A stretch of 59,282 nucleotides of DNA. It comes from a virus. Lineage: Duplodnaviria; Caudoviricetes. The stretch spans positions 1-59,282 of IMG/VR virus record IMGVR_UViG_3300047560_000851. One strand, written 5' to 3'. The notes under the pieces are model-generated. The model saw only the letters and a program-made list of their open reading frames with translations, made no database searches and had not been told where the DNA came from. Both the position numbers and the translations under genes were made by a program. Below, in pieces: positions 1 through 59,282 of this stretch. Numbering within the stretch: the first letter of the stretch is position 1; every line of letters starts with the position of its first letter.

Positions 1-58
1 CATATGAATATCCTTCCTTTGATAAGTTTAAGTTATACCGCGAACTGATGACTGCTGA

Positions 59-1903
59 TTATGCTGCTAGTGCTTCTTCGATAATATCCTCAGTCGGTTG
101 CGACTTGGTTGTAATGTGTGGCAAGTTTTCTAGCCATGTATTAGCTATTGCACCACGACCACGCTTGACTACATACTTAGGTCTACGCAAGTACGCAGTG
201 AGATAACCATAGTCAACCTCAACATTAGGTCGCGCTGCCAACCACTTGACAAAATCTGTATGCAACCACGATGAACCTGTCGCAGATTTAGTGCTAGTCC
301 ACTCGGCTAACGCCCACATGAACTCAAGGTTTTTCATAAAGCTCTGTGGATGTAATGTCGATTGGAAGATACGGCACTCGGCGATTGAGTGTTTAAGGTT
401 AAGTGGTGAATACTTGCCCATGCCGTTAATCTTTTTCTTGCCAGCTCGACTGTTGTAGTCAAGACCGCCACACTTACGAATAGTCTGGTCATGTTTAGCT
501 AAACTACCCATGTGCATGGATGCCTCACCGCCATAGATTGCATTACGCTGTGCGATTGCCTTAACGAAACCGATATTCTCCTCGGCAGTTAGGAACAATG
601 ACATACGCGCCTCTTGCAGTGGCGATAGATACTCGCGGTTCATACTGATATGGATACCATACGAATTGTCATCGGGGTGGTTATACCCTAACACTTTGCG
701 CTCAAGTAGGTGGTTAAGTAATCGCGGTGCAAACTCTGCCCATTCTGTCTTGCCATACGGCTGGGTAATAATCTCAAACCCGTGGTCATCATCAAGACTA
801 CCATCACGCTCAAGGTACAATTCAGGGAACTTATCACGCAGACTAGACACCACATCATATCGGTCGTGTGAATACACCTCAATCTCAACGCCTAGTGGGA
901 TAAAGCGTTTGTCTGTCCACTGCTCAACAAAGTCACGATACGCACCATGATAATCGTGCAGTCCATCATAGTCCTCATCGGGTTCATCTTCGCTATTCTC
1001 AAACAGCAAGTAATAAGTATCCTCATCAAAGTACGCACCATCCTCGTACATATAACGGCTGTAATCACAATCGTAGGATAACCAATCGTCTGCGCTCTCG
1101 CGGTTGTATGCGTTTCGTGATAAGTACAGTGGTCGCGCATCGTCTGATGGGATATAAGTTTCGTGGTGATTAGACCAATAATAGTTATCGATACAGGAAC
1201 TGCAAATAATGTCCTCGTTAAGTGTGCTATGGGCTTCGTCTGTGTGGTCGATGTATCCACAATCGGGGCAAACAAATCGGTCATAGTCCTGTAAGTTTAA
1301 CTTGTTGAATACACGCGAACGCTTCTCACTACCAATACGCACATTGTTCAGGGCATTCACTACATCGTCTACAATATCTGCGTCAATCTCTTTGCCCTTG
1401 CGGTAATACGCTATGGCTTTTGCTATGAGTTGCCCTTGTTCTAGTCGCGCATATCGGTCGTTGCGTTTTCGTAGTGCAGCATCATAGTGCAAGTTGCGGT
1501 GTTCGATTGCCACCAATTCTTCCGTTGCTCGGAACGCTCTGATTTTGTTACATAACGCAGCTAGATACACACGGTACACACGCTTGGCATGATGTTGATT
1601 TTGGAATAACCGAATTGATGTATCCCACGAACTGCACCAGTATGGTGCTTTCGTCACAGCGACCTCGAACTTCACATCGCCATTGCCTGATACTTCAGTG
1701 ATGCGACCCATGCCATAGTCGCGGTTATAGACCAATTTACCCAGCAGTTTGCGTAGGTATCTAGCCCTCGCGTTGTAGGTTTCGATTGGTTCTAGCATAT
1801 CGCGCAGTCGTTTGGTCGGTTGCCTGTCATTGACAACAATGTCGTCAGTGGTGTAGCCCTGCATTGCTCGTACCGCATCGCGGTAATGATTTGAAAATAA
1901 CAT
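59..1903 (-). CDS. Putative amidoligase (COOH-NH2 ligase-type) with Cys-rich N-terminal region
   Basis: Motifs GVEIEV, ERDGSL..GFEIIT.P, GIHISMN, KYSPLN and ECRIF.ST match phage amidoligases. CPDC/CSSC pairs present. RBS AAGGAGAGAG. Neighbours a class II GATase across the window ends. Confidence 0.8.
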   Translation of the reverse strand: MLFSNHYRDAVRAMQGYTTDDIVVNDRQPTKRLRDMLEPIETYNARARYLRKLLGKLVYNRDYGMGRITEVSGNGDVKFEVAVTKAPYWCSSWDTSIRLFQNQHHAKRVYRVYLAALCNKIRAFRATEELVAIEHRNLHYDAALRKRNDRYARLEQGQLIAKAIAYYRKGKEIDADIVDDVVNALNNVRIGSEKRSRVFNKLNLQDYDRFVCPDCGYIDHTDEAHSTLNEDIICSSCIDNYYWSNHHETYIPSDDARPLYLSRNAYNRESADDWLSYDCDYSRYMYEDGAYFDEDTYYLLFENSEDEPDEDYDGLHDYHGAYRDFVEQWTDKRFIPLGVEIEVYSHDRYDVVSSLRDKFPELYLERDGSLDDDHGFEIITQPYGKTEWAEFAPRLLNHLLERKVLGYNHPDDNSYGIHISMNREYLSPLQEARMSLFLTAEENIGFVKAIAQRNAIYGGEASMHMGSLAKHDQTIRKCGGLDYNSRAGKKKINGMGKYSPLNLKHSIAECRIFQSTLHPQSFMKNLEFMWALAEWTSTKSATGSSWLHTDFVKWLAARPNVEVDYGYLTAYLRRPKYVVKRGRGAIANTWLENLPHITTKSQPTEDIIEEALAA

Positions 1904-1945
1904 AACGCTCTCTCCTTCGTTAAGTTGGTTGGTATTACGGATTGG

Positions 1946-2041
1946 TTATTGCAGTGGATATTCAGTTATCACCCACATCAACACAGCCACGATGATGACT
2001 GCTGTTGCGAATACTACCTTGTCCCATTGGTCTGGTGTCAT
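1946..2041 (-). CDS. 31-aa single-TM peptide (MTPDQWDKVVFATAVIIVAVLMWVITEYPLQ)
   Basis: Hand-translated; strong RBS AAGGAG; hydrophobic helix. Confidence 0.6.
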   Translation of the reverse strand: MTPDQWDKVVFATAVIIVAVLMWVITEYPLQ

Positions 2042-2054
2042 GCTTAATATCTCC

Positions 2055-2144
2055 TTATGTTAGCTTATACAATGCTATGTAAATAACAGCCCATGCCGTC
2101 ATCAGTAGAAAAAATCCTGCTACTCCTACCAATACTGTTCGCAT
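2055..2144 (-). CDS. 29-aa single-TM peptide (MRTVLVGVAGFFLLMTAWAVIYIALYKLT)
   Basis: Hand-translated; same AACATAAGGAGATATTAAG leader as the neighbouring peptide. Confidence 0.6.
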   Translation of the reverse strand: MRTVLVGVAGFFLLMTAWAVIYIALYKLT

Positions 2145-2245
2145 CTTAATATCTCCTTATGTTTGGAATAATAGATACAGCTCGGTTGTTATATAGTGCA
2201 TCAACATACGCCTTGAGCCATTTGGTATTGAAAGGGTTTTTGTTG

Positions 2246-2443
2246 TTAGCCCTCGCCGATTGTGTAGTTCGGGTTTGCCCTGTAAATAGGTGCAGTTGTC
2301 GCATGATGGGTATAGTCCTTGATTACGATATTGATAAAATCATTCAGTTGTTTTTCGGTAAATACAATCACGGAGTCATACCCCTCTGCCGTTTCATGCA
2401 CACCTGCGCCCACAGATACCGCCATTACAATCATGTTTTCCAT
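2246..2443 (-). CDS. Hypothetical early protein
   Basis: 65-aa ORF, TAATG-coupled to the upstream gene. Confidence 0.5.
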   Translation of the reverse strand: MENMIVMAVSVGAGVHETAEGYDSVIVFTEKQLNDFINIVIKDYTHHATTAPIYRANPNYTIGEG

Positions 2444-2592
2444 TATGCAAAGTCCTCGCCTTCTTCTACTTCGTAATCATAGACTTCTACGCCCATCTCG
2501 TTTGCCAGTTTAAATAGGTGTGTTAAAGATACGGCTTGAATTCTATGGGTGTTGTGCTTGTAGTCTAATACGATATAGGTGGTTGGTTTCAT
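2443..2592 (-). CDS. Hypothetical 49-aa early protein (MKPTTYIVLDYK...)
   Basis: Hand-translated; stop overlaps the next ATG. Confidence 0.5.
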   Translation of the reverse strand: MKPTTYIVLDYKHNTHRIQAVSLTHLFKLANEMGVEVYDYEVEEGEDFA

Positions 2593-2635
2593 AATGCCCC
2601 CGCAATATGGTTAAGTGTATGTAATGAGTGAAGTG

Positions 2636-2824
2636 TCAAGGTTCTAATGTTTGTGATTGCGATGCCTTTGGTCGACCTTGCGCGACTTTAATATCAGTTA
2701 AGCTAAAATGTTTTTTGAGTACGGCACGGATTAACTGCGCTCTTGTTCGACCCGATTGTGCTGCGTATATGTCGAGTTGATTTATCCATTCAATAGGAAG
2801 GTTCATCGTGATAAGTTTAGTCAT
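2636..2824 (-). CDS. Ribbon-helix-helix (CopG/Arc-like) DNA-binding protein
   Basis: ITMNLP...LD.YA...GRTRAQLIR.VL pattern typical of RHH proteins. Confidence 0.75.
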   Translation of the reverse strand: MTKLITMNLPIEWINQLDIYAAQSGRTRAQLIRAVLKKHFSLTDIKVAQGRPKASQSQTLEP

Positions 2825-2883
2825 AAGTATATACCTATTTAGTTTAATTAAAGTATGTACACATATAGTTTCTGTGTTGTATA

Positions 2884-2913
2884 AGTATAATGCTATATAG
2901 TTTCGTGGGTCAA
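2884..2913 (-). promoter_or_regulatory. sigma70-like promoter for the RHH gene
   Basis: TTGACC-18 nt-TATACT on the - strand. Confidence 0.5.
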
Positions 2914-2928
2914 GTGTGAGATTTAGGC

Positions 2929-3340
2929 GGATAATTGTGCTTAATAAATGTATATGTTTAGTTTCGGGTAAGTTATTGATTTATATAGAATTAGGGGGAC
3001 TTTTATCCAGTTATCCAGTTATCCAGCGGATAAATGTCGCTTTTCCAAAAATGCATACTACAAAAATCAATTCTCCAAAGTGGTCTATCCTGTTTTTTGA
3101 GCGGATTATTGGATAGTTGTATCCAAAAACTTACTCTTACTTACTTACATATATATACTTAACATATTATTATTATTATTAGGCTAATTGTCTAAGTGCC
3201 TATTCATGCGGTTCTGCGCTGTATTGCGCGATTTAAAAGGCTCTATACAAATGTAAAGAACAACTGATTAAAAAATAGGCAAAAACTATCCAGTAGAAGC
3301 GGATAGTTGCTGGATAAAAGACACTTGTAAACGGATAGTT
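2929..3340. repeat. Iteron-like (Y)TATCC repeats around an AT-rich tract; candidate replication origin
   Basis: TTATCCAG x3 in tandem (3003-3026), about 9 more TATCC/GGATA copies in both orientations, (TTA)n and (TTAC)n tracts, no credible ORF. Confidence 0.55.
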
Positions 3341-3368
3341 AAAAGAGGGGGAATTTCACCCCCAAAAG
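3341..3368 (-). terminator. Intrinsic terminator, possibly bidirectional
   Basis: Short GC hairpin (GGGG...CCCC around AATTTCA) flanked by A/T runs, just downstream of 3384..3911. Confidence 0.6.
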
Positions 3369-3383
3369 TATGTATACATATAC

Positions 3384-3911
3384 TTATTCGTCAGTTTCAA
3401 TCATATTTTCAAGTTTTAGCAATTCCAATACCTGAGTTTTACGATATTCACGGATTGCATTTTCGATTACGAACGCTAAATCATCTTTATGCTCTTTTGT
3501 GAGTTTAGTGATTACATTCGCAAGATATGCGTCTGCGTCAAACATTGATGTTGCTTTTTCTGCGGGAACCATATCGTACCAAGCCACAGCTGCTCGCATC
3601 ATGCTCTCGAATTCCGCAAAATCATTTTCATCATTTACTGACATTTCGGCACGAGCAGACTTATTGATGATGAACTTCTCATCTTTGACACGAACGCAAC
3701 CCCATGTTTCAGCCCATAATGTCAAGCCTTTAATGCGTGTATTCGTACCAACAGCGTCTAATAATCGATTGAATGAACCTGCATCGCCATCTTTAATCGC
3801 ATAAAACGCACAAGAGATTAACGCTTCTTGTATGCTATCACGCAATTTTGTACTATTGCCCTTAATCGATTTGATTTTGGCTGTTAATTGTTTAGAGTTA
3901 AGAATAGCCAT
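3384..3911 (-). CDS. Hypothetical early phage protein
   Basis: 175-aa ORF with RBS AAAGGGG; first gene of the - arm. Confidence 0.75.
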   Translation of the reverse strand: MAILNSKQLTAKIKSIKGNSTKLRDSIQEALISCAFYAIKDGDAGSFNRLLDAVGTNTRIKGLTLWAETWGCVRVKDEKFIINKSARAEMSVNDENDFAEFESMMRAAVAWYDMVPAEKATSMFDADAYLANVITKLTKEHKDDLAFVIENAIREYRKTQVLELLKLENMIETDE

Positions 3912-4417
3912 TTTAATACCCCTTTTTGTGATTTATGAAAATACACCCTATTTTTAAGATGTATTAAGATAAATGCTGCTGATTAGCCTTGCCGTGTCTG
4001 CAGCCGTCTAACGGAATATAGGTGTCAAGCCTATATCGGGTTTTTTCATGTAAAACGCGCCTTGCCCTTGACACGCATATTGGATTAGCTAGTGCTAACG
4101 GATTTGACAATCCTATACCGATTTTGACACCGATACCCCTGCCCTTTATTATCGCCCCTAGCGTTGGATTGCGCCTGTATTCTACGCACTCGCCTATCTC
4201 AAGCCTTGATACACTAAACCCCTAAGCGTTGCATAATGTACCCCGACTAACCTAGTCATCGGTATGAGCCTTACAGCTAATCTATTCGCTTGCTCTACAC
4301 CTATGGTGGCGTGTCAAGTAGGTAGGGGCGGTGGGACACATGATGTGGCATGGGTGTGCCTGCCTTATGTAACCCATATAATCCACAAGTCACTTTTAGA
4401 CCCTTTACAATTGTATA

Positions 4418-4446
4418 TTGACATAACACCCACGTCGCAGTATTAT
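4418..4446 (+). promoter_or_regulatory. sigma70 promoter
   Basis: TTGACA-17 nt-TATTAT. Confidence 0.7.
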
Positions 4447-4607
4447 TCACATCGGGCCTGGCCCACGAGTTAACCGTAGGTTAGCGAACATCCCCCACAC
4501 GCCTCTTAACCGTAGATGTCAGGGTGTTACCTGAGTAAAGCGCAACCTTGTGGGGGGTACCCCCCTCGTCAATCCAAAAATTTTTCCCGGTCAAAAATCC
4601 GACCCTC

Positions 4608-4637
4608 TTGACAAAAACGAAATTCGTGTGATACAAA
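4608..4637 (+). promoter_or_regulatory. sigma70 promoter for terS (probable leaderless transcript)
   Basis: TTGACA-18 nt-TACAAA with a TG extension; ATG 5 nt downstream. Confidence 0.5.
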
Positions 4638-4642
4638 GCCCC

Positions 4643-5221
4643 ATGGAGACAGCAAACCAATTTGTATCTACAAGCATAGCACCCGTCGAGTTTAGTACCG
4701 ATATGTTGCGAGATCTGCACTTGAGTGCGGACCCTGAGGCCGTTGCTGCCCAGTATGGACTTGTATACGAACACATCAAAGACCTACCCCACTTCAAGAA
4801 AAGAATGGAACAGGTTCAGAATGCCTTAATGGTAGATGGATCGTTTGCGCCAATTATTGCAGGTGCAGGTTTACATACTGCGGTGGAAAAATTAGCAAAG
4901 AGGGTTCAAGATGATAGGATACCGACGGGGGATTTGGTTAAGGCCATCGAAGTATTTAAAAAGGTCAAGGATGGATCGGCGACGGAAGGCGGTCCGAATA
5001 AAGGTAGTGGTGTATCCCTCATCATTAACATCCCTGCGATTGGTAATACAGGCCCTAGAACGGTTGAAATTGTGGCGGAGCCTAGCAAAGAACTTCAGGC
5101 GTACAATACAATTGAAGCGGAAGCGCTTGAGGTTGAGAGCGGTTCATATACGGAATCCGATACTGAGGATGAACCTAAAGAGGTTACATCTGCGCCAGAC
5201 TTTACGATAGGACTCCCATGA
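4643..5221 (+). CDS. terS: Probable terminase small subunit
   Basis: Directly upstream of and overlapping terL; helical core, 'VSLIINI' strand and acidic tail. ATG 4643 preferred over the TTG/GTG start at 4550. Confidence 0.6.
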   Translation: METANQFVSTSIAPVEFSTDMLRDLHLSADPEAVAAQYGLVYEHIKDLPHFKKRMEQVQNALMVDGSFAPIIAGAGLHTAVEKLAKRVQDDRIPTGDLVKAIEVFKKVKDGSATEGGPNKGSGVSLIINIPAIGNTGPRTVEIVAEPSKELQAYNTIEAEALEVESGSYTESDTEDEPKEVTSAPDFTIGLP

Positions 5222-6636
5222 AGCAGTACACCCCGCCGCCGTCAATTGCGCCGTTTCTGGTATCAGATAAATTCGTAAACCTGATTGTAGGGCCAGTGGG
5301 TTCAACTAAAACCACGGCTGCGCTGATTAAAATCGTATACGAAGCGAAACGGATAGCGCCATGCCCAGACGGTATTAGGCGTTCAAGGTGCGTAGTTATC
5401 CGAAACACACGTCAAATGTTAGCCGATACGACAATTCCTGATTTTTTAAAATGGTTTGGGGAATTCGGAATATTTGAAAAATCCGCTATGAAATTCGTCC
5501 TGAAACTGGATGACATAGAGTGCGAAGTACTATTTCGGGGTTTGGATGATTCAAATGACGTTAGACGCTTGCTCTCATTACAGCTCTCGTTTGGCGTGAT
5601 GGATGAGTTCCGGGAAATTAATCCTGACGTTTTCGATGCACTAACAGGTCGTTTGGGTCGTTATCCAGATAAAACCATGAACGGCGTTGGCTGCTGCGAA
5701 GTGATAAAGAAAAAAGACGGCACCGAAGAAACAAAACAAATACATAAAGTATGGGGTGCGACTAACCCGCCTGACTATGACACCCACTGGGAGCAATTTT
5801 TAAATGAGCCACCTGACAACGCTGCAGTATTCATACAACCATCAGGACTTAGCCAAGAAGCCGATTGGGTTCAATATCTCCCCGATGATTACTATGAAAA
5901 CCTTGCCGAAGGTAAATCAGAGGCATGGATCGACGTTTACGTACATGGCAAATTTGGGGCCAGCCTCTCAGGTAAGCCAGTGTTTAGATCGTTTGATCGA
6001 GAATCCCATGTCGCCGAGAACGGACTTGTACCGAACAAAACCTCAACCCAGCCGGTTATTATCGGGTTTGATTGCACGGGACTTAATCCAGCGGCAGTTA
6101 TTGGACAGTTGGGTTTTGAAGGTAAACTCTACGTATTCGATAGTCTCCATGCGGTAGATATGGGCGCGATCAGATTTATTCGTGAAGTCATGAAACCGCT
6201 ACTAGCAAATAAATACGCGGGATGCCGAGTGATGGTAGTGATTGACCCCGCAGGTATGGCAAGGCAAGCGGATGAGCGTAATGTGGCGGACATGCTGAGA
6301 GCCGAAGGATTTGCAGTAAAACCAGCTAGGACGAACGGTATTGCCGCACGTATTGCGGCGGTTGAACAATTTTTAACACGGATGGTAGACGGTAATCCTG
6401 GATTCTTAATAGACCCAGACTGTACTGACTTAATTCAAGCACTAGCCGGTAAATATCGATTTAAGATAAATACTAAAGGTGAAGTGGCGGATACACCAGA
6501 CAAAGCCCACCCATGGGGCGATATTGCGGACGCACTCCAGTATTTATGCTTACACGCAGATGGCGGGACATTATTTGGGCATGAACAGCGAGGAAAGGTC
6601 GAAGTTAAAAGAGCACCGATGAATTGGGCGGTATAA
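5218..6636 (+). CDS. terL: Terminase large subunit
   Basis: Walker A GPVGSTKT, Walker B VMDEFRE, coupling motif GATNPP, nuclease motifs IGFD, IDPAG and DIADALQY. Confidence 0.95.
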   Translation: MKQYTPPPSIAPFLVSDKFVNLIVGPVGSTKTTAALIKIVYEAKRIAPCPDGIRRSRCVVIRNTRQMLADTTIPDFLKWFGEFGIFEKSAMKFVLKLDDIECEVLFRGLDDSNDVRRLLSLQLSFGVMDEFREINPDVFDALTGRLGRYPDKTMNGVGCCEVIKKKDGTEETKQIHKVWGATNPPDYDTHWEQFLNEPPDNAAVFIQPSGLSQEADWVQYLPDDYYENLAEGKSEAWIDVYVHGKFGASLSGKPVFRSFDRESHVAENGLVPNKTSTQPVIIGFDCTGLNPAAVIGQLGFEGKLYVFDSLHAVDMGAIRFIREVMKPLLANKYAGCRVMVVIDPAGMARQADERNVADMLRAEGFAVKPARTNGIAARIAAVEQFLTRMVDGNPGFLIDPDCTDLIQALAGKYRFKINTKGEVADTPDKAHPWGDIADALQYLCLHADGGTLFGHEQRGKVEVKRAPMNWAV

Positions 6637-6637
6637 C

Positions 6638-6667
6638 TTGACAAATACCGACATTTTGGTGAATAAT
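6638..6667 (+). promoter_or_regulatory. sigma70-like promoter for the intergenic sRNA
   Basis: TTGACA-18 nt-AATAAT immediately after the terL stop. Confidence 0.5.
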
Positions 6668-6672
6668 TAACA

Positions 6673-6756
6673 CGCTCCTTACATCTCCTCTCCTAAAGTG
6701 AGCACCCCTCGCCGGAATCCCTCTCTCCATCTCCCTTCGGCGGGGGATCCTTTTTT
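6673..6756 (+). ncRNA. Candidate two-hairpin sRNA with CU-rich anti-SD loops
   Basis: Hairpin 1 GCTCCTT/AAG(T)GAGC with loop ACATCTCCTCTCCTA. Hairpin 2 is 11 bp with loop ATCCCTCTCTCCATCTCCC, followed by ATCC and T6. Own promoter upstream. Confidence 0.6.
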
Positions 6757-6759
6757 CTA

Positions 6760-6788
6760 TTGACAGCCGACCTATTATGTAGTATAAA
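6760..6788 (+). promoter_or_regulatory. sigma70 promoter for the portal operon
   Basis: TTGACA-17 nt-TATAAA. Confidence 0.75.
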
Positions 6789-6813
6789 CGCCTAAGAACA
6801 TGAAAGGTGCTGC

Positions 6814-8982
6814 ATGGAACCAGATATTCAACCCCCAGTGATGACAGGACAAATGACTAATATCAACGGTATCTTACCCGTTGCTAATAACGCGTCCCTA
6901 ATGGCTGCAGAACGTTCACGCGTAGAAGCGGAACAAAAGAACAACCAACCTGTTATCCAAGGCCTGTCGGCATACGTTAGAAAATGCTGGCAAAGTGCAT
7001 ACCTGGCAAAGCTAGATGTAGAACAGAAGATGTTAAAAGGCGTACGCCAACGCCGTGGTGAATATGACCCAGAAGTAGCGGGCGAAATCGAAAAAACTGG
7101 CGGTTCAAGAATTTACATGATGCTCACGTCGAACAAATGCCGTGCAGCTTCTAGTTGGTTACGTGACACACTAATGGGCGCAAGGGATGAAAAACCTTGG
7201 ACAATCGACCCAACTACCCTCCCAGATATTAGTCCAGAAGACATGCAAGAAATTCTTGCGCATGCAACTCAAGAAGCGTTAGCGATCGAACAGGCACTAG
7301 GAAAACCTGTAACAACGCCAGAACAAATGGAAGAGATCGTTGAACGCTCTAAAGACAGAGCAAGGGTAGATATTCAGGATGAAGCTCGTGCGGATTGTAA
7401 CCGCATGGAACTCAAGATGGAAGATCAGTTGGAAGAAGGTAACTTCAAAGACGCGCTTTCTCAATTCCTAGACGATTTGACAACATTCCCAGCAGGCATC
7501 TTAAAAGGTCCTGTAGTACGTAGAAAACCAAGAATGACTTGGATTCAAACAGGTCAAGGTCAATATGCTCCTGAAGTAAAAGAAGATTTTGTACTTGAGT
7601 GGGAACGCGTCGACCCATTTATGTTCTACCCAGCACCTCACGCGACGAAAATTGATGATGGTTATATGATTGAACGTCATCGTATGACTCGCGCGCAGCT
7701 CACAGAGCTGATTGGCGTTGAAGGTTATTCAGATGGCGCTATTCGTGCGGTATTGGAAGACTACGGTCATGGCGGTCTGCATGAGTGGTTGCGTGTAGAT
7801 ACACAAAAAGCACAAGCTGAGGGTAAAAATACCCTTGCAATTCAACAAAACACAGATGCATTGATTGATTCATTGCAGTTCTGGGGCTCAGTTCAAGGTC
7901 GACATCTCGTAGAATGGGGTATGCCTAAGGACCAAGTGCCTGATTTAGATAAAGAATATAATTGCGAAGTGTGGTTAATTGGTCGTTGGGTCATTAAAGC
8001 AACGTTAAATGCTGATCCATTCGGTCGCAAGCCATACTACAAAACATCATACGAAGAGATTCCAGGCGTTTTCTGGGGTAATGGTGTAGCTGACCTCATC
8101 CGTGACGCACAAACGATGTGTAACGCGGCAGCAAGAGCGCTAGCTAACAACATGGGTATTGCATCAGGCCCACAAACCGTAGTAAACGTAGATCGTCTAC
8201 CGCCAGGTGAAGATGTAACAGAACTATATCCTTGGAAAATCCATACTGTGGTCAGCGATCCATATGGCAACACTGCTCCGCCAGTAGATTTCTTCCAGCC
8301 AAGCTCAAATGCCTCAGAATTAATGAGCATTTATGAGAAATTCTCTGTTTTAGCTGACGAATACTCAGGCGTTCCTCGTTATATGACGGGCGATGCCTCA
8401 GCAGGTGGTGCAGGTCGTACTGCAACTGGTATGTCAATGCTTATGAGTAACGCAGGTAAAGCGATTAAACAGGTTATTGCAAACATTGATCAATACGTAT
8501 TTGAGCCTATGCTTGAGCGTTTGTACTATTACAACATGAAGTACAGTGATGACCCAGAACTTAAAGGTGATGTACAAATCCGAGTTCGCGGTGCTAATGC
8601 GTTAGTAGTGAAAGAGCAAGCACAAGTTCGCATGAACGAATTCTTAAACATTGTAACTTCAAACCCAATCTTTGCCCAAATCGTTGGCGATAAGGGTATT
8701 ATCAACATGCTTCGTGAAGTATCTAAGGGACTAGATATGGATACCTCCAAAATTCTTCCATCAGAAGAAGAACTACGAGTTCAGCAAGCAATTCAACAAC
8801 GCCAAGAAATGTTAGCGTTAGCCGCAGGTGCAGCGCAAGCAGGCATGCCTTCGCATGACATTCAAGTAGAGCGTGATTCTACAGGAGCGTTAACCGGTGC
8901 TAAAGTAATGCCAAACGCACCACAGAACCTAGCAACTGGCGCACCAGTAGCAAATACATACCAACCCCAACGCGGAGCTTAA
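6814..8982 (+). CDS. Portal protein (P22-like)
   Basis: 722 aa after terL; motifs [24 protein letters not shown] and [10 protein letters not shown]. Confidence 0.9.
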
Positions 8983-8984
8983 TC

Positions 8985-9122
8985 ATGCCGTTAAAAAAAG
9001 GTACTAGTCGCAAGACTATTAGTGAGAATATCAAGACTGAAATTGCTCACGGAAAACCCCCGAAACAAGCAGCCGCAATCGCATACAGCCTAGCTAGACG
9101 AGCTAAGAAAAAAACTAAGTAA
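8985..9122 (+). CDS. Small basic conserved phage protein ([16 protein letters not shown]...KQAAAIAYS)
   Basis: Hand-translated 45 aa; RBS GGAG; motif recurrent in phage head modules. Confidence 0.75.
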
Positions 9123-9138
9123 CTCATCGGACTATATT

Positions 9139-9402
9139 ATGGATGAACAAACAAATTCACGGTTAGACAAAATTGACGAAAAGCTGGACAAGGTTAGTGA
9201 AGCTATTGTTTCGCTAGCTCGTATGGAAGAACGTATGATTACGTTGTTTAAGCGCATGGATGATTACGATTACAGACACGGCAAACTAGAAGAGCGCGTA
9301 GGAAATGTTGAAGTAAAACATGCATCTATGGCTTGGATTGAACGTGTTGTTTGGATTTTAATTGGCGCAATTGTGACCGGCTCTATAATTATCGGAAAAT
9401 GA
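9139..9402 (+). CDS. Coiled-coil protein with C-terminal TM helix (XhlA/holin-like)
   Basis: Heptad repeats followed by WIERVVWILIGAIV. Confidence 0.6.
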   Translation: MDEQTNSRLDKIDEKLDKVSEAIVSLARMEERMITLFKRMDDYDYRHGKLEERVGNVEVKHASMAWIERVVWILIGAIVTGSIIIGK

Positions 9403-9551
9403 AACAGTCTATTTTAAATAGTATTGTGTTCTGCGATAGATGCAACAAAGCGTTTATTCCAGAACTTGAAGGTGATAATAAAACTTGTGATGAATGTTTG
9501 TCGGAAGATGAACTAGAAGAGGATGCGGAAGATGTTCTTAAATTATTGTAA
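9399..9551 (+). CDS. Small zinc-finger protein
   Basis: CDRC...CDEC; ATGA overlap with the upstream gene. Confidence 0.5.
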   Translation: MKQSILNSIVFCDRCNKAFIPELEGDNKTCDECLSEDELEEDAEDVLKLL

Positions 9552-10029
9552 AAGAGTTCTGTTATTCATTCTAGGCCTACTTATTGGCGGTCTAATTGCA
9601 GTAGGAGTTTCGTATGCAGATGACACCACGATCAACTACAAGGGGCAACCAGTCCCGAGTGCAATGGCTCCTTCAATGTCAGCTTTCTCCCAGGATGTTT
9701 GTGCTATTGGTATTTCTGGTGCTGTTAATGGAGGCGTATTTTCCGTTGCTGGGGGCACCATGGCAACTGATCAAAATTGTGTGCAGCTTCGCTGGGCGAA
9801 GTTTCTTAGTGATTCTGGGCTTAAAGTAGCCGCAGTATCTGTAGCCTGTAGTTCACATAAATTCATTTGGCAATCAATGGAAATGAGCGGTAGCCCTTGC
9901 CCTATCGGCGGTGCAGTAGGTGATGCAGCTCGACAAGCATGGTACCAAATTCATCCAGAATGGTTTGAGGAATTATATGGCCGGTCTTTTACGATGCCTT
10001 TGGCTTCTTCTACTGCTAACAGGGAGTAA
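9523..10029 (+). CDS. Secreted/membrane-anchored Cys-containing protein
   Basis: Signal peptide ending SYA; SAMAPSMS..SQDVC motif. Confidence 0.75.
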   Translation: MRKMFLNYCKRVLLFILGLLIGGLIAVGVSYADDTTINYKGQPVPSAMAPSMSAFSQDVCAIGISGAVNGGVFSVAGGTMATDQNCVQLRWAKFLSDSGLKVAAVSVACSSHKFIWQSMEMSGSPCPIGGAVGDAARQAWYQIHPEWFEELYGRSFTMPLASSTANRE

Positions 10030-11347
10030 TGCTTATGCTTGGTACTGTACTTACACGCCTACGAGTCAAGGTTACATCAGCAATCTCCAATGCCATGATA
10101 TTGATCCTACGTACGCCGTCAATACTTATTGGTGTCCTTACCACCCTCAAGACCCGGTATGCGCACCTCAGGCTCCTGCTTGCGCTGACAGAACCGAGTA
10201 CCAATCGCTTGCATGCCAACCTCATTACAGTGGCGCAATTAATCAAGCAAGGACTTATTACTGTACGAGTCAAAGCTACAGTGCTTGGACAACAACTAGT
10301 GATAACTGTACGCCAGATGCTCCAACGTGTTCGCCAATGTCTACTACAGAGCAAAGACAGGCTTGTGGGGTTAATCAAGTCGGAACCGTTACTTTCAAAA
10401 GGGATTGGACTTGTCCAGACCCATATGGCGCCCCGATTGACTCTAATTGGTACGAAACTGCAAGGAATTGCCAACCAGCTCCTCCAACGTGTCAAGTCAC
10501 TAGTGAAAGTCAAACGCTAGCTTGTGGCGTTCACCAACACGGTAGCATAACGCAAACAAGAATATCGGCTTGCCCAGACCCTTACGGAACACCTGTATGG
10601 GGTGAGTGGACAACATTAACAAATACATGTGCGCCAGATCCGGCTACATGTACTGCAGCAATTAATACTAGGACGTTAACATGCCAAACAGGCTATACAG
10701 GACAAATATCAGAAACGCAGCAAGTAATGTGTTCCGACCCTTACAGTCAACCTATTATTGGTCCGTGGGTAGAAACTCAGAACACTTGCATGAAGAGCAT
10801 GACGAATCCAACCAACGTGTCGAGTCCAGTGTCGCCAGTGAGTCCAATAAATCCGATGAGCACTGCGGCACAACCTGTCACCGTAATAGAGACACCGCCT
10901 GCAGTGGAGCCGACCACTGTTACATCAACGCCTGCAAGCACCGAGCCGACACCGAGTGCACCAACTGCAAGTGCTTCAACTGCACCTGTGACAAAGACGG
11001 AGACCTCCCAAGCAAGCACGGCGACAGCTGCACCTGCCCAGTCTGCAGGGACTTCAACGACTACACCACAGCCATTGCAGACCCCGAAAGGGAAAGATCT
11101 AGTACCGGGATTTGGATTGGTAATGAGCTTAGAGCTGCTCAACGCCCCGATACAGATGCAACAAGCTCAATTGAATATATTACTGGACTACAATCAGGAG
11201 TTACCATATGAACTTAGAGGAAATCAAGACTTCTTACTCGAACTTATCAGCTACGGCAATAGCGATAATTTTTTCGGTATTAGCAACCGCAGGTGGGACG
11301 ATTTACGTAGGCATAACGACGTACAACCGTGTTATAGCTGCGACTGA
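9977..11347 (+). CDS. Secreted Cys-rich repeat protein with Pro/Thr/Ser-rich linker
   Basis: RBS GAGGA; signal peptide MAGLL...AYA; four ~54-aa repeats C..G.I.Q.R..C(PDPY)..W....C. Confidence 0.75.
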   Translation: MAGLLRCLWLLLLLTGSNAYAWYCTYTPTSQGYISNLQCHDIDPTYAVNTYWCPYHPQDPVCAPQAPACADRTEYQSLACQPHYSGAINQARTYYCTSQSYSAWTTTSDNCTPDAPTCSPMSTTEQRQACGVNQVGTVTFKRDWTCPDPYGAPIDSNWYETARNCQPAPPTCQVTSESQTLACGVHQHGSITQTRISACPDPYGTPVWGEWTTLTNTCAPDPATCTAAINTRTLTCQTGYTGQISETQQVMCSDPYSQPIIGPWVETQNTCMKSMTNPTNVSSPVSPVSPINPMSTAAQPVTVIETPPAVEPTTVTSTPASTEPTPSAPTASASTAPVTKTETSQASTATAAPAQSAGTSTTTPQPLQTPKGKDLVPGFGLVMSLELLNAPIQMQQAQLNILLDYNQELPYELRGNQDFLLELISYGNSDNFFGISNRRWDDLRRHNDVQPCYSCD

Positions 11348-11687
11348 AGCCATCGAAGGATTTAAGCCTTATGATGATAATGACTTAAAGCGTAATATGC
11401 TTGAAAAGAATGCGGCTCTTGAAGCCGAGAATGTACGCTTGCGCACGGAAGTTGATACTGCAAAGTCAGCGTTGCTACAGGCTTCAACGCAACTCGCACG
11501 AGTCCAAGAGAAGGCAAGCGAGGCAGCTATTGCTGCAACTGAAGCTAAGACAGTAGCACAAGGAACTTCACGCGAAACACAAGCGATGCTGGCATCAATC
11601 CGCGAAGAAGTACGTACTACAAAAGAAGGTCTAGAAGCTAAGATGAAAGCGCTTCAGAAGGCCACTACGAATCCGTTAGGGAGCTAA
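11208..11687 (+). CDS. N-terminal TM plus long coiled-coil protein (i-spanin-like topology)
   Basis: TM helix at about aa 15-36, coiled coil, C-terminal NPL motif; RBS AGGAG. Confidence 0.65.
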   Translation: MNLEEIKTSYSNLSATAIAIIFSVLATAGGTIYVGITTYNRVIAATEAIEGFKPYDDNDLKRNMLEKNAALEAENVRLRTEVDTAKSALLQASTQLARVQEKASEAAIAATEAKTVAQGTSRETQAMLASIREEVRTTKEGLEAKMKALQKATTNPLGS

Positions 11688-11689
11688 AT

Positions 11690-12187
11690 ATGTTAAGTAT
11701 TCTTTCAGGTTTATTAGGTATTGGCTCATCAGCCCTTCCATCTATTTTGCAGTTCTTCCAACAAAAGGGAGACCAAAAGCATGAGCTAACAATGGCTAAA
11801 TTGCAGACTGAACGTGAGCTACAGATGGCTCAGGCTGGTTTTGCATCACAAGAAAAGATTGAAGAAATCCGTGCTGATGAGATCTCAATGCAGACTTACG
11901 CTCAGGAGCGCGAGGCTTTATATAACCATGACATGAAGTTGATGGATAAGGCATCACAATCAACTGTAGATTTGAATGCTCGTGTGCGTCCATACATTGC
12001 GTTCACCTTTGTTTATCTGCTAGTATTTGTAGATGTAGCAGGGCTATGCTGGGCAATTTGGACAGGCGTTGATTTCAATACGGCGATGACAGAAGTATTC
12101 TCAGACGATGAGATGGCAATTGTAAGCTCAATTATTGGCTTCTACTTTGGCTCACGTCAATGGGAAAAGCATCGTGAAGGTAAGTAA
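11690..12187 (+). CDS. Holin (GTA 3TM-like)
   Basis: Hydrophobic N-terminus, VRPYIAF TM, IIGFYFGSR; overlaps the endolysin. Confidence 0.7.
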   Translation: MLSILSGLLGIGSSALPSILQFFQQKGDQKHELTMAKLQTERELQMAQAGFASQEKIEEIRADEISMQTYAQEREALYNHDMKLMDKASQSTVDLNARVRPYIAFTFVYLLVFVDVAGLCWAIWTGVDFNTAMTEVFSDDEMAIVSSIIGFYFGSRQWEKHREGK

Positions 12188-12740
12188 GAGACTAATTGAA
12201 ACGCTGAAGCATCATGAGGGCGTAAGATATAGACCATATCGGTGTAGCGCATTACTTTGGACAATTGGTGTTGGTCATGTACTTTACCCAGAACAAGCTA
12301 AGTATCCTTCTACACCAGAAGGAATGGCTGCAAGAAAAGCGTTTCAACTGAAACCAGAAGATAATAGAGTATGGAGTAAAGAAGAAGTTGACGAGTTATT
12401 GGCTAAGGATGTCATACGATTTGAGCGAGGGGTCGAACGCTTATTGTCAACTATTAAACTATCACAATCTGAATTTGATGCTCTGGTTAGTTGGAGCTTT
12501 AACGCTGGTTTGGGTGCATTACAGAAATCAACAGTCCGTCAAGCGCTTTTGCGCGGCGATAAGACATCGGCTATGCTCGTTTTTCTCGACTATTGCAAAG
12601 CTGGTGGGGAAGTAGTTGGCGGATTAGAAACAAGACGTAAAGACGAAACAGTTTTATTCTTTATGGATTCAGAAATGCCAGGCGCAGTTGCACAAAAGGT
12701 GGCAGCTCCTTCAAGAGCAAAACCAAAGAAGAAAAAGTAG
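12174..12740 (+). CDS. Endolysin, GH24 lysozyme with polycationic C-terminal tail
   Basis: HEG..E-X8-C-X5-T triad, TIGVGH, FDALVSWSFNAG, GLETRRKDE; GTG start chosen. Confidence 0.9.
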   Translation: MKVSKRLIETLKHHEGVRYRPYRCSALLWTIGVGHVLYPEQAKYPSTPEGMAARKAFQLKPEDNRVWSKEEVDELLAKDVIRFERGVERLLSTIKLSQSEFDALVSWSFNAGLGALQKSTVRQALLRGDKTSAMLVFLDYCKAGGEVVGGLETRRKDETVLFFMDSEMPGAVAQKVAAPSRAKPKKKK

Positions 12741-12763
12741 TACAATTTAACAAGGAGTAGTAT

Positions 12764-13126
12764 ATGAAAATCGGTGATTACATCTTAGCTTTATTTAATG
12801 CGCGTACAGCAGCGCATGTTATGCATTTGCAGGTATCAGGCCCAGGTAGTTATGCAGCACATAAAGCGCTTAACGAATTTTATGATGGTATCGTTGATTT
12901 GGCTGATGATTTGGCTGAAGCGTATCAAGGCTGTTACGGTCTGATTAAATTCCCTACAGGATATGTACGACCTGTAGGCGAGGCAATTCCTATGCTAGAA
13001 GACTTAAAAGAGAAGACAGTTGAGTGCCGTGCGGAGTTTAACGACGAACCACACTTGCAAAACATCATCGATGGTATTACAGCGCTTATTGACAGTACTA
13101 TTTACAAATTGAAGTTCTTGAAATAG
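12764..13126 (+). CDS. Ferritin/Dps-like four-helix protein (DUF5856-like)
   Basis: H..HL.....SYAAHKALNEFYD...D.LAEAYQG and terminal YKLKFL. Confidence 0.75.
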   Translation: MKIGDYILALFNARTAAHVMHLQVSGPGSYAAHKALNEFYDGIVDLADDLAEAYQGCYGLIKFPTGYVRPVGEAIPMLEDLKEKTVECRAEFNDEPHLQNIIDGITALIDSTIYKLKFLK

Positions 13127-13144
13127 AAAAACCAGTGTAGGTTG

Positions 13145-13173
13145 TTGACACAGCTTGGACTGTGTGGTATAAG
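13145..13173 (+). promoter_or_regulatory. sigma70 promoter for the head operon
   Basis: TTGACA-17 nt-TATAAG with a TG extension. Confidence 0.75.
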
Positions 13174-13179
13174 ACAACA

Positions 13180-13419
13180 ATGAAAAAAGATGTCGCTCTT
13201 TACCAATCCATGAATGTTATACGGACTTCCGATCAGTTGGAACCGTTCCGTCAATGGCTCAAAGACCAGCGAGAACAATCTCGAGATAGGCTTGAAACAT
13301 TAACGGGTGACGCCCTCCTGATCGAACAAGGTAACGCTCGTGTATACAAAACGATATTAGAGCAAATCGAGAATGCTCCTAAATTTCTCGAAAAAATTGA
13401 AGCGAGTAGTAGACCGTAA
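13180..13419 (+). CDS. Small head-module protein (probably leaderless)
   Basis: ATG 6 nt after the -10 box; QG.A..Y..IL motif; precedes scaffold. Confidence 0.7.
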   Translation: MKKDVALYQSMNVIRTSDQLEPFRQWLKDQREQSRDRLETLTGDALLIEQGNARVYKTILEQIENAPKFLEKIEASSRP

Positions 13420-13483
13420 AGTATCCGAATACTTGTTTATAAAACAAACTCGGAAACTGTAGTCGGCACGAAAGGAGAAAAAA

Positions 13484-14452
13484 GTGGAACAAGCATTACC
13501 AAAAGCAATTCAGGCTCAACTAGAAGAAGCAGAGGCAATTGAGAAGCAGATAGCGGCAGAACTTGCGGCTCCCAACGGGAATACCCAAGATGATGTTCCT
13601 AATCAGGCACAACCCGAAGCACCTGATGCTGATAAAGTAACAGAACCCACACCGACAGAGGTGAACGGTTTAGATACTGAGGACGACGGTTGGAAAAAAC
13701 GTTTCGACGTTTTAACAGGTAAGTACAACGCGGAAGTGCCGCGACTATACCAACAACTAAAAGACCAAGCACAAGCCCTAGAGGCGGTGCAAAAACAGTT
13801 GGATGATGCGAAAGCAAAACCAGCTGAACCAGAACCTAAACGTGAATCTTTGGTAACTTCTAATGACGAAGATACTTTTGGAAGTGATTTAATTGACTTG
13901 GCTCGCCGCGTAACCCGTGACGAAGTTGGCGCGTTAAACAACAAAATCGACAAGCTAGAAAGCATGCTATCTCAGATAACAGACCTTTCAAAACAAGTTG
14001 AAGTTGTTTCACAAAACCAAGCTGAATCAGTATCTGAACGATTCTGGAACGCCGTTGAAAAACGAATTCCTGGATGGAACGAGATTGATACAGACCAACG
14101 TTGGATTGAATTCCTGAATCAAGCACCGCAGTTCTCAGTGAAAACATATAGAGAATTGGCAGGTGAAGCCATCAATGCAGGTCAAATTGAACCTTTAGCA
14201 GCGATGGTAGATACATGGAAAGCTCAATCTGGCATTACAAGTCAACAAAATGCTAAACAAGAGTTGGCACGTCAAGTGGCTCCAACAAAACAAAACGGCT
14301 CGAATGTGCCGCAAGGTAAGAAGGTTTGGACTATGGCTGAGTATGAACGGGCTTATGACCCCCGACTTGGTGCAGAAATGTCTGAATCGGAAATCGAAGC
14401 GTTACAAGCCGAAGCGGACTTGGCCCTTACTGAAGGCCGTCTCCAAGCATAA
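13484..14452 (+). CDS. Capsid scaffolding protein
   Basis: Acidic coiled-coil protein before the MCP; WKKRFDVLTGKYNAEVPRL; C-terminal ALTEGR. Confidence 0.8.
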   Translation: MEQALPKAIQAQLEEAEAIEKQIAAELAAPNGNTQDDVPNQAQPEAPDADKVTEPTPTEVNGLDTEDDGWKKRFDVLTGKYNAEVPRLYQQLKDQAQALEAVQKQLDDAKAKPAEPEPKRESLVTSNDEDTFGSDLIDLARRVTRDEVGALNNKIDKLESMLSQITDLSKQVEVVSQNQAESVSERFWNAVEKRIPGWNEIDTDQRWIEFLNQAPQFSVKTYRELAGEAINAGQIEPLAAMVDTWKAQSGITSQQNAKQELARQVAPTKQNGSNVPQGKKVWTMAEYERAYDPRLGAEMSESEIEALQAEADLALTEGRLQA

Positions 14453-14511
14453 TGTTTGTTGGAAGCCATGTGTCTATTATAGTTTTTAAAATTTAAACAA
14501 GGAGAATTAAC

Positions 14512-15492
14512 ATGGCTGCAACATTTCCAGTAGTATCACCATTTAACACCAGTCCTTCATATTCTGGTTCATTTATCCCTACCTTATGGTCTAGCAAACT
14601 TAATGCTAAGTTCTATAAGGCTACAGTGTTTGGCGAAATCGCTAATACAAACTGGGAAGGCGAAATCAAGGGTATGGGTGACAAGATCACTATCAACAAC
14701 ATCCCAACATTGACAATCAATGCTTACAGCTCAGGTACTTCACTTTCATACGAAGTTCCAACACCAAGCACATTGACATTGAGCATCGATAAAGGTAAAT
14801 ACTTCGCGTTCCAACTAAACGATGTATTGGCTTATCAATCTCAAATCAAATTGATGGATATGTTCTCTAACGACGCTGCGATGCAAATGAAAATTGCAAT
14901 CGACTCAACAGTGTTGTACAACACATTCTCAGGCGCTGCTGCTGCTAATAAAGGCGCGACTGCAGGTGCACAAACAGGCGGTTACAACTTGGGTACAGAT
15001 TCTGCTCCAGTTACTTTGACTGCATCTAACGTGTTGTCAGTTATCACATCATTGTCAGCTGTTCTTGACGAACAAAACGTTCCAGAGACAGACCGTTGGT
15101 TGTTGATTGACCCAGCTACACGTCAATTGTTAATGCAATCTAACTTGGCACAAGCTCAATTCATGGGCGACAGCCAATCTATCTTGCGTAACGGTCGCAT
15201 CGGTCAAATCGATCGCTTTACTGTATATGTATCAAACAACTTGCCACGCGGCGCAGCTGCTAAAACATGGGCATCTGGTGACGGTACTGAAGGTAATGCA
15301 ACAGGTTCTACAGAAGTTAAACGTCGCGCAATTATCGCTGGTCACAAATCAGCAATTAGCTTTGCGTCACAAATGACTAAAGTTGAAACTGTACGTAACC
15401 CATCAGACTTCGGTGATTACATCCGTGGTTTGAATGTGTTCGGTTATGTTGTATCTAAAGATACATCATTGACATACGCAGTAGTAGCCTAA
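14512..15492 (+). CDS. Major capsid protein (P22 gp5-like)
   Basis: FIPTLWS...NTNWEGEI..GD.I.I, LDEQNVP..DRW, FGDYIRGLNVFG; strong RBS and biased codons. Confidence 0.92.
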   Translation: MAATFPVVSPFNTSPSYSGSFIPTLWSSKLNAKFYKATVFGEIANTNWEGEIKGMGDKITINNIPTLTINAYSSGTSLSYEVPTPSTLTLSIDKGKYFAFQLNDVLAYQSQIKLMDMFSNDAAMQMKIAIDSTVLYNTFSGAAAANKGATAGAQTGGYNLGTDSAPVTLTASNVLSVITSLSAVLDEQNVPETDRWLLIDPATRQLLMQSNLAQAQFMGDSQSILRNGRIGQIDRFTVYVSNNLPRGAAAKTWASGDGTEGNATGSTEVKRRAIIAGHKSAISFASQMTKVETVRNPSDFGDYIRGLNVFGYVVSKDTSLTYAVVA

Positions 15493-15498
15493 TCAGAC

Positions 15499-15525
15499 AG
15501 GGGGTGGGTAACACCACCCCTATTC
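15499..15525 (+). terminator. Hairpin after MCP
   Basis: GGGGTGG-GTAACA-CCACCCC followed by TATTCT. Confidence 0.55.
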
Positions 15526-15546
15526 TAAACATTCAAGGAGATTTTT

Positions 15547-15906
15547 ATGTCTTTAGCTAAAGAAATGGTAGCCAATGGGCTATTCGTTAGTGCAGCGAAA
15601 GCCGTGAATGGGTCTGTAGTTACTGGCATTACTGCAGGTACGACTCAAACACAAGCTGGCGCAACAGCTCTTACAGGTGCAACAAATGTTATTGGTACAG
15701 TAGGTACTACTAGCGACGGCGTTATCCTTCCTGTAGGCGAAGTAGGCGATTCAGTATTCGTACGTAATGGCGGCGCAAACACAGCAAAAGTATATCCAGC
15801 TGTAGGCGGCGCGATCAATGGCGGTTCAGCAAATGCATCTGTTAACTTAGCAGCAGGCGCGAGCGCATTGTATTACTACACATCAACAGTTAACGTAGTA
15901 TCGTAA
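15547..15906 (+). CDS. Virion structural/decoration protein
   Basis: Gly/Ala/Thr-rich beta protein directly after the MCP. Confidence 0.6.
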   Translation: MSLAKEMVANGLFVSAAKAVNGSVVTGITAGTTQTQAGATALTGATNVIGTVGTTSDGVILPVGEVGDSVFVRNGGANTAKVYPAVGGAINGGSANASVNLAAGASALYYYTSTVNVVS

Positions 15907-15948
15907 ATTAAGGGGGGTTCGTCCCCCTGCCCTTATTAGGAGATATAA

Positions 15949-16230
15949 ATGGCACATACTTTAGAAACCGTGATGAAACAATTAGGTGATGATGCCCAAT
16001 TGGTAGGCGGTCGTATTGTAGTATTCCGAGATGGTAAACATACAGACGTTGGCGGTATTGGCATGGCTGACGCAGTATTCTCATTGACAGAAGCAGGCAA
16101 AGCGTTGTTGGAAGATGCACCTGCTCCTAAAGCAGCGAAAGCTGATAAAAAAGCAACAGGTTTGAAGGCAGAAACGGCTCCAGCAGCCCCTGTAGTACCA
16201 GAAGACCTAGACTTTGGTGATTTAGCATAA
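15949..16230 (+). CDS. Hypothetical head-module protein
   Basis: RBS TAGGAG; 93 aa. Confidence 0.65.
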   Translation: MAHTLETVMKQLGDDAQLVGGRIVVFRDGKHTDVGGIGMADAVFSLTEAGKALLEDAPAPKAAKADKKATGLKAETAPAAPVVPEDLDFGDLA

Positions 16231-16231
16231 T

Positions 16232-16555
16232 ATGACTACATTTGCAGATATTGTTAGCCAAGCCCGTGTTTTATTGCAAGATACAGGTTCTGTTCGGTTT
16301 TCCGATGCAGAGTTAATGGTATCTGCGAATGATGCTATGCGTTTAATCCGACGCGTAAGACCTGATACATTCTTCGGTAATTACAAGACATCGATTTCAG
16401 ACTATATCCTTGCGGATACATTTCCAGTTGGTGTTGAGTTTGTACAGTCCGTCCGCGATTACATTATTGCATATGCGAACATGAGAGAATCTGAAGATGC
16501 GGGTACGACCCAAGACTTCATGGGTAAATTTGCTAGCGGATTGAAGACTCTATGA
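16232..16555 (+). CDS. Head-tail adaptor-like protein
   Basis: ARVLLQD...RFSDAEL...ND....RPD pattern. Confidence 0.6.
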   Translation: MTTFADIVSQARVLLQDTGSVRFSDAELMVSANDAMRLIRRVRPDTFFGNYKTSISDYILADTFPVGVEFVQSVRDYIIAYANMRESEDAGTTQDFMGKFASGLKTL

Positions 16556-17190
16556 TCAAATTTGAAGACATGCTTAATGACGTGTTGCCTGATGTCCCTG
16601 GATGTCAGAACGACCTAGCAATTAATGCGCTGCGTAATGCAGCTATTGAACTTTATACGAAGTCATGGATTTACACGCAAGCATGTGACCCACAATCAAC
16701 AGTTATCGGACAGGCAGAATATGATCTAGATACCTTTAATCAGTACAAATTGATTGGTATTGTTTCCGCTTCGATCGACGACGCGAATATCCTACCTGTA
16801 GGCAATACGTCGCTAAACAGATCAAACTTACGTTGGCAGGACGATACAGGTCAACCAACGAACTATTTCTCGTATGATTACACAACACTCAGGCTTTATC
16901 CAATCCCTGACAGAGTGAGTACGCTGAATGTAACCGTGGCTTTAACTCCAGCAAAGACGGCTACTGGAATTGAAAACTTTATCTACGACCTTTACTCAGA
17001 GCAGTTAGCTGCAGGGGCAAAGGCTCGTTTGATGCTCATTCCAAATAAACCATTTACTGATGTTAACTCATCTCGCGAATATCGCGCGCAGTTTGCTGCA
17101 GCAATTACTGATGCTAAGTGGAGAGCCCACAAATCACTAACAAATGCGCAGCTTCAAGCGGCACCACTAATTGTAATAAGGAGATCTTAA
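16552..17190 (+). CDS. Adaptor / tail tubular protein A-like
   Basis: VPGC...ALRNAAIEL, LRLYPIPD, AKARLMLIP; position in the morphogenesis module. Confidence 0.65.
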   Translation: MIKFEDMLNDVLPDVPGCQNDLAINALRNAAIELYTKSWIYTQACDPQSTVIGQAEYDLDTFNQYKLIGIVSASIDDANILPVGNTSLNRSNLRWQDDTGQPTNYFSYDYTTLRLYPIPDRVSTLNVTVALTPAKTATGIENFIYDLYSEQLAAGAKARLMLIPNKPFTDVNSSREYRAQFAAAITDAKWRAHKSLTNAQLQAAPLIVIRRS

Positions 17191-17191
17191 T

Positions 17192-17608
17192 ATGGCTGGT
17201 TTTTCAGACTACACAGCTCAGGCGACGATTAAATACTGGATGAACGGTACGGCAATGCCTGCAGTTACACATAGATATTTGGCTGTATTCACAGCAGATC
17301 CAAAAGACGATAATTCTGGGTCATCTAGCGAAGTTTCTGGCGCATGGTACGCACGACAACTTGCGGATACATGGACTACTCCAGTATCTAATCCAGACGG
17401 AACAAGCGGTACCGTTGTGAAGAACGACGTTCAGATCACATTCCCTGCAGTTTCAGGAAGTTCCGTAACTGTGACCCATTGGGGCCTATATGACGCGCTA
17501 TCTGGTGGCAATTTGCTTTATTCAGGCGCGCTAACTACTCCAAAAACATTGAATGCGTACGATGTACTAACGCTAGCAACGCAACAATTGGTGATGACTT
17601 GGTTGTAA
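17192..17608 (+). CDS. Tail-associated structural protein
   Basis: Y.A.FTADP....EVSG..YAR, ITFP, VTHWGLYDA..GGNLL. Confidence 0.65.
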   Translation: MAGFSDYTAQATIKYWMNGTAMPAVTHRYLAVFTADPKDDNSGSSSEVSGAWYARQLADTWTTPVSNPDGTSGTVVKNDVQITFPAVSGSSVTVTHWGLYDALSGGNLLYSGALTTPKTLNAYDVLTLATQQLVMTWL

Positions 17609-17611
17609 TAG

Positions 17612-18181
17612 GTGAACAGATATTCCCTAAACGCTAAGAGTGTAGGCTCAGGAGTCTCAGTACTCCAGAAATACATCACGGCGGCGGTTTCTGTTGTAGT
17701 TAATACATCAGCAACCTTTATCAGAACTGTTCAGATGGTGTCTACTACCGTAGTAGAAGAATCATCGAGCGTTCTTGCATACATAAAAGTCGACATCAGA
17801 GCAGTAAAAGATATTGTTGTAAATACAGTATCTTCAGTAGAAGTTGGATTGCAACACCTAGCGTCTTCTAGTATAGTAACTGGAGTAAATTCTTCAGTTA
17901 ACTTCTTACGAGTTACGTTTACTTCAGTAGCTCAGGCGGTTGTAAATAGTGTCACTGCAGGTTTCGGTTACGTGATGAATTTAGTCATGTCCCAGCCAGT
18001 GATGGAAGTAGCTGTAGCACCTCCAAGCGTTTTCGGTACATATGCTGATGATTCTCGGACTATTGTAGTAGATTCAGTTGATTCTCTAATAGATTTGGAT
18101 GCTCAATCTCGTGTAATTTATATTGATGGATTAAATGCTGCGATAGAAGTCCCGCCGCAAGATAGAAGTGTAGGAGTTTAG
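17612..18181 (+). CDS. Val/Ser-rich structural protein
   Basis: In-operon 189-aa ORF. Confidence 0.55.
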   Translation: MNRYSLNAKSVGSGVSVLQKYITAAVSVVVNTSATFIRTVQMVSTTVVEESSSVLAYIKVDIRAVKDIVVNTVSSVEVGLQHLASSSIVTGVNSSVNFLRVTFTSVAQAVVNSVTAGFGYVMNLVMSQPVMEVAVAPPSVFGTYADDSRTIVVDSVDSLIDLDAQSRVIYIDGLNAAIEVPPQDRSVGV

Positions 18182-18182
18182 A

Positions 18183-18470
18183 ATGGCTATTTTAGGTACA
18201 TTTACGCAACAGCCGCATGAAGTGTTGGATTACGATTTTGATTATTCCGAGTGGATCTCTACAGGCGACACCATTGTAGGTGCCGTAGCTACAGCAGATG
18301 CAGGGATAACATTAGGTTCCACAATCATCGATTCTACGACCCACAAAATTGTTAAGCAATGGGTTTCTGGCGGTACAGACGGTAACGTGTACAAGATTCA
18401 GATTACCGCAACGACAGCAGGTGGTCGAGTAAAAGAGATCGAATTCAAGGTTAAAGTTCGGGAATTCTAA
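18183..18470 (+). CDS. Small virion protein (tail/fibre adaptor family)
   Basis: Q.P.EVLDYDFDYSEW...WVSGGT.G..Y...T..GR. Confidence 0.7.
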   Translation: MAILGTFTQQPHEVLDYDFDYSEWISTGDTIVGAVATADAGITLGSTIIDSTTHKIVKQWVSGGTDGNVYKIQITATTAGGRVKEIEFKVKVREF

Positions 18471-19852
18471 TGGCTAAACAACTATACACCAATAATGCGG
18501 ATTCTACGGTTGTAGGAAGTTTAACGACTTCCAGTACAACTATAGTTCTGGCTACGAGTACAGGTAGTAGATTCCCTGTCATTTCTGGCTCGGACTACTT
18601 CTTAGTTACTCTGTATGAGATAGACTCCACTGGTGTAGAGATTAACTACGAGATCGTACAAGTAACAGCGCGATCAACCGATACATTGACTGTAGTTCGC
18701 GGGTTCGACGACACAACGCCATTAGCTTATCCTAGCAGCGTAGCTGTAAACCCATCACAGGTTGTGCACGTTTCATTACGTTGGACTGCATACCCTGCGA
18801 ACAATTCACTATCAAAAGATGACAATCTAGCAAGCGTACAAAGTGCTTCAACAGCGCGGACTAACCTTGGACTAGGAACAATATCAACTCAAAACGCATC
18901 AAGCGTGGCGATTTCTGGTGGCGCGATCAACGGAACACAGATAGGTAATACTACCAGAGCCGCTATATCTGCAACATTAGAACTTGTTGGTCCAGTAGAT
19001 TCTGCAAATTTCACGCGATTCCCGAACGCATTAAGCGTTACTTCTAACATTCCTCTTGGAATTCAGCAGAACGAGATCCATAATATTGGCGTATTAGGTG
19101 AAGGTGTTGCAAGTCTTGGCGCTGGCGATGCTTGGGGTGTTGGTGTTTATGGTAAAGCGTACACATCTAACAATACAATAGGCGGTGCCAAGTCTTATGG
19201 CGTGGTTGGCGAAGGTCATGTAAGCGCTACGACGGATGCTATGACTGCTGTTGGCGTAAAAGGTTACGCCTTGGATACCCATTCAGGTGGCGCTAACGTC
19301 GGTTTGTACGGTTATGCAGCTAATGGTGCAACAAATTATGCGTTGTACATGGAAGCAGGTGACATTTACGCACTAACAGCGCAGACATGGACATTGGGTG
19401 GGAATCTAACATTCAGTGGCGCGCACACTGTAACTATCCCAACACTAGCATTGACTAACGCTTTGAGTATCGCTAACGGCGGTACAGGAGCAACTACAGC
19501 TGCAGGCGCAAGAACAAACCTTGGAGTAGCTGCATCAGGCTCTGATACTACTTATGCATTTAGAAGCAATAACTTATCAGACTTGGCAAGTGTCTCTACA
19601 GCTAGAACAAACCTTGGGGTTACGGCAACAGGTGCGGACACAACTTATGCGTTCCGAAGCAATAACTTATCAGATCTAGCATCAGTTTCAACAGCAAGAA
19701 CAAACCTTGGGGTTACGGCAACAGGTGCGGATACTACTTACATGTACAGAAGTAACAATTTGTCCGATGTAGCATCAGTTTCTGCAGCACAAAATAATTT
19801 ACAAGTAGACCCGGCAGGCACTGCGGTCGCAATGAGTATCGCGTTAGGATAA
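18470..19852 (+). CDS. Tail fibre protein
   Basis: N-terminal NNA.ST anchor, EIV.VTARS.DTLTV.RG, GV.G beta repeats, ARTNLG repeats. Confidence 0.8.
   Translation: MAKQLYTNNADSTVVGSLTTSSTTIVLATSTGSRFPVISGSDYFLVTLYEIDSTGVEINYEIVQVTARSTDTLTVVRGFDDTTPLAYPSSVAVNPSQVVHVSLRWTAYPANNSLSKDDNLASVQSASTARTNLGLGTISTQNASSVAISGGAINGTQIGNTTRAAISATLELVGPVDSANFTRFPNALSVTSNIPLGIQQNEIHNIGVLGEGVASLGAGDAWGVGVYGKAYTSNNTIGGAKSYGVVGEGHVSATTDAMTAVGVKGYALDTHSGGANVGLYGYAANGATNYALYMEAGDIYALTAQTWTLGGNLTFSGAHTVTIPTLALTNALSIANGGTGATTAAGARTNLGVAASGSDTTYAFRSNNLSDLASVSTARTNLGVTATGADTTYAFRSNNLSDLASVSTARTNLGVTATGADTTYMYRSNNLSDVASVSAAQNNLQVDPAGTAVAMSIALG
19508..19786 (+). repeat. Three tandem 93-bp (31-aa) repeats in the fibre shaft
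   Basis: ARTNLGV.A.G.DTTY..RSNNLSD.ASVS. x3. Confidence 0.85.
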
Positions 19853-19855
19853 AAT

Positions 19856-20185
19856 ATGGCAACTAATACATTCAAATCATATGCAAGCAAAAACGTAGGC
19901 ACCTCGGCGGCTACCGTATATACATGCCCGTCTTCGACACAGACTACGTTGATTGGCTTATCTATGGCTAATACATCGACGAGTCCTATTACAACAGATG
20001 CATATGTGACGCGTTCTGCCGTCAACTACTATTTAATCAAAGGCGCTACTATTCCAACAGGCGGTACTTTGGTAATCGTTGGCGGAGATCAAAAAGTAGT
20101 TTTACAACCCGCAGATGTGCTATATGTGGTAAACTCTGCTGCAACATCAGGTGATTGTTTTGCTTCATTGTTAGAGATTGCATAA
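19856..20185 (+). CDS. Small tail/fibre assembly protein
   Basis: VYTCP....T.IGLSMAN...GGDQKVVL...S.LEI; recurrent ahead of fibre genes. Confidence 0.65.
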   Translation: MATNTFKSYASKNVGTSAATVYTCPSSTQTTLIGLSMANTSTSPITTDAYVTRSAVNYYLIKGATIPTGGTLVIVGGDQKVVLQPADVLYVVNSAATSGDCFASLLEIA

Positions 20186-20186
20186 T

Positions 20187-21989
20187 ATGTCATACATTGG
20201 GAATACAGCACAAAATCAGAGCTTTACTCCAGCCGTTGATTATTTCAATGGTGATGGGTCTACGACCGCATTTACGCTAAGTCGTCCTGTTGCGTCAGTG
20301 ATGCAAATTGAGGCTGTGATTGAAAACGTAGTTCAGAACCCGAGTTCAGCGTACACAGTATCTGGCAATACAATTACATTTACCAGCGCACCTCCTAGTG
20401 GAACCAACAACATTTATGTCCGTTATACTAGCCCAATCACATCTGTAGCTGCGCTACCAAAAGACCCGGAAATCGTAGGCAACTTACGCATTAGTTCCAC
20501 AGCAGCGCGTATTACTGGTGACTTTAGTAATGCTACAGTTGCTAATCGTGTAATGTTTCAAAGCAGCACTACAAATGGAAACACAAGAGTGATTGCTATA
20601 CCAAATGGATCTTCAACTGGGGCTAGTTTTGCTGCATTTAATAGTTCAGGAGCTACTAATGCTTCTGTTATACAAATTGACATTAGCAGTACAGAAGCTT
20701 CATTACAGTCTAATATTATTGGTACAGGCACATACTTACCAATTACATTCTACACTGGTGGCTCTGAGCGCATTAGAATTGACACTAGTGGTAATGTAGG
20801 GATTGGTACAAGTAGTCCTATAGCAAATACAAATCAAACAAGAATCACAACAAACGGCACTTCTGCTAGTGGTTTAAGCATGATGGTTGGTGGCACAAAT
20901 ACAGCATTTTGTATTACATCTTCTGCATCAATGTTTGTAGGAAGTGTTACTAGCATTCCGATAATTTTATCAACAAATGATACAGAACGTATGCGTATCG
21001 ACTCCTCTGGGAACGTAGGGATTGGCACAAGTAGCCCTAGTTATAAATTAAGCGTTTGGACAGCAGGAACAGGAACAACACAGGCAAGTAACAACATTGC
21101 TCAATTTTATTCCAATGGTAATGGATATGATGCAAGTATTCGTTTTGGAGATAATAATAATTCAGCGTCTGTAATTGGATATTTATCTGGCGCACAGTAT
21201 TTTTCTACTGGCGGTTCAGAACGTATGCGTATTGATTCTAGTGGTAATGTGGGGATTGGTACAAGTAGCCTTTCAAGCAGACTGCATATAGATGGGGGTT
21301 CAAACTATTCTGCAACATCAATGAATTCTTCTAGTACTACGGGTACATTATGTCAATTTACTAATACCACAACAGGAACTCTTTGGAATATTGGCTTATC
21401 TGGGTCAGGTGCAGCAGTCGGTCCGGCAGGTGCTTTTATTATTCGAGATAGTAATGCAGGTACTACCCGTTTTATGATTGATGTTAGTGGTAATCTTGCA
21501 ATGGGTACTACAACCGTAACATCAGGGTTTAAACTTACATTAGACCACCCAAACCAAGGCGGTATAGTTTATAACTATAACGGAACATCGACTCAGCAAG
21601 CATGTAGGTTCGTAAATGGTAACGGTACTGTAGGTCATATCGATACAAATGGGTCTGCAACATCATATGTAACTTCATCTGACTATCGATTAAAAGAAGA
21701 AGTAGCGCCAATGACAGGAGCTTTAGATAAGGTTGCATTACTTAAACCCGTAACATACAAATGGAAAGTAGATGGTTCTGCCGGCGAAGGTTTTATTGCT
21801 CATGAGTTAGCTGAAGTATGCCCACAAGCGGTTGTTGGTGAAAAAGATGCGGTAGATGAAGAAGGTAATCCACAATATCAAGGCATTGACACATCATTCT
21901 TAGTAGCTACTCTCACAGCAGCAATACAGGAGCTTAAAGCTATCGTAGACGCACAAGCAGAACGCATCGCAGTATTGGAAGGTAAATAA
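20187..21989 (+). CDS. Tail fibre 1 with C-terminal peptidase S74 intramolecular chaperone
   Basis: MSYIGN N-terminus, ERMRIDSSGNVGIGT repeats, SDYRLKE...GFIAHEL...AAIQEL. Confidence 0.88.
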   Translation: MSYIGNTAQNQSFTPAVDYFNGDGSTTAFTLSRPVASVMQIEAVIENVVQNPSSAYTVSGNTITFTSAPPSGTNNIYVRYTSPITSVAALPKDPEIVGNLRISSTAARITGDFSNATVANRVMFQSSTTNGNTRVIAIPNGSSTGASFAAFNSSGATNASVIQIDISSTEASLQSNIIGTGTYLPITFYTGGSERIRIDTSGNVGIGTSSPIANTNQTRITTNGTSASGLSMMVGGTNTAFCITSSASMFVGSVTSIPIILSTNDTERMRIDSSGNVGIGTSSPSYKLSVWTAGTGTTQASNNIAQFYSNGNGYDASIRFGDNNNSASVIGYLSGAQYFSTGGSERMRIDSSGNVGIGTSSLSSRLHIDGGSNYSATSMNSSSTTGTLCQFTNTTTGTLWNIGLSGSGAAVGPAGAFIIRDSNAGTTRFMIDVSGNLAMGTTTVTSGFKLTLDHPNQGGIVYNYNGTSTQQACRFVNGNGTVGHIDTNGSATSYVTSSDYRLKEEVAPMTGALDKVALLKPVTYKWKVDGSAGEGFIAHELAEVCPQAVVGEKDAVDEEGNPQYQGIDTSFLVATLTAAIQELKAIVDAQAERIAVLEGK

Positions 21990-23197
21990 TGGCTATCTCT
22001 AAAATCGGCACAAACGGATTAGACCAAACTGGCGACCTTGAGCTTGGCGCAACAGGCAATGTGGGGATTGGTACTGCTTCGCCAGCACAAAAGCTAGATG
22101 TAAATGGCACTATCAGAAACAGAGATGGTAATTATGTAGGCGCTGTTGGAAGCACAAATAACAATGCATTCTATGGTGGAGAAGATTATTTGACTGGTGG
22201 TGGACTCATTATGTACGGGTCTAACCATTCAGGTTCTCCAAATGTAATTAAATTTGTAAATAGTGGTTATACAGAACGTATGCGTATTGATTCCTCTGGT
22301 AGATCCGCAATTTCAACTTCAACAAATGGCGTAACAATAGATGCTTATGCTGCTTTAAAGGTTGAAAATTCACTCGGAACAACTACAGGAAATCCTTGGG
22401 AAAACAGTGTATTAACAGTTAAAGGCGCTGCAGCTATGGCGCAAGGTGTTGGTGGGCTTATAAGTTTAGAAGGTAATTACATTACTGCAAATTCTGCTTC
22501 AGCCAACTTTGCATGGATTAAAGGTGCTAAAACAAATGCTACAAGCGGTAACGCAACAGGCGATTTAATTCTAGGCGCTCGTGGCGGCAACATTAGATTT
22601 TCTTTAGATTCCACAAACTCAGGATTGACTAGTGAGTCAATGCGTATTGATTCTAGTGGTAATGTGTTGGTTGGTAAAACAACTACAAGCACTACAACTG
22701 CTGGCGTTCAGCTTATTCCTAATGGCACCGCAGCTTTTACATTTGATACAACAGGTGATGGACCACTTACACAATTTATTGACCCTAATGCTTCAACGCC
22801 AAATGGGTTTCGCTTTTTATCATTTAGATGGGGTGCAAGTCCAACTGAAATTGGAACAATTACAAAAAGCAGTGCAAGTGCTGTTGCATACAACACTACT
22901 TCAGACTATCGCCTAAAAGAAAATGTAACACCAATGACGGGTGCTTTAGACAAAGTAGCACAACTAAAACCTGTTACTTATACATGGAAGGCTGACGGCT
23001 CTGATGGTCAAGGTTTCATTGCTCATGAACTTCAAGCGGTTGTACCTGATTGCGTAACAGGTGAGAAAGATGCTGTAGATGAAGAAGGTAATCCACAATA
23101 TCAAGGCATTGACACATCATTCTTAGTAGCTACTCTCACAGCAGCCATCCAAGAACTATCAGCCAAAGTAGCAGAACTCGAAGCAAAGGTTAAATAA
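21989..23197 (+). CDS. Tail fibre 2 with peptidase S74 chaperone
   Basis: GNVGIGT/ERMRID repeats; SDYRLKE domain. Confidence 0.88.
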   Translation: MAISKIGTNGLDQTGDLELGATGNVGIGTASPAQKLDVNGTIRNRDGNYVGAVGSTNNNAFYGGEDYLTGGGLIMYGSNHSGSPNVIKFVNSGYTERMRIDSSGRSAISTSTNGVTIDAYAALKVENSLGTTTGNPWENSVLTVKGAAAMAQGVGGLISLEGNYITANSASANFAWIKGAKTNATSGNATGDLILGARGGNIRFSLDSTNSGLTSESMRIDSSGNVLVGKTTTSTTTAGVQLIPNGTAAFTFDTTGDGPLTQFIDPNASTPNGFRFLSFRWGASPTEIGTITKSSASAVAYNTTSDYRLKENVTPMTGALDKVAQLKPVTYTWKADGSDGQGFIAHELQAVVPDCVTGEKDAVDEEGNPQYQGIDTSFLVATLTAAIQELSAKVAELEAKVK

Positions 23198-24783
23198 TGT
23201 CATACATCGGCAATCAACCAACCACAACGGCGTTTGTCACTGATACCTTCAGCGGTAACGGCACGACTACAGCTTTTACAATGTCTGTGGCACCAGCTAC
23301 GACCACATCTATTCTGGTCTCGATTACTGGGGTGTTGCAAGATCCTTCGACTTACTCTATCAACGGTACAACACTTACCTTCTCAGCTGCGCCTCCAACT
23401 GGCACAGGCAACATCTCTGTTCGTTACTTAGGCATCCCAGCATCAGGCGTAACAACGACCGCATACAGAACACTGACTGAGTTCACAGCAACGGCAGGAC
23501 AGACAACATTCACACCGCCTTCATACACAGTGGGCTTTATCAATGTCTATCGTAATGGCGTCTTGCTAGGAACTGCAGATTACACAGCCACAAATGGCAC
23601 GACTGTCGTATTGGCGAAAGCAGCCAGCGTAGGCGACTTGGTAACAACAGAGTCATTCTATGTGAGTTCAGTGCTAAATGCGTTGCCAACAACAGGTGGT
23701 ACTCTGAGTGGGAATCTTGCGGTTCAAGGAAGCACCTATGTAACTGGCGATGTAATTGCTGGGTACGGCAACAATGCTGGCGGCGGTGGCGGCTTAATTT
23801 CTCAAGGTTCTGTTACAACAGGCACACTTGGGGCTAATGCAATATTTTTAGACAATGATGGTACAGGGCTTGGTCGTTGGCGTTCATACGGTTCAAATAC
23901 ATCTACCTATGGTGCATTTGTATTCCAAGCTGCTACATCAAATAATACCCAAGCAGAACGTATGCGTATCGACTCCTCTGGTAACGTAGGGATTGGCACA
24001 AGTAGCCCTGCAATGCCAGTTCACGTTGTTAAAAATTGGGTAAGCGGAAAAGCAACTATAGGTGTGCAAACAATAACATCTTTTGCAAGTGGCGGAACTG
24101 CTGGAGTTGGTTTTTTTGATAGCGATGGAACAAGAGGTGGATATCTAAATAGTACATCAGGGGCAATGACTATTGATTCTGGTGTTAGTAATATCATGGC
24201 ATTATATACCAATAATACAGAACGTATGCGTATTGATACTAGTGGTAATGTGTTGGTGGGTCAAAATACAGATCCATTTCCAGGAGCAGGAAATACGATT
24301 ACTGGCATGGGATTAAATGCTTCAGGAAGGGTCGCATTCTCGTGTTCTGGTAGTGTAACAGGTTATTTTAATAGAAATACCAGTGATGGCGTACTAATCT
24401 CAATGAGAAGGCAGGGTACTGAAGTCGGTCACATTGACGTGACAACAACAGCAACAGCATATGTAACATCATCAGACTATCGCCTAAAAGAAAATGTAAC
24501 ACCAATGACAGGCGCATTGGAAAAAGTAGCACAACTAAAACCTGTCACTTATACATGGAAGGCTGACGGCTCTGATGGTCAAGGATTTATTGCACATGAA
24601 CTTCAAGAAGTAGTGCCTGATTGTGTAAGCGGTGAAAAAGATGCGGTAGATGAAGAAGGTAATCCAGAGTATCAAGGCATTGATACTTCATTCCTAGTAG
24701 CTACATTAACAGCAGCAATCCAAGAACAACAAGAACTTATTACCAGCTTAACAGCCCGTATCGAAGCGTTGGAGATTAAATAA
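23197..24783 (+). CDS. Tail fibre 3 with peptidase S74 chaperone
   Basis: MSYIGN N-terminus, ATAGQTTF..VYRNGV.L..DYTATNG domain, SDYRLKE domain. Confidence 0.88.
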   Translation: MSYIGNQPTTTAFVTDTFSGNGTTTAFTMSVAPATTTSILVSITGVLQDPSTYSINGTTLTFSAAPPTGTGNISVRYLGIPASGVTTTAYRTLTEFTATAGQTTFTPPSYTVGFINVYRNGVLLGTADYTATNGTTVVLAKAASVGDLVTTESFYVSSVLNALPTTGGTLSGNLAVQGSTYVTGDVIAGYGNNAGGGGGLISQGSVTTGTLGANAIFLDNDGTGLGRWRSYGSNTSTYGAFVFQAATSNNTQAERMRIDSSGNVGIGTSSPAMPVHVVKNWVSGKATIGVQTITSFASGGTAGVGFFDSDGTRGGYLNSTSGAMTIDSGVSNIMALYTNNTERMRIDTSGNVLVGQNTDPFPGAGNTITGMGLNASGRVAFSCSGSVTGYFNRNTSDGVLISMRRQGTEVGHIDVTTTATAYVTSSDYRLKENVTPMTGALEKVAQLKPVTYTWKADGSDGQGFIAHELQEVVPDCVSGEKDAVDEEGNPEYQGIDTSFLVATLTAAIQEQQELITSLTARIEALEIK

Positions 24784-25802
24784 TGACAAACGCAGTATCA
24801 GTAGCTCAATCAGTCGCATCAGGCGTATCGCTTGGGTTTAAAAACAGAATCATCAATGGTGCGATGATGATTGACCAGCGTAATGCTGGGGCTAGTGTTA
24901 CATCAGCTTCAGGAAATACTTACATTACTGATAGATTCGCAATTAAATCATCTCAGGCATCTAAGTTCACTGGTCAACAAAATGCAGGTGCAGTTACTCC
25001 ACCATCAAACTTTAAAAATTATCTTGGAATAACATCAAGCTCTACTTATTCTGTTTTATCAAGCGATTACTTTATTTTGTATCAAGGTATAGAGGGTTTA
25101 AATAGTGCTGATTTAGGTTGGGGAACAGCAAATGCCTCCCCAGTAACATTATCTTTTTGGGTACGTAGTTCATTAACTGGAACATTTGGTGGCGCTCTTA
25201 GGAATGATGCAGGAAATCGTAGCTATCCCTATACTTACACAATTTCATCTGCAAATACTTGGGAATATAAAACAATCAGTATTCCTGGAGATACAACAGG
25301 GTCATGGTTGACCAATAATACTACAGGAATTGAAGTTGGATTTGGTCTAGGTGTTGGCTCTACCTATAGCGGTACTGCTGGTTCTTGGGCGGCTTCAAAC
25401 TATCTTTCAGCCACAGGCGCAACATCAGTAGTCGGCACTAATGGTGCTACCTTCTACATCACAGGCGTACAGCTTGAAGTCGGCACAACAGCAACTAACT
25501 TTGATTACAGACCTTATGGTACAGAGTTTGCACTTTGCCAGCGTTATTACTACAAACGAAATACAACAGCTCAAACACTTATGTTGCGTACAGATGGTAT
25601 TCGTTGGTTGACAGTTTATATGCCAGTTGAAATGAGAGCTACACCAACGCTAAGTTATACATATAACGCAGACGGTTCAGGCACTACAGGTACTGAAGCA
25701 AATGTATGCTCTACATCGTTTGACTTGCGTTCTGCAACGTCTGCTGGAACAGGCGCATCAAATCCATACTTTACAAATGTAACTGCTTCAGCGGAGTTAT
25801 AA
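24783..25802 (+). CDS. Putative receptor-binding protein A (GFKNRIING family, carbohydrate-binding-like)
   Basis: KNRIING.M.IDQRN, TLSFWV, ITGVQLE.G..AT.F..RPYG.E..LCQRYY. Confidence 0.75.
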   Translation: MTNAVSVAQSVASGVSLGFKNRIINGAMMIDQRNAGASVTSASGNTYITDRFAIKSSQASKFTGQQNAGAVTPPSNFKNYLGITSSSTYSVLSSDYFILYQGIEGLNSADLGWGTANASPVTLSFWVRSSLTGTFGGALRNDAGNRSYPYTYTISSANTWEYKTISIPGDTTGSWLTNNTTGIEVGFGLGVGSTYSGTAGSWAASNYLSATGATSVVGTNGATFYITGVQLEVGTTATNFDYRPYGTEFALCQRYYYKRNTTAQTLMLRTDGIRWLTVYMPVEMRATPTLSYTYNADGSGTTGTEANVCSTSFDLRSATSAGTGASNPYFTNVTASAEL

Positions 25803-25803
25803 A

Positions 25804-25968
25804 ATGTATAAATTGATTAAAGATTTTTACACAAAAGAAGAAGTTGGAGTGTCAAAAAGTGGATACGCAAATTTTATCCCATTCGACCCAGCTAACACAG
25901 ACTACCAAGCCTACCTAGCGTGGCTAGAAGAGGGCAATGAATCGATCCCAGCAGAGGAAACAGCATGA
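25804..25968 (+). CDS. Small partner/chaperone of RBP A
   Basis: Hand-translated 54 aa with [21 protein letters not shown]. Confidence 0.75.
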   Translation: MYKLIKDFYTKEEVGVSKSGYANFIPFDPANTDYQAYLAWLEEGNESIPAEETA

Positions 25969-27062
25969 GCTTAACAACCGTAGACGCAGGGCTACTAAAT
26001 ACCCAAGCACAATACACAGGCTTCAAGAATCGTATTATTAACGGTACGATGCAAATTGACCAGCGTAATGCTGGTGCTAGTGTTACTCCTGCTAATGGTG
26101 CTTATACATTAGACAGATGGGGTGTTTATCAATTTTCTAGTGCATCTAAATTTTCAGTATATCAAAACGCAAATTCTACAGCTAGTTATGTTGCAACAGG
26201 ACAATATTATAGTTTAGGAGTGACATCATTATCTTCATATTCAGTTGGGGTTAGTGATATTTATGCTATTTTTCAACGTATTGAAGGATATAATGTAGCA
26301 GATTTAGCTTGGGGAACATCAGCAGCAAAAACAGTAACATTATCTTTTTGGGTATATAGTTCATTGACAGGAACTTTTGGCGGGGCATTTCAAAATGATG
26401 CTGGAGATAGAGCTTACCCATTTACTTATACAATTAGTGCTGCTAATACTTGGGAACAAAAATCAATTACAGTAGCTGGTGATACAACAGGAACATGGTT
26501 AAAAACTAATGGCTCTGGTTTACAAATTACTTTTGGTTTAGGTGTAGGTTCTAATAGAAGTGCAACTGCTGGTTCATGGCAAGCTGGTAATTATGGTTCA
26601 GCTACTGGTGCAACATCTGTAGTCGGCACAAACGGTGCTACCTTCTACATCACAGGCGTTCAACTAGAAAAAGGCTCTACAGCTACATCATTTGACTATA
26701 GACCTTATGGTACAGAATTAGCTTTGTGTCAAAGGTATTACCAACAATCATATTCTCAAGGAACTGTTGCTGGAGCTACTACACCAATAGGTTCTATACA
26801 ATATGGTTCTACATCAACTAATGCAAATGCAAACTATTTTCCAATACGTTTTGTATGCAGCATGAGGTCTTCTCCAACCATAACACTTTATAGCACTGTA
26901 ACTGGGGCATCAGGAAAAATAAGAAATTATAGTACAACTGCAGATTTAAATGCTGCAACTTTTGATGGTGGAGATTCTGGAACTTTTATTCAAGTTGCTA
27001 CAGCTCCTGCTGGTACAGGGCAACAACTTCAAGCGCAATATATAGCAGTGAGTGAGTTATGA
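25965..27062 (+). CDS. Putative receptor-binding protein B (paralog of RBP A)
   Basis: Same conserved blocks as 24783..25802. Confidence 0.75.
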
Positions 27063-27232
27063 TAGAAAATAATTATCAATACTTGATAGATTCATTAGGT
27101 AAAATATCTAATATAAGCATTCGTAGATTATCAGACAATGCTTGTATCCCATTCGACCCAGCCAATACAGACTACCAAGCATATCTAGCATGGCTTGATG
27201 AAGGCAATCAACCAGAACCTGCGGATAAATAA
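27059..27232 (+). CDS. Small partner/chaperone of RBP B
   Basis: Hand-translated 57 aa with [21 protein letters not shown]. Confidence 0.75.
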
Positions 27233-27282
27233 GGGTGATTAGCCTGCCCACTCAGGCTATAAATTAAATAGGAGAAACTACG

Positions 27283-27489
27283 ATGGCTGAACAAAAAAAG
27301 ACCCCAATCGTAATCGACGACGTTGAGTATGTTTTTGAAGACATGACACCGGAACAACAACTGCTTGTTAATCATGTAGCGGATTTAGACCGTAAGATTG
27401 CATCAAGTCAGTTTAATCTAGATCAACTTCAAGTTGGTAAAGACGCTTTTGTTCAACGTTTAAAAGCCGCGTTGACCGCGACAGAGTAA
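27283..27489 (+). CDS. Small coiled-coil tail-region protein
   Basis: RBS TAGGAG; IDDVEY..EDMT.EQ..LVNHVADLDRK. Confidence 0.75.
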   Translation: MAEQKKTPIVIDDVEYVFEDMTPEQQLLVNHVADLDRKIASSQFNLDQLQVGKDAFVQRLKAALTATE

Positions 27490-27581
27490 TATATGTTTGG
27501 TATCAGCGCTATTTTACTGCGATAATGCGGGTAGTTGCTGATACCATCATTCAATTAATAAATAGTATTTCGAGGACGTAA

Positions 27582-29204
27582 ATGTTAATCCGAATTGCCA
27601 ATTTTTCAGGGATAGCCCCACAAGCAGATCCTCACCTGTTAGCGGACAATCAAGCGCAAGTAGCTGTGAACTGCAGATTCATGGGTGGTGTGGTTAATTC
27701 GTTTAAAGCACTTCGTGTGATTACAACAGATCCTGTACCTGGAAGAGCTAAGTCTATTTATCGTTTTGCTCAAGCTGAACCTGATGAGGCTAAATTCTGG
27801 TTTACGTTTTCAACAGATACAGACGTAGCTAAGTCTCAAATCGCTGCCGATACATCAGAACGCACATATTGCACTAACGGAACACTTCCGTTCAAAACAG
27901 ATTACACACTTGCTGTAGGCGGCTCTGGGTCGACATACCCTCATGCTTCATACCAAACAGCAATTCCTGCGCCTACAACAACACCAGTGACAACGATTCA
28001 CTCAGGTACGGGTACAGGCACAGCAGAAACTAGATATTACATTTATACTTATGTTTCGTCTTGGGGTGAGGAATCACTACCATCTTCTGCATCTTTACCA
28101 TTAGATGTATTATCGGGTCAGACTGTTCGAGTTTCAGCAATGGCGCCGCCTACGACGGGTAACTACAACATTACTAAGATTCGGATTTACAGAACAGCAA
28201 CGGGTGCAAATGCAGCTGATTACCAGTATGTGACCGAAGTTCCAGTGGCTACTACCATTTATGACGACTCTGTAATTCAGTCTAACCTAGGTGAAGTTTG
28301 CCCATCCATTGACTATGACGCACCACCAAATGCACTGCAGGGGTTAATTAACTTACCTAACGGTATTCAAGCCGCGTTCTTAGGAAACGATGTATATTTC
28401 AGTGCCCCATACCGACCATTTACATTCCCGTCTAAATACATATTGGCGTTGGATTACCCTATTGTGGGTCTTGGCGTTTTTGGTACTAATCTAATTGCGG
28501 TTACTAAAGGTAATCCTTATGTAATTACAGGTATCAGCCCTGATGCGATGTCGTCACAGAAGATGGATTTACAACAATCCTGCGTATCAAAACGATCTAT
28601 CGTAAGCATGGGTTACGGTGTTGTTTACGCATCACCTGATGGTCTTGTACTTGTATCTGATACTGCATCATTACTAACCATTAAGAATTATTCTAAGCGC
28701 GAATGGCAGGAATTTAACCCAGAAACAATTACTGCGTGTCAGTACGAAGGTAGATACTACGCGTTCAAATCAACAGGTGGCGGTATTATCGTGGAACCTA
28801 ACGATGTTGCTGCGCTTATCACACAACATAACTTGACAGTCTCCGCAGTATTTAATGACTTGCAACGCGATGGATTGTACCTTGCAGGTGACGGAAATAT
28901 CAGCCGTTGGGATGACGCTGTTGATGGAACATATCTATCGTATCAGTGGAAGAGTAAAGTATTTGAAACACCGCACCAAACTAATTTTGCGTGGGGTCAA
29001 GTACTCGTATCAGATGCGCTACCTGTGACATTTAAAGTGTACGCAGATCACGTACTGAAGTTTACTAAAACAGTAACAAACGATACACCGTTCAGACTAC
29101 CATCTGGCTTCAAGGCTAAGTACTGGGAAGTAGAAGTGACAGGCACAGGCGCTGTCCGTGGAATTTTACTAGCGAACACTATTGAGGAGTTGCGCAACGT
29201 ATGA
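27582..29204 (+). CDS. Tail tubular protein B / nozzle
   Basis: I.NFSGIAP, A..AVNC, RYYIYTYV..WGEES.PS, SCVSKRSIV, WKSKVF, FRLPSG. Confidence 0.75.
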   Translation: MLIRIANFSGIAPQADPHLLADNQAQVAVNCRFMGGVVNSFKALRVITTDPVPGRAKSIYRFAQAEPDEAKFWFTFSTDTDVAKSQIAADTSERTYCTNGTLPFKTDYTLAVGGSGSTYPHASYQTAIPAPTTTPVTTIHSGTGTGTAETRYYIYTYVSSWGEESLPSSASLPLDVLSGQTVRVSAMAPPTTGNYNITKIRIYRTATGANAADYQYVTEVPVATTIYDDSVIQSNLGEVCPSIDYDAPPNALQGLINLPNGIQAAFLGNDVYFSAPYRPFTFPSKYILALDYPIVGLGVFGTNLIAVTKGNPYVITGISPDAMSSQKMDLQQSCVSKRSIVSMGYGVVYASPDGLVLVSDTASLLTIKNYSKREWQEFNPETITACQYEGRYYAFKSTGGGIIVEPNDVAALITQHNLTVSAVFNDLQRDGLYLAGDGNISRWDDAVDGTYLSYQWKSKVFETPHQTNFAWGQVLVSDALPVTFKVYADHVLKFTKTVTNDTPFRLPSGFKAKYWEVEVTGTGAVRGILLANTIEELRNV

Positions 29205-30340
29205 CCATTACCTCAGTACCTCAGATACCTGTTGTCCCTGGCAGCACAGACCCTGCGCTCACTAAATTTCTGCAAGCGATTCGTGAGACGTTATTAGTAC
29301 GAGAAGGACAGAAGGGTAATATCCTAGATTCTTCCGTGACCTTCCGTGACCTTGTGGACGCAGGTGTTGCTGTATCTAGTCTATATACGCCTAACCCAAA
29401 TACATTGCCTGTTGTGGATGCAGCTGCAGTATCTGATTTAACTCCGCCTCCAACGCCGACGAATGTAACAATTGCTGCAGGTATCTCCAATGTAATGATT
29501 TCGTGGGATATTCCTACTACTAGGTCTAACCTGTCTTACGTTAAGATCTGGAGATCAGGGAATAGTTTATTTAGTAATGCTACCTTAATCGGTACAGGCT
29601 CTGGTAATTTCTACGTTGACTACGCGGTTACGGAAGGGTCTCCATATCATTATTGGCTTCAATCTGTCAGTATTGCAAACGTAGACGGTACTCTTGTAGC
29701 GGTTGGTTCAGCGACACCTGCGACAGATCCATCTGGAGCATTAACACAGTTAAAAGCCTATGGAGTCAAAGGGCTTCCTTATTACTATTTACCAACAGAT
29801 GTGACCATCAATGGCGTAACGCTACATGCAGGTACTTACATGTGGGACGCAGTTATTGGTACGGCAGCTATTGGTACAGCCCAGATTAAAGACGCGTCGA
29901 TTACCAACGCAAAGATTGCATCGCTTACCGCGGATAAGATTACATTTAACCAAGCTGCTGGTCAGATTCTAACTGCTGCAGTAATCAATGGTGCTGTCAT
30001 TACAGGTACCACAAGTATCAGTGCCCCAACTATTACGGGTGCGGCAATATCGACGACTACATTATCTTCTAGTACGATTAACAGTACGATTATTAACGGC
30101 GGGGAAATTTATGTTCCTAGTGCCGCTAGCTGGAGATTTAAAGTAGATTCTGCCGGTAATCTGGAAGCAACGAACGTTAACCTAACAGGTAATATCAATG
30201 CAACCTCTGGTACATTTTCTGGCACACTGAACGTTAAATCAGCAGCGTCTGGCGCGCGCCTTGAGATATACAACAATGTAATTAAGGTATTTGATTCCGC
30301 TGGTACACTACGCGTTAAATTAGGAGACCTATCGGCATGA
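29201..30340 (+). CDS. Tail spike/host-specificity protein (FnIII-like plus DUF1983-like C-terminus)
   Basis: PPPTPTNV...W, I..A.I repeats, terminal VFD..G.LRVKLG. Confidence 0.7.
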   Translation: MTITSVPQIPVVPGSTDPALTKFLQAIRETLLVREGQKGNILDSSVTFRDLVDAGVAVSSLYTPNPNTLPVVDAAAVSDLTPPPTPTNVTIAAGISNVMISWDIPTTRSNLSYVKIWRSGNSLFSNATLIGTGSGNFYVDYAVTEGSPYHYWLQSVSIANVDGTLVAVGSATPATDPSGALTQLKAYGVKGLPYYYLPTDVTINGVTLHAGTYMWDAVIGTAAIGTAQIKDASITNAKIASLTADKITFNQAAGQILTAAVINGAVITGTTSISAPTITGAAISTTTLSSSTINSTIINGGEIYVPSAASWRFKVDSAGNLEATNVNLTGNINATSGTFSGTLNVKSAASGARLEIYNNVIKVFDSAGTLRVKLGDLSA

Positions 30341-31461
30341 CGATGGGTTTGCAGTGCTATAGTTCCACGGGGCAGATCCAGTTGGATACTGCCCAATTCT
30401 CTCCTTGTCTTGTCGATGTATTTTCTACGACAGCAGGGACTAACGGCGGCGGGGCAGGTTCTAAAAGTTATCCTGAATATGCTGGATGTACTGTTGAGAT
30501 TTACATCACAGGGAACGGGGCAGATCCGATGTGGGATGGACAGTATGCAGTGCAAAATAGCATCACTGTGGACTATGCATTAGGGTACCCAAGAATATCA
30601 TGGGGTAACTTATCTTCTAGTTGGTGGAATGCTAGTTTGCGTATGCCGCCGTCGTATGTATATGTCTTGATTTTAACTAGGCCTGCATCGACGCTACAGC
30701 AAGGTGTTCAAGCGACAAGTGATTATAACAACGAAATTATCACGTATTCAGAATACAACAATCTTCACTTTATAGGTAAAGCAACCTATACGGGCGGTGG
30801 TCAGTTCTACACCTATCAGTACCTAACTAGTTACTATAGAACGTACACAATTACATCACCGTCGCTACCTATTATATTTATCAGCGACGCGGGCGGAAGT
30901 GTAGCTAGTGTCTGGAGTATAACGCAGTCAGGAAGTACGTACACCATTAAAGTAGCAACGGATGGAGCTACTCCGGTGTTGTATTGTTTTGCGGCACTAA
31001 CAGCAACAAGTATTGCGGAGCCAGGGGCATACGGTATGGCTATTTATAAATCAGATGGTACGTTAGCCATGGATTCAACAGCAAAACCATTGTGTGCCAA
31101 AGGATACGCAACATTAGTAGATGCAGGGGCAGGATATTCAGTAAGTCCGCCAGGGTATAGTTCTTCCCCAACCCCAACATCTGCGACAGCGCTATCCTAT
31201 GTGGGAGTGGTACCAACAAATGGCGCCTATATGGCGACAGCCACAATGTTCAGAGGTTTTGAGTATTTCGATTCAGGCCGTGGATATTATTATATTTCAA
31301 GTAATTATCTCGCATGCTATAGGTCGGGATCAACGTACTATTCTAAGTATTTAAAAATATCAGGCAACGGTCCTTACGGGTACAACACGATATGGCCTAT
31401 ATCATCGAATACTGGAATGTCGTCCAGAATGTATGTAATTGACCGTGCGGCGTATGATTAA
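30337..31461 (+). CDS. Tail tip-associated protein
   Basis: MTMGLQCY...G.I.LD N-terminus; Tyr/Ser-rich; ATGA-coupled to the upstream gene. Confidence 0.6.
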   Translation: MTMGLQCYSSTGQIQLDTAQFSPCLVDVFSTTAGTNGGGAGSKSYPEYAGCTVEIYITGNGADPMWDGQYAVQNSITVDYALGYPRISWGNLSSSWWNASLRMPPSYVYVLILTRPASTLQQGVQATSDYNNEIITYSEYNNLHFIGKATYTGGGQFYTYQYLTSYYRTYTITSPSLPIIFISDAGGSVASVWSITQSGSTYTIKVATDGATPVLYCFAALTATSIAEPGAYGMAIYKSDGTLAMDSTAKPLCAKGYATLVDAGAGYSVSPPGYSSSPTPTSATALSYVGVVPTNGAYMATATMFRGFEYFDSGRGYYYISSNYLACYRSGSTYYSKYLKISGNGPYGYNTIWPISSNTGMSSRMYVIDRAAYD

Positions 31462-31465
31462 CGTA

Positions 31466-31494
31466 TTTACAATGTGTCTGTTTTATGTTATAAG
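31466..31494 (+). promoter_or_regulatory. sigma70 promoter for the ejection-protein operon
   Basis: TTTACA-17 nt-TATAAG with a TG extension. Confidence 0.65.
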
Positions 31495-31519
31495 ACATTA
31501 AATTTCAGGAGTACTAATT

Positions 31520-32338
31520 ATGGGTTTATTCAGCAGCTTGTTTGGGGATAATAGCGGTTCAAAAGCAGCCGCCGCAGCGATGCGGGAAAATCTTGCGTAT
31601 ATCAAAGAGCAAGCTGCTAAAGACCAAGCCGCACGAAATGAAATCCTTACAGGATTACAACCATACGTTAGTACCGCAAATACGCTAGATACTGAGTTAG
31701 CGTCCAATGCTTTATCTGACGCAGCGACGGCAAGAACCCGAGGCAATACGCTGTGGGATCAATACATGACTTCGGTCGTTCCCGTTCAGTCCCAGTTCTA
31801 TAAAGAAGCATTAGACTATGGTGGTCTAGCAGACCAAGAACGCGCTGCGGGTATGGCTACCTCTGATGTTCGACAACAATATGCTATTCAAAAGGGTATC
31901 GATGAACGCGCGCTTGAAGCTATGGGTGTAAATCCAAACTCAGGTCGTTTTGCTTCAGCGAACAGAGCCGCGGAATTAGCTGCAATGGCTGCAGCTGCTG
32001 GTGGCGCTACACGAGCTAGGTCTATGGCTAGAGATACAGGCGTACAACTCCGAAAAGAAGCAACTTCAATCGGTCAGAACTTAATTCCAGGTACTCAAAA
32101 CTTTGGCAATCAAGCACTAAACTTCGGAACTCAAGCATCTTCTTCTATCGCTAATCCTGTAGTTCGCGGTCTCCAGTTAGGTCAATTTAAGGTTGGCGGT
32201 ACTGCTAACGCGATGAACGCAGTTTCAGGTGCAGCTTCTAATTATGCAAATACTTTAGCCAATACAGATACAACCGGAATATTCCCAACACTTGCGGGTG
32301 TGGGTACGGCTTGGGCTTTGAATAAGTACATTAAGTAA
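31520..32338 (+). CDS. Internal virion (ejection) protein
   Basis: Ala/Gly-rich; MGVNPNSGRF; position. Confidence 0.7.
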   Translation: MGLFSSLFGDNSGSKAAAAAMRENLAYIKEQAAKDQAARNEILTGLQPYVSTANTLDTELASNALSDAATARTRGNTLWDQYMTSVVPVQSQFYKEALDYGGLADQERAAGMATSDVRQQYAIQKGIDERALEAMGVNPNSGRFASANRAAELAAMAAAAGGATRARSMARDTGVQLRKEATSIGQNLIPGTQNFGNQALNFGTQASSSIANPVVRGLQLGQFKVGGTANAMNAVSGAASNYANTLANTDTTGIFPTLAGVGTAWALNKYIK

Positions 32339-32347
32339 GGATTAACT

Positions 32348-34027
32348 ATGGCTAACCAATTTGCGAATAAATTCCAACAAGGGCTTTCAATCGGTCAAGG
32401 GCTTATGGATGCCTACGAAAAAGCTCAGATGCGTAAAGAATTAAAAGCTGCTAATGCGCTTCAACAAGAACAACAAACGCTAGGCGTTAACGCTCCTGAA
32501 GCTGGTGCAGTTCCTGCAGGTTACGAAGGCTACCTTACTCGCGATACACAAACAGGCGCATTTCGTCCTGTAGCTAACGCAGAAACTAACCCAGAAGATT
32601 ACGCGCAACAAGGTGTAATGGCAGAACGCTTTAATGCCCCTGGCGCTTTTGCTGGTCAAAAGACTTCATACTCATTAGGCGATGTAACTCGCGAAACTCC
32701 ATTTAGCCCAGAAGACATCACTACTGCAAAGATGGAACGTAAGGCTGACATCTACTCAAACTATGGTCATGAAGACCTAGCAGAACAAATGCGTACTAAT
32801 GCACTTGCTCGTAAATCAGCCGCATTACAAATTAAAAAACTTCAATCAGAAGTTGACGACGCTGCGGAATTCAAAAAAGATATGGGTCTTGCAACTACTA
32901 TGATGCGTTCTGCTGCTGATGTTGCAGGTCAGGCTAAACAGTTGATGGACTCTGGTGACAGAGAAGGCGCTGCAAGACTTATTGCAGATTGGCGCTCAAA
33001 GAATGTGCCTGACGACAAGATGATCCGTGTGAACGAAAATGGTTTACTTGAGGGTTCTAAAGACGGCGGCAAGACATGGGTTCAGGCAGCAGGTGCTGTG
33101 GGTAATGTGTACAATCCTAAGGTGGTTGAAGGCATGTTATCTGAAGTGACTAATAGTGCCGATGAGCATTTAAACCGTATCATGTTCAAGCATGCTAAAT
33201 CTCCAGAAGCGTTGAGCCAAATGCTAACCGCAACTAAAGAATTGGCTATCCGCGAAAAAACACTTGACGAAAACAAACGTCAGTTTGGTATTACCACAGG
33301 TCTTACTGAACGTAAAATTGGTATTGAAGAACGCCAAGGCGACGAAAAAATCAGACTTATGGATAAAGAGCTTGCGCAAAAAGGCTTGCTTATTCCTTCT
33401 GAAATTCAAAAGAACCTTGGTATCGGCGCACACTACCGTACCGCTAACGCACTTCAAGATTATCAACTTGCTAACATTAAAGGGTTCGACGCTGAGAAAA
33501 CAGCGATTATCAAAGACCTCGATGCAGGTAAGATTGATAAGAAGACAGCGCAAGAGCGCCTCAATATGGCTGGTCTTAAATTCGGTGGCAAACTTACAGA
33601 ATCAAAAGAGATTACATCTACTGCACTAAAAGACATCGAAGAGATTGCAGGTAATCGCTATCCAGATTGGGCTAAAATGCCTGAAGCTAAAAAAGCGGAA
33701 GTTCGTGCAGGTATTAAAGCCGAGATGGGTTACGGTAGCGGTGCGGCTCCAGTTGATTACATGTCAGTTGTATCAGCAGATAAAGGTGCGGCTCCAAATG
33801 CACCAGCTCCATCTAAAGGTCTTACCCCAGTACAAGGCGGGACATTAGAAAAACGTCAGCAAGCTAAAGCGCTATTAGATTTTGCTAAGGGTGAAAGCGA
33901 TATTACTGGTTTAGTTCGTTCAAATGAAGGCGTTAAAGCTATTCAGGATGCAGCAACTCTGATGCAAGGAGATCCATACTTCGATATAATGTATAGAAAT
34001 ACTGGACTTCAACCATTAGGGCGCTAA
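32348..34027 (+). CDS. Internal virion (ejection) protein
   Basis: Helical 559-aa protein; F..G...G N-terminus. Confidence 0.7.
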   Translation: MANQFANKFQQGLSIGQGLMDAYEKAQMRKELKAANALQQEQQTLGVNAPEAGAVPAGYEGYLTRDTQTGAFRPVANAETNPEDYAQQGVMAERFNAPGAFAGQKTSYSLGDVTRETPFSPEDITTAKMERKADIYSNYGHEDLAEQMRTNALARKSAALQIKKLQSEVDDAAEFKKDMGLATTMMRSAADVAGQAKQLMDSGDREGAARLIADWRSKNVPDDKMIRVNENGLLEGSKDGGKTWVQAAGAVGNVYNPKVVEGMLSEVTNSADEHLNRIMFKHAKSPEALSQMLTATKELAIREKTLDENKRQFGITTGLTERKIGIEERQGDEKIRLMDKELAQKGLLIPSEIQKNLGIGAHYRTANALQDYQLANIKGFDAEKTAIIKDLDAGKIDKKTAQERLNMAGLKFGGKLTESKEITSTALKDIEEIAGNRYPDWAKMPEAKKAEVRAGIKAEMGYGSGAAPVDYMSVVSADKGAAPNAPAPSKGLTPVQGGTLEKRQQAKALLDFAKGESDITGLVRSNEGVKAIQDAATLMQGDPYFDIMYRNTGLQPLGR

Positions 34028-34030
34028 TCC

Positions 34031-37000
34031 ATGCCATCAATAAATGATATTCGTAAGGCCAATCCTGGAGTATATGGCGGACTCACAGACTTTGAAATTG
34101 TAGACCGTTTATCCCAGCTCACTGGCAGACATCCTGACGCAATCGGATATGACTTAGGTGTTGCACCACGTAACGCTCCGGGTGCTATTACTGCGTTTAA
34201 AGGTAGTATGGGCGGAATTGCTGAAGGTGTTGGTCAGCTAGCTGGCGATATTACAGGTGGCGCATTACGAGATAACGCATTAGAGCGATATGGTCGAGAA
34301 GTTCAGCAACGCAATCCAATGGATATTACAGAGGGCGCTTCAGAAAGCGCCTTAGCTAATTTAGGTACTAACCTAATGGAGCGTCCAGGAAATGTTGTTG
34401 GTCAGGTTATCGGCGGTTCTATTGGATATATTACTCCAGGCGGTGTCGCTAAAGCAGGTCTAGGAGCATATCGTGGACTTCGTGGTATTCAAGCATTAGA
34501 AGCTGCATCTACAGCCACAAGAGCTGCTAAAGCTACAGGCACAGCCGCATACTTCGGTCTTCCTTCTTACGCACAAATCCGTACAGAACAAGAGAAACAA
34601 GGGCAGAATGAACTATCTGACATCTTAAAAGCAGGTATTGCTTCTACAGCAGTTGGCGGTATTGAAACTATTGCTGGTCCTGAAGCTATGTTAGCTCGGG
34701 GCGGCGTTAAAGGTTTAGGCGACGCTGGCAAAACATTCCTACGCACAGGTCTTAAACAAGGCGCGATGGAAGCTGGCGAAGAGCTTATGCAAAACCCAAT
34801 CGAGAATTGGGCGATGGGTCAAAATCCATTCAGCCGTGAGAATATCGATCAAACTCTTGCAGGTGCCGCAGCTGGTTTCGTAGGTGGTGGCGTTATGGGT
34901 TCTGCTATGCATCCATTGATGCGCAAGGCAGACGAGCAAGTAAGAACTAACTTAGAGTCTCGTAACTCGGTAGACATCCTTAACGAGCAACCTCGCACAA
35001 ACATTTCTCAAGCGCAAGATCGTATTAATTCAGGTCGCAATCTACCGCAGCTGGGTTTAGAGACTCAACCAGTACTAACTGTTACTCCGACAGGTGATGT
35101 ATTAACTACACCAGAACAAATTGATGCATGGGGTCAATTCGGCAAGAACCAAAAACAAGTTGGCGTTTCTGACGGTGAAGCAGTTCTAGTTAAACCATTG
35201 TCTATCGACGAAGCTAAGACTCGTAAGGATATTAGACTTGCTCTCGACCGCGAGTTTGCTCAAGGTAACATTTCAGAAGACCAGCATATTGAAGCTACAA
35301 ATGTAGTAGATACGCGCGGTAAATGGAACCTTTCAAAAGTTAAAGAAAATATCCGCGGCATTATCAAACCTGCGGACGAAGTAGCTGTAGCAGAAGACCA
35401 ACCAACACTAGCTAAATCAGTAAAAACTGGTGAAGGTCTAGACCTTGCTGCACAAAAAACACAGCCTGTAGGTATTGCCCGTGACGCTACTCCTGATGAA
35501 GTTGTGCGCTATAAAGACAAGATGGCAGGTATGCTACGTCAAGCGCTCACAGAAAAACAATTCCAAGCACTACAACTTACACGCGGTATCCGTAACTTTG
35601 AAGATTCTGGCTGGAAGATTGACCCAGAAACAGGCGAAGAGATGGTTCCAATGTCAGCAACTGTTGCTGGCAGAATGTCTAACTCGTCACGTCAAAATGC
35701 AAATGAGCATGCGAATAAAGGTTTAACTCGTTTACACAAACGCGCTTTTGAACTAGGTATTCCTGCAGACGCTGCAGAACGTATCCTTGGTATCCAAGGC
35801 GAACAAGCAATTGATGTAGGCACAATGTCTGAAGCTCAAGCTGCGCAAGCAGGGTTATCTTATCGTCGTGAGCAAGGCGCACCTATCAGCGCTATGTCAG
35901 AATCAGAAGATTTGGATACGACAGCGGAGAACTTCCAGCCAGAAACATACATTGCACCAGAAGTTGGATTTACTGCTCCTGAAGCTGTTATGGCAGAACA
36001 GGCACAGACCGAAGGGTTTGAAGCTCCTGCACAAGCGGCTGAAGTAGAGACACCAGTAGAAGAAACTGTCGGGTATGAACAAGACTTTGATTTATCTGCA
36101 AATGACTATGAAGACGCTAAAGACGTTTGGGAAATGCTCCAAGCTGAATTGGCTAAAAACGGTCAGGCAGTCCCAAATTGGGAAGATGTATCAGCTGCTG
36201 ATTTCCAGAAGTTCGCTGCAGCGACTAAGTATCACTTAAACAATCCGCAAGGCGCTGCTTCTATGGCAGCAATTACAAAGGCACAGGAGGCCGCGTATGG
36301 CACGACAACACAACCTAGCACTGCTGGACAAGTTGGCACCGCAGCAGAAACAAAAGCTGGTGAACCTAATGTTGGAAATCGCCAAGAAGCAAAACCAACC
36401 ACTCGTAGAGAAAAACCCACTGAGAGTACAGCAAGCGTAAAACGCTCTCAAGCCGAACGCCCAGAGAATCCAGCTAATGCTGTAAGCATGAAAGCTAAAC
36501 TCAAAAGGTTATTTTTCTCTCCAGCTAAGTTCGATGAACTTATTACCATTGTCCAAAATACAAACGAACTACCACTTAACGCAGTGAGAGCTGCTAAATT
36601 ATCCGCAGATGATACTACAGCACAAGCATTTGTTTGGCGCGGTCATGTTTATATGATTGCAGATAATATCGCTCAAGGCGATGAGCTTGCTGTATTGATG
36701 CACGAACTTGGTGTACATATTGGTGTGATGAACGCCTTAGACATTAAGACTATTCGCGATTTGGCGGGTCAGATTGTTGAGTGGAACCGTAACGATAATG
36801 GTTCAGTAGAATTCCAAGCCGCGCGTAATGCGATGGCAAGGCTTACGTCATACAAGAAGGGTCTTGAAGAACAAGGCGAAACTATCGAAGATGATTTATA
36901 CGCAGAGGAAGCTGTTGCGTACTTTGTTGAAGAGGCTGTTAAATTAGGTGTAAACCCTACAGCTATTGGCGAAGCTAAAGCAGGTACTATCCAATCATGG

Positions 37001-39931
37001 ATGAAGAGACTTGTTGATGCTTATCGTGCAGCTCTACGCGCCATTGGCTTTGGTCGTTTTGAAGATTTAAAAGCACAAGACATTATCGATTTCGCGTATG
37101 GTGTGGCTAATATGGAGTTGACGGAACCAACCGCTGCTGTAGAAGCTACTGCTACACCCAAGTTCTCCGTATCTCCAGTTGAGAAAACAGCTAAGAAGAT
37201 TTCAGGCTACACAGCCGAATTAGTGGGTGACTTGCCTAAGCCTGTGGGTGACGCAGTACGATACGCAGGTGATTCTGTACATGACATGGCTAAACGCGGT
37301 CTATGGTACTCAATGTTCACTAACGACCTGATTGACTTCGCAGCTAAATACATTCCTTCTGCTCGTGCATGGTATGACAAGATTGCTGCTAAATCAGTTG
37401 ACCAAATCAAACATGAAGCCGAAGTTGACCGTATTGCAGCGATGTCAGACAAACTATCACGCGAAGAATTTACTCGCACATGGCAGCTTATCCTCGACAT
37501 GACATCAAAACAAGTGTGGGGCTATAAACCTGCATGGAAAACTGATGTAACTGTCGACCCTGAAATGGAAGCCAGATACAACGAACTATCAGACGAAGAA
37601 CAAGAACTGATGGATGAAGTGTTCGAGCATGGCGAGAAGACAATTAAAGATGTACAGCGCGTACTAGACGAGATTGCAACTGCAGAATATCAAGCGCTAT
37701 TAGACAACGCTAAGACAGAAGAACAACGTCAAGAAATTCGTGCACAAGAAGCCAAATACAAGAAGATGTTCGGCAAAGTACTTGCTAAACTTGAAGGTCC
37801 TTACGCACCTATGCGCCGTGTTGGTAGCCATGTAGTTGTTGGTAAATCACAGCGATACTTAGATGCACAAGAAGCTAACGATACTGCAGCGATGGAAGAA
37901 ATGCGTACTAATCCAGATCACTACTGGGTTGAATTCGTGGATTCTATGGCGGAAGCTAAACGTATTGCTCGTGACTTATCAGGTAAGTATGCCTCAGTAA
38001 AACCATCAGCGAAGATTAACTTCAGCCAAGGGCAAGGCGTATTACCGTTCCAAGCGTTTGAACAAATTCGCAACATGATTAGCGAAAAAGAAGGTGACTT
38101 TGCATCACGCCTAAATGGTTTGGTGACAGAGCTATACCTAACATCACTCGCAGAAACAAGCTCACGCAAATCAGAATTACGCCGCGAAAATGTTAAGGGT
38201 CTTAACGCGGATACCATGTACAAAGCATTCGTATCTAAAGGCCGTGCTGATGCGCACTATATCGCAACGCTCAAAAACAGTTCTGATGTAGCTAAGTCAT
38301 TCGCTAATATGCGTAAAGAAGCGCTTGATAAAGGCGGTGACGCTGCTGATATTTTCATCGAGCTATCAAAACGCTACATGAATTCAATCGAGTTCAATCC
38401 AGCACCTGTAGTAAGTAAGATTATGGGTTTCAATACCATCTGGTCATTGCTCACTAAGCCAGCGTATTACTTGTATAACGCGACACAACCTGTGCTGATG
38501 ACTCAACCGTTCTTGTCACAGAAGCATGGCTATACCAAGTCAGGCAAGGCAATGACTCAAGCGTATAAAGAACTCGCAGGCATTAAGTCTTACATCAAGA
38601 ACCCAATGCTTAACGTGAACGATATGCCAGAAGATGTACGTCGTGCGCTTCATGACTTGATGGATGCAGGTAAGCTAGACATTACTATTACGCAAGATTT
38701 GGGCACTCGTATTGAAGCAGGGCAAGGCAAACTATCACGCGGTATGGCAAAGGTTGACCGTATGCTCCGCAACGCGGCCCAGAAAGTTGAGACTACTAAC
38801 CGTTTAGTGACAGCAATTGCTGCGTATCGCTTGGCTATGGATACAGAAGGTATGTCACATGAAAATGCAGTTAAGTATGCAGCTCGTGCGATTGACCAAA
38901 CTCAAGGCGATTACAGCAACTTAAATGCTCCACGCTTATTCAACGCTACGTCATTCCAACGCTTGGTATCTCAGTTCCGTAAGTTCCAGCTTATCCAGAT
39001 TTCATTCATTGTGCGTATGTTTAAAGACGCTATGGTTGGTGCCTCACTTGAAGAACGTGCTGCAGCTCGCCGTGCTCTTATGTATGTGCTAGGTCATCAT
39101 GCAGTTCTTGCTGGTGCATTAGGTCTTCCTGCTGCTAACATTATCGCTTGGGCATTTGCTGCATCTGGTGGTGATGACGAGCCTAAAGACTTAGAACTAG
39201 CGATGCGCAAGGCGATTGAAGATCAGTTCCTAGCAGACTTACTCACACGCGGTGTACCTGCTGCAGTATTCAATATCAACGTCTCACAAAACGTGGGCAT
39301 GGGTCAGGCATTTAGCTTGATGCCATTTACTGATATTACGTTTGATCGTGCAGGTTACGGTGAATTCTTACGCGGTATGTCAGGTCCATTTATTGGTGGT
39401 GTGGTTCCACAGATGTGGGAAGCTATGGGTAAGTTTGGCAGTGGTGATTATTACCAAGGTCTTGAAGGTGTTATGCCATCAGGTGCCCGTAATGCACTTC
39501 GTGCCATGAGAGAAGGTGTATCTGGTGTTACTAACACCCGTGGCGATGAGCTTGTATCTCCAGAAGAGATTTCGATGGGTGCAACATTCGCTAAACTCTT
39601 AGGCTTTAAGACAAATGATGATGCAAACCGTCAGATGATTCGTGGTAGACTAGCGGAATTCGAGCAGTTCTATCAAGACCGCACTTCACAACTGAAGAAG
39701 CAGTATGCTAAGGCGTACCGTGATGGCGATACAGAAGGTATGGTGGAAGCCCGTGACCATTGGCAAGAGATGAACGCGTCTAAATCAGAACTTGGGTTCA
39801 AGACACAGCCTATCAGTAACCTACTTAAAGCGCCTATGGAAGAAAGAAAACGTGAACGTGCCACAATCGGCGGTGTTCAGGTAACTAAAGCGAATAAACG
39901 ATTTGTTCAATCTCTAACAGAGGAGGAATAG
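34031..39931 (+). CDS. Large internal virion / DNA-ejection protein
   Basis: 1966 aa; VLMHELGVH zincin-like motif, YAPMRRVG, TQGDYS..NAPR; last large gene of the structural arm. Confidence 0.8.
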   Translation: MPSINDIRKANPGVYGGLTDFEIVDRLSQLTGRHPDAIGYDLGVAPRNAPGAITAFKGSMGGIAEGVGQLAGDITGGALRDNALERYGREVQQRNPMDITEGASESALANLGTNLMERPGNVVGQVIGGSIGYITPGGVAKAGLGAYRGLRGIQALEAASTATRAAKATGTAAYFGLPSYAQIRTEQEKQGQNELSDILKAGIASTAVGGIETIAGPEAMLARGGVKGLGDAGKTFLRTGLKQGAMEAGEELMQNPIENWAMGQNPFSRENIDQTLAGAAAGFVGGGVMGSAMHPLMRKADEQVRTNLESRNSVDILNEQPRTNISQAQDRINSGRNLPQLGLETQPVLTVTPTGDVLTTPEQIDAWGQFGKNQKQVGVSDGEAVLVKPLSIDEAKTRKDIRLALDREFAQGNISEDQHIEATNVVDTRGKWNLSKVKENIRGIIKPADEVAVAEDQPTLAKSVKTGEGLDLAAQKTQPVGIARDATPDEVVRYKDKMAGMLRQALTEKQFQALQLTRGIRNFEDSGWKIDPETGEEMVPMSATVAGRMSNSSRQNANEHANKGLTRLHKRAFELGIPADAAERILGIQGEQAIDVGTMSEAQAAQAGLSYRREQGAPISAMSESEDLDTTAENFQPETYIAPEVGFTAPEAVMAEQAQTEGFEAPAQAAEVETPVEETVGYEQDFDLSANDYEDAKDVWEMLQAELAKNGQAVPNWEDVSAADFQKFAAATKYHLNNPQGAASMAAITKAQEAAYGTTTQPSTAGQVGTAAETKAGEPNVGNRQEAKPTTRREKPTESTASVKRSQAERPENPANAVSMKAKLKRLFFSPAKFDELITIVQNTNELPLNAVRAAKLSADDTTAQAFVWRGHVYMIADNIAQGDELAVLMHELGVHIGVMNALDIKTIRDLAGQIVEWNRNDNGSVEFQAARNAMARLTSYKKGLEEQGETIEDDLYAEEAVAYFVEEAVKLGVNPTAIGEAKAGTIQSWMKRLVDAYRAALRAIGFGRFEDLKAQDIIDFAYGVANMELTEPTAAVEATATPKFSVSPVEKTAKKISGYTAELVGDLPKPVGDAVRYAGDSVHDMAKRGLWYSMFTNDLIDFAAKYIPSARAWYDKIAAKSVDQIKHEAEVDRIAAMSDKLSREEFTRTWQLILDMTSKQVWGYKPAWKTDVTVDPEMEARYNELSDEEQELMDEVFEHGEKTIKDVQRVLDEIATAEYQALLDNAKTEEQRQEIRAQEAKYKKMFGKVLAKLEGPYAPMRRVGSHVVVGKSQRYLDAQEANDTAAMEEMRTNPDHYWVEFVDSMAEAKRIARDLSGKYASVKPSAKINFSQGQGVLPFQAFEQIRNMISEKEGDFASRLNGLVTELYLTSLAETSSRKSELRRENVKGLNADTMYKAFVSKGRADAHYIATLKNSSDVAKSFANMRKEALDKGGDAADIFIELSKRYMNSIEFNPAPVVSKIMGFNTIWSLLTKPAYYLYNATQPVLMTQPFLSQKHGYTKSGKAMTQAYKELAGIKSYIKNPMLNVNDMPEDVRRALHDLMDAGKLDITITQDLGTRIEAGQGKLSRGMAKVDRMLRNAAQKVETTNRLVTAIAAYRLAMDTEGMSHENAVKYAARAIDQTQGDYSNLNAPRLFNATSFQRLVSQFRKFQLIQISFIVRMFKDAMVGASLEERAAARRALMYVLGHHAVLAGALGLPAANIIAWAFAASGGDDEPKDLELAMRKAIEDQFLADLLTRGVPAAVFNINVSQNVGMGQAFSLMPFTDITFDRAGYGEFLRGMSGPFIGGVVPQMWEAMGKFGSGDYYQGLEGVMPSGARNALRAMREGVSGVTNTRGDELVSPEEISMGATFAKLLGFKTNDDANRQMIRGRLAEFEQFYQDRTSQLKKQYAKAYRDGDTEGMVEARDHWQEMNASKSELGFKTQPISNLLKAPMEERKRERATIGGVQVTKANKRFVQSLTEEE

Positions 39932-39935
39932 TACA

Positions 39936-40047
39936 ATGGCTAAATCCCCAGCTTGGCAACGTAGTGAAGAAAAAGCTAACCAGCGATAAAACAGCAAAAG
40001 ATCCAGATAGTCGTATTAATAAATCATTAAGAGCATGGAAGTGCTAA
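39936..40047 (+). pseudogene. Internally deleted remnant of a small conserved phage gene (MAKSPAWQR...SRINKSLRAWKC, DUF6321-like)
   Basis: N-terminus MAKSPAWQRSE and C-terminus KKKLTSDKTAKDPDSRINKSLRAWKC are in different frames and the middle is missing. Confidence 0.65.
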
Positions 40048-40067
40048 ACAATTAAGGAGTAATAAGC

Positions 40068-40361
40068 ATGGCAGATCCAACCGGAGTTAAGGCAGTACAC
40101 GTATCAGCAACAGGCACAGCAGTGGCGGCGCCAGCAGGTTTATATGTTAAAGGGTATCAATCTCTATCAGGCGGTACGGCAGGTGATATTATTATTCGTG
40201 ATGGCGGTGCTTCAGGTACAACGCGTTTACAATTTAACATTCCAGCAAATACAAATAACCCGTTCTTCGGTTTAGTCCCCGGTGCAGGTATTATGTTTGA
40301 TACCGACATTCACGTGACATTACCAACCGGTGCATCGATTACGTTATTCTACGGTAAATAA
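40068..40361 (+). CDS. Small virion-associated protein
   Basis: RBS AAGGAG; DGGASG...PG.GI.F.TDIHV...T.FYG. Confidence 0.7.
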   Translation: MADPTGVKAVHVSATGTAVAAPAGLYVKGYQSLSGGTAGDIIIRDGGASGTTRLQFNIPANTNNPFFGLVPGAGIMFDTDIHVTLPTGASITLFYGK

Positions 40362-40790
40362 TTGACCAAACCCGCTAGAGCAATCTGCGGGCATGCCGCG
40401 GAGCACTTTGTATGTTATGACCTCGCTAGGCGGGGTCTTTCCGCTGTTAGTAATCCATTTGAAGGCGCACCTTACGACATCATCGCCGACTATAAAGGCA
40501 GGCTACTCCGCATACAGGTCAAAGGAACGGATGAGGCATACATCGCGGATAGGGTGCAAGGCAAGAAGAAGTGGACTGTCAACGCTTACCAATATCATGT
40601 GAAGAAATCACAGCTTGAAGTAAGTGACATTGTGGCTTTTGTGGCTTTAGATATTGCGAAGGTAATCTACCGCACTCCAGCTGACTTAGTTAATAACGCC
40701 ACAGGTATTCAGTTTACCCCTGATGTTATGCAGGCTGGGTGCGATAAATCTCTCGTACAACTACTATCTGATTTGGACAACCTTAGCTGA
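40362..40790 (+). CDS. PD-(D/E)XK endonuclease (free-standing, homing-like)
   Basis: G..AEH.V..DL..RG, PYDII.D...RIQVK, DIVAFV. Confidence 0.75.
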   Translation: MTKPARAICGHAAEHFVCYDLARRGLSAVSNPFEGAPYDIIADYKGRLLRIQVKGTDEAYIADRVQGKKKWTVNAYQYHVKKSQLEVSDIVAFVALDIAKVIYRTPADLVNNATGIQFTPDVMQAGCDKSLVQLLSDLDNLS

Positions 40791-43625
40791 TTCATTCGCC
40801 TTATCTGCAGCGTTAATCACGCGATCAAAGACAAACTCAACTACACGCTCTTGAGCAGATGGAAGATTAGTGCCGACTGCCAGTGTAAACTTCTCAGGTG
40901 CATCCGTTTTTAAGAACCCATTATCTTTGAGTTGCTTACGGAACACACGAGGAGCCACCGCATTTTTCACACACCATTCATCCATCGCCCTCGAGGACAC
41001 AATCACACGCTTGGCTGTATGGGCGATACGTGCCTTAACATCACCAAACAATCTGTATGACTCCATCGGTGTTTCCACAACTGAACGGCTTACATCTTTT
41101 GTTGCTAAGATATGTCCGCTCAAGAAGCCGAAGAACGCAGCTAACTGCTCTTCCACACCATATGTATTTTCTGAACGCATCATACGCATTTCCATAATGT
41201 GGTTCATCGCCCACTCGGTTACGCGCTTCAAGTCAAATCTGATGTAGTTCATGTTTTTCAGTAGGATACCACCGACGTATGCTGTCGCGATCAAGTCAAT
41301 AAAGAAACGCTCACGGGTATCATATGTTGCAGACTCATAGCCTAGCTTAGAACGCATCTTGAGGAATGCCTCACGTAGTCTAGCTTTTTCTGGTGCTGCA
41401 GCTTTAATGAACTGACGACCAATCTCACCATAATGTTCTTGTAGCAAGTTAAGCATCTCAGGTACGTTAATACCATCAAACAGCTTACCGTGGTCTGTGG
41501 TGACAGAAATTTCAAAGATACGTACCGCACTCGCATCTGCTCGTTGTTTCTCAAGCTGGTGCATAGACTCGGTGATGTTGGTGTTACCCGTAATCAAGCT
41601 AATTAACTTCCATGAATGTCTGATTGCAGACATATTACCCTTCTGGTCAGCACGGTCACGACCGCCACCATTGGACAGCGCATACAGCTTATCAGAAACT
41701 TGTGCTGGGTCTCGACCAGTTAATTCATCTAGTACGCAAGGCAAGTTGTGCATACAGCCAACGAATGGGTCAAATGCGTTCATTGTAGAGTTCTTGGTAT
41801 CGAATACGAAACTCTTACCGCGACCATAGATGGAGCATGCTGCCATGCCTACAGACGTCTTACCTTGACCACCTTCGCCCGTCATCGCGACAGGGATACC
41901 GTTCCAGTTATCTACATCAAATAGCGCCACAAGTGGTGATACCATCAATGCTAACGCAGTAAACTGATAAGCCTCAGCACCTGGACGATTGTAGATGTCG
42001 TTGAATATGTCAGCCCATTTTGCTGGTGAACCACTAGATACAAAGTTAGCAAAGTCTGTATCGAGACGACTACCTGCGGTGATGTTCGTTGCACGGATAA
42101 CTTGGTTTTCTACACCATCTGCGGTCATCAATCTGTCGCCAAATAAGAATGACGTATAGTTATCATGCCAGCCGTAGTGTTTGAATGTATTGATTTCTAC
42201 ACCGTTCTGCTTGAACTTCTCTAACCAAGCCTGTGTGTAAGACATAGCGCTGTTACCTAATCCTTTCTTGCTCTGCACGATAATCTCATAACTAGCTAAC
42301 GCTGCAGAAAAACCATCGGCTGATGCCAGTAACTTAGTAGGGATTTCAAACTGGCGCCACTTGTTCTTATTCACCTGCATCGTGTAACGCATCGCGAACG
42401 TACCGTCTTCTAATTGCACCCGTGTTGTTGGGTAGAACAATGTATCGCAAAATGGCTCCCATGCAGGAATACCATCGGCATCTTTTACTAGACGGGATAA
42501 CTTACCTGTTGCTTGGTTCCACTCGTAACCTTTAGGCCAATAGTGTGCGTAGTCAATCTTCTCAACTGAAACTTCTTCTGGCTGAACTAGTTCAGGAGCC
42601 TTAGCCTCTGCTGTGTATCCGAGCTGGATAGGAGATGTGACCTTACCTTTAAACTTACAGTTCGCACATAGGTGTGGGTTAGTCGCCTCAAACGTAGCGC
42701 ACGTCGTAGGTCCTGTCTGCCATCCGTCAATTTTGTTCTGTGTTTCTGCAGCATCATATCTTAGGTCTCCTTTACTCCACTCGTGGCAGAGGTCGTTACC
42801 TTCTACTGAATGTTTGATTACACCAATTGCATTACGCCATTCAGGCTCAGGGATTGAACCTTTCATGTCACGCATACGACCAATCTGCTGACACATACTT
42901 GCCATGATGACTGCTGATGATGGTGGATATTCCTGTTTCTCTGTTAAGCGTTCTACTTCAAAGATTGGGAACTGTTTGCGTTGCGGTGTGCTTAGGCTGT
43001 TCTCTCCAAGGTACTTATCAATCCCCGCCATAACGTCTGTGAACGGAGTTGGTATACCTTGTCTGATTAGACGTACAGTACGGTCGCCGTTCTTGCGCCA
43101 TGTAGAACCTACAGGTCTAAGGATTGAGGCTTGGTCTGTTGTACGTGCAGGGTCATGTTTAAACCCTAATGAGTCGAGTGCCGTTCTGAATCTAGCAACG
43201 CTTGCTTTCCATACAGAAATGTCGATCGCGTCTGTGAATACCCAGTAGCAATGTAGCCCACGACCTGATGAAACCATAGTAGGCATCTTGAGGCCGAGCT
43301 TACCGCATACTGAACCGAGTTCCATAGCGGCTTCTTTTTGAGTTTGGTATGAATCTGCCTTACCTACGTCAATATCCAGCCAGAAGCATTTAGCTGCTTT
43401 TACATTATTCTGTTTGCGGTTCTGGTCTGTTAAGTATGTAGCACATGCATGGTAGACTTCACTACCCTTGGCATCCATCTCTAGTGCAGCGTCTGCTGCT
43501 TCTTCAAAATCTGTGTAGAAGTGATGGACTATGTACTTAGAGCCATCTTGATTTGTTTTAAACTCTGCGAGGACGATGTATCCTTCGGCTGGAAGTATCT
43601 CTTCCAGAAATGATTTTGTGTCCAT
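40764..43625 (-). CDS. Primase-helicase (AEP primase, DUF927-like domain, P-loop)
   Basis: WLDID, SSGRGLHCYW, D.ASILRP, C..C, GEGGQGKT, LDELT; ATG at 43625. Confidence 0.88.
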   Translation of the reverse strand: MDTKSFLEEILPAEGYIVLAEFKTNQDGSKYIVHHFYTDFEEAADAALEMDAKGSEVYHACATYLTDQNRKQNNVKAAKCFWLDIDVGKADSYQTQKEAAMELGSVCGKLGLKMPTMVSSGRGLHCYWVFTDAIDISVWKASVARFRTALDSLGFKHDPARTTDQASILRPVGSTWRKNGDRTVRLIRQGIPTPFTDVMAGIDKYLGENSLSTPQRKQFPIFEVERLTEKQEYPPSSAVIMASMCQQIGRMRDMKGSIPEPEWRNAIGVIKHSVEGNDLCHEWSKGDLRYDAAETQNKIDGWQTGPTTCATFEATNPHLCANCKFKGKVTSPIQLGYTAEAKAPELVQPEEVSVEKIDYAHYWPKGYEWNQATGKLSRLVKDADGIPAWEPFCDTLFYPTTRVQLEDGTFAMRYTMQVNKNKWRQFEIPTKLLASADGFSAALASYEIIVQSKKGLGNSAMSYTQAWLEKFKQNGVEINTFKHYGWHDNYTSFLFGDRLMTADGVENQVIRATNITAGSRLDTDFANFVSSGSPAKWADIFNDIYNRPGAEAYQFTALALMVSPLVALFDVDNWNGIPVAMTGEGGQGKTSVGMAACSIYGRGKSFVFDTKNSTMNAFDPFVGCMHNLPCVLDELTGRDPAQVSDKLYALSNGGGRDRADQKGNMSAIRHSWKLISLITGNTNITESMHQLEKQRADASAVRIFEISVTTDHGKLFDGINVPEMLNLLQEHYGEIGRQFIKAAAPEKARLREAFLKMRSKLGYESATYDTRERFFIDLIATAYVGGILLKNMNYIRFDLKRVTEWAMNHIMEMRMMRSENTYGVEEQLAAFFGFLSGHILATKDVSRSVVETPMESYRLFGDVKARIAHTAKRVIVSSRAMDEWCVKNAVAPRVFRKQLKDNGFLKTDAPEKFTLAVGTNLPSAQERVVEFVFDRVINAADKANESAKVVQIR

Positions 43626-43651
43626 TAAAACCCCCACGTTTAGGACTTGTT

Positions 43652-43680
43652 ATTCTACGCTTACCGCTACTGATAAACAA
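43652..43680 (-). promoter_or_regulatory. sigma70-like promoter for the primase
   Basis: TTGTTT-17 nt-TAGAAT. Confidence 0.55.
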
Positions 43681-43977
43681 CTAAGTTTTTGCTAAATTCA
43701 ACTGCTTTCCTACGGCACCTAATATCAGGCGCTTTCGTTCAGCCCTTGGGGTTCCTAGCTTGAGGGGTAAATCTCCTGCATTAACAGCAGCTTGTACTAA
43801 AGACAATACCTTATCGACTCGCATATATAACTTCTCGTTAGGTTTTGCGCCGTTAATCCAAGCGTAAACAGCAGCGCGTGTCAGGGTTCGGACATTATCA
43901 TCTTTGTCCTTATACCTAATAAGCATTGCCAGTTCTGCGGCTGATATGTCCGCTTTTTGTATGATTGAAAAATCCAT
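43681..43977 (-). CDS. HTH-like DNA-binding protein
   Basis: ISAAELA...TRAAVYAWING..P. Confidence 0.6.
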   Translation of the reverse strand: MDFSIIQKADISAAELAMLIRYKDKDDNVRTLTRAAVYAWINGAKPNEKLYMRVDKVLSLVQAAVNAGDLPLKLGTPRAERKRLILGAVGKQLNLAKT

Positions 43978-44059
43978 CTCTCAACTCCAGAAAAAGTGCT
44001 GGTTACGTTTATCCAGCGTCAGAGGGCGTATGTTGCCATGACCGATTCTCGCGGGGGTT

Positions 44060-44356
44060 CTATGCCTCGAAGTCACCAGTGAAGAGACCTTGAGCTGCGT
44101 ATGCTGCTTTCACAGTATCGATTACATGATTACATGCAACCTTTATCAACTCTTGGTGCCCTAGTACATCTAGCTGCTGCGCTGCAATAATTCTACCTAA
44201 CGCTTCAGCAAAACCGATGATGGCTTCGGGAGCTTCCAAATTCTTAACCTTCTTGGACGCAGCTTCTGTTGTGACTTTCACCACCTTCATGACTCTGCGT
44301 TTATCCAAGGTTATCTCATCTGGATTTTCCTGCTCAATAATCTCGTTAGTCATCAA
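44060..44356 (-). CDS. Hypothetical protein
   Basis: 98-aa in-operon ORF. Confidence 0.65.
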   Translation of the reverse strand: MMTNEIIEQENPDEITLDKRRVMKVVKVTTEAASKKVKNLEAPEAIIGFAEALGRIIAAQQLDVLGHQELIKVACNHVIDTVKAAYAAQGLFTGDFEA

Positions 44357-45296
44357 AGTCCAACCCTGCCATTACATCAGCAATCTCTGACTCTAATGCA
44401 CCTGTTGTTTCCTTTACTTGCGGTGCAGGTGCCGTTGCTACAGGAATAGGTTGAGGTGCAGGTGCAGGTGCAGGTGCAGGTGCAGGTGCAGGTGCAGGTG
44501 CCGTTGCTACAGGAATTGGCTGTGCTACTGGTTGAGCTACTGGCGCAGCAATCGCTGGCGTTGACTCTGGTGCAAATGACTCTTCGCGTGGTACCGCAGC
44601 TAGACCTACGATTTGTTGGATTACGTCAGTTTGAGCAATCTCGGCTACTTGTGCTGCTGTCGCCTCATCCACTAAACCAATCGCTTTGAATGTCAACGCT
44701 GGGTGGGCTACTGTGTAATCGAAACCAATCTTAGTTGCAACCAATTGATATGGCACGTTACGTTTAACCAATGAATCACCGTATGCATCTAGTGCTTTAA
44801 GTGACGCAGCTGGTACACGAATTAACATAGGGTCGTTAATCATACCGATAGGTGCTACTGCTAGACGTTGTGAGTCTGAACATGCTTTACCCTTAGCGCC
44901 GTTTTCTGTAACGCGTGAACCCCATTGGTTATGGGCACATGTCGCACACTTCTTAGCTTGTGGGCTCTCTGAGTCTGGCTCTGGAGTAAGGCCGTTGTTA
45001 GAGTAGCATGTTGGCTTTGCGTCTGAACCTTCTGTATATCCTGTTGCGTAGAATACTTTAGAGCGGTGTGGGTTACGACCAACGATTACTACTTCAATGC
45101 TTGACGCTGGTTCGCCATCTTCACCTGGCTTTGTGATTAACTCACGGCTGTCGCCTTGTGTCTTGGTGAATACTTTACCCTTGATACTGATAACAGGGAA
45201 ACCGCCAGTAGGCGCAGAGCCCAGACGTTCTACTTGGAATAAGTTACCGATGTTAGCTGGTAACGTTGCTGCTTCAAATGGAATAATTTGTGACAT
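44346..45296 (-). CDS. Putative ssDNA-binding/annealing protein
   Basis: ISIKGK, P.CYS.NG, C..C..NQWGS, GKAC...RLAV; Pro-Ala linker; acidic C-terminus DFDD; replication module. Confidence 0.65.
   Translation of the reverse strand: MSQIIPFEAATLPANIGNLFQVERLGSAPTGGFPVISIKGKVFTKTQGDSRELITKPGEDGEPASSIEVVIVGRNPHRSKVFYATGYTEGSDAKPTCYSNNGLTPEPDSESPQAKKCATCAHNQWGSRVTENGAKGKACSDSQRLAVAPIGMINDPMLIRVPAASLKALDAYGDSLVKRNVPYQLVATKIGFDYTVAHPALTFKAIGLVDEATAAQVAEIAQTDVIQQIVGLAAVPREESFAPESTPAIAAPVAQPVAQPIPVATAPAPAPAPAPAPAPAPQPIPVATAPAPQVKETTGALESEIADVMAGLDFDD
44455..44501. repeat. (GGTGCA)7+ microsatellite encoding (AP)n
   Basis: Seven perfect hexamers plus a partial copy. Confidence 0.9.
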
Positions 45297-45305
45297 AACT
45301 TTCTC

Positions 45306-45572
45306 CTAATGAGTTGTATCTACTGATAAATCGTACCCATACTCTTTCATCAAACTGATAAATTCGGCATGGATTTGGTTAGCTAACATAAGCGGATATG
45401 TCGTGTCGTCTTCCATCAAGAACATATCTTCTAATCTGTCTAGCATTACTGCAGCGCAAGCAACGAACGCCAAGTCTGGTTCCATTCTTGATGTTACTTC
45501 TGTTACTACGCTACAGGCTTCCTGAAATAACGCCTCTTCCTCTTCTGTGGTAAGAGTATCTCCAGTTCCCAT
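45306..45572 (-). CDS. Hypothetical acidic protein
   Basis: TAATG-coupled ORF. Confidence 0.6.
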   Translation of the reverse strand: MGTGDTLTTEEEEALFQEACSVVTEVTSRMEPDLAFVACAAVMLDRLEDMFLMEDDTTYPLMLANQIHAEFISLMKEYGYDLSVDTTH

Positions 45573-45961
45573 TAACTTCTCCTTACGTTTACTGACATCG
45601 TTTCTGACCAGTTAAGACCTGGTGGGATGTCATCATGCGCTGCTTTATACTGCTGAACAGCCGTTTTGTTTGGTTTAATATCCAAGAACTCCCATGCGCC
45701 GTTAGGCACAACCCAGTTATGGAAGAACGCTTCCTTGTCTGCTGTCGTTACGGATAGTTTGGATGTCTTGTACGCAGTACCAAATTCTGTCTTGATACTA
45801 TCAACGCCTGACTCATTGAACTCTTTGAGTAAGTACGCTTCAATCTTTTCTTGCTTTTCCTTATCAGCTGCATCCGCTGCCTCGTATTCATTCTTACGCT
45901 GGGCACGTCGGTCACGTAGCTTGATGTAGGTTGCAACAACTTCTGCTTTATTTAACGCCAT
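45572..45961 (-). CDS. Conserved phage replication-module protein
   Basis: YIKLRD coiled coil, S.KT..GT.Y, PPGLN. Confidence 0.75.
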   Translation of the reverse strand: MALNKAEVVATYIKLRDRRAQRKNEYEAADAADKEKQEKIEAYLLKEFNESGVDSIKTEFGTAYKTSKLSVTTADKEAFFHNWVVPNGAWEFLDIKPNKTAVQQYKAAHDDIPPGLNWSETMSVNVRRS

Positions 45962-45989
45962 GAGTCTCTCCTAAAGTCTCTATGTTGTA

Positions 45990-46018
45990 ATACTATACAA
46001 TTGTAAATTATATGTCAA
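45990..46018 (-). promoter_or_regulatory. sigma70 promoter
   Basis: TTGACA-17 nt-TAGTAT; -35 overlaps the HNH stop codon. Confidence 0.65.
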
Positions 46019-46470
46019 CTATTTTGCGAAGCTCTTCTTCCACAGTTCATTGGGGGTGTTGTTAGTGCTCTCTCTATGCTCCATCCGTGTCTATTTACCC
46101 TCTCAAATAGTGTATGCGGTTTGCATCCAACAACCTCAGCCCATTCCGTAACGCATCTAGATACTCCATCAAGAGTCCATACAGTGTTGGCGCTTCTGTT
46201 TCGCTGTTGTTGTTTTCTTGTAGCCCACCTACAATTATCTTTCGAGTACCCTTTAGTATTATCTATTCTGTCGATGGATGTGCCTTCTGGGCGTTCTCCC
46301 ATATCGGCTAAGAATTCAGTGAATGACTCCCATCTAGGATCTAATACAATACCCCTACCTCCATACTTACTAAAGCTCTGGTTGTTGGGGTTAAGACATC
46401 GTTGTTTCATCATGTGCCATGATTTATACGTTGGCGTCGATGTAGTATGGGTTGTATGGTTATGTCGCAT
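46015..46470 (-). CDS. HNH homing endonuclease
   Basis: YKSW..MKQRC.NP, YGGRGI, SIDRIDN..GY...NCRWAT. Confidence 0.9.
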   Translation of the reverse strand: MRHNHTTHTTSTPTYKSWHMMKQRCLNPNNQSFSKYGGRGIVLDPRWESFTEFLADMGERPEGTSIDRIDNTKGYSKDNCRWATRKQQQRNRSANTVWTLDGVSRCVTEWAEVVGCKPHTLFERVNRHGWSIERALTTPPMNCGRRASQNS

Positions 46471-48016
46471 CTCTTATAAGCTCCAGTAATATATTTTGCA
46501 TTTTTTCCTTGGTTTGTAACCTTGTATACATTTTGCGTTCTACTGGGCTACCTTCAATGTTTACGATAAGTTGCGCATGTTTTTGCCCAGGTCGTCGGAC
46601 CCGAGCGCAGGCTTGACCATAAACATCTTGTGAGGTGATTGGTGCATACCATATGATGGTATTTGCTGCAGTTAACGACAACCCATGAGACATCGTAGAT
46701 GGAATAGCTACCAGCACATGCGGGTCTTTAGTCTTCTGAAACGCGCTCAGAATATCATCTCGCTGTTGCTTCGTCACACCACCATGTATGCACTCAACGG
46801 TATATCCGTTCTCGCGCAAATAGTCTGTTACTAACCCAACTGATGACACGAATGGCACAAACACGATGGTCTTAGTACCAGCTTCTTCGATAATCTCCTT
46901 GACCAGTTCTAGTCTGGGCTTTGCATCGAGCGTTACTTCGTCACCTTGTGAGTTGTATGCTACACCGCAGGCAATCTGCACCAGCTTAGAAACCTTAACA
47001 GCTTCGTTAACTGCCAATACTTCGCCACCGTCTACCTCAAGTTTGAGTTTAGTGAGCATCTCTTTGTAGGCTTTTGCTTGATCTGCTGTAAGGTCTACTT
47101 GTCGTGTCATGAATACACACTCAGGCAAATCAGTACAATCCTCAAGCGCAAACCTAATCGCAGGTTGCATTACTTCTTTAACTGTCTCGGTCGCTGTCGC
47201 TTTCGGTATCCATGTAAATGGACCTTGCTGCTTCATGACCTGATCGCGGAAGCGATTAAAGTACGGCGGTACATTCGTTGGTACAATTAGTCGGCACTGC
47301 GCCCATGCATCTGTTGGTGCGTTAGGGGTTGGTGTTCCGGTCAGACCGAATACACTACGCGGACTTTGTTTATTACATATGACGTTATGTGCTTTCCAAA
47401 TATCTGTACTTGCATTACGCGCTGCCTGTGCTACCTCATCAATAACAATAAGGTCAATATCGGGTCTATCCTTCATCGCATCTGCAATAATCTTCATGCC
47501 GTGATGGTTGATAAGGTATACGTCAGCCTTTTGTTCCAACAGCTTTAGCCGCTTATCGCGGCTTCCGTGTAATACTGCATACTCTAAATGTGGGAAATGT
47601 CTGAATACTTCGTCAGCCCACGTACGCTCTAGGGTTGATAACGGCGCCGATATAAGTAATCGTGTTGCCTTACCTTGACTCCGTAAATAATCAAAAGCCC
47701 AAAGCGTTGCTAATGTTTTACCACTACCCATGCCGTTAAGGCAAAAGGCTCGTGGATTTAATGATAAGAACTCCACTGTTGCACGTTGTGCGTCAAATGG
47801 CGTGAACAATCCAGGCCACTGATAGTAATATCCGACAGGTGATGGGACAGAAAAACCCATGTTACGAAGCACACGGGTTTCATCTAATCTGTGGGGGACT
47901 GCCACCATCGTGTCCCCTCTAAACTGAAATGTCTTAGCTGTTGGTATTACTGTTGTTATTCTGTTAGGGTTTCTTACTTTTAGTACTACGCTCTTCTTGC
48001 TCCTAACAATGAGCAT
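46460..48016 (-). CDS. SNF2-family (SF2) helicase
   Basis: GMGSGKT, VIDEV, LTGTP.PN, HGLSLT, QACARVRRPGQ. Confidence 0.92.
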   Translation of the reverse strand: MLIVRSKKSVVLKVRNPNRITTVIPTAKTFQFRGDTMVAVPHRLDETRVLRNMGFSVPSPVGYYYQWPGLFTPFDAQRATVEFLSLNPRAFCLNGMGSGKTLATLWAFDYLRSQGKATRLLISAPLSTLERTWADEVFRHFPHLEYAVLHGSRDKRLKLLEQKADVYLINHHGMKIIADAMKDRPDIDLIVIDEVAQAARNASTDIWKAHNVICNKQSPRSVFGLTGTPTPNAPTDAWAQCRLIVPTNVPPYFNRFRDQVMKQQGPFTWIPKATATETVKEVMQPAIRFALEDCTDLPECVFMTRQVDLTADQAKAYKEMLTKLKLEVDGGEVLAVNEAVKVSKLVQIACGVAYNSQGDEVTLDAKPRLELVKEIIEEAGTKTIVFVPFVSSVGLVTDYLRENGYTVECIHGGVTKQQRDDILSAFQKTKDPHVLVAIPSTMSHGLSLTAANTIIWYAPITSQDVYGQACARVRRPGQKHAQLIVNIEGSPVERKMYTRLQTKEKMQNILLELIRDAT

Positions 48017-48025
48017 CTTGCTCTC

Positions 48026-48292
48026 CTATGTGTAAGACTTTTTACCGAACTTACCTTTTCTCCATCCACGATTTTCTTCACGGCTGATTACTCGTGTATT
48101 ACTATCTGCACCGCTACCGCCTTGGCGCAATGGTTTCTTGTGGTCTACGTCTTTACCATCACCAACTTTAACTTTGCCATCAGCAATTGCATGACGACGC
48201 GCACGGTTACGGTCAACACGTTTCTCAACGTTTTCGGGTTTCTTTTGGTACTCAGCCATGTAGGCTAATTTCTTTGGGGTTGTCTTTGGCAT
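48026..48292 (-). CDS. Small HNH nuclease
   Basis: DVDHKKPL..GG....N.RV.....NR. Confidence 0.75.
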   Translation of the reverse strand: MPKTTPKKLAYMAEYQKKPENVEKRVDRNRARRHAIADGKVKVGDGKDVDHKKPLRQGGSGADSNTRVISREENRGWRKGKFGKKSYT

Positions 48293-48300
48293 ACTTACTC

Positions 48301-48591
48301 CTAATCAGTTACTTCCTGTAACCACAGTTCAAGGTTCTCCATCCCTGTCTCTTCGTTGACTACGAATGCGTGACCGCCTGCCTTTTGTATTTCGGAAATG
48401 GTAGTTTCCTGTCTCGGCGTTGGTTTCTTATTACCTGCTTTAGTTTCGATAGCAAAGTATTTACCTCGTATACAGCAGATGAAATCAAGCGAGGGTGAAC
48501 CCATTCCGTTCTGCACTGGGCAGTGCCAATATGCGTTGTACTTCTTTAAGAGTACTTTAACCTTTGCTTTGACTTTACCTTCTGGTGTCAT
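48301..48591 (-). CDS. VRR-NUC domain nuclease
   Basis: PEGKVK, LDFICC..G....IETKA....PTPRQ......I..AGG. Confidence 0.85.
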   Translation of the reverse strand: MTPEGKVKAKVKVLLKKYNAYWHCPVQNGMGSPSLDFICCIRGKYFAIETKAGNKKPTPRQETTISEIQKAGGHAFVVNEETGMENLELWLQEVTD

Positions 48592-48833
48592 TCTGCTGCC
48601 GTCTTCGCAGCTTCTGCTTCTAGTTGTTTAGCGCGTTCGTCAATCTTTCGGAACTCGTTCTCTAGAAATAACCTAGCCATTATACCAAAAGTTTGGGCTG
48701 GCGTCATCTCACCAAACGGCAACTGGGTTGCATCAGGATCATCTGGAAGCGGAAACGGTGGGTCTGAATCAAAGTTAATCTTCAGTTCCTCGTTCTCGTA
48801 ATCGTCTTCCAATACTAATGTTACTTTAGCCAT
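48588..48833 (-). CDS. Hypothetical protein
   Basis: RBS AGGAGAGAG; 81 aa. Confidence 0.65.
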   Translation of the reverse strand: MAKVTLVLEDDYENEELKINFDSDPPFPLPDDPDATQLPFGEMTPAQTFGIMARLFLENEFRKIDERAKQLEAEAAKTAAE

Positions 48834-48842
48834 GTCTCTCTC

Positions 48843-49052
48843 CTATGGGGCTAATGAAATAATGCGTTCATTCAGGATGTCGTAGTACGCTGTCATCGCC
48901 ATATACTGGTCGCCAAGTAAGTTCCTGTCGTGTACTGGCAGTGCATCATACTCTTCCGTCTTTTGGAATGCACCTAAACGCCTAATCTTTCCTTCTAGCT
49001 GGGTGCGCTCTTCATAAAGTCTATCAACCCATGTTGCTGTCTTTGCAACCAT
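48843..49052 (-). CDS. Small helical phage protein (crAss001_48-like)
   Basis: RL.EE..QL..KI.RL..F...LL..QY.AM..Y..IL..RI. Confidence 0.7.
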   Translation of the reverse strand: MVAKTATWVDRLYEERTQLEGKIRRLGAFQKTEEYDALPVHDRNLLGDQYMAMTAYYDILNERIISLAP

Positions 49053-49061
49053 ATCTCTCTC

Positions 49062-49727
49062 CTATTTACCACAAAACTCACAACTTCTTACAGGGCAGTA
49101 ATTCTTGCATAGTCCGCTAGGTTTAGCAGGCCAGCTGTCCTTTTCATACGCCTGTTCCATTCGCAGTACTCGTGGCATAACTTCTTGCCATATCTGCGCC
49201 TCATGCTCCCCACGGATAAAGACTTCCTTATCTGTCTTATGCTCTTTGAGCCAAACAAACGCGGTTGTTACCTTCTCAACCCACGGGAATTTCTTCATAG
49301 CAAACGCTGCAAACAACTTCATCTGGTCATTGTCTGCCTTACGCTTACCTGTTTTCCAATCTAATAACACCGCATTCTTGTCGTTCACAATACCAATGTC
49401 GACGATACCTCGGCACCATACATCCTTACCAAACCACGTCGTCGGGGTTAAATCCCTAGTGAGCGCGATCTGTTCCTCTACTAACCGCTTACCATCCTTG
49501 GACACAATCTGCTGAATGACAGGCTCACAATAGTTCAAGTAATCAGGTAAGGGTTTGTTATTCTTTGCACGTTCTTCTAAGTGCTTATGGACTGTTTGCC
49601 CCCATAGTGCAGCTTCACCTGGAGGGTCTGGAGTATCCTTCGCTACTTTAATATGGTAATACTTTCTAGGGCAAGTCTCGAACGCTGTTAGCGATGAATG
49701 GCTCCACGCCATCTTTTTAGACGACAT
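49062..49727 (-). CDS. PD-(D/E)XK (Cas4/RecB-like) exonuclease
   Basis: WSHS....FETCPRKY, RGIVD, LDWKTGK, Q..L.A, C..CPV..C. Confidence 0.88.
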   Translation of the reverse strand: MSSKKMAWSHSSLTAFETCPRKYYHIKVAKDTPDPPGEAALWGQTVHKHLEERAKNNKPLPDYLNYCEPVIQQIVSKDGKRLVEEQIALTRDLTPTTWFGKDVWCRGIVDIGIVNDKNAVLLDWKTGKRKADNDQMKLFAAFAMKKFPWVEKVTTAFVWLKEHKTDKEVFIRGEHEAQIWQEVMPRVLRMEQAYEKDSWPAKPSGLCKNYCPVRSCEFCGK

Positions 49728-49749
49728 ATTCTCTCCAAAGGAATGAGGG

Positions 49750-49865
49750 TTGGGTACTCGCTGCGTCTACTGACAGGATTCGAACCTGCGGGACGGACTT
49801 GTTTCCAAGCGTACGACCTAAATTGTCAGCATTTAGCCTACAATAGCATCCGCTTTCCCCAATAG
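49750..49865 (-). ncRNA. tRNA-like structured RNA / leader
   Basis: Perfect T-arm GCAGG-TTCGAAT-CCTGT, acceptor-like stem CTATTG/CAGTAG, two more hairpins, outer stem TTGGG/CCCAA with GAA/AGTA loop; no CCA; promoter directly upstream. Confidence 0.65.
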
Positions 49866-49871
49866 AGACCA

Positions 49872-49900
49872 AATATACGCTTAGTCTATACAACTGTCAA
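49872..49900 (-). promoter_or_regulatory. sigma70 promoter driving the tRNA-like RNA and exonuclease operon
   Basis: TTGACA-17 nt-TATATT right after the pol stop. Confidence 0.75.
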
Positions 49901-51850
49901 CTACTTGGCTGCGCCATATGTCTGCGCAATATCCCCAGCACTCCATGTTACTAACTCAGGCCACCATGTAGGTGGTGTTCGCATATGCGACTGAACCGTA
50001 TCTAGCAAGGCTTGTGCCTCTGAGTCAGGTGCAATGTAAATCAATTCGTCGTGGACTGTATGCACTGGGGCATACCCAGTAGCTTTTTTAATAGCCAGCA
50101 TATTATCCGCGATGACCTCACGCGCTAGGTGTTGCACGATATTCTCATCAATCTTTCCTGCGTAGATGCGTGATTTGTTACGACCATGACCATATACCCA
50201 TTCTGATTTACCAGTTTCAGGATTACCTTCTTCTCGTAAGTCAGGGTATCTAATCATACCTTGAGGTGTCTTGATGCCTTCGGCTGTGGTATAGCATAAA
50301 CCCCAAGGGTCGATGTCTACTCGTGTGCCTTCTTGTATCGCGTTAAGCGCAGCGTGGCATGTTCTCCAGCCTGTTACAATCTCTGAATACGCATCGCGCC
50401 ACATACGCACGACTTCTTCTGACTCCATCTCGGATAGTTCTACCTTACCCATTAATTTCGCAACGGTCTGGAATGTCTTAGCACCCGCACCGAAACCTAA
50501 TCCTAAGTGGGCAACTTTACCAACCTGTCGCTGGTCTTTAGATACTTGATCTGTATCTACATTGTATAGCTTAGAGGCGAAGTCGATGTACAAGTCAGCT
50601 TTTTCAGGGTCAGCTTGGAATAACGCCATCGACGACGGCACCTTCCATAAGAAGTGATTGACCCGAAGCTCAATACCACTCAAGTCAGCGACGACTACCT
50701 TATGCCCTTTAGGTGCGCGAAGTGAGTTACGCAGTGCATCCGTTGGCTTTTGCTCTTTACCTACACGCGGTAAGTTCTGCTGATTAAGACTACCACCGCC
50801 ACCCCATCTGCCTGTTGTATCTGCACCATAGTATGTCAAGAATATCGGTAGCTTATCGTTAACTGTACAGGATAAAAAGCGTTCAATGCGAGACTCCAAT
50901 AAGGTACTCTTCACGCCTAATCGTGCTTGCGCAGCTGCTGCTACCATCGGGTCTGCATGATTTTGCAAATCAATAAACGCTTGGTCTGTCTTAGCTAACG
51001 CAGGTGTTTCTTTCTCAGGGTTTGTCGGACTAGGCTTCATCGGTACAGGTACATCAAACGCCCGTAGTATTTCCGAGAACTTACTGGCTGACGCCAACAT
51101 CTTACGCGCAGCTTCTGCTGCTTCCTCGTCGGTCATGCCAGGCTTATACGCCCCAATCATTGTCGCCACATCAAGCAGCATCAAGGTCTTACGTTCTTGC
51201 TCTTCAATCAGTGTGTACTTGAGTAAGTCTTTATCTAGCTCAAACTTAGGCTCAGTCAACATACGCACAGTCAAGTCAATGAGCTTTAATTCGCGCTGCG
51301 GTGTCTTCTGAATAAGGATTTTAAACAGCTGATAGCAAATCTCCACGTCGAGCTTGTTGTACTCGCGCATGAGTTCTATCTCTTCGCTGGTGAACTGGGC
51401 TAGGTGCTTGCCCTTGGTGTTTGTCTTTTCTAATGAGCCTTTGGCTGGCAGTCCATACTCTGCTGCAAGTTTGGCAAGTGATACACCATCACGGGTAATC
51501 GGTTTACCGTACTCATCAATCCATGATGCAGTTGTTTTGGTGTTTAGTGGGCGAGCCATTGCTGCGGTACATGCCCATAGCTTCGGGTTAATACCATAAT
51601 TGTAAGCTAAGATAAGCGCATCGAACCCTGCCATGTTATGCCCTACGGCAATCGACTGACTCCAATCAATCGCATGTAGGGCTGACGCAACATCCAGCCC
51701 AAAATAGACCTGCGTAGGTTCGTTGTTAATCTTAATCGCTACGCTGATAATCTCTGTGTCGGGATGCATTACATATTCGATGGGGCTCATGTTAGTGAGC
51801 GAATGACCCGTGTCATAGAATGACTCGAAATCAAGGGTTACTACTTGCAT
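49901..51850 (-). CDS. polA: DNA polymerase, family A, with 3'-5' exonuclease
   Basis: ExoI LDFE, ExoII HN..FD, TGRW, motif A DLSGIELR, motif B R..GK...LG..FG, motif C VHDE. Confidence 0.95.
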   Translation of the reverse strand: MQVVTLDFESFYDTGHSLTNMSPIEYVMHPDTEIISVAIKINNEPTQVYFGLDVASALHAIDWSQSIAVGHNMAGFDALILAYNYGINPKLWACTAAMARPLNTKTTASWIDEYGKPITRDGVSLAKLAAEYGLPAKGSLEKTNTKGKHLAQFTSEEIELMREYNKLDVEICYQLFKILIQKTPQRELKLIDLTVRMLTEPKFELDKDLLKYTLIEEQERKTLMLLDVATMIGAYKPGMTDEEAAEAARKMLASASKFSEILRAFDVPVPMKPSPTNPEKETPALAKTDQAFIDLQNHADPMVAAAAQARLGVKSTLLESRIERFLSCTVNDKLPIFLTYYGADTTGRWGGGGSLNQQNLPRVGKEQKPTDALRNSLRAPKGHKVVVADLSGIELRVNHFLWKVPSSMALFQADPEKADLYIDFASKLYNVDTDQVSKDQRQVGKVAHLGLGFGAGAKTFQTVAKLMGKVELSEMESEEVVRMWRDAYSEIVTGWRTCHAALNAIQEGTRVDIDPWGLCYTTAEGIKTPQGMIRYPDLREEGNPETGKSEWVYGHGRNKSRIYAGKIDENIVQHLAREVIADNMLAIKKATGYAPVHTVHDELIYIAPDSEAQALLDTVQSHMRTPPTWWPELVTWSAGDIAQTYGAAK

Positions 51851-51987
51851 CTTTCTCTCCTAAAACGTGTGGCAGTCGTACCATTTATTGAAGTCTTCTT
51901 GAACTAACTCTTCCCATGTATCTGGGATTGGGTTCAGCCACGACAGTACTTTATAGAAGATTACACCAAATATAGTACTTCCGACCA

Positions 51988-52176
51988 TCACTTTCTCCTA
52001 GTGTCTAAGTCCCTGCACTCCGCACTGCACCATCTACGGCTATCAGGTACGGGTTCTCCGCAGTACAGGCATGCGCCTGTATCATTCTCTGGTATGGCTT
52101 GCGAGCCAATCTCATCTAGTTTTGATTTTAATTGGAGTTCAATCAGATCGTTTGCTAAGTCTGCATCATCAGCCAT
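51988..52176 (-). CDS. DksA/TraR-like C4 zinc-finger protein
   Basis: N-terminal D.AD.A; CLYC...RRWC..EC. Confidence 0.7.
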   Translation of the reverse strand: MADDADLANDLIELQLKSKLDEIGSQAIPENDTGACLYCGEPVPDSRRWCSAECRDLDTRRK

Positions 52177-52633
52177 CTTGTTCTTCTACTTTTCTTTTTG
52201 TTTTCTTAATTCGGTACACATGAACCTTACCACCAGTACGGCAATCGCGTAGCATAGCGGTCTTTACTGCGCCAGCTGCATCTTGCCCTAAATCTAATGC
52301 GGTAAACGCAAAATATGAACCTGAACCGATTGCATACACATGACCATCATATAGTCTACGTTTCCAAAAACCATCTGTTTCATTCACTGCAGCTAGCCAA
52401 GGCTCTCCATGTTCGTCGACTACAATCGCAGCGTTGCTGTTATCTTCGGTAGGTTCTTCCTTACCAAACCACACATCAATAAAGTTGTCGTCATCGCTTA
52501 ATGAACCTGCCATGAAGAAGTAAACGCCATTCCTAACAATCTTCTTGTCGTAATGGTCGTCAACAATTAAGTCTCCTGCACAGCATCTACTGTCGTAAGC
52601 TACAACGCCGTCTTTATACACGATGGTGGTCAT
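52169..52633 (-). CDS. HslV/proteasome-beta-like Ntn peptidase
   Basis: N-terminal MTTI, A.DSR, K, AIGSGS.FA..A, D..TGG. Confidence 0.85.
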   Translation of the reverse strand: MTTIVYKDGVVAYDSRCCAGDLIVDDHYDKKIVRNGVYFFMAGSLSDDDNFIDVWFGKEEPTEDNSNAAIVVDEHGEPWLAAVNETDGFWKRRLYDGHVYAIGSGSYFAFTALDLGQDAAGAVKTAMLRDCRTGGKVHVYRIKKTKRKVEEQDG

Positions 52634-52642
52634 GTTATGTCC

Positions 52643-52798
52643 TTAGGGTAGGTGAAGCCAGATAAATTTTCCGACTGAGAACAACATCATACCTATACCA
52701 AAGTTAAAAATAAACTGTATCACCGCAAATGGGATATTGAATTGGGACTCGACTTTCAGTGCCGCCAGTACTATGAGCAATCCTAAGATAAAAATCAT
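52643..52798 (-). CDS. 51-aa two-TM membrane peptide
   Basis: Hand-translated (MIFILGLLIVLAAL...); RBS GAGG. Confidence 0.45.
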   Translation of the reverse strand: MIFILGLLIVLAALKVESQFNIPFAVIQFIFNFGIGMMLFSVGKFIWLHLP

Positions 52799-52799
52799 A

Positions 52800-52973
52800 T
52801 TAAGTATCCTCTGTGTTTTCTAGTTCATGCATATCAATCTCAGTTACCTGATCGTTCGGTAGCTTTGCCATGACCGTAGTTGGGAAGTGCCCTATGCCTA
52901 AGATTTCGACAACACATTCACCTTTAACCCACCACCGCCACTTATTCATAACTATCATGTTGTTTTCAGCCAT
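52800..52973 (-). CDS. Hypothetical protein
   Basis: ATG 52973 with RBS GGAGAG. Confidence 0.6.
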   Translation of the reverse strand: MAENNMIVMNKWRWWVKGECVVEILGIGHFPTTVMAKLPNDQVTEIDMHELENTEDT

Positions 52974-52984
52974 ATCGCTCTCCA

Positions 52985-53015
52985 AAAATAAATTGCCGCC
53001 CATTGGCGTGGGCGG
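52985..53015 (-). terminator. Hairpin/intrinsic terminator
   Basis: CCGCCCA-CGCCAA-TGGGCGG followed by CAATTTATTTTT. Confidence 0.5.
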
Positions 53016-53134
53016 TCTAGCTGCTCTCGTTGCTTCTTCCGACAAGTTCCGCACTGGAGGTAATACATAAAAGGATCGGCGCGCCTTGTTGCCGCCGTTA
53101 TTCGCCCCACCTGCGGCTGGGGTATCAGAGTTCC

Positions 53135-53422
53135 TTAAAACGGTGCTTCGTTCTGTTCGCTTTCCAAACGTTGTTCTACTAATCTAACATATCCTGCGAT
53201 GTCATGCCAACTATCAATGTAGTTAGGGTCTCCGTTGATAATTCTACCAATCTTATGGCACACCATGTCAAGGGCTTCTTGCTGGTCACAGGCTAATACT
53301 TTGTTTCGGGTATTCAGTGCGTGTGCGATAACGCTCTTTAATCCTTGCGTGATATTTGCATGTCCTTCAAAATCGCCGTATCGATTACCACGTTCTACCA
53401 ATGTTGCGTCTACATTACTCAT
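53135..53422 (-). CDS. DUF6378-like phage protein
   Basis: L.ERG.RYGDF, EALDM..HKIGRI.NGD....DSW.DIAGY. Confidence 0.8.
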   Translation of the reverse strand: MSNVDATLVERGNRYGDFEGHANITQGLKSVIAHALNTRNKVLACDQQEALDMVCHKIGRIINGDPNYIDSWHDIAGYVRLVEQRLESEQNEAPF

Positions 53423-53566
53423 AACTTCTCCTTAATTTGAAATGCTAACCAAATCCAAAACCACACGATTGTCCCGACCGTCAAGGCTAAGATACTCAAC
53501 GACAAAAACATTTGAAAGCGTTTACGCGATGATGACTGCTGTTTAGCCACCCTGCGTCTGTACGCT

Positions 53567-53974
53567 TTAACTCTCTTCATCTTCGCTTGATTCATCCTGC
53601 TCTCCTAATGCAAATAGCTTCGCCTTATTCTTGTTTGATAACCTAGGGTTTGCTGATACTAACAGACCTCTCCAGTTGTGGAAGATGCGTAGTCGGATAC
53701 GCTCAGGGTCTAAGTTAAATAACTCACATACCCAAATGAATGACGCGGGTGCTGTACTCTCGCTAGTAATCCATCGGTAGGCAATTCGTGCGTTGCTGCA
53801 TAATTCTCCAGCGTTCGCGTTACCTACGCGCTTACCGCCCATAAGTTTAACGCCTTGTGCATACTCTTTCGCATGCAGTAATAGCTTCGCACCCCATAAT
53901 CTACGCAGTGCTGACATATTTGTTTCGATGTCGATGCGCGGTGTTCGCGCTTGTAGTTGTCCGTATACATCCAT
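53567..53974 (-). CDS. Hypothetical protein
   Basis: LW..........A..W......SF.WVCELF.LDP...R; conserved phage pattern. Confidence 0.7.
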   Translation of the reverse strand: MDVYGQLQARTPRIDIETNMSALRRLWGAKLLLHAKEYAQGVKLMGGKRVGNANAGELCSNARIAYRWITSESTAPASFIWVCELFNLDPERIRLRIFHNWRGLLVSANPRLSNKNKAKLFALGEQDESSEDEES

Positions 53975-54183
53975 TATTCAGGTCTCCCAACCGTTACTGT
54001 TGTTACTTGCCCTCTAGTGACTTCAATGGTACATCCTCTATTCTGCTCGATTTGAACGCAGACAAACATACCCACGATAAAGCTAAACGCACAACATGCC
54101 CAGAAAAATCTGTCCATCTTTTGTCTCCTATGGTTTACATTTATGTAGATTAGTAAACTATGAGTTTACTTTTACGTTCTTTT

Positions 54184-54663
54184 TTAAACCGTGTTCTTTT
54201 CCTTTAGCTTGGCTTCAATAGCACGATAGCCGTTGTAGTGTCCGCTATACATACTTTCAATAGGCTCTCCAATGATTTCTTCTATCTCATCATCCGTTAA
54301 TCCTTGCCATTGATGAGGGTTGGTGTAAAGTGGAATATCAAACTTTCCTATTTTTTCTTCATATACAGCATACTTAATCTCACCATCTTGATTTTCCCAT
54401 TCAGTCATCCAAGCCACAGGCTCTTGCGCTGGTTGTTTATTTTTGTATTCTAGTATTTGCCTAGCAGCATTACAGTCCTCAATCATCACAGGTTCTTGAG
54501 ATGGTTGTTCTAGTGCTTCTAGCTTTCTTAATCTGCGCAGAATATGTTGCATTGCGGGTGTGGCTGAATAATCACCGCTTTCTATCATTTCATCAGCGTT
54601 GTCATTCCAAATAAATTCACCAGCTGCTGTGACACGCAATACCTCTGTTGTTTTATTCATCAT
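54184..54663 (-). CDS. Modular 'QEPVAW' early protein
   Basis: QEPV repeats, PLYT.P, WQGLTDDEI, RAIEAKLKEKN. Confidence 0.75.
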   Translation of the reverse strand: MMNKTTEVLRVTAAGEFIWNDNADEMIESGDYSATPAMQHILRRLRKLEALEQPSQEPVMIEDCNAARQILEYKNKQPAQEPVAWMTEWENQDGEIKYAVYEEKIGKFDIPLYTNPHQWQGLTDDEIEEIIGEPIESMYSGHYNGYRAIEAKLKEKNTV

Positions 54664-54884
54664 GTAATCCTATTGTAAATTCGCCATATGGTATTGTGAG
54701 ATACCTTGTAACTGATAGCTACTGATTTGATAGGCTCGCCACCATCTATGCGCTTAACCATGTCAGCCTTTTCATCGACAGTGAATGTTCTACGCTTGGC
54801 TTTAATATAGTAAGGTTCGATTTCAGGCAGCTCTCCCGCCTCTTGTTTGGCAATGAACTCACCGATTGTCATGAACTCACTCAT
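54660..54884 (-). CDS. HTH protein
   Basis: GEPIKSVAISYKVSHNTIWRI. Confidence 0.65.
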   Translation of the reverse strand: MSEFMTIGEFIAKQEAGELPEIEPYYIKAKRRTFTVDEKADMVKRIDGGEPIKSVAISYKVSHNTIWRIYNRIT

Positions 54885-55171
54885 GGACTTCCTTTCAGTC
54901 GGAACTTCTTACCCCATTTATCACCACCTACTTTACGCCCATAAGTTGCAGCTTGGCTTGCGGTCATTGCTGGTGGGTACCTAGGGATTAGCCCTGAACT
55001 TGCAATACGGTCGAGTGTACCCCTTGCGATACCTAATCGTTTAGCTAACCCTATGCGTGTGTAGTTACCCTTATCTAATAATTCATTAGACTTAGCGATG
55101 TAGTACTCATCACTCATACCCGACATTGCCGTTCTGCCCAATAATATCCACGCGTTCTTCGTTCCACTCAC
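54881..55171 (-). CDS. HTH-like protein (start uncertain)
   Basis: TRIGLAKRLGIARGTL.R. Confidence 0.55.
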   Translation of the reverse strand: MSGTKNAWILLGRTAMSGMSDEYYIAKSNELLDKGNYTRIGLAKRLGIARGTLDRIASSGLIPRYPPAMTASQAATYGRKVGGDKWGKKFRLKGSP

Positions 55172-55436
55172 CCTCGACTGTATCGTGTAACGTTACAGGA
55201 TACGTTAATTCGTACGATACGATTTTAAATTCAAACGGATTAGTGTCCGCCATCATACCTTTAAGTCCAGCTTCTGCGCCAATTACATAATAAAAGATGC
55301 GGTCATCAGGCACACCGAAGCTATCGGTCTCTCGTTCCTCATCATACTCACCAAAAGAAAAGTACGCTGTCTCGCGTACCGCTGGGTCTGTTCCTACCCA
55401 TTCAAAGGTGACTAATGCACCAATCGGATTATCCAT
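55110..55436 (-). CDS. Hypothetical acidic protein
   Basis: TAATG coupling at 55436; RBS GGGAGATGG. Confidence 0.6.
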   Translation of the reverse strand: MDNPIGALVTFEWVGTDPAVRETAYFSFGEYDEERETDSFGVPDDRIFYYVIGAEAGLKGMMADTNPFEFKIVSYELTYPVTLHDTVEGEWNEERVDIIGQNGNVGYE

Positions 55437-55624
55437 TACCATCTCCCAATTAAACCAAGGAATAAGAATGCAGCTAGACCCCAGCCGAGCCACATCATTA
55501 CCTTATGAAATCTACTCTCTTTTTCTACCGCATCCTCATACCCAAATGCTTCTCGTGATGTGCGTGGAAAGTAATAGTCGTATCTGTTATATCCGTAGTA
55601 ACGCTCTCTCATTTCATCTCCCAT
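55436..55624 (-). CDS. Small membrane protein
   Basis: FPRT.REAFG followed by a C-terminal TM helix. Confidence 0.65.
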   Translation of the reverse strand: MGDEMRERYYGYNRYDYYFPRTSREAFGYEDAVEKESRFHKVMMWLGWGLAAFLFLGLIGRW

Positions 55625-55827
55625 ACATCGTAGACTTCTGTTGTACCATCAATAGGCTCGCAGTCGTTAAGTATATCCATCACAATATCAACTGCCTTAT
55701 CTGCATCTTCCGCCATGACCGTCTCTTTATATAACGCTGTGCGTTTAACGACTACCGTATATAAGCTGTGTCCTTCAGGGGTGTGCGTCTCACTCATGCT
55801 CTCTCCAATGTCTAACATATTTGACAC
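55609..55827 (-). CDS. Hypothetical protein
   Basis: Probable start ~55797 with RBS GGAGAGAG. Confidence 0.6.
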   Translation of the reverse strand: MSNMLDIGESMSETHTPEGHSLYTVVVKRTALYKETVMAEDADKAVDIVMDILNDCEPIDGTTEVYDVWEMK

Positions 55828-55892
55828 TCATCACGCTTAATGCACCCAATGTAAAGGGTATCCAGTAGCACTGAATGTACTCAATAATTGTT

Positions 55893-56186
55893 TTAATCAT
55901 TTGACTTGTTGCCTTCGCCCTTGCTTCGACCAACAGCCTTAACCAAACGATAAACAACCTTATCTTCTTTCAATCCAAGCCACTTGCAAAGAATTTTAGG
56001 CATCCATTTAGGGCTTTCCATGATGATTGAATAGTGAGTTACTATTTCATCGCGCTGGTCTTCAGTAATGTATCCTTCCGCGCACAATGCATGAATTGTA
56101 TTAACAAATGAATTATTTAAATGCTGCTGAAACTCAACAGGCTCAAATACGTATGACATTATTTCTTCTCCTTTACCCATAGACAA
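55893..56186 (-). CDS. Hypothetical protein
   Basis: In-operon ORF; probable start 56159. Confidence 0.6.
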   Translation of the reverse strand: MSMGKGEEIMSYVFEPVEFQQHLNNSFVNTIHALCAEGYITEDQRDEIVTHYSIIMESPKWMPKILCKWLGLKEDKVVYRLVKAVGRSKGEGNKSND

Positions 56187-56353
56187 TCAAAGAATACCCG
56201 CATCATCCATCTAGCAAACCAATTAGGCTCGCGCCCCTTGTCAGGAGTCCAGATGATACCTGTTAGTCCAGGTCGATTGCCGAATAGATAGCAACTCCAC
56301 TCGGATTTCTCAGGCACATATAGAAACGAATACTGTGGTTTTTGTTCTTCCAT
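56159..56353 (-). CDS. Hypothetical protein
   Basis: S.W.CY.FG...PNWF.RWM; RBS GGGAGAGAG. Confidence 0.65.
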   Translation of the reverse strand: MEEQKPQYSFLYVPEKSEWSCYLFGNRPGLTGIIWTPDKGREPNWFARWMMRVFFDCLWVKEKK

Positions 56354-56362
56354 TCTCTCTCC

Positions 56363-56593
56363 CTAGCCGATAGCCCTAACTCTAGGCTGCATAATCTTGC
56401 GACACCGTTCTTTAACAACAATAGGATAGTCAGGACTAATCTCAGCCAAGCGACAATCGTATACCATTTCTATCTTTGGTATTGGTGCTTTGTTTAAGTC
56501 TACATAAACTTCGTGCGCAAGTGCTGTCAAAACTGCTGCGCTTCCTAGAACTGCAATAATTCCTATTAAAAAATCCGCTTGTGGTTTGGTCAT
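56363..56593 (-). CDS. Membrane-anchored protein (YDCRLAEISPDYP)
   Basis: N-terminal TM; RBS AGGAGAGAG. Confidence 0.65.
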   Translation of the reverse strand: MTKPQADFLIGIIAVLGSAAVLTALAHEVYVDLNKAPIPKIEMVYDCRLAEISPDYPIVVKERCRKIMQPRVRAIG

Positions 56594-56737
56594 TCTCTCT
56601 CCTAGAATAGTGGGTTATCCCAATCAGGGTGGTCAAGTGGAAGCTGAGGGGGATCGGGCGGGTATTTTACTGCCCCTGTTGCATGGAAGTCAAACAATCT
56701 AACAACATTCCCCTCATCATCCAGTAGTGCATACCGC

Positions 56738-57151
56738 TTAATCGAAGACAGTCGTAATCTTGCGCTCGATTTCTCCGAAGTATCTGAGCTTTGTTCCTGA
56801 TAGTTTTGTTTCATTGTCCCCATCATCCTCACCTACTCGGTAAAATTCTACTGACAATCCTGCATTAACAGCGTCTATCATTAAGCGTTCCCATTCCTGC
56901 ACCTCGTCGTGTATGTCATACCACTTATACCACTGCAATCGTAATACGATGCACTTTAAGTCAACTGTATCGTTATGCGTTACATCGTACCCCATGTCAT
57001 TATGGAAGTACACGCGCCCCGCAAAGCTGATATTGTTTCGCGCCTTGAACGCCATGTAGGCTACATTCTTATCTGCCACCTCGTCAGTGAAACGATTGAC
57101 TTCGTTACGCTCACCATAAATCAGGCAGACTACATCACTGCGATAGCCCAT
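56738..57151 (-). CDS. Hypothetical early protein
   Basis: MGYRSDV..., KWY, F.R.GED..D.E pattern. Confidence 0.7.
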   Translation of the reverse strand: MGYRSDVVCLIYGERNEVNRFTDEVADKNVAYMAFKARNNISFAGRVYFHNDMGYDVTHNDTVDLKCIVLRLQWYKWYDIHDEVQEWERLMIDAVNAGLSVEFYRVGEDDGDNETKLSGTKLRYFGEIERKITTVFD

Positions 57152-57153
57152 AG

Positions 57154-57729
57154 TTAATCCCGCGAGTCTACGTAGTCAATCATATCCCTGATGTCTTTCT
57201 GCAAGTCTTTGATGGCTGTCGTGAGTTTCTTAGGTTTGTTCTCAATCTTGTTAAGGTTGGCAATCTGCTGTTCTAAGTTTGAAATACGGTCAAAGATTTG
57301 GCTATCCGTTAAGTTTGCAGCGTCAACGCCCTTGATAAATACTTTGGTTTCGATATTTTTATCTGCCACTTTTGTTTCTCCTTGTGTGTTAATTGTTGCA
57401 TTGGTTACATAAGTACCGCCGTTTGAAATGGGTACTGAGTTTGTTGATACTGCCATCGTACCGATAGCTGTTGATGTTGATACTAATGACATCGGATGTT
57501 CCTTTACTCTATATCTAGATTGAATTCCATCGTATTCGATTTGCCCTAGACCCTGTAGTTTTAGTGCTATAGCATTTCGTTTACGTCTGTGAATAACTGC
57601 AAGGTCTCCGATTCTTACGCCACTATAAAACCTAGTGATTAAATCGCGTATCTCTTGGGGAGTCCACGCAAACCCGTGGTTTGCAGCTTGTTCGTCTGGA
57701 TTAGATGGCTCGAAGTATTGCCATTCCAT
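57154..57729 (-). CDS. Hypothetical protein (N-terminal Myb/HTH-like, C-terminal coiled coil)
   Basis: N.G..WT..E...L...F......LA..H.R...AI..KL. Confidence 0.65.
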   Translation of the reverse strand: MEWQYFEPSNPDEQAANHGFAWTPQEIRDLITRFYSGVRIGDLAVIHRRKRNAIALKLQGLGQIEYDGIQSRYRVKEHPMSLVSTSTAIGTMAVSTNSVPISNGGTYVTNATINTQGETKVADKNIETKVFIKGVDAANLTDSQIFDRISNLEQQIANLNKIENKPKKLTTAIKDLQKDIRDMIDYVDSRD

Positions 57730-57730
57730 A

Positions 57731-57937
57731 CTACTCAGCCTTGTCTTTGATGTTATGTGCCTTTTCTACTGCTCGCGCAATGTCAAGTAGTGTCATGGTT
57801 GGTTTGATAATAGCCTTTAGCTTGGCTTCGGTCAGTGGTGTACCACTTGCTGCTTTCTTACCTGCATAGTAACCTCGTGCGTAGATTACGCCTTTAGCTT
57901 GTTCAAATGGCATCTTAGTTACTGATTTCTTTTTCAT
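57731..57937 (-). CDS. Hypothetical protein
   Basis: In-operon ORF; ARAVEKAHNI. Confidence 0.6.
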   Translation of the reverse strand: MKKKSVTKMPFEQAKGVIYARGYYAGKKAASGTPLTEAKLKAIIKPTMTLLDIARAVEKAHNIKDKAE

Positions 57938-58143
57938 ACTATTCTCCTAAAGATTTTAACTGCATCTACTGCTCTAATCGCGTAGCCTGTCCATAACTTC
58001 ACATCGGCATAGCTATCGCACTTATCCCCATCAACCTTAAAGTCTGTATACGCTTGCCTGTAAGGATGTGGTTCTGCCCTAAATCTAAAACAACTAACAC
58101 GCGATGGGCACTCGTCGTTCATACACATTGAAATGTCTGGCAT
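57934..58143 (-). CDS. Small Cys-containing phage protein
   Basis: MPDISMC....CP....C.RF.A. Confidence 0.65.
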   Translation of the reverse strand: MPDISMCMNDECPSRVSCFRFRAEPHPYRQAYTDFKVDGDKCDSYADVKLWTGYAIRAVDAVKIFRRIV

Positions 58144-58146
58144 AGC

Positions 58147-58338
58147 TTAACCTCCTGATGACTGCTGTTTGTTTACCTGCTCACGCATATCCCTCTGCTG
58201 CTCGCCCTGCACATACAGGTACAATCGCTCGGTCATATGCCCTAACTCGGTATACTCGTCTGAATTAACATTGATAATGCCCGTGTCTTGCATCATCTTC
58301 CCGAACATCTTGGCATGCTTATTGTCTAGCTTTTCCAT
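58147..58338 (-). CDS. Hypothetical protein
   Basis: In-operon ORF. Confidence 0.55.
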   Translation of the reverse strand: MEKLDNKHAKMFGKMMQDTGIINVNSDEYTELGHMTERLYLYVQGEQQRDMREQVNKQQSSGG

Positions 58339-58516
58339 GGTCTATCCTTTTCCAAAAGTCCTCAACTACTTGGTCTGCCCATTCCGCAGGTAGCCTACTT
58401 CTTGTACAGTTATCCGACCCTGCTACGGCAACCGCAACATCTACCCATAACTGCATGGCAAGCTGCTTGTAGTCCATCTCGATAGGTTTATCCTTGCGTT
58501 TGATTTGCTTACGCAT
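58319..58516 (-). CDS. Hypothetical protein
   Basis: TAATG-coupled to the GATase gene. Confidence 0.6.
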   Translation of the reverse strand: MRKQIKRKDKPIEMDYKQLAMQLWVDVAVAVAGSDNCTRSRLPAEWADQVVEDFWKRIDHGKARQ

Positions 58517-59282
58517 TATGCTGCAACCTTATCGTTCACGGCTTCTGCGTTCATGTAGTTACCATATGCAATACCATCGAATAACTCTAGTATCTGCACA
58601 TCTGTAATCGAACCATCTTCAAGGGCAATCAATAAGTCCTCTGCCTCGTATGGGTCTTCGCGGTAATAGTCAGCTAACTCGTCATGTGTCAAGGTCGAAT
58701 AAGACTCGTAGTATCTACGCTTGGTTAATGTATCCATGAATAACTCAGCATACTGCATCTCGATTGAGTCGTCGTCATACGCTACACTATAAGTCAATGA
58801 TGATTTAGTCTTCTTACCTACTGGCTCATAGTAATCATCTTCATATCCATTCCAACCATAGCCTGCGTTCCAGCCCTTATAGTTACCACCATAGTAACTG
58901 TTGTATGGTTTGACTACGCCAGCCTTAGCTGCACTCCACGCATAGGTGTTAGACATCCACACATCACCCCACATCACACCGCTATCCTTATTGAATGTCA
59001 TTGTGTTGCCGTGTGCATCCATCATCACGAACTTATTACTTGAACCGATATGGTCTTCGATAAGGTCTTGAAACCACTTAGACATGAACTGCTCTGGTCG
59101 ACCTGCTAGTGCTGGGCGAATGATGTCGTTAATATAGTGCCATGTGTCAGACTTCTTGGTATCTTTTGCATTACCTGTGGATAACACGCCATTGTGCATG
59201 AGCCATAACGGATAACCATCAGCCTCGCTAAACACTTGGTATGGGTGGCAGTTATCTAAGTCGATGTCGCCATGAGTACGCA
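58516..59282 (-). CDS. Class II glutamine amidotransferase, 5'-truncated at the window edge
   Basis: Frame stays open to the edge and reads RTHGDIDLDNCHPY..LMHNGVL...SDT...SN; N-terminal Met-Cys segment absent. Confidence 0.85.
   Translation of the reverse strand, partial: RTHGDIDLDNCHPYQVFSEADGYPLWLMHNGVLSTGNAKDTKKSDTWHYINDIIRPALAGRPEQFMSKWFQDLIEDHIGSSNKFVMMDAHGNTMTFNKDSGVMWGDVWMSNTYAWSAAKAGVVKPYNSYYGGNYKGWNAGYGWNGYEDDYYEPVGKKTKSSLTYSVAYDDDSIEMQYAELFMDTLTKRRYYESYSTLTHDELADYYREDPYEAEDLLIALEDGSITDVQILELFDGIAYGNYMNAEAVNDKVAA

What the first reader, a model, noticed from the sequence alone, without database searches (positions are those of the whole stretch)
6673..6756. Candidate anti-Shine-Dalgarno sRNA that could switch off the phage's own early/replication genes
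Seen: between terL and portal lies a unit with its own promoter, two hairpins, a U-tract and then a fresh promoter for portal. Loop 1 (ACAUCUCCUCUCCUA) is complementary to UAGGAGAG. That sequence precedes the DNA polymerase (51850), the helicase (48016) and the genes starting at 45961, 48833, 49052 and 56593. Loop 2 (AUCCCUCUCUCCAUCUCCC) is complementary to GGAGAGAG (amidoligase, 55797, 56353) and to GGGAGAUG (two genes at ~55.4-55.6 kb). G.U pairs and the U-tract favour the + strand. Known: alphaproteobacterial cuckoo sRNAs show CCUCCUCCC anti-SD loops on tandem hairpins. Inference: a late sRNA silences one RBS class in trans, giving an RNA-based early-to-late switch, or it shuts off host translation. 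This is my best candidate for an undescribed system.
Basis: partly seen in the sequence, partly recalled or inferred. Interest (0 to 1): 0.82.

Follow-up and report, generated by a model that had tools for sequence, protein, structure and literature searches.

The report
Phage small RNA mirroring early ribosome-binding sites
Between the terminase and portal genes of an uncultured 59-kb freshwater phage lies a probable gene for an 85-base non-coding RNA whose two open pyrimidine loops mirror the ribosome-binding sites of the phage's own replication genes, so it may turn their translation down, though no transcript or binding has been seen.

Summary
The gap 6637-6813 holds a promoter, two hairpins, a U-tract and a second promoter. 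Only the + strand folds better than shuffles (z -3.48 against -0.06).

- **Relatives:** of 75 with both genes, one (L002) has the unit. There both promoters keep their hexamers while the spacers diverge. All 11 terminator pairs survive, 7 by double changes. The big loop stays all-pyrimidine.
- **Pairing:** the loops pair better with - strand (replication) start regions than with + strand ones. By cofolding, 17 of 43 against 2 of 42 reach -8 kcal/mol. A 16S-tail control shows no such bias.
- **GGAGAG signature:** it is private to this phage.
- **Against:** many internal purine-rich sites score as well as the start regions. The sister phage keeps the RNA without the GGAGAG signature. Late timing cannot be read from the promoters. 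The host is unknown. No discrete RNA has been seen.
- **Family:** no Rfam match. The cuckoo motif is absent from both window loops.

Reading: a new phage-borne variant of the CU-loop, ribosome-binding-site-masking small RNAs. I put about 0.4 on self-repression of early genes. This scan has noted similar unverified candidates in other phages.

The parts
6638..6667 (+). Promoter P1 of the small RNA: TTGACA, 18 nt, AATAAT. The -35 hexamer abuts the terL stop codon.
   Evidence: 11 of 12. In L002 both hexamers are kept (TTGACA / TATAAT) while the spacer is 5 of 18 identical (my count). Relatives have TTGACA overlapping the terL stop at the same place.
6672..6757 (+). Predicted small non-coding RNA, about 83-87 nt. 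The start is inferred 5-7 nt after the -10 hexamer and the end in the U-tract.
   Evidence: Fold -24.8 kcal/mol, z -3.48. The covariance model R1 finds only this unit and the L002 unit (40.2 bits, E 3.8e-7) in 439,266 bases. It has no ATG and no Shine-Dalgarno-led frame. No Rfam family matches.
6674..6703 (+). Hairpin 1: 7 bp with one bulge, and a 15-nt loop at 6681-6695 (ACAUCUCCUCUCCUA).
   Evidence: The loop pairs with UAGGAGAG (8 bp) and, after a small internal loop, with (A/G)GAUG including the start codon of the helicase, DNA polymerase and 53595 genes. In L002 the 5' part of the loop is deleted but UCUCCUAAAGUGAGCAC is identical.
6706..6746 (+). Hairpin 2 / terminator: 11-bp stem and a 19-nt loop at 6717-6735 (AUCCCUCUCUCCAUCUCCC).
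   Evidence: Against L002, 11 of 11 pairs are kept: 7 changed on both sides, 1 on one side, 3 unchanged. Only 7 of 22 stem letters are identical. The loop is 12 of 17 identical and 17 of 17 pyrimidine in L002 (my count).
6751..6756 (+). U-tract (U6) of the intrinsic terminator.
   Evidence: The scan lists the alternative short hairpin 6729-6748 followed by CCTTTTTTCT.
6760..6788 (+). Promoter P2 for the portal gene: TTGACA, 17 nt, TATAAA.
   Evidence: In L002 the hexamers and TAGTATAAACGCCTAAGAA are kept, while the spacer is 7 of 17 identical (my count).
48014..48030 (-). Start region of the helicase gene (46460-48016): AUAGGAGAGCAAGAUG. This is the top-ranked predicted target.
   Evidence: phrog_62 DNA helicase, E 3.1e-94. 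Loop-1 duplex -17.2 kcal/mol. Cofold net -16.2, rank 1 of 85.
51848..51864 (-). Start region of the DNA polymerase gene (49901-51850): UUUAGGAGAGAAAGAUG.
   Evidence: phrog_17 DNA polymerase, E 2.1e-64. It has a 10-nt perfect complement to 6688-6697. Duplex -17.1, cofold net -15.2, rank 2 of 85.
53593..53609 (-). Start region of the 58-aa gene 53419-53595: UUAGGAGAGCAGGAUG.
   Evidence: (net -14.9, rank 3).
48831..48846 (-). Start region of gene 48588-48833: AUAGGAGAGAGACAUG. The TAG is the stop codon of the gene upstream.
   Evidence: -16.2 / -15.7.
49050..49065 (-). Start region of gene 48843-49052: AUAGGAGAGAGAUAUG.
   Evidence: -16.2 / -15.7.
56351..56366 (-). Start region of gene 56159-56353: CUAGGGAGAGAGAAUG.
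   Evidence: loop 2, -18.4.
56591..56605 (-). Start region of gene 56363-56593: CUAGGAGAGAGAAUG.
45959..45977 (-). Start region of gene 45572-45961. It holds a 12-nt perfect complement (ACUUUAGGAGAG) to 6688-6699.
   Evidence: the longest exact match of the unit elsewhere in the window (E 0.48).
1901..1917 (-). Start region of the 614-aa gene 59-1903: GAAGGAGAGAGCGUUAUG.
   Evidence: loop 2, -16.0.
55600..55623 (-). Best single predicted site in the genome. It is the stop/start junction GGGAGAUGAAAUGAGAGAG in front of a 58-aa gene (55436-55612) with a hydrophobic C-terminus.
   Evidence: Loop-2 duplex -24.7 kcal/mol, with 8 + 7 bp around a 4-nt bulge, best of 14,762 windows. Cofold net -13.6. 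Translation.
55434..55447 (-). Second GGGAGAUG junction (stop TAA / start ATG overlap), at the end of the 58-aa gene.
   Evidence: -19.8; net -11.1.

Best explanation
The gap between terL and portal holds a real, separately transcribed gene for a non-coding RNA of about 85 nt. The RNA has a weak hairpin and a terminator hairpin. Each shows an unpaired CU-rich loop.

The RNA most likely acts in trans by base pairing. Its loops cover the Shine-Dalgarno sequence, and in this phage also the AUG, of messages whose start regions read (U)AGGAGAG..AUG or GGGAGAUG. That would keep 30S subunits off and lower translation. In this phage those start regions belong only to - strand genes: helicase, DNA polymerase, and many small early genes, including a 58-aa membrane-type protein.

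The promoter is a strong host-type one, placed where relatives have their portal promoter. The RNA should therefore rise with genome copy number. It would then act as a replication-coupled brake on the replication/early module.

Shown: the anatomy, strand preference, conservation pattern, complementarity and its strand bias. Inferred: transcription, timing, pairing in vivo and the effect on translation.
For: (1) **Gene-like anatomy on the + strand only**.

(2) **Conservation pattern against the one homologous unit, L002** (TerL 83% identical).
- Promoter hexamers are kept while spacers are 5 of 18 and 7 of 17 identical.
- The terminator stem is 7 of 22 letters identical, yet 11 of 11 pairs are kept, 7 of them by changes on both sides.
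- Loop 2 is 12 of 17 identical and wholly pyrimidine.

(3) **Near-identical variants.** In three other runs the unit has no difference in 6541-6887 while the flanks differ. A 12%-diverged contig in a fourth run keeps the unit with one 1-nt deletion.

(4) **Loop-only duplex energies.** - strand start regions average -10.8 kcal/mol against -7.9 for + strand ones (n 43 and 42, p 0.0016). A 16S-tail control gives -6.93 against -6.83 (p 0.59).

(5) **Loop shuffles.** 300 shuffles of the loops give a smaller bias. 11 - strand regions reach -14 or better, against a shuffle mean of 2.9. The fraction of shuffles reaching the observed values is 0.003-0.007.

(6) **Cofolding the whole RNA.** 17 of 43 - strand against 2 of 42 + strand regions reach a net -8 or better. 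Helicase and DNA polymerase rank first and second.

(7) **Loop 1 pairs with SD and AUG together**.

(8) **The GGAGAG signature is private to this phage.** It occurs in 11 of 43 - strand and 0 of 42 + strand start regions. Eight relatives' genomes that lack the unit hold 0-5 AGGAGAG on mixed strands, and the ninth record, the L002 contig that carries the unit, holds 2, one of them the unit itself; a start-region tally of three of them and of the L002 contig shows no such heptamer.

(9) **Loop and SD type differ together between the two phages.** The window has CUCUCC twice and CCUCC never, with GGAGAG in 11 of 43 and GGAGG in 1 of 43. The L002 phage has CCUCC twice, with GGAGG in 6 of 24 and GGAGAG in 0 of 24. 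The window's loops fit the window's early regions better than L002's loops do (mean -1.53 kcal/mol, Wilcoxon p 0.00012).

(10) **The kind is known in bacteria.** CU-rich loops that mask ribosome-binding sites are described in PMC4615179 and PMC5688073 (passages read).
Against: - **No transcript seen.** The only true RNA-library contig runs straight through terL, the unit and portal (6371-7002), and contigs cannot show ends.
- **Pairing is not exclusive.** Of the 30 best non-overlapping sites genome-wide, 9 are start regions and 21 are internal purine-rich stretches with similar energies.
- **The sister phage.** A contig from the same sample as L002 (L200, DNA polymerase 73% identical) has 13 early genes and no AGGAGAG. 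The assignment of L200 to the L002 phage is inferred. There the early/late bias of the L002 loops (p 0.00019) is matched by the 16S-tail control (p 0.00033). The window's loops fit those regions as well as L002's own do (p 0.59). The conserved function could therefore be generic or host-directed.
- **The anti-AUG part of the loops (CAU) is absent in L002**.
- **Only two sequenced lineages**, so the covariation is one event.
- **Promoters on both strands are of the same host type**, so 'late' is not derivable.
- **Terminator spacing.** 4 nt separate the stem from the U-tract in the window.
- **Gene starts come from my own ORF heuristic**. It includes some doubtful ORFs (for example 4022-4225 and 4345-4473), and at least one start was mis-set (55818 instead of 55797).
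Confidence: 0.4

Rival explanations
1. The RNA is real and works by anti-Shine-Dalgarno pairing, but its selected targets are host messages: either general damping of strongly SD-led host translation or a few specific host genes. The fit to the phage's own early genes is then a side effect, or something the phage merely tolerates.
For: The RNA is kept in the sister phage, whose early genes lack the GGAGAG signature. L002's loop 2 carries the generic CCUCC twice, and its bias equals that of the 16S-tail control. Bacterial CU-loop sRNAs of this build act on many cellular messages, and overexpressing one attenuates growth (PMC5688073, passages read).
Against: The window's loops hold no CCUCC at all, but hold CUCUCC and CAU. 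These fit a signature that the 16S tail does not favour. The host is unknown, so no host target can be named. The model found nothing in 101 genomes of the family of one weak host candidate, though that host hint rests only on one binned 5-kb contig.
Confidence: 0.2
2. The RNA is a specific regulator of one locus, not a global one. It represses the 58-aa membrane-type protein gene (55436-55612) and the gene after it, much as a trans-acting antitoxin-like or holin-timing RNA would. The many GGAGAG matches are weaker by-products.
For: The junction at 55600-55623 is the best site among 14,762 windows: -24.7 kcal/mol, with 15 of the 19 loop-2 letters paired. The second GGGAGAUG junction, at the end of the same gene, ranks second (-19.8). 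The product has a hydrophobic C-terminal segment.
Against: GGGAGATG is not more frequent than chance. After accounting for folding, the net energy (-13.6) is lower than for the helicase and DNA polymerase regions. L002's loop 2 lacks the CAU needed for this pairing. The homologous region of the sister phage is not available.
Confidence: 0.1
3. There is no trans function. The element is a terminator that ends the terS-terL transcript, followed by a new promoter for portal. The upstream promoter and the loops have no role, or the short transcript is a by-product.
For: In 73 of 75 relatives the gap is only 1-61 nt, and a TTGACA overlapping the terL stop drives portal directly. The unit is therefore dispensable for this phage group. 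A covarying stem is expected of any terminator.
Against: A terminator needs neither a 17-19-nt loop nor a loop that stays pyrimidine-only and 12 of 17 identical while the stem letters are 7 of 22 identical. P1 hexamers are kept over a randomised spacer. In 1.9 Mb of related phage DNA, 17 hairpins passed my strict filter: 7 are copies of this unit, and the other 10 have pyrimidine tracts of 9-13 nt.
Confidence: 0.15
4. It is a cis-acting leader. Transcripts from P1 stop at hairpin 2 unless a phage or host protein bound to the CU-rich loops lets RNA polymerase read on into portal (attenuation/antitermination). Alternatively, the loops titrate a pyrimidine-binding protein such as ribosomal protein S1.
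For: P1 is at the ancestral portal-promoter position. Loop sequence is conserved without a proven RNA partner. In T4, S1 cooperates with RegB on early GGAG sites (PMC3014915, passages read).
Against: A conserved second promoter directly after the terminator makes read-through unnecessary. No candidate binding protein was identified. The complementarity and its strand bias would then be coincidence.
Confidence: 0.08
5. The functional strand is the - strand: a GGA/GA-rich RNA acting as a CsrA/RsmA-type sponge, or a small peptide gene (the 41-aa ORF 6605-6730).
For: The - strand reads as SD-plus-AUG-like strings, and a 41-aa ORF exists.
Against: The - strand fold is no better than shuffles (z -0.06). 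No - strand promoter of 10 or more of 12 lies nearby. The G.U pairs become A-C mismatches. The U-tract and both promoters are + strand. Indels of 10 and 2 nt against L002 in the structure-guided alignment break the ORF, and L002's loop-2 complement has no ATG.
Confidence: 0.02

Closest known systems
Betaproteobacterial 'double-hairpin' sRNAs (Rfam RF02278, 'toxic small RNA'; ncS03/05/27/62 of Burkholderia cenocepacia; PMC5688073, passages read)
   Same: They are 57-92 nt and consist almost entirely of two hairpins. [quoted passage not shown] Both CU regions can join in one duplex with a start region. Overexpression attenuates growth.
   Different: They are chromosomal, with three to five copies per genome, and their predicted targets are cellular metabolic genes. 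The phage unit gives no match to RF02278 even at E up to 10. It is single-copy, phage-borne, and fits the phage's own start regions.
Cuckoo RNA family (RSs0680/CcsR1-4, SmelC397/NfeR1; PMC4615179, abstract and passages read)
   Same: They have two to four adjacent hairpins with variable stems and conserved anti-SD-like pyrimidine loops. The hairpin and loop sizes allowed by the family model (24-50 nt and 9-27 nt) fit this unit (30 and 41 nt; 15 and 19 nt).
   Different: Every cuckoo loop carries CCUCCUCCC. Neither loop of the window does, and only L002's loop 2 does. Cuckoo RNAs are alphaproteobacterial chromosomal genes. No Rfam model matched.
c4 antisense RNA of phages P1/P7 (as summarised in PMC12197685, passages read)
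   Same: It is a phage-encoded RNA whose loop sequences pair around the ribosome-binding site of a phage message and block its translation.
   Different: c4 controls one operon (the antirepressor) for immunity in temperate phages. Here there is a promoter-to-terminator unit in a phage with no lysogeny genes seen, and its complementarity is to a whole class of start regions. No Rfam match.
T4 RegB endoribonuclease and RegA repressor (PMC3014915, passages read)
   Same: The logic is the same: an extended Shine-Dalgarno 'address' (GG*AGRAYARAA) marks many early messages for inactivation, while most middle and all late ones escape.
   Different: Those are proteins, not an RNA. They are an analogue of function only. 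A RegB-like protein reading the GGAGAG address would also be a rival reader of the signature. I did not look for one.

Membership tests
Cuckoo RNA family (PMC4615179) | 2 to 4 adjacent hairpins without multiloops | tested here: met
   Two adjacent hairpins in both the MFE and the centroid fold. The same holds in L002.
Cuckoo RNA family (PMC4615179) | Each hairpin loop carries CCUCCUCCC | tested here: not met
   0 of 2 window loops hold it; they hold no CCUCC at all. L002's loop 2 does hold CCUCCUCCC, but its loop 1 does not.
Cuckoo RNA family (PMC4615179) | Hairpins of 24-50 nt and loops of 9-27 nt | tested here: met
   Hairpins of 30 and 41 nt, loops of 15 and 19 nt.
Cuckoo RNA family (PMC4615179) | Encoded in alphaproteobacterial (Rhizobiales/Rhodobacterales) replicons in conserved neighbourhoods | tested here: not met
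   It is encoded in a 59,282-bp virus record between terL and portal. The host is unknown.
Rfam families of CU-loop sRNAs (RF02278 toxic small RNA; the cuckoo-type alpha-r models, named from memory; C4 antisense RNA) | Match to the family covariance model | tested here: not met
   0 matches in the window at gathering scores. At E up to 10 over L001 + L002 there were 2 matches, both elsewhere in L002 (Atu_C8 and ctRNA_p42d at 3132-3206), and none in the unit.
Double-hairpin sRNAs of Burkholderia (PMC5688073) | Short RNA made almost entirely of two hairpins, with CU-rich unpaired stretches complementary to ribosome-binding sites | tested here: met
Double-hairpin sRNAs of Burkholderia (PMC5688073) | Several homologous copies spread over a Burkholderia genome, with sequence homology to ncS03/05/27/62 | tested here: not met
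   Single copy in the window. Model R1 finds no second copy. There is no RF02278 match.
Trans-acting base-pairing sRNA (general) | A discrete transcript with defined 5' and 3' ends | not testable with these tools
   All four runs laid were Logan contigs, which cannot show ends or strand.
Trans-acting base-pairing sRNA (general) | Seed-target covariation across lineages | tested here: inconclusive
   Across the two lineages the loop hexamer and the early SD hexamer differ together. However, the sister's bias equals that of the 16S control, and cross-fits are not worse on the sister's genes.

The most novel reading that the evidence does not exclude
A lytic-type phage times its own programme with an 'anti-start-site' RNA. 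The 85-nt RNA is made from a strong host-type promoter and so rises with genome copy number. It masks the SD and AUG of a private, co-evolving ribosome-binding 'address' carried only by replication/early genes. That would make it an RNA counterpart of T4 RegB/RegA and a replication-coupled negative feedback loop. Together with the similar unverified candidates that this scan has noted in unrelated phages, it would point to a widespread, undescribed class of phage riboregulators.
Probability: 0.3. Interest if true: 0.8.

Novelty: new variant of a known kind. Interest (0 to 1): 0.6.

Why it matters
Base-pairing small RNAs with C/U-rich loops that mask ribosome-binding sites are well known in bacteria. 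The phage small RNAs in print are mostly prophage or temperate-phage RNAs that act on single host or immunity genes. This is what I saw in the review PMC12197685 (outline and passages) and in the listings. None of those describes a phage RNA aimed at a class of the phage's own start regions.

If this RNA does what its sequence suggests, it adds a third way, beside transcription cascades and proteins such as RegA/RegB, by which a phage can switch off its early genes. It would also explain why one strand of this genome speaks its own ribosome-binding dialect. The idea is directly testable with simple reporter fusions. It would also give a compact, portable translational off-switch with a matching address.

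Tried and rejected
- **Rfam membership.** Nothing at gathering scores in the whole window, and nothing in the unit at E up to 10.
- **DNA homologues in 50,697 phage records.** None. TerL is at most about 40% identical to cultured phages.
- **Exact-word searches of viral contigs.** Loop 2 gave 0. The conserved 17-mer found only the L002 contig. The portal leader 17-mer found L002 plus one unrelated chance hit, L280.
- **Metagenome scan with the conserved 16-mer.** 102 stretches and 104 matches. None resembles the unit beyond the word itself. Many belong to one unrelated repeated soil element.
- **Closer TerL relatives.** The protein search found some (P0001 90%, P0002 86%, P0003 84%, P0005 83%, P0006 and P0007 77%). 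The best material for a covariation test therefore stayed out of reach.
- **Origin by inverted duplication of an early junction.** The longest exact match is 12 nt (E 0.48), so there is no support.
- **Small peptide on either strand.** Rejected: there is no ATG on the + strand, and the - strand ORF is not kept in L002.
- **Host homologue.** 0 of 101 genomes of the family of a MAG that holds a 64% TerL relative. This is uninformative, because the host is not established.
- **Search for analogous CU-loop terminators in 178 sources (1,895,323 bases).** The loose filter gave 198 mostly weak folds. The strict filter gave 17, of which 7 are this unit. The other 10 have short loops, for example L233 20402 and L261 17368, which looked like plain terminators.
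- **Sequencing runs.** 16 rows were listed and 4 were laid. Parts without cover and the depth figures are not used as evidence. The 71 unlisted differences hide where the diverged X15 contig differs inside the unit, so no pair counts could be made from it.
- **Supplementary files of papers.** Not consulted. The cuckoo paper's Table S1 and the review's Table S1 (38 phage sRNAs without a described function) might hold relevant cases.
Full report
**What is there.** The window is a complete 59,282-bp virus record. terL (5218-6636) and portal (6814-8982) lie on the + strand, separated by 177 nt. The gap reads, in order:
- TTGACA 6638-6643, 18 nt, AATAAT 6662-6667;
- a 7-bp bulged hairpin, 6674-6703, with the 15-nt loop ACAUCUCCUCUCCUA;
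- an 11-bp hairpin, 6706-6746, with the 19-nt loop AUCCCUCUCUCCAUCUCCC;
- U6 at 6751-6756;
- TTGACA 6760-6765, 17 nt, TATAAA 6783-6788, and then the portal start.

The + strand RNA folds to -24.8 kcal/mol (z -3.48; 0 of 200 shuffles as good). The - strand gives z -0.06. The stretch has no ATG on the + strand. The 41-aa - strand ORF is not kept in the homologue. Rfam gives nothing, at gathering scores in the window or at E up to 10 around the unit.

**Is it more than chance?** The generic scan does not find more promoter-like sites than in shuffles (35 against 39.9). The argument is therefore comparative.

TerL relatives were collected from viral contigs: 80 loci, 62-83% identical. In 75 of them both terL and portal lie in the locus. 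In 73 of those the gap is 1-61 nt, one (L005) has a 2.1-kb insertion, and one (L002, TerL 83%) has a 164-nt gap with the same unit.

In the short gaps of relatives a TTGACA overlaps the terL stop codon. It is followed after 17 nt by TAYACC, which looks like the ancestral portal promoter. In the window and in L002 that position drives the small unit, and a second promoter serves portal.

Between the window and L002 (my counts):
- the four promoter hexamers are kept, while the spacers are 5 of 18 and 7 of 17 identical;
- the terminator stem has only 7 of 22 identical letters, yet all 11 pairs are kept (7 changed on both sides, 1 on one side, 3 unchanged);
- loop 2 is 12 of 17 identical and consists only of C and U in L002;
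- the stretch UCUCCUAAAGUGAGCAC of hairpin 1 is identical.

A single-sequence covariance model finds only these two units in 439,266 bases, which include three complete relatives' genomes.

Contigs of four public runs were laid on 6200-7200:
- three near-identical variants have no difference in 6541-6887, although they differ in the flanking coding parts (one has 33 differences in 1,001 nt);
- a 631-nt contig from a metatranscriptome library differs at 77 places in 6371-7002, yet carries the unit with a single 1-nt deletion at 6670. The places of its differences were cut from the output.

I take the unit to be a real functional element and, with less certainty, a separately transcribed RNA. 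No tool here could show transcript ends.

**The complementarity.** A simple ORF-based gene list gives 85 genes, 43 on the - strand and 42 on the + strand. Some small + strand ORFs near 4.0-4.5 kb are doubtful. The list shows a striking ribosome-binding signature on the - strand: (A/U)UAGGAGAG(A/C)..AUG. The UAG often serves as the stop codon of the gene before, across a 9-nt junction.
- AGGAGAG occurs 10 times, always on the - strand (expected 4.19).
- GGAGAGAG occurs 7 times, always on the - strand (expected 0.94).
- The genes concerned include the helicase and the DNA polymerase. A PD-(D/E)XK nuclease and a DUF927 protein lie in the same module.

Loop-only duplex energies with the region -25..+10 average -10.8 kcal/mol for - strand genes and -7.9 for + strand genes (p 0.0016). 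In 300 shuffles of the loop letters the bias and the number of strong - strand sites (11 at -14 or better) are reached in 0.3-0.7% of shuffles.

Cofolding the whole RNA with -35..+20 charges for opening both partners. By that measure 17 of 43 - strand and 2 of 42 + strand regions have a net gain of 8 kcal/mol or more. Helicase (-16.2) and DNA polymerase (-15.2) rank first and second.

Loop 1 pairs with UAGGAGAG and, across a small internal loop, with (A/G)GAUG. It therefore covers both the SD and the start codon.

The best site in the whole genome is the junction GGGAGAUGAAAUGAGAGAG at 55600-55623, in front of a 58-aa protein with a hydrophobic tail. There 15 of the 19 letters of loop 2 pair (-24.7 kcal/mol).

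**What speaks against a simple reading.** Genome-wide, 21 of the 30 best non-overlapping sites are internal purine-rich stretches rather than start regions. The 9 start regions are about four times my rough expectation.

The GGAGAG signature is private to this phage. Eight relatives' genomes that lack the unit hold 0-5 AGGAGAG on mixed strands; the L002 contig, which carries the unit, holds 2, one of them the unit itself. A heptamer tally of start regions in three of them and in the L002 contig shows nothing comparable. That fits co-occurrence of signature and RNA.

However, the only other phage with the RNA does not have the signature. A 6.7-kb contig from the same sample as L002 (L200, DNA polymerase 73% identical, assigned to the same phage by inference) carries 13 early genes with ordinary GGAGG/GGAGA sites and no AGGAGAG.

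Loop and SD type do differ together:
- window loops: CUCUCC twice, CCUCC never; early regions: GGAGAG 11 of 43, GGAGG 1 of 43;
- L002 loops: CCUCC twice; early-type regions: GGAGG 6 of 24, GGAGAG 0 of 24.

The window's loops fit the window's early regions better than L002's loops do (-1.53 kcal/mol, p 0.00012). But in the L002 phage the early/late bias is matched by the 16S-tail control, and the window's loops fit as well as its own. This is one evolutionary event, suggestive and no more.

**Timing.** Promoters of the same host type (TTGACA, 17-18 nt, TAnnAT) stand on both strands, and no phage RNA polymerase was noticed. 'Late' expression is thus not shown. It can only be argued from the position of P1 at the ancestral portal promoter and from gene dosage after replication. 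Both arguments are inference.

**Mechanism proposed.** An RNA of about 85 nt is made from P1 and ended at hairpin 2. It uses its two open CU-rich loops to pair with SD (and AUG) regions and exclude 30S subunits. In this phage the best-fitting class is that of the replication/early genes, so the likely effect is self-limitation of that module as genome copies, and with them the RNA, accumulate.

Rivals, with my odds, are:
- host-directed anti-SD action (0.2);
- a specific regulator of the 55612 junction (0.1);
- a mere terminator-plus-promoter insert (0.15);
- a cis leader or protein-binding element (0.08);
- a - strand function (0.02).

**Comparison with what is known.** In build and presumed action it matches bacterial CU-loop sRNAs. 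These are the double-hairpin/'toxic' sRNAs of Burkholderia (RF02278; PMC5688073, passages read) and the cuckoo family (PMC4615179, abstract and passages read). It is not a member of either: no covariance model matches, and the cuckoo loop motif is absent from both window loops.

Among phage RNAs, c4 of P1/P7 also blocks a phage ribosome-binding site, but of one operon (PMC12197685, passages read). The closest functional analogue for class-wide early shut-off through an extended SD address is the protein RegB of T4 (PMC3014915, passages read).

My literature searches were made, read as listings, abstracts and passages only; supplements were closed. They turned up no description of a phage sRNA aimed at a class of the phage's own start regions.

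This scan's own notebook lists similar, unverified candidates in other phages (e1-5779598, e1-5838908, e1-6009148 and others).

**Verdict.** It is a new, phage-borne variant of a known kind of riboregulator. The evidence is all computational, and the decisive data (transcript ends, reporter tests, more lineages) are missing.

Noticed in passing
window 3940-4640: A 700-nt stretch sits between the divergent - strand and + strand gene blocks. It has several tandem host-type promoters (TTGACA-17-TATTAT at 4124 and 4418; TTGACA at 4608 just before the gene at 4643) and a GGGGGGUACCCCCC hairpin near 4554-4567. The two ORFs my heuristic placed here (4022-4225, 4345-4473) are doubtful. It may encode further non-coding RNAs or be the control region.
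   Followed up: no
window 44000-57000, - strand: Many - strand genes are joined by 9-nt junctions of the form TAG-GAGAG...-ATG, in which the stop codon of one gene is the first part of the next gene's ribosome-binding site. This suggests translational coupling as an independent reason for part of the signature.
   Followed up: partly
window 55436-55612, - strand: An unannotated 58-aa gene with a Tyr/Arg-rich N-terminal half and a hydrophobic C-terminal segment (WLGWGLAAFLFLGLIGRW). Both its ends are GGGAGAUG stop/start overlaps. My ORF heuristic had missed it and had mis-set two neighbouring starts (55797 and 55436 are the better ones).
   Followed up: partly
window 52975-53135, - strand: In the MFE fold of this GC-rich gap, UACCUCC pairs with the GGAGAG ribosome-binding site of the gene starting at 52973. 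That would be a possible cis anti-SD, but the fold is no better than shuffles (z 0.34).
   Followed up: partly
L005 5407-7505: One relative (TerL 66%) has a 2.1-kb insertion with its own TTGACA-N17-TAGTATAAA promoter between terL and portal. This is the same spot where the window has the small RNA unit, so the junction seems to be a hotspot for insertions.
   Followed up: no
L006-L081, first 50 nt after terL: In most relatives the terL stop codon overlaps a TTGACA that is followed after 17 nt by TACACC/TATACC and a C-run. This is a conserved but non-consensus -10 region, possibly a phage-specific promoter class.
   Followed up: no
L126, L135, L138, L143, L149, L150, L157, L161-L163, L169, L171, L175, L180 (metagenome loci): The chance 16-mer hits include a family of near-identical ~200-nt stretches from many soil metagenome contigs, twice in inverted orientation on one contig (L149). 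This is an unrelated repeated element.
   Followed up: no
L233 20380-20430 (-) and L261 17350-17390 (-): Two distant relatives (DNA polymerase 56-57%) have strong terminators whose loops are C/U-rich (UUCUCCUCUAGUU and a CCCUCCC-type loop). I saw no promoter of their own in front of them.
   Followed up: partly
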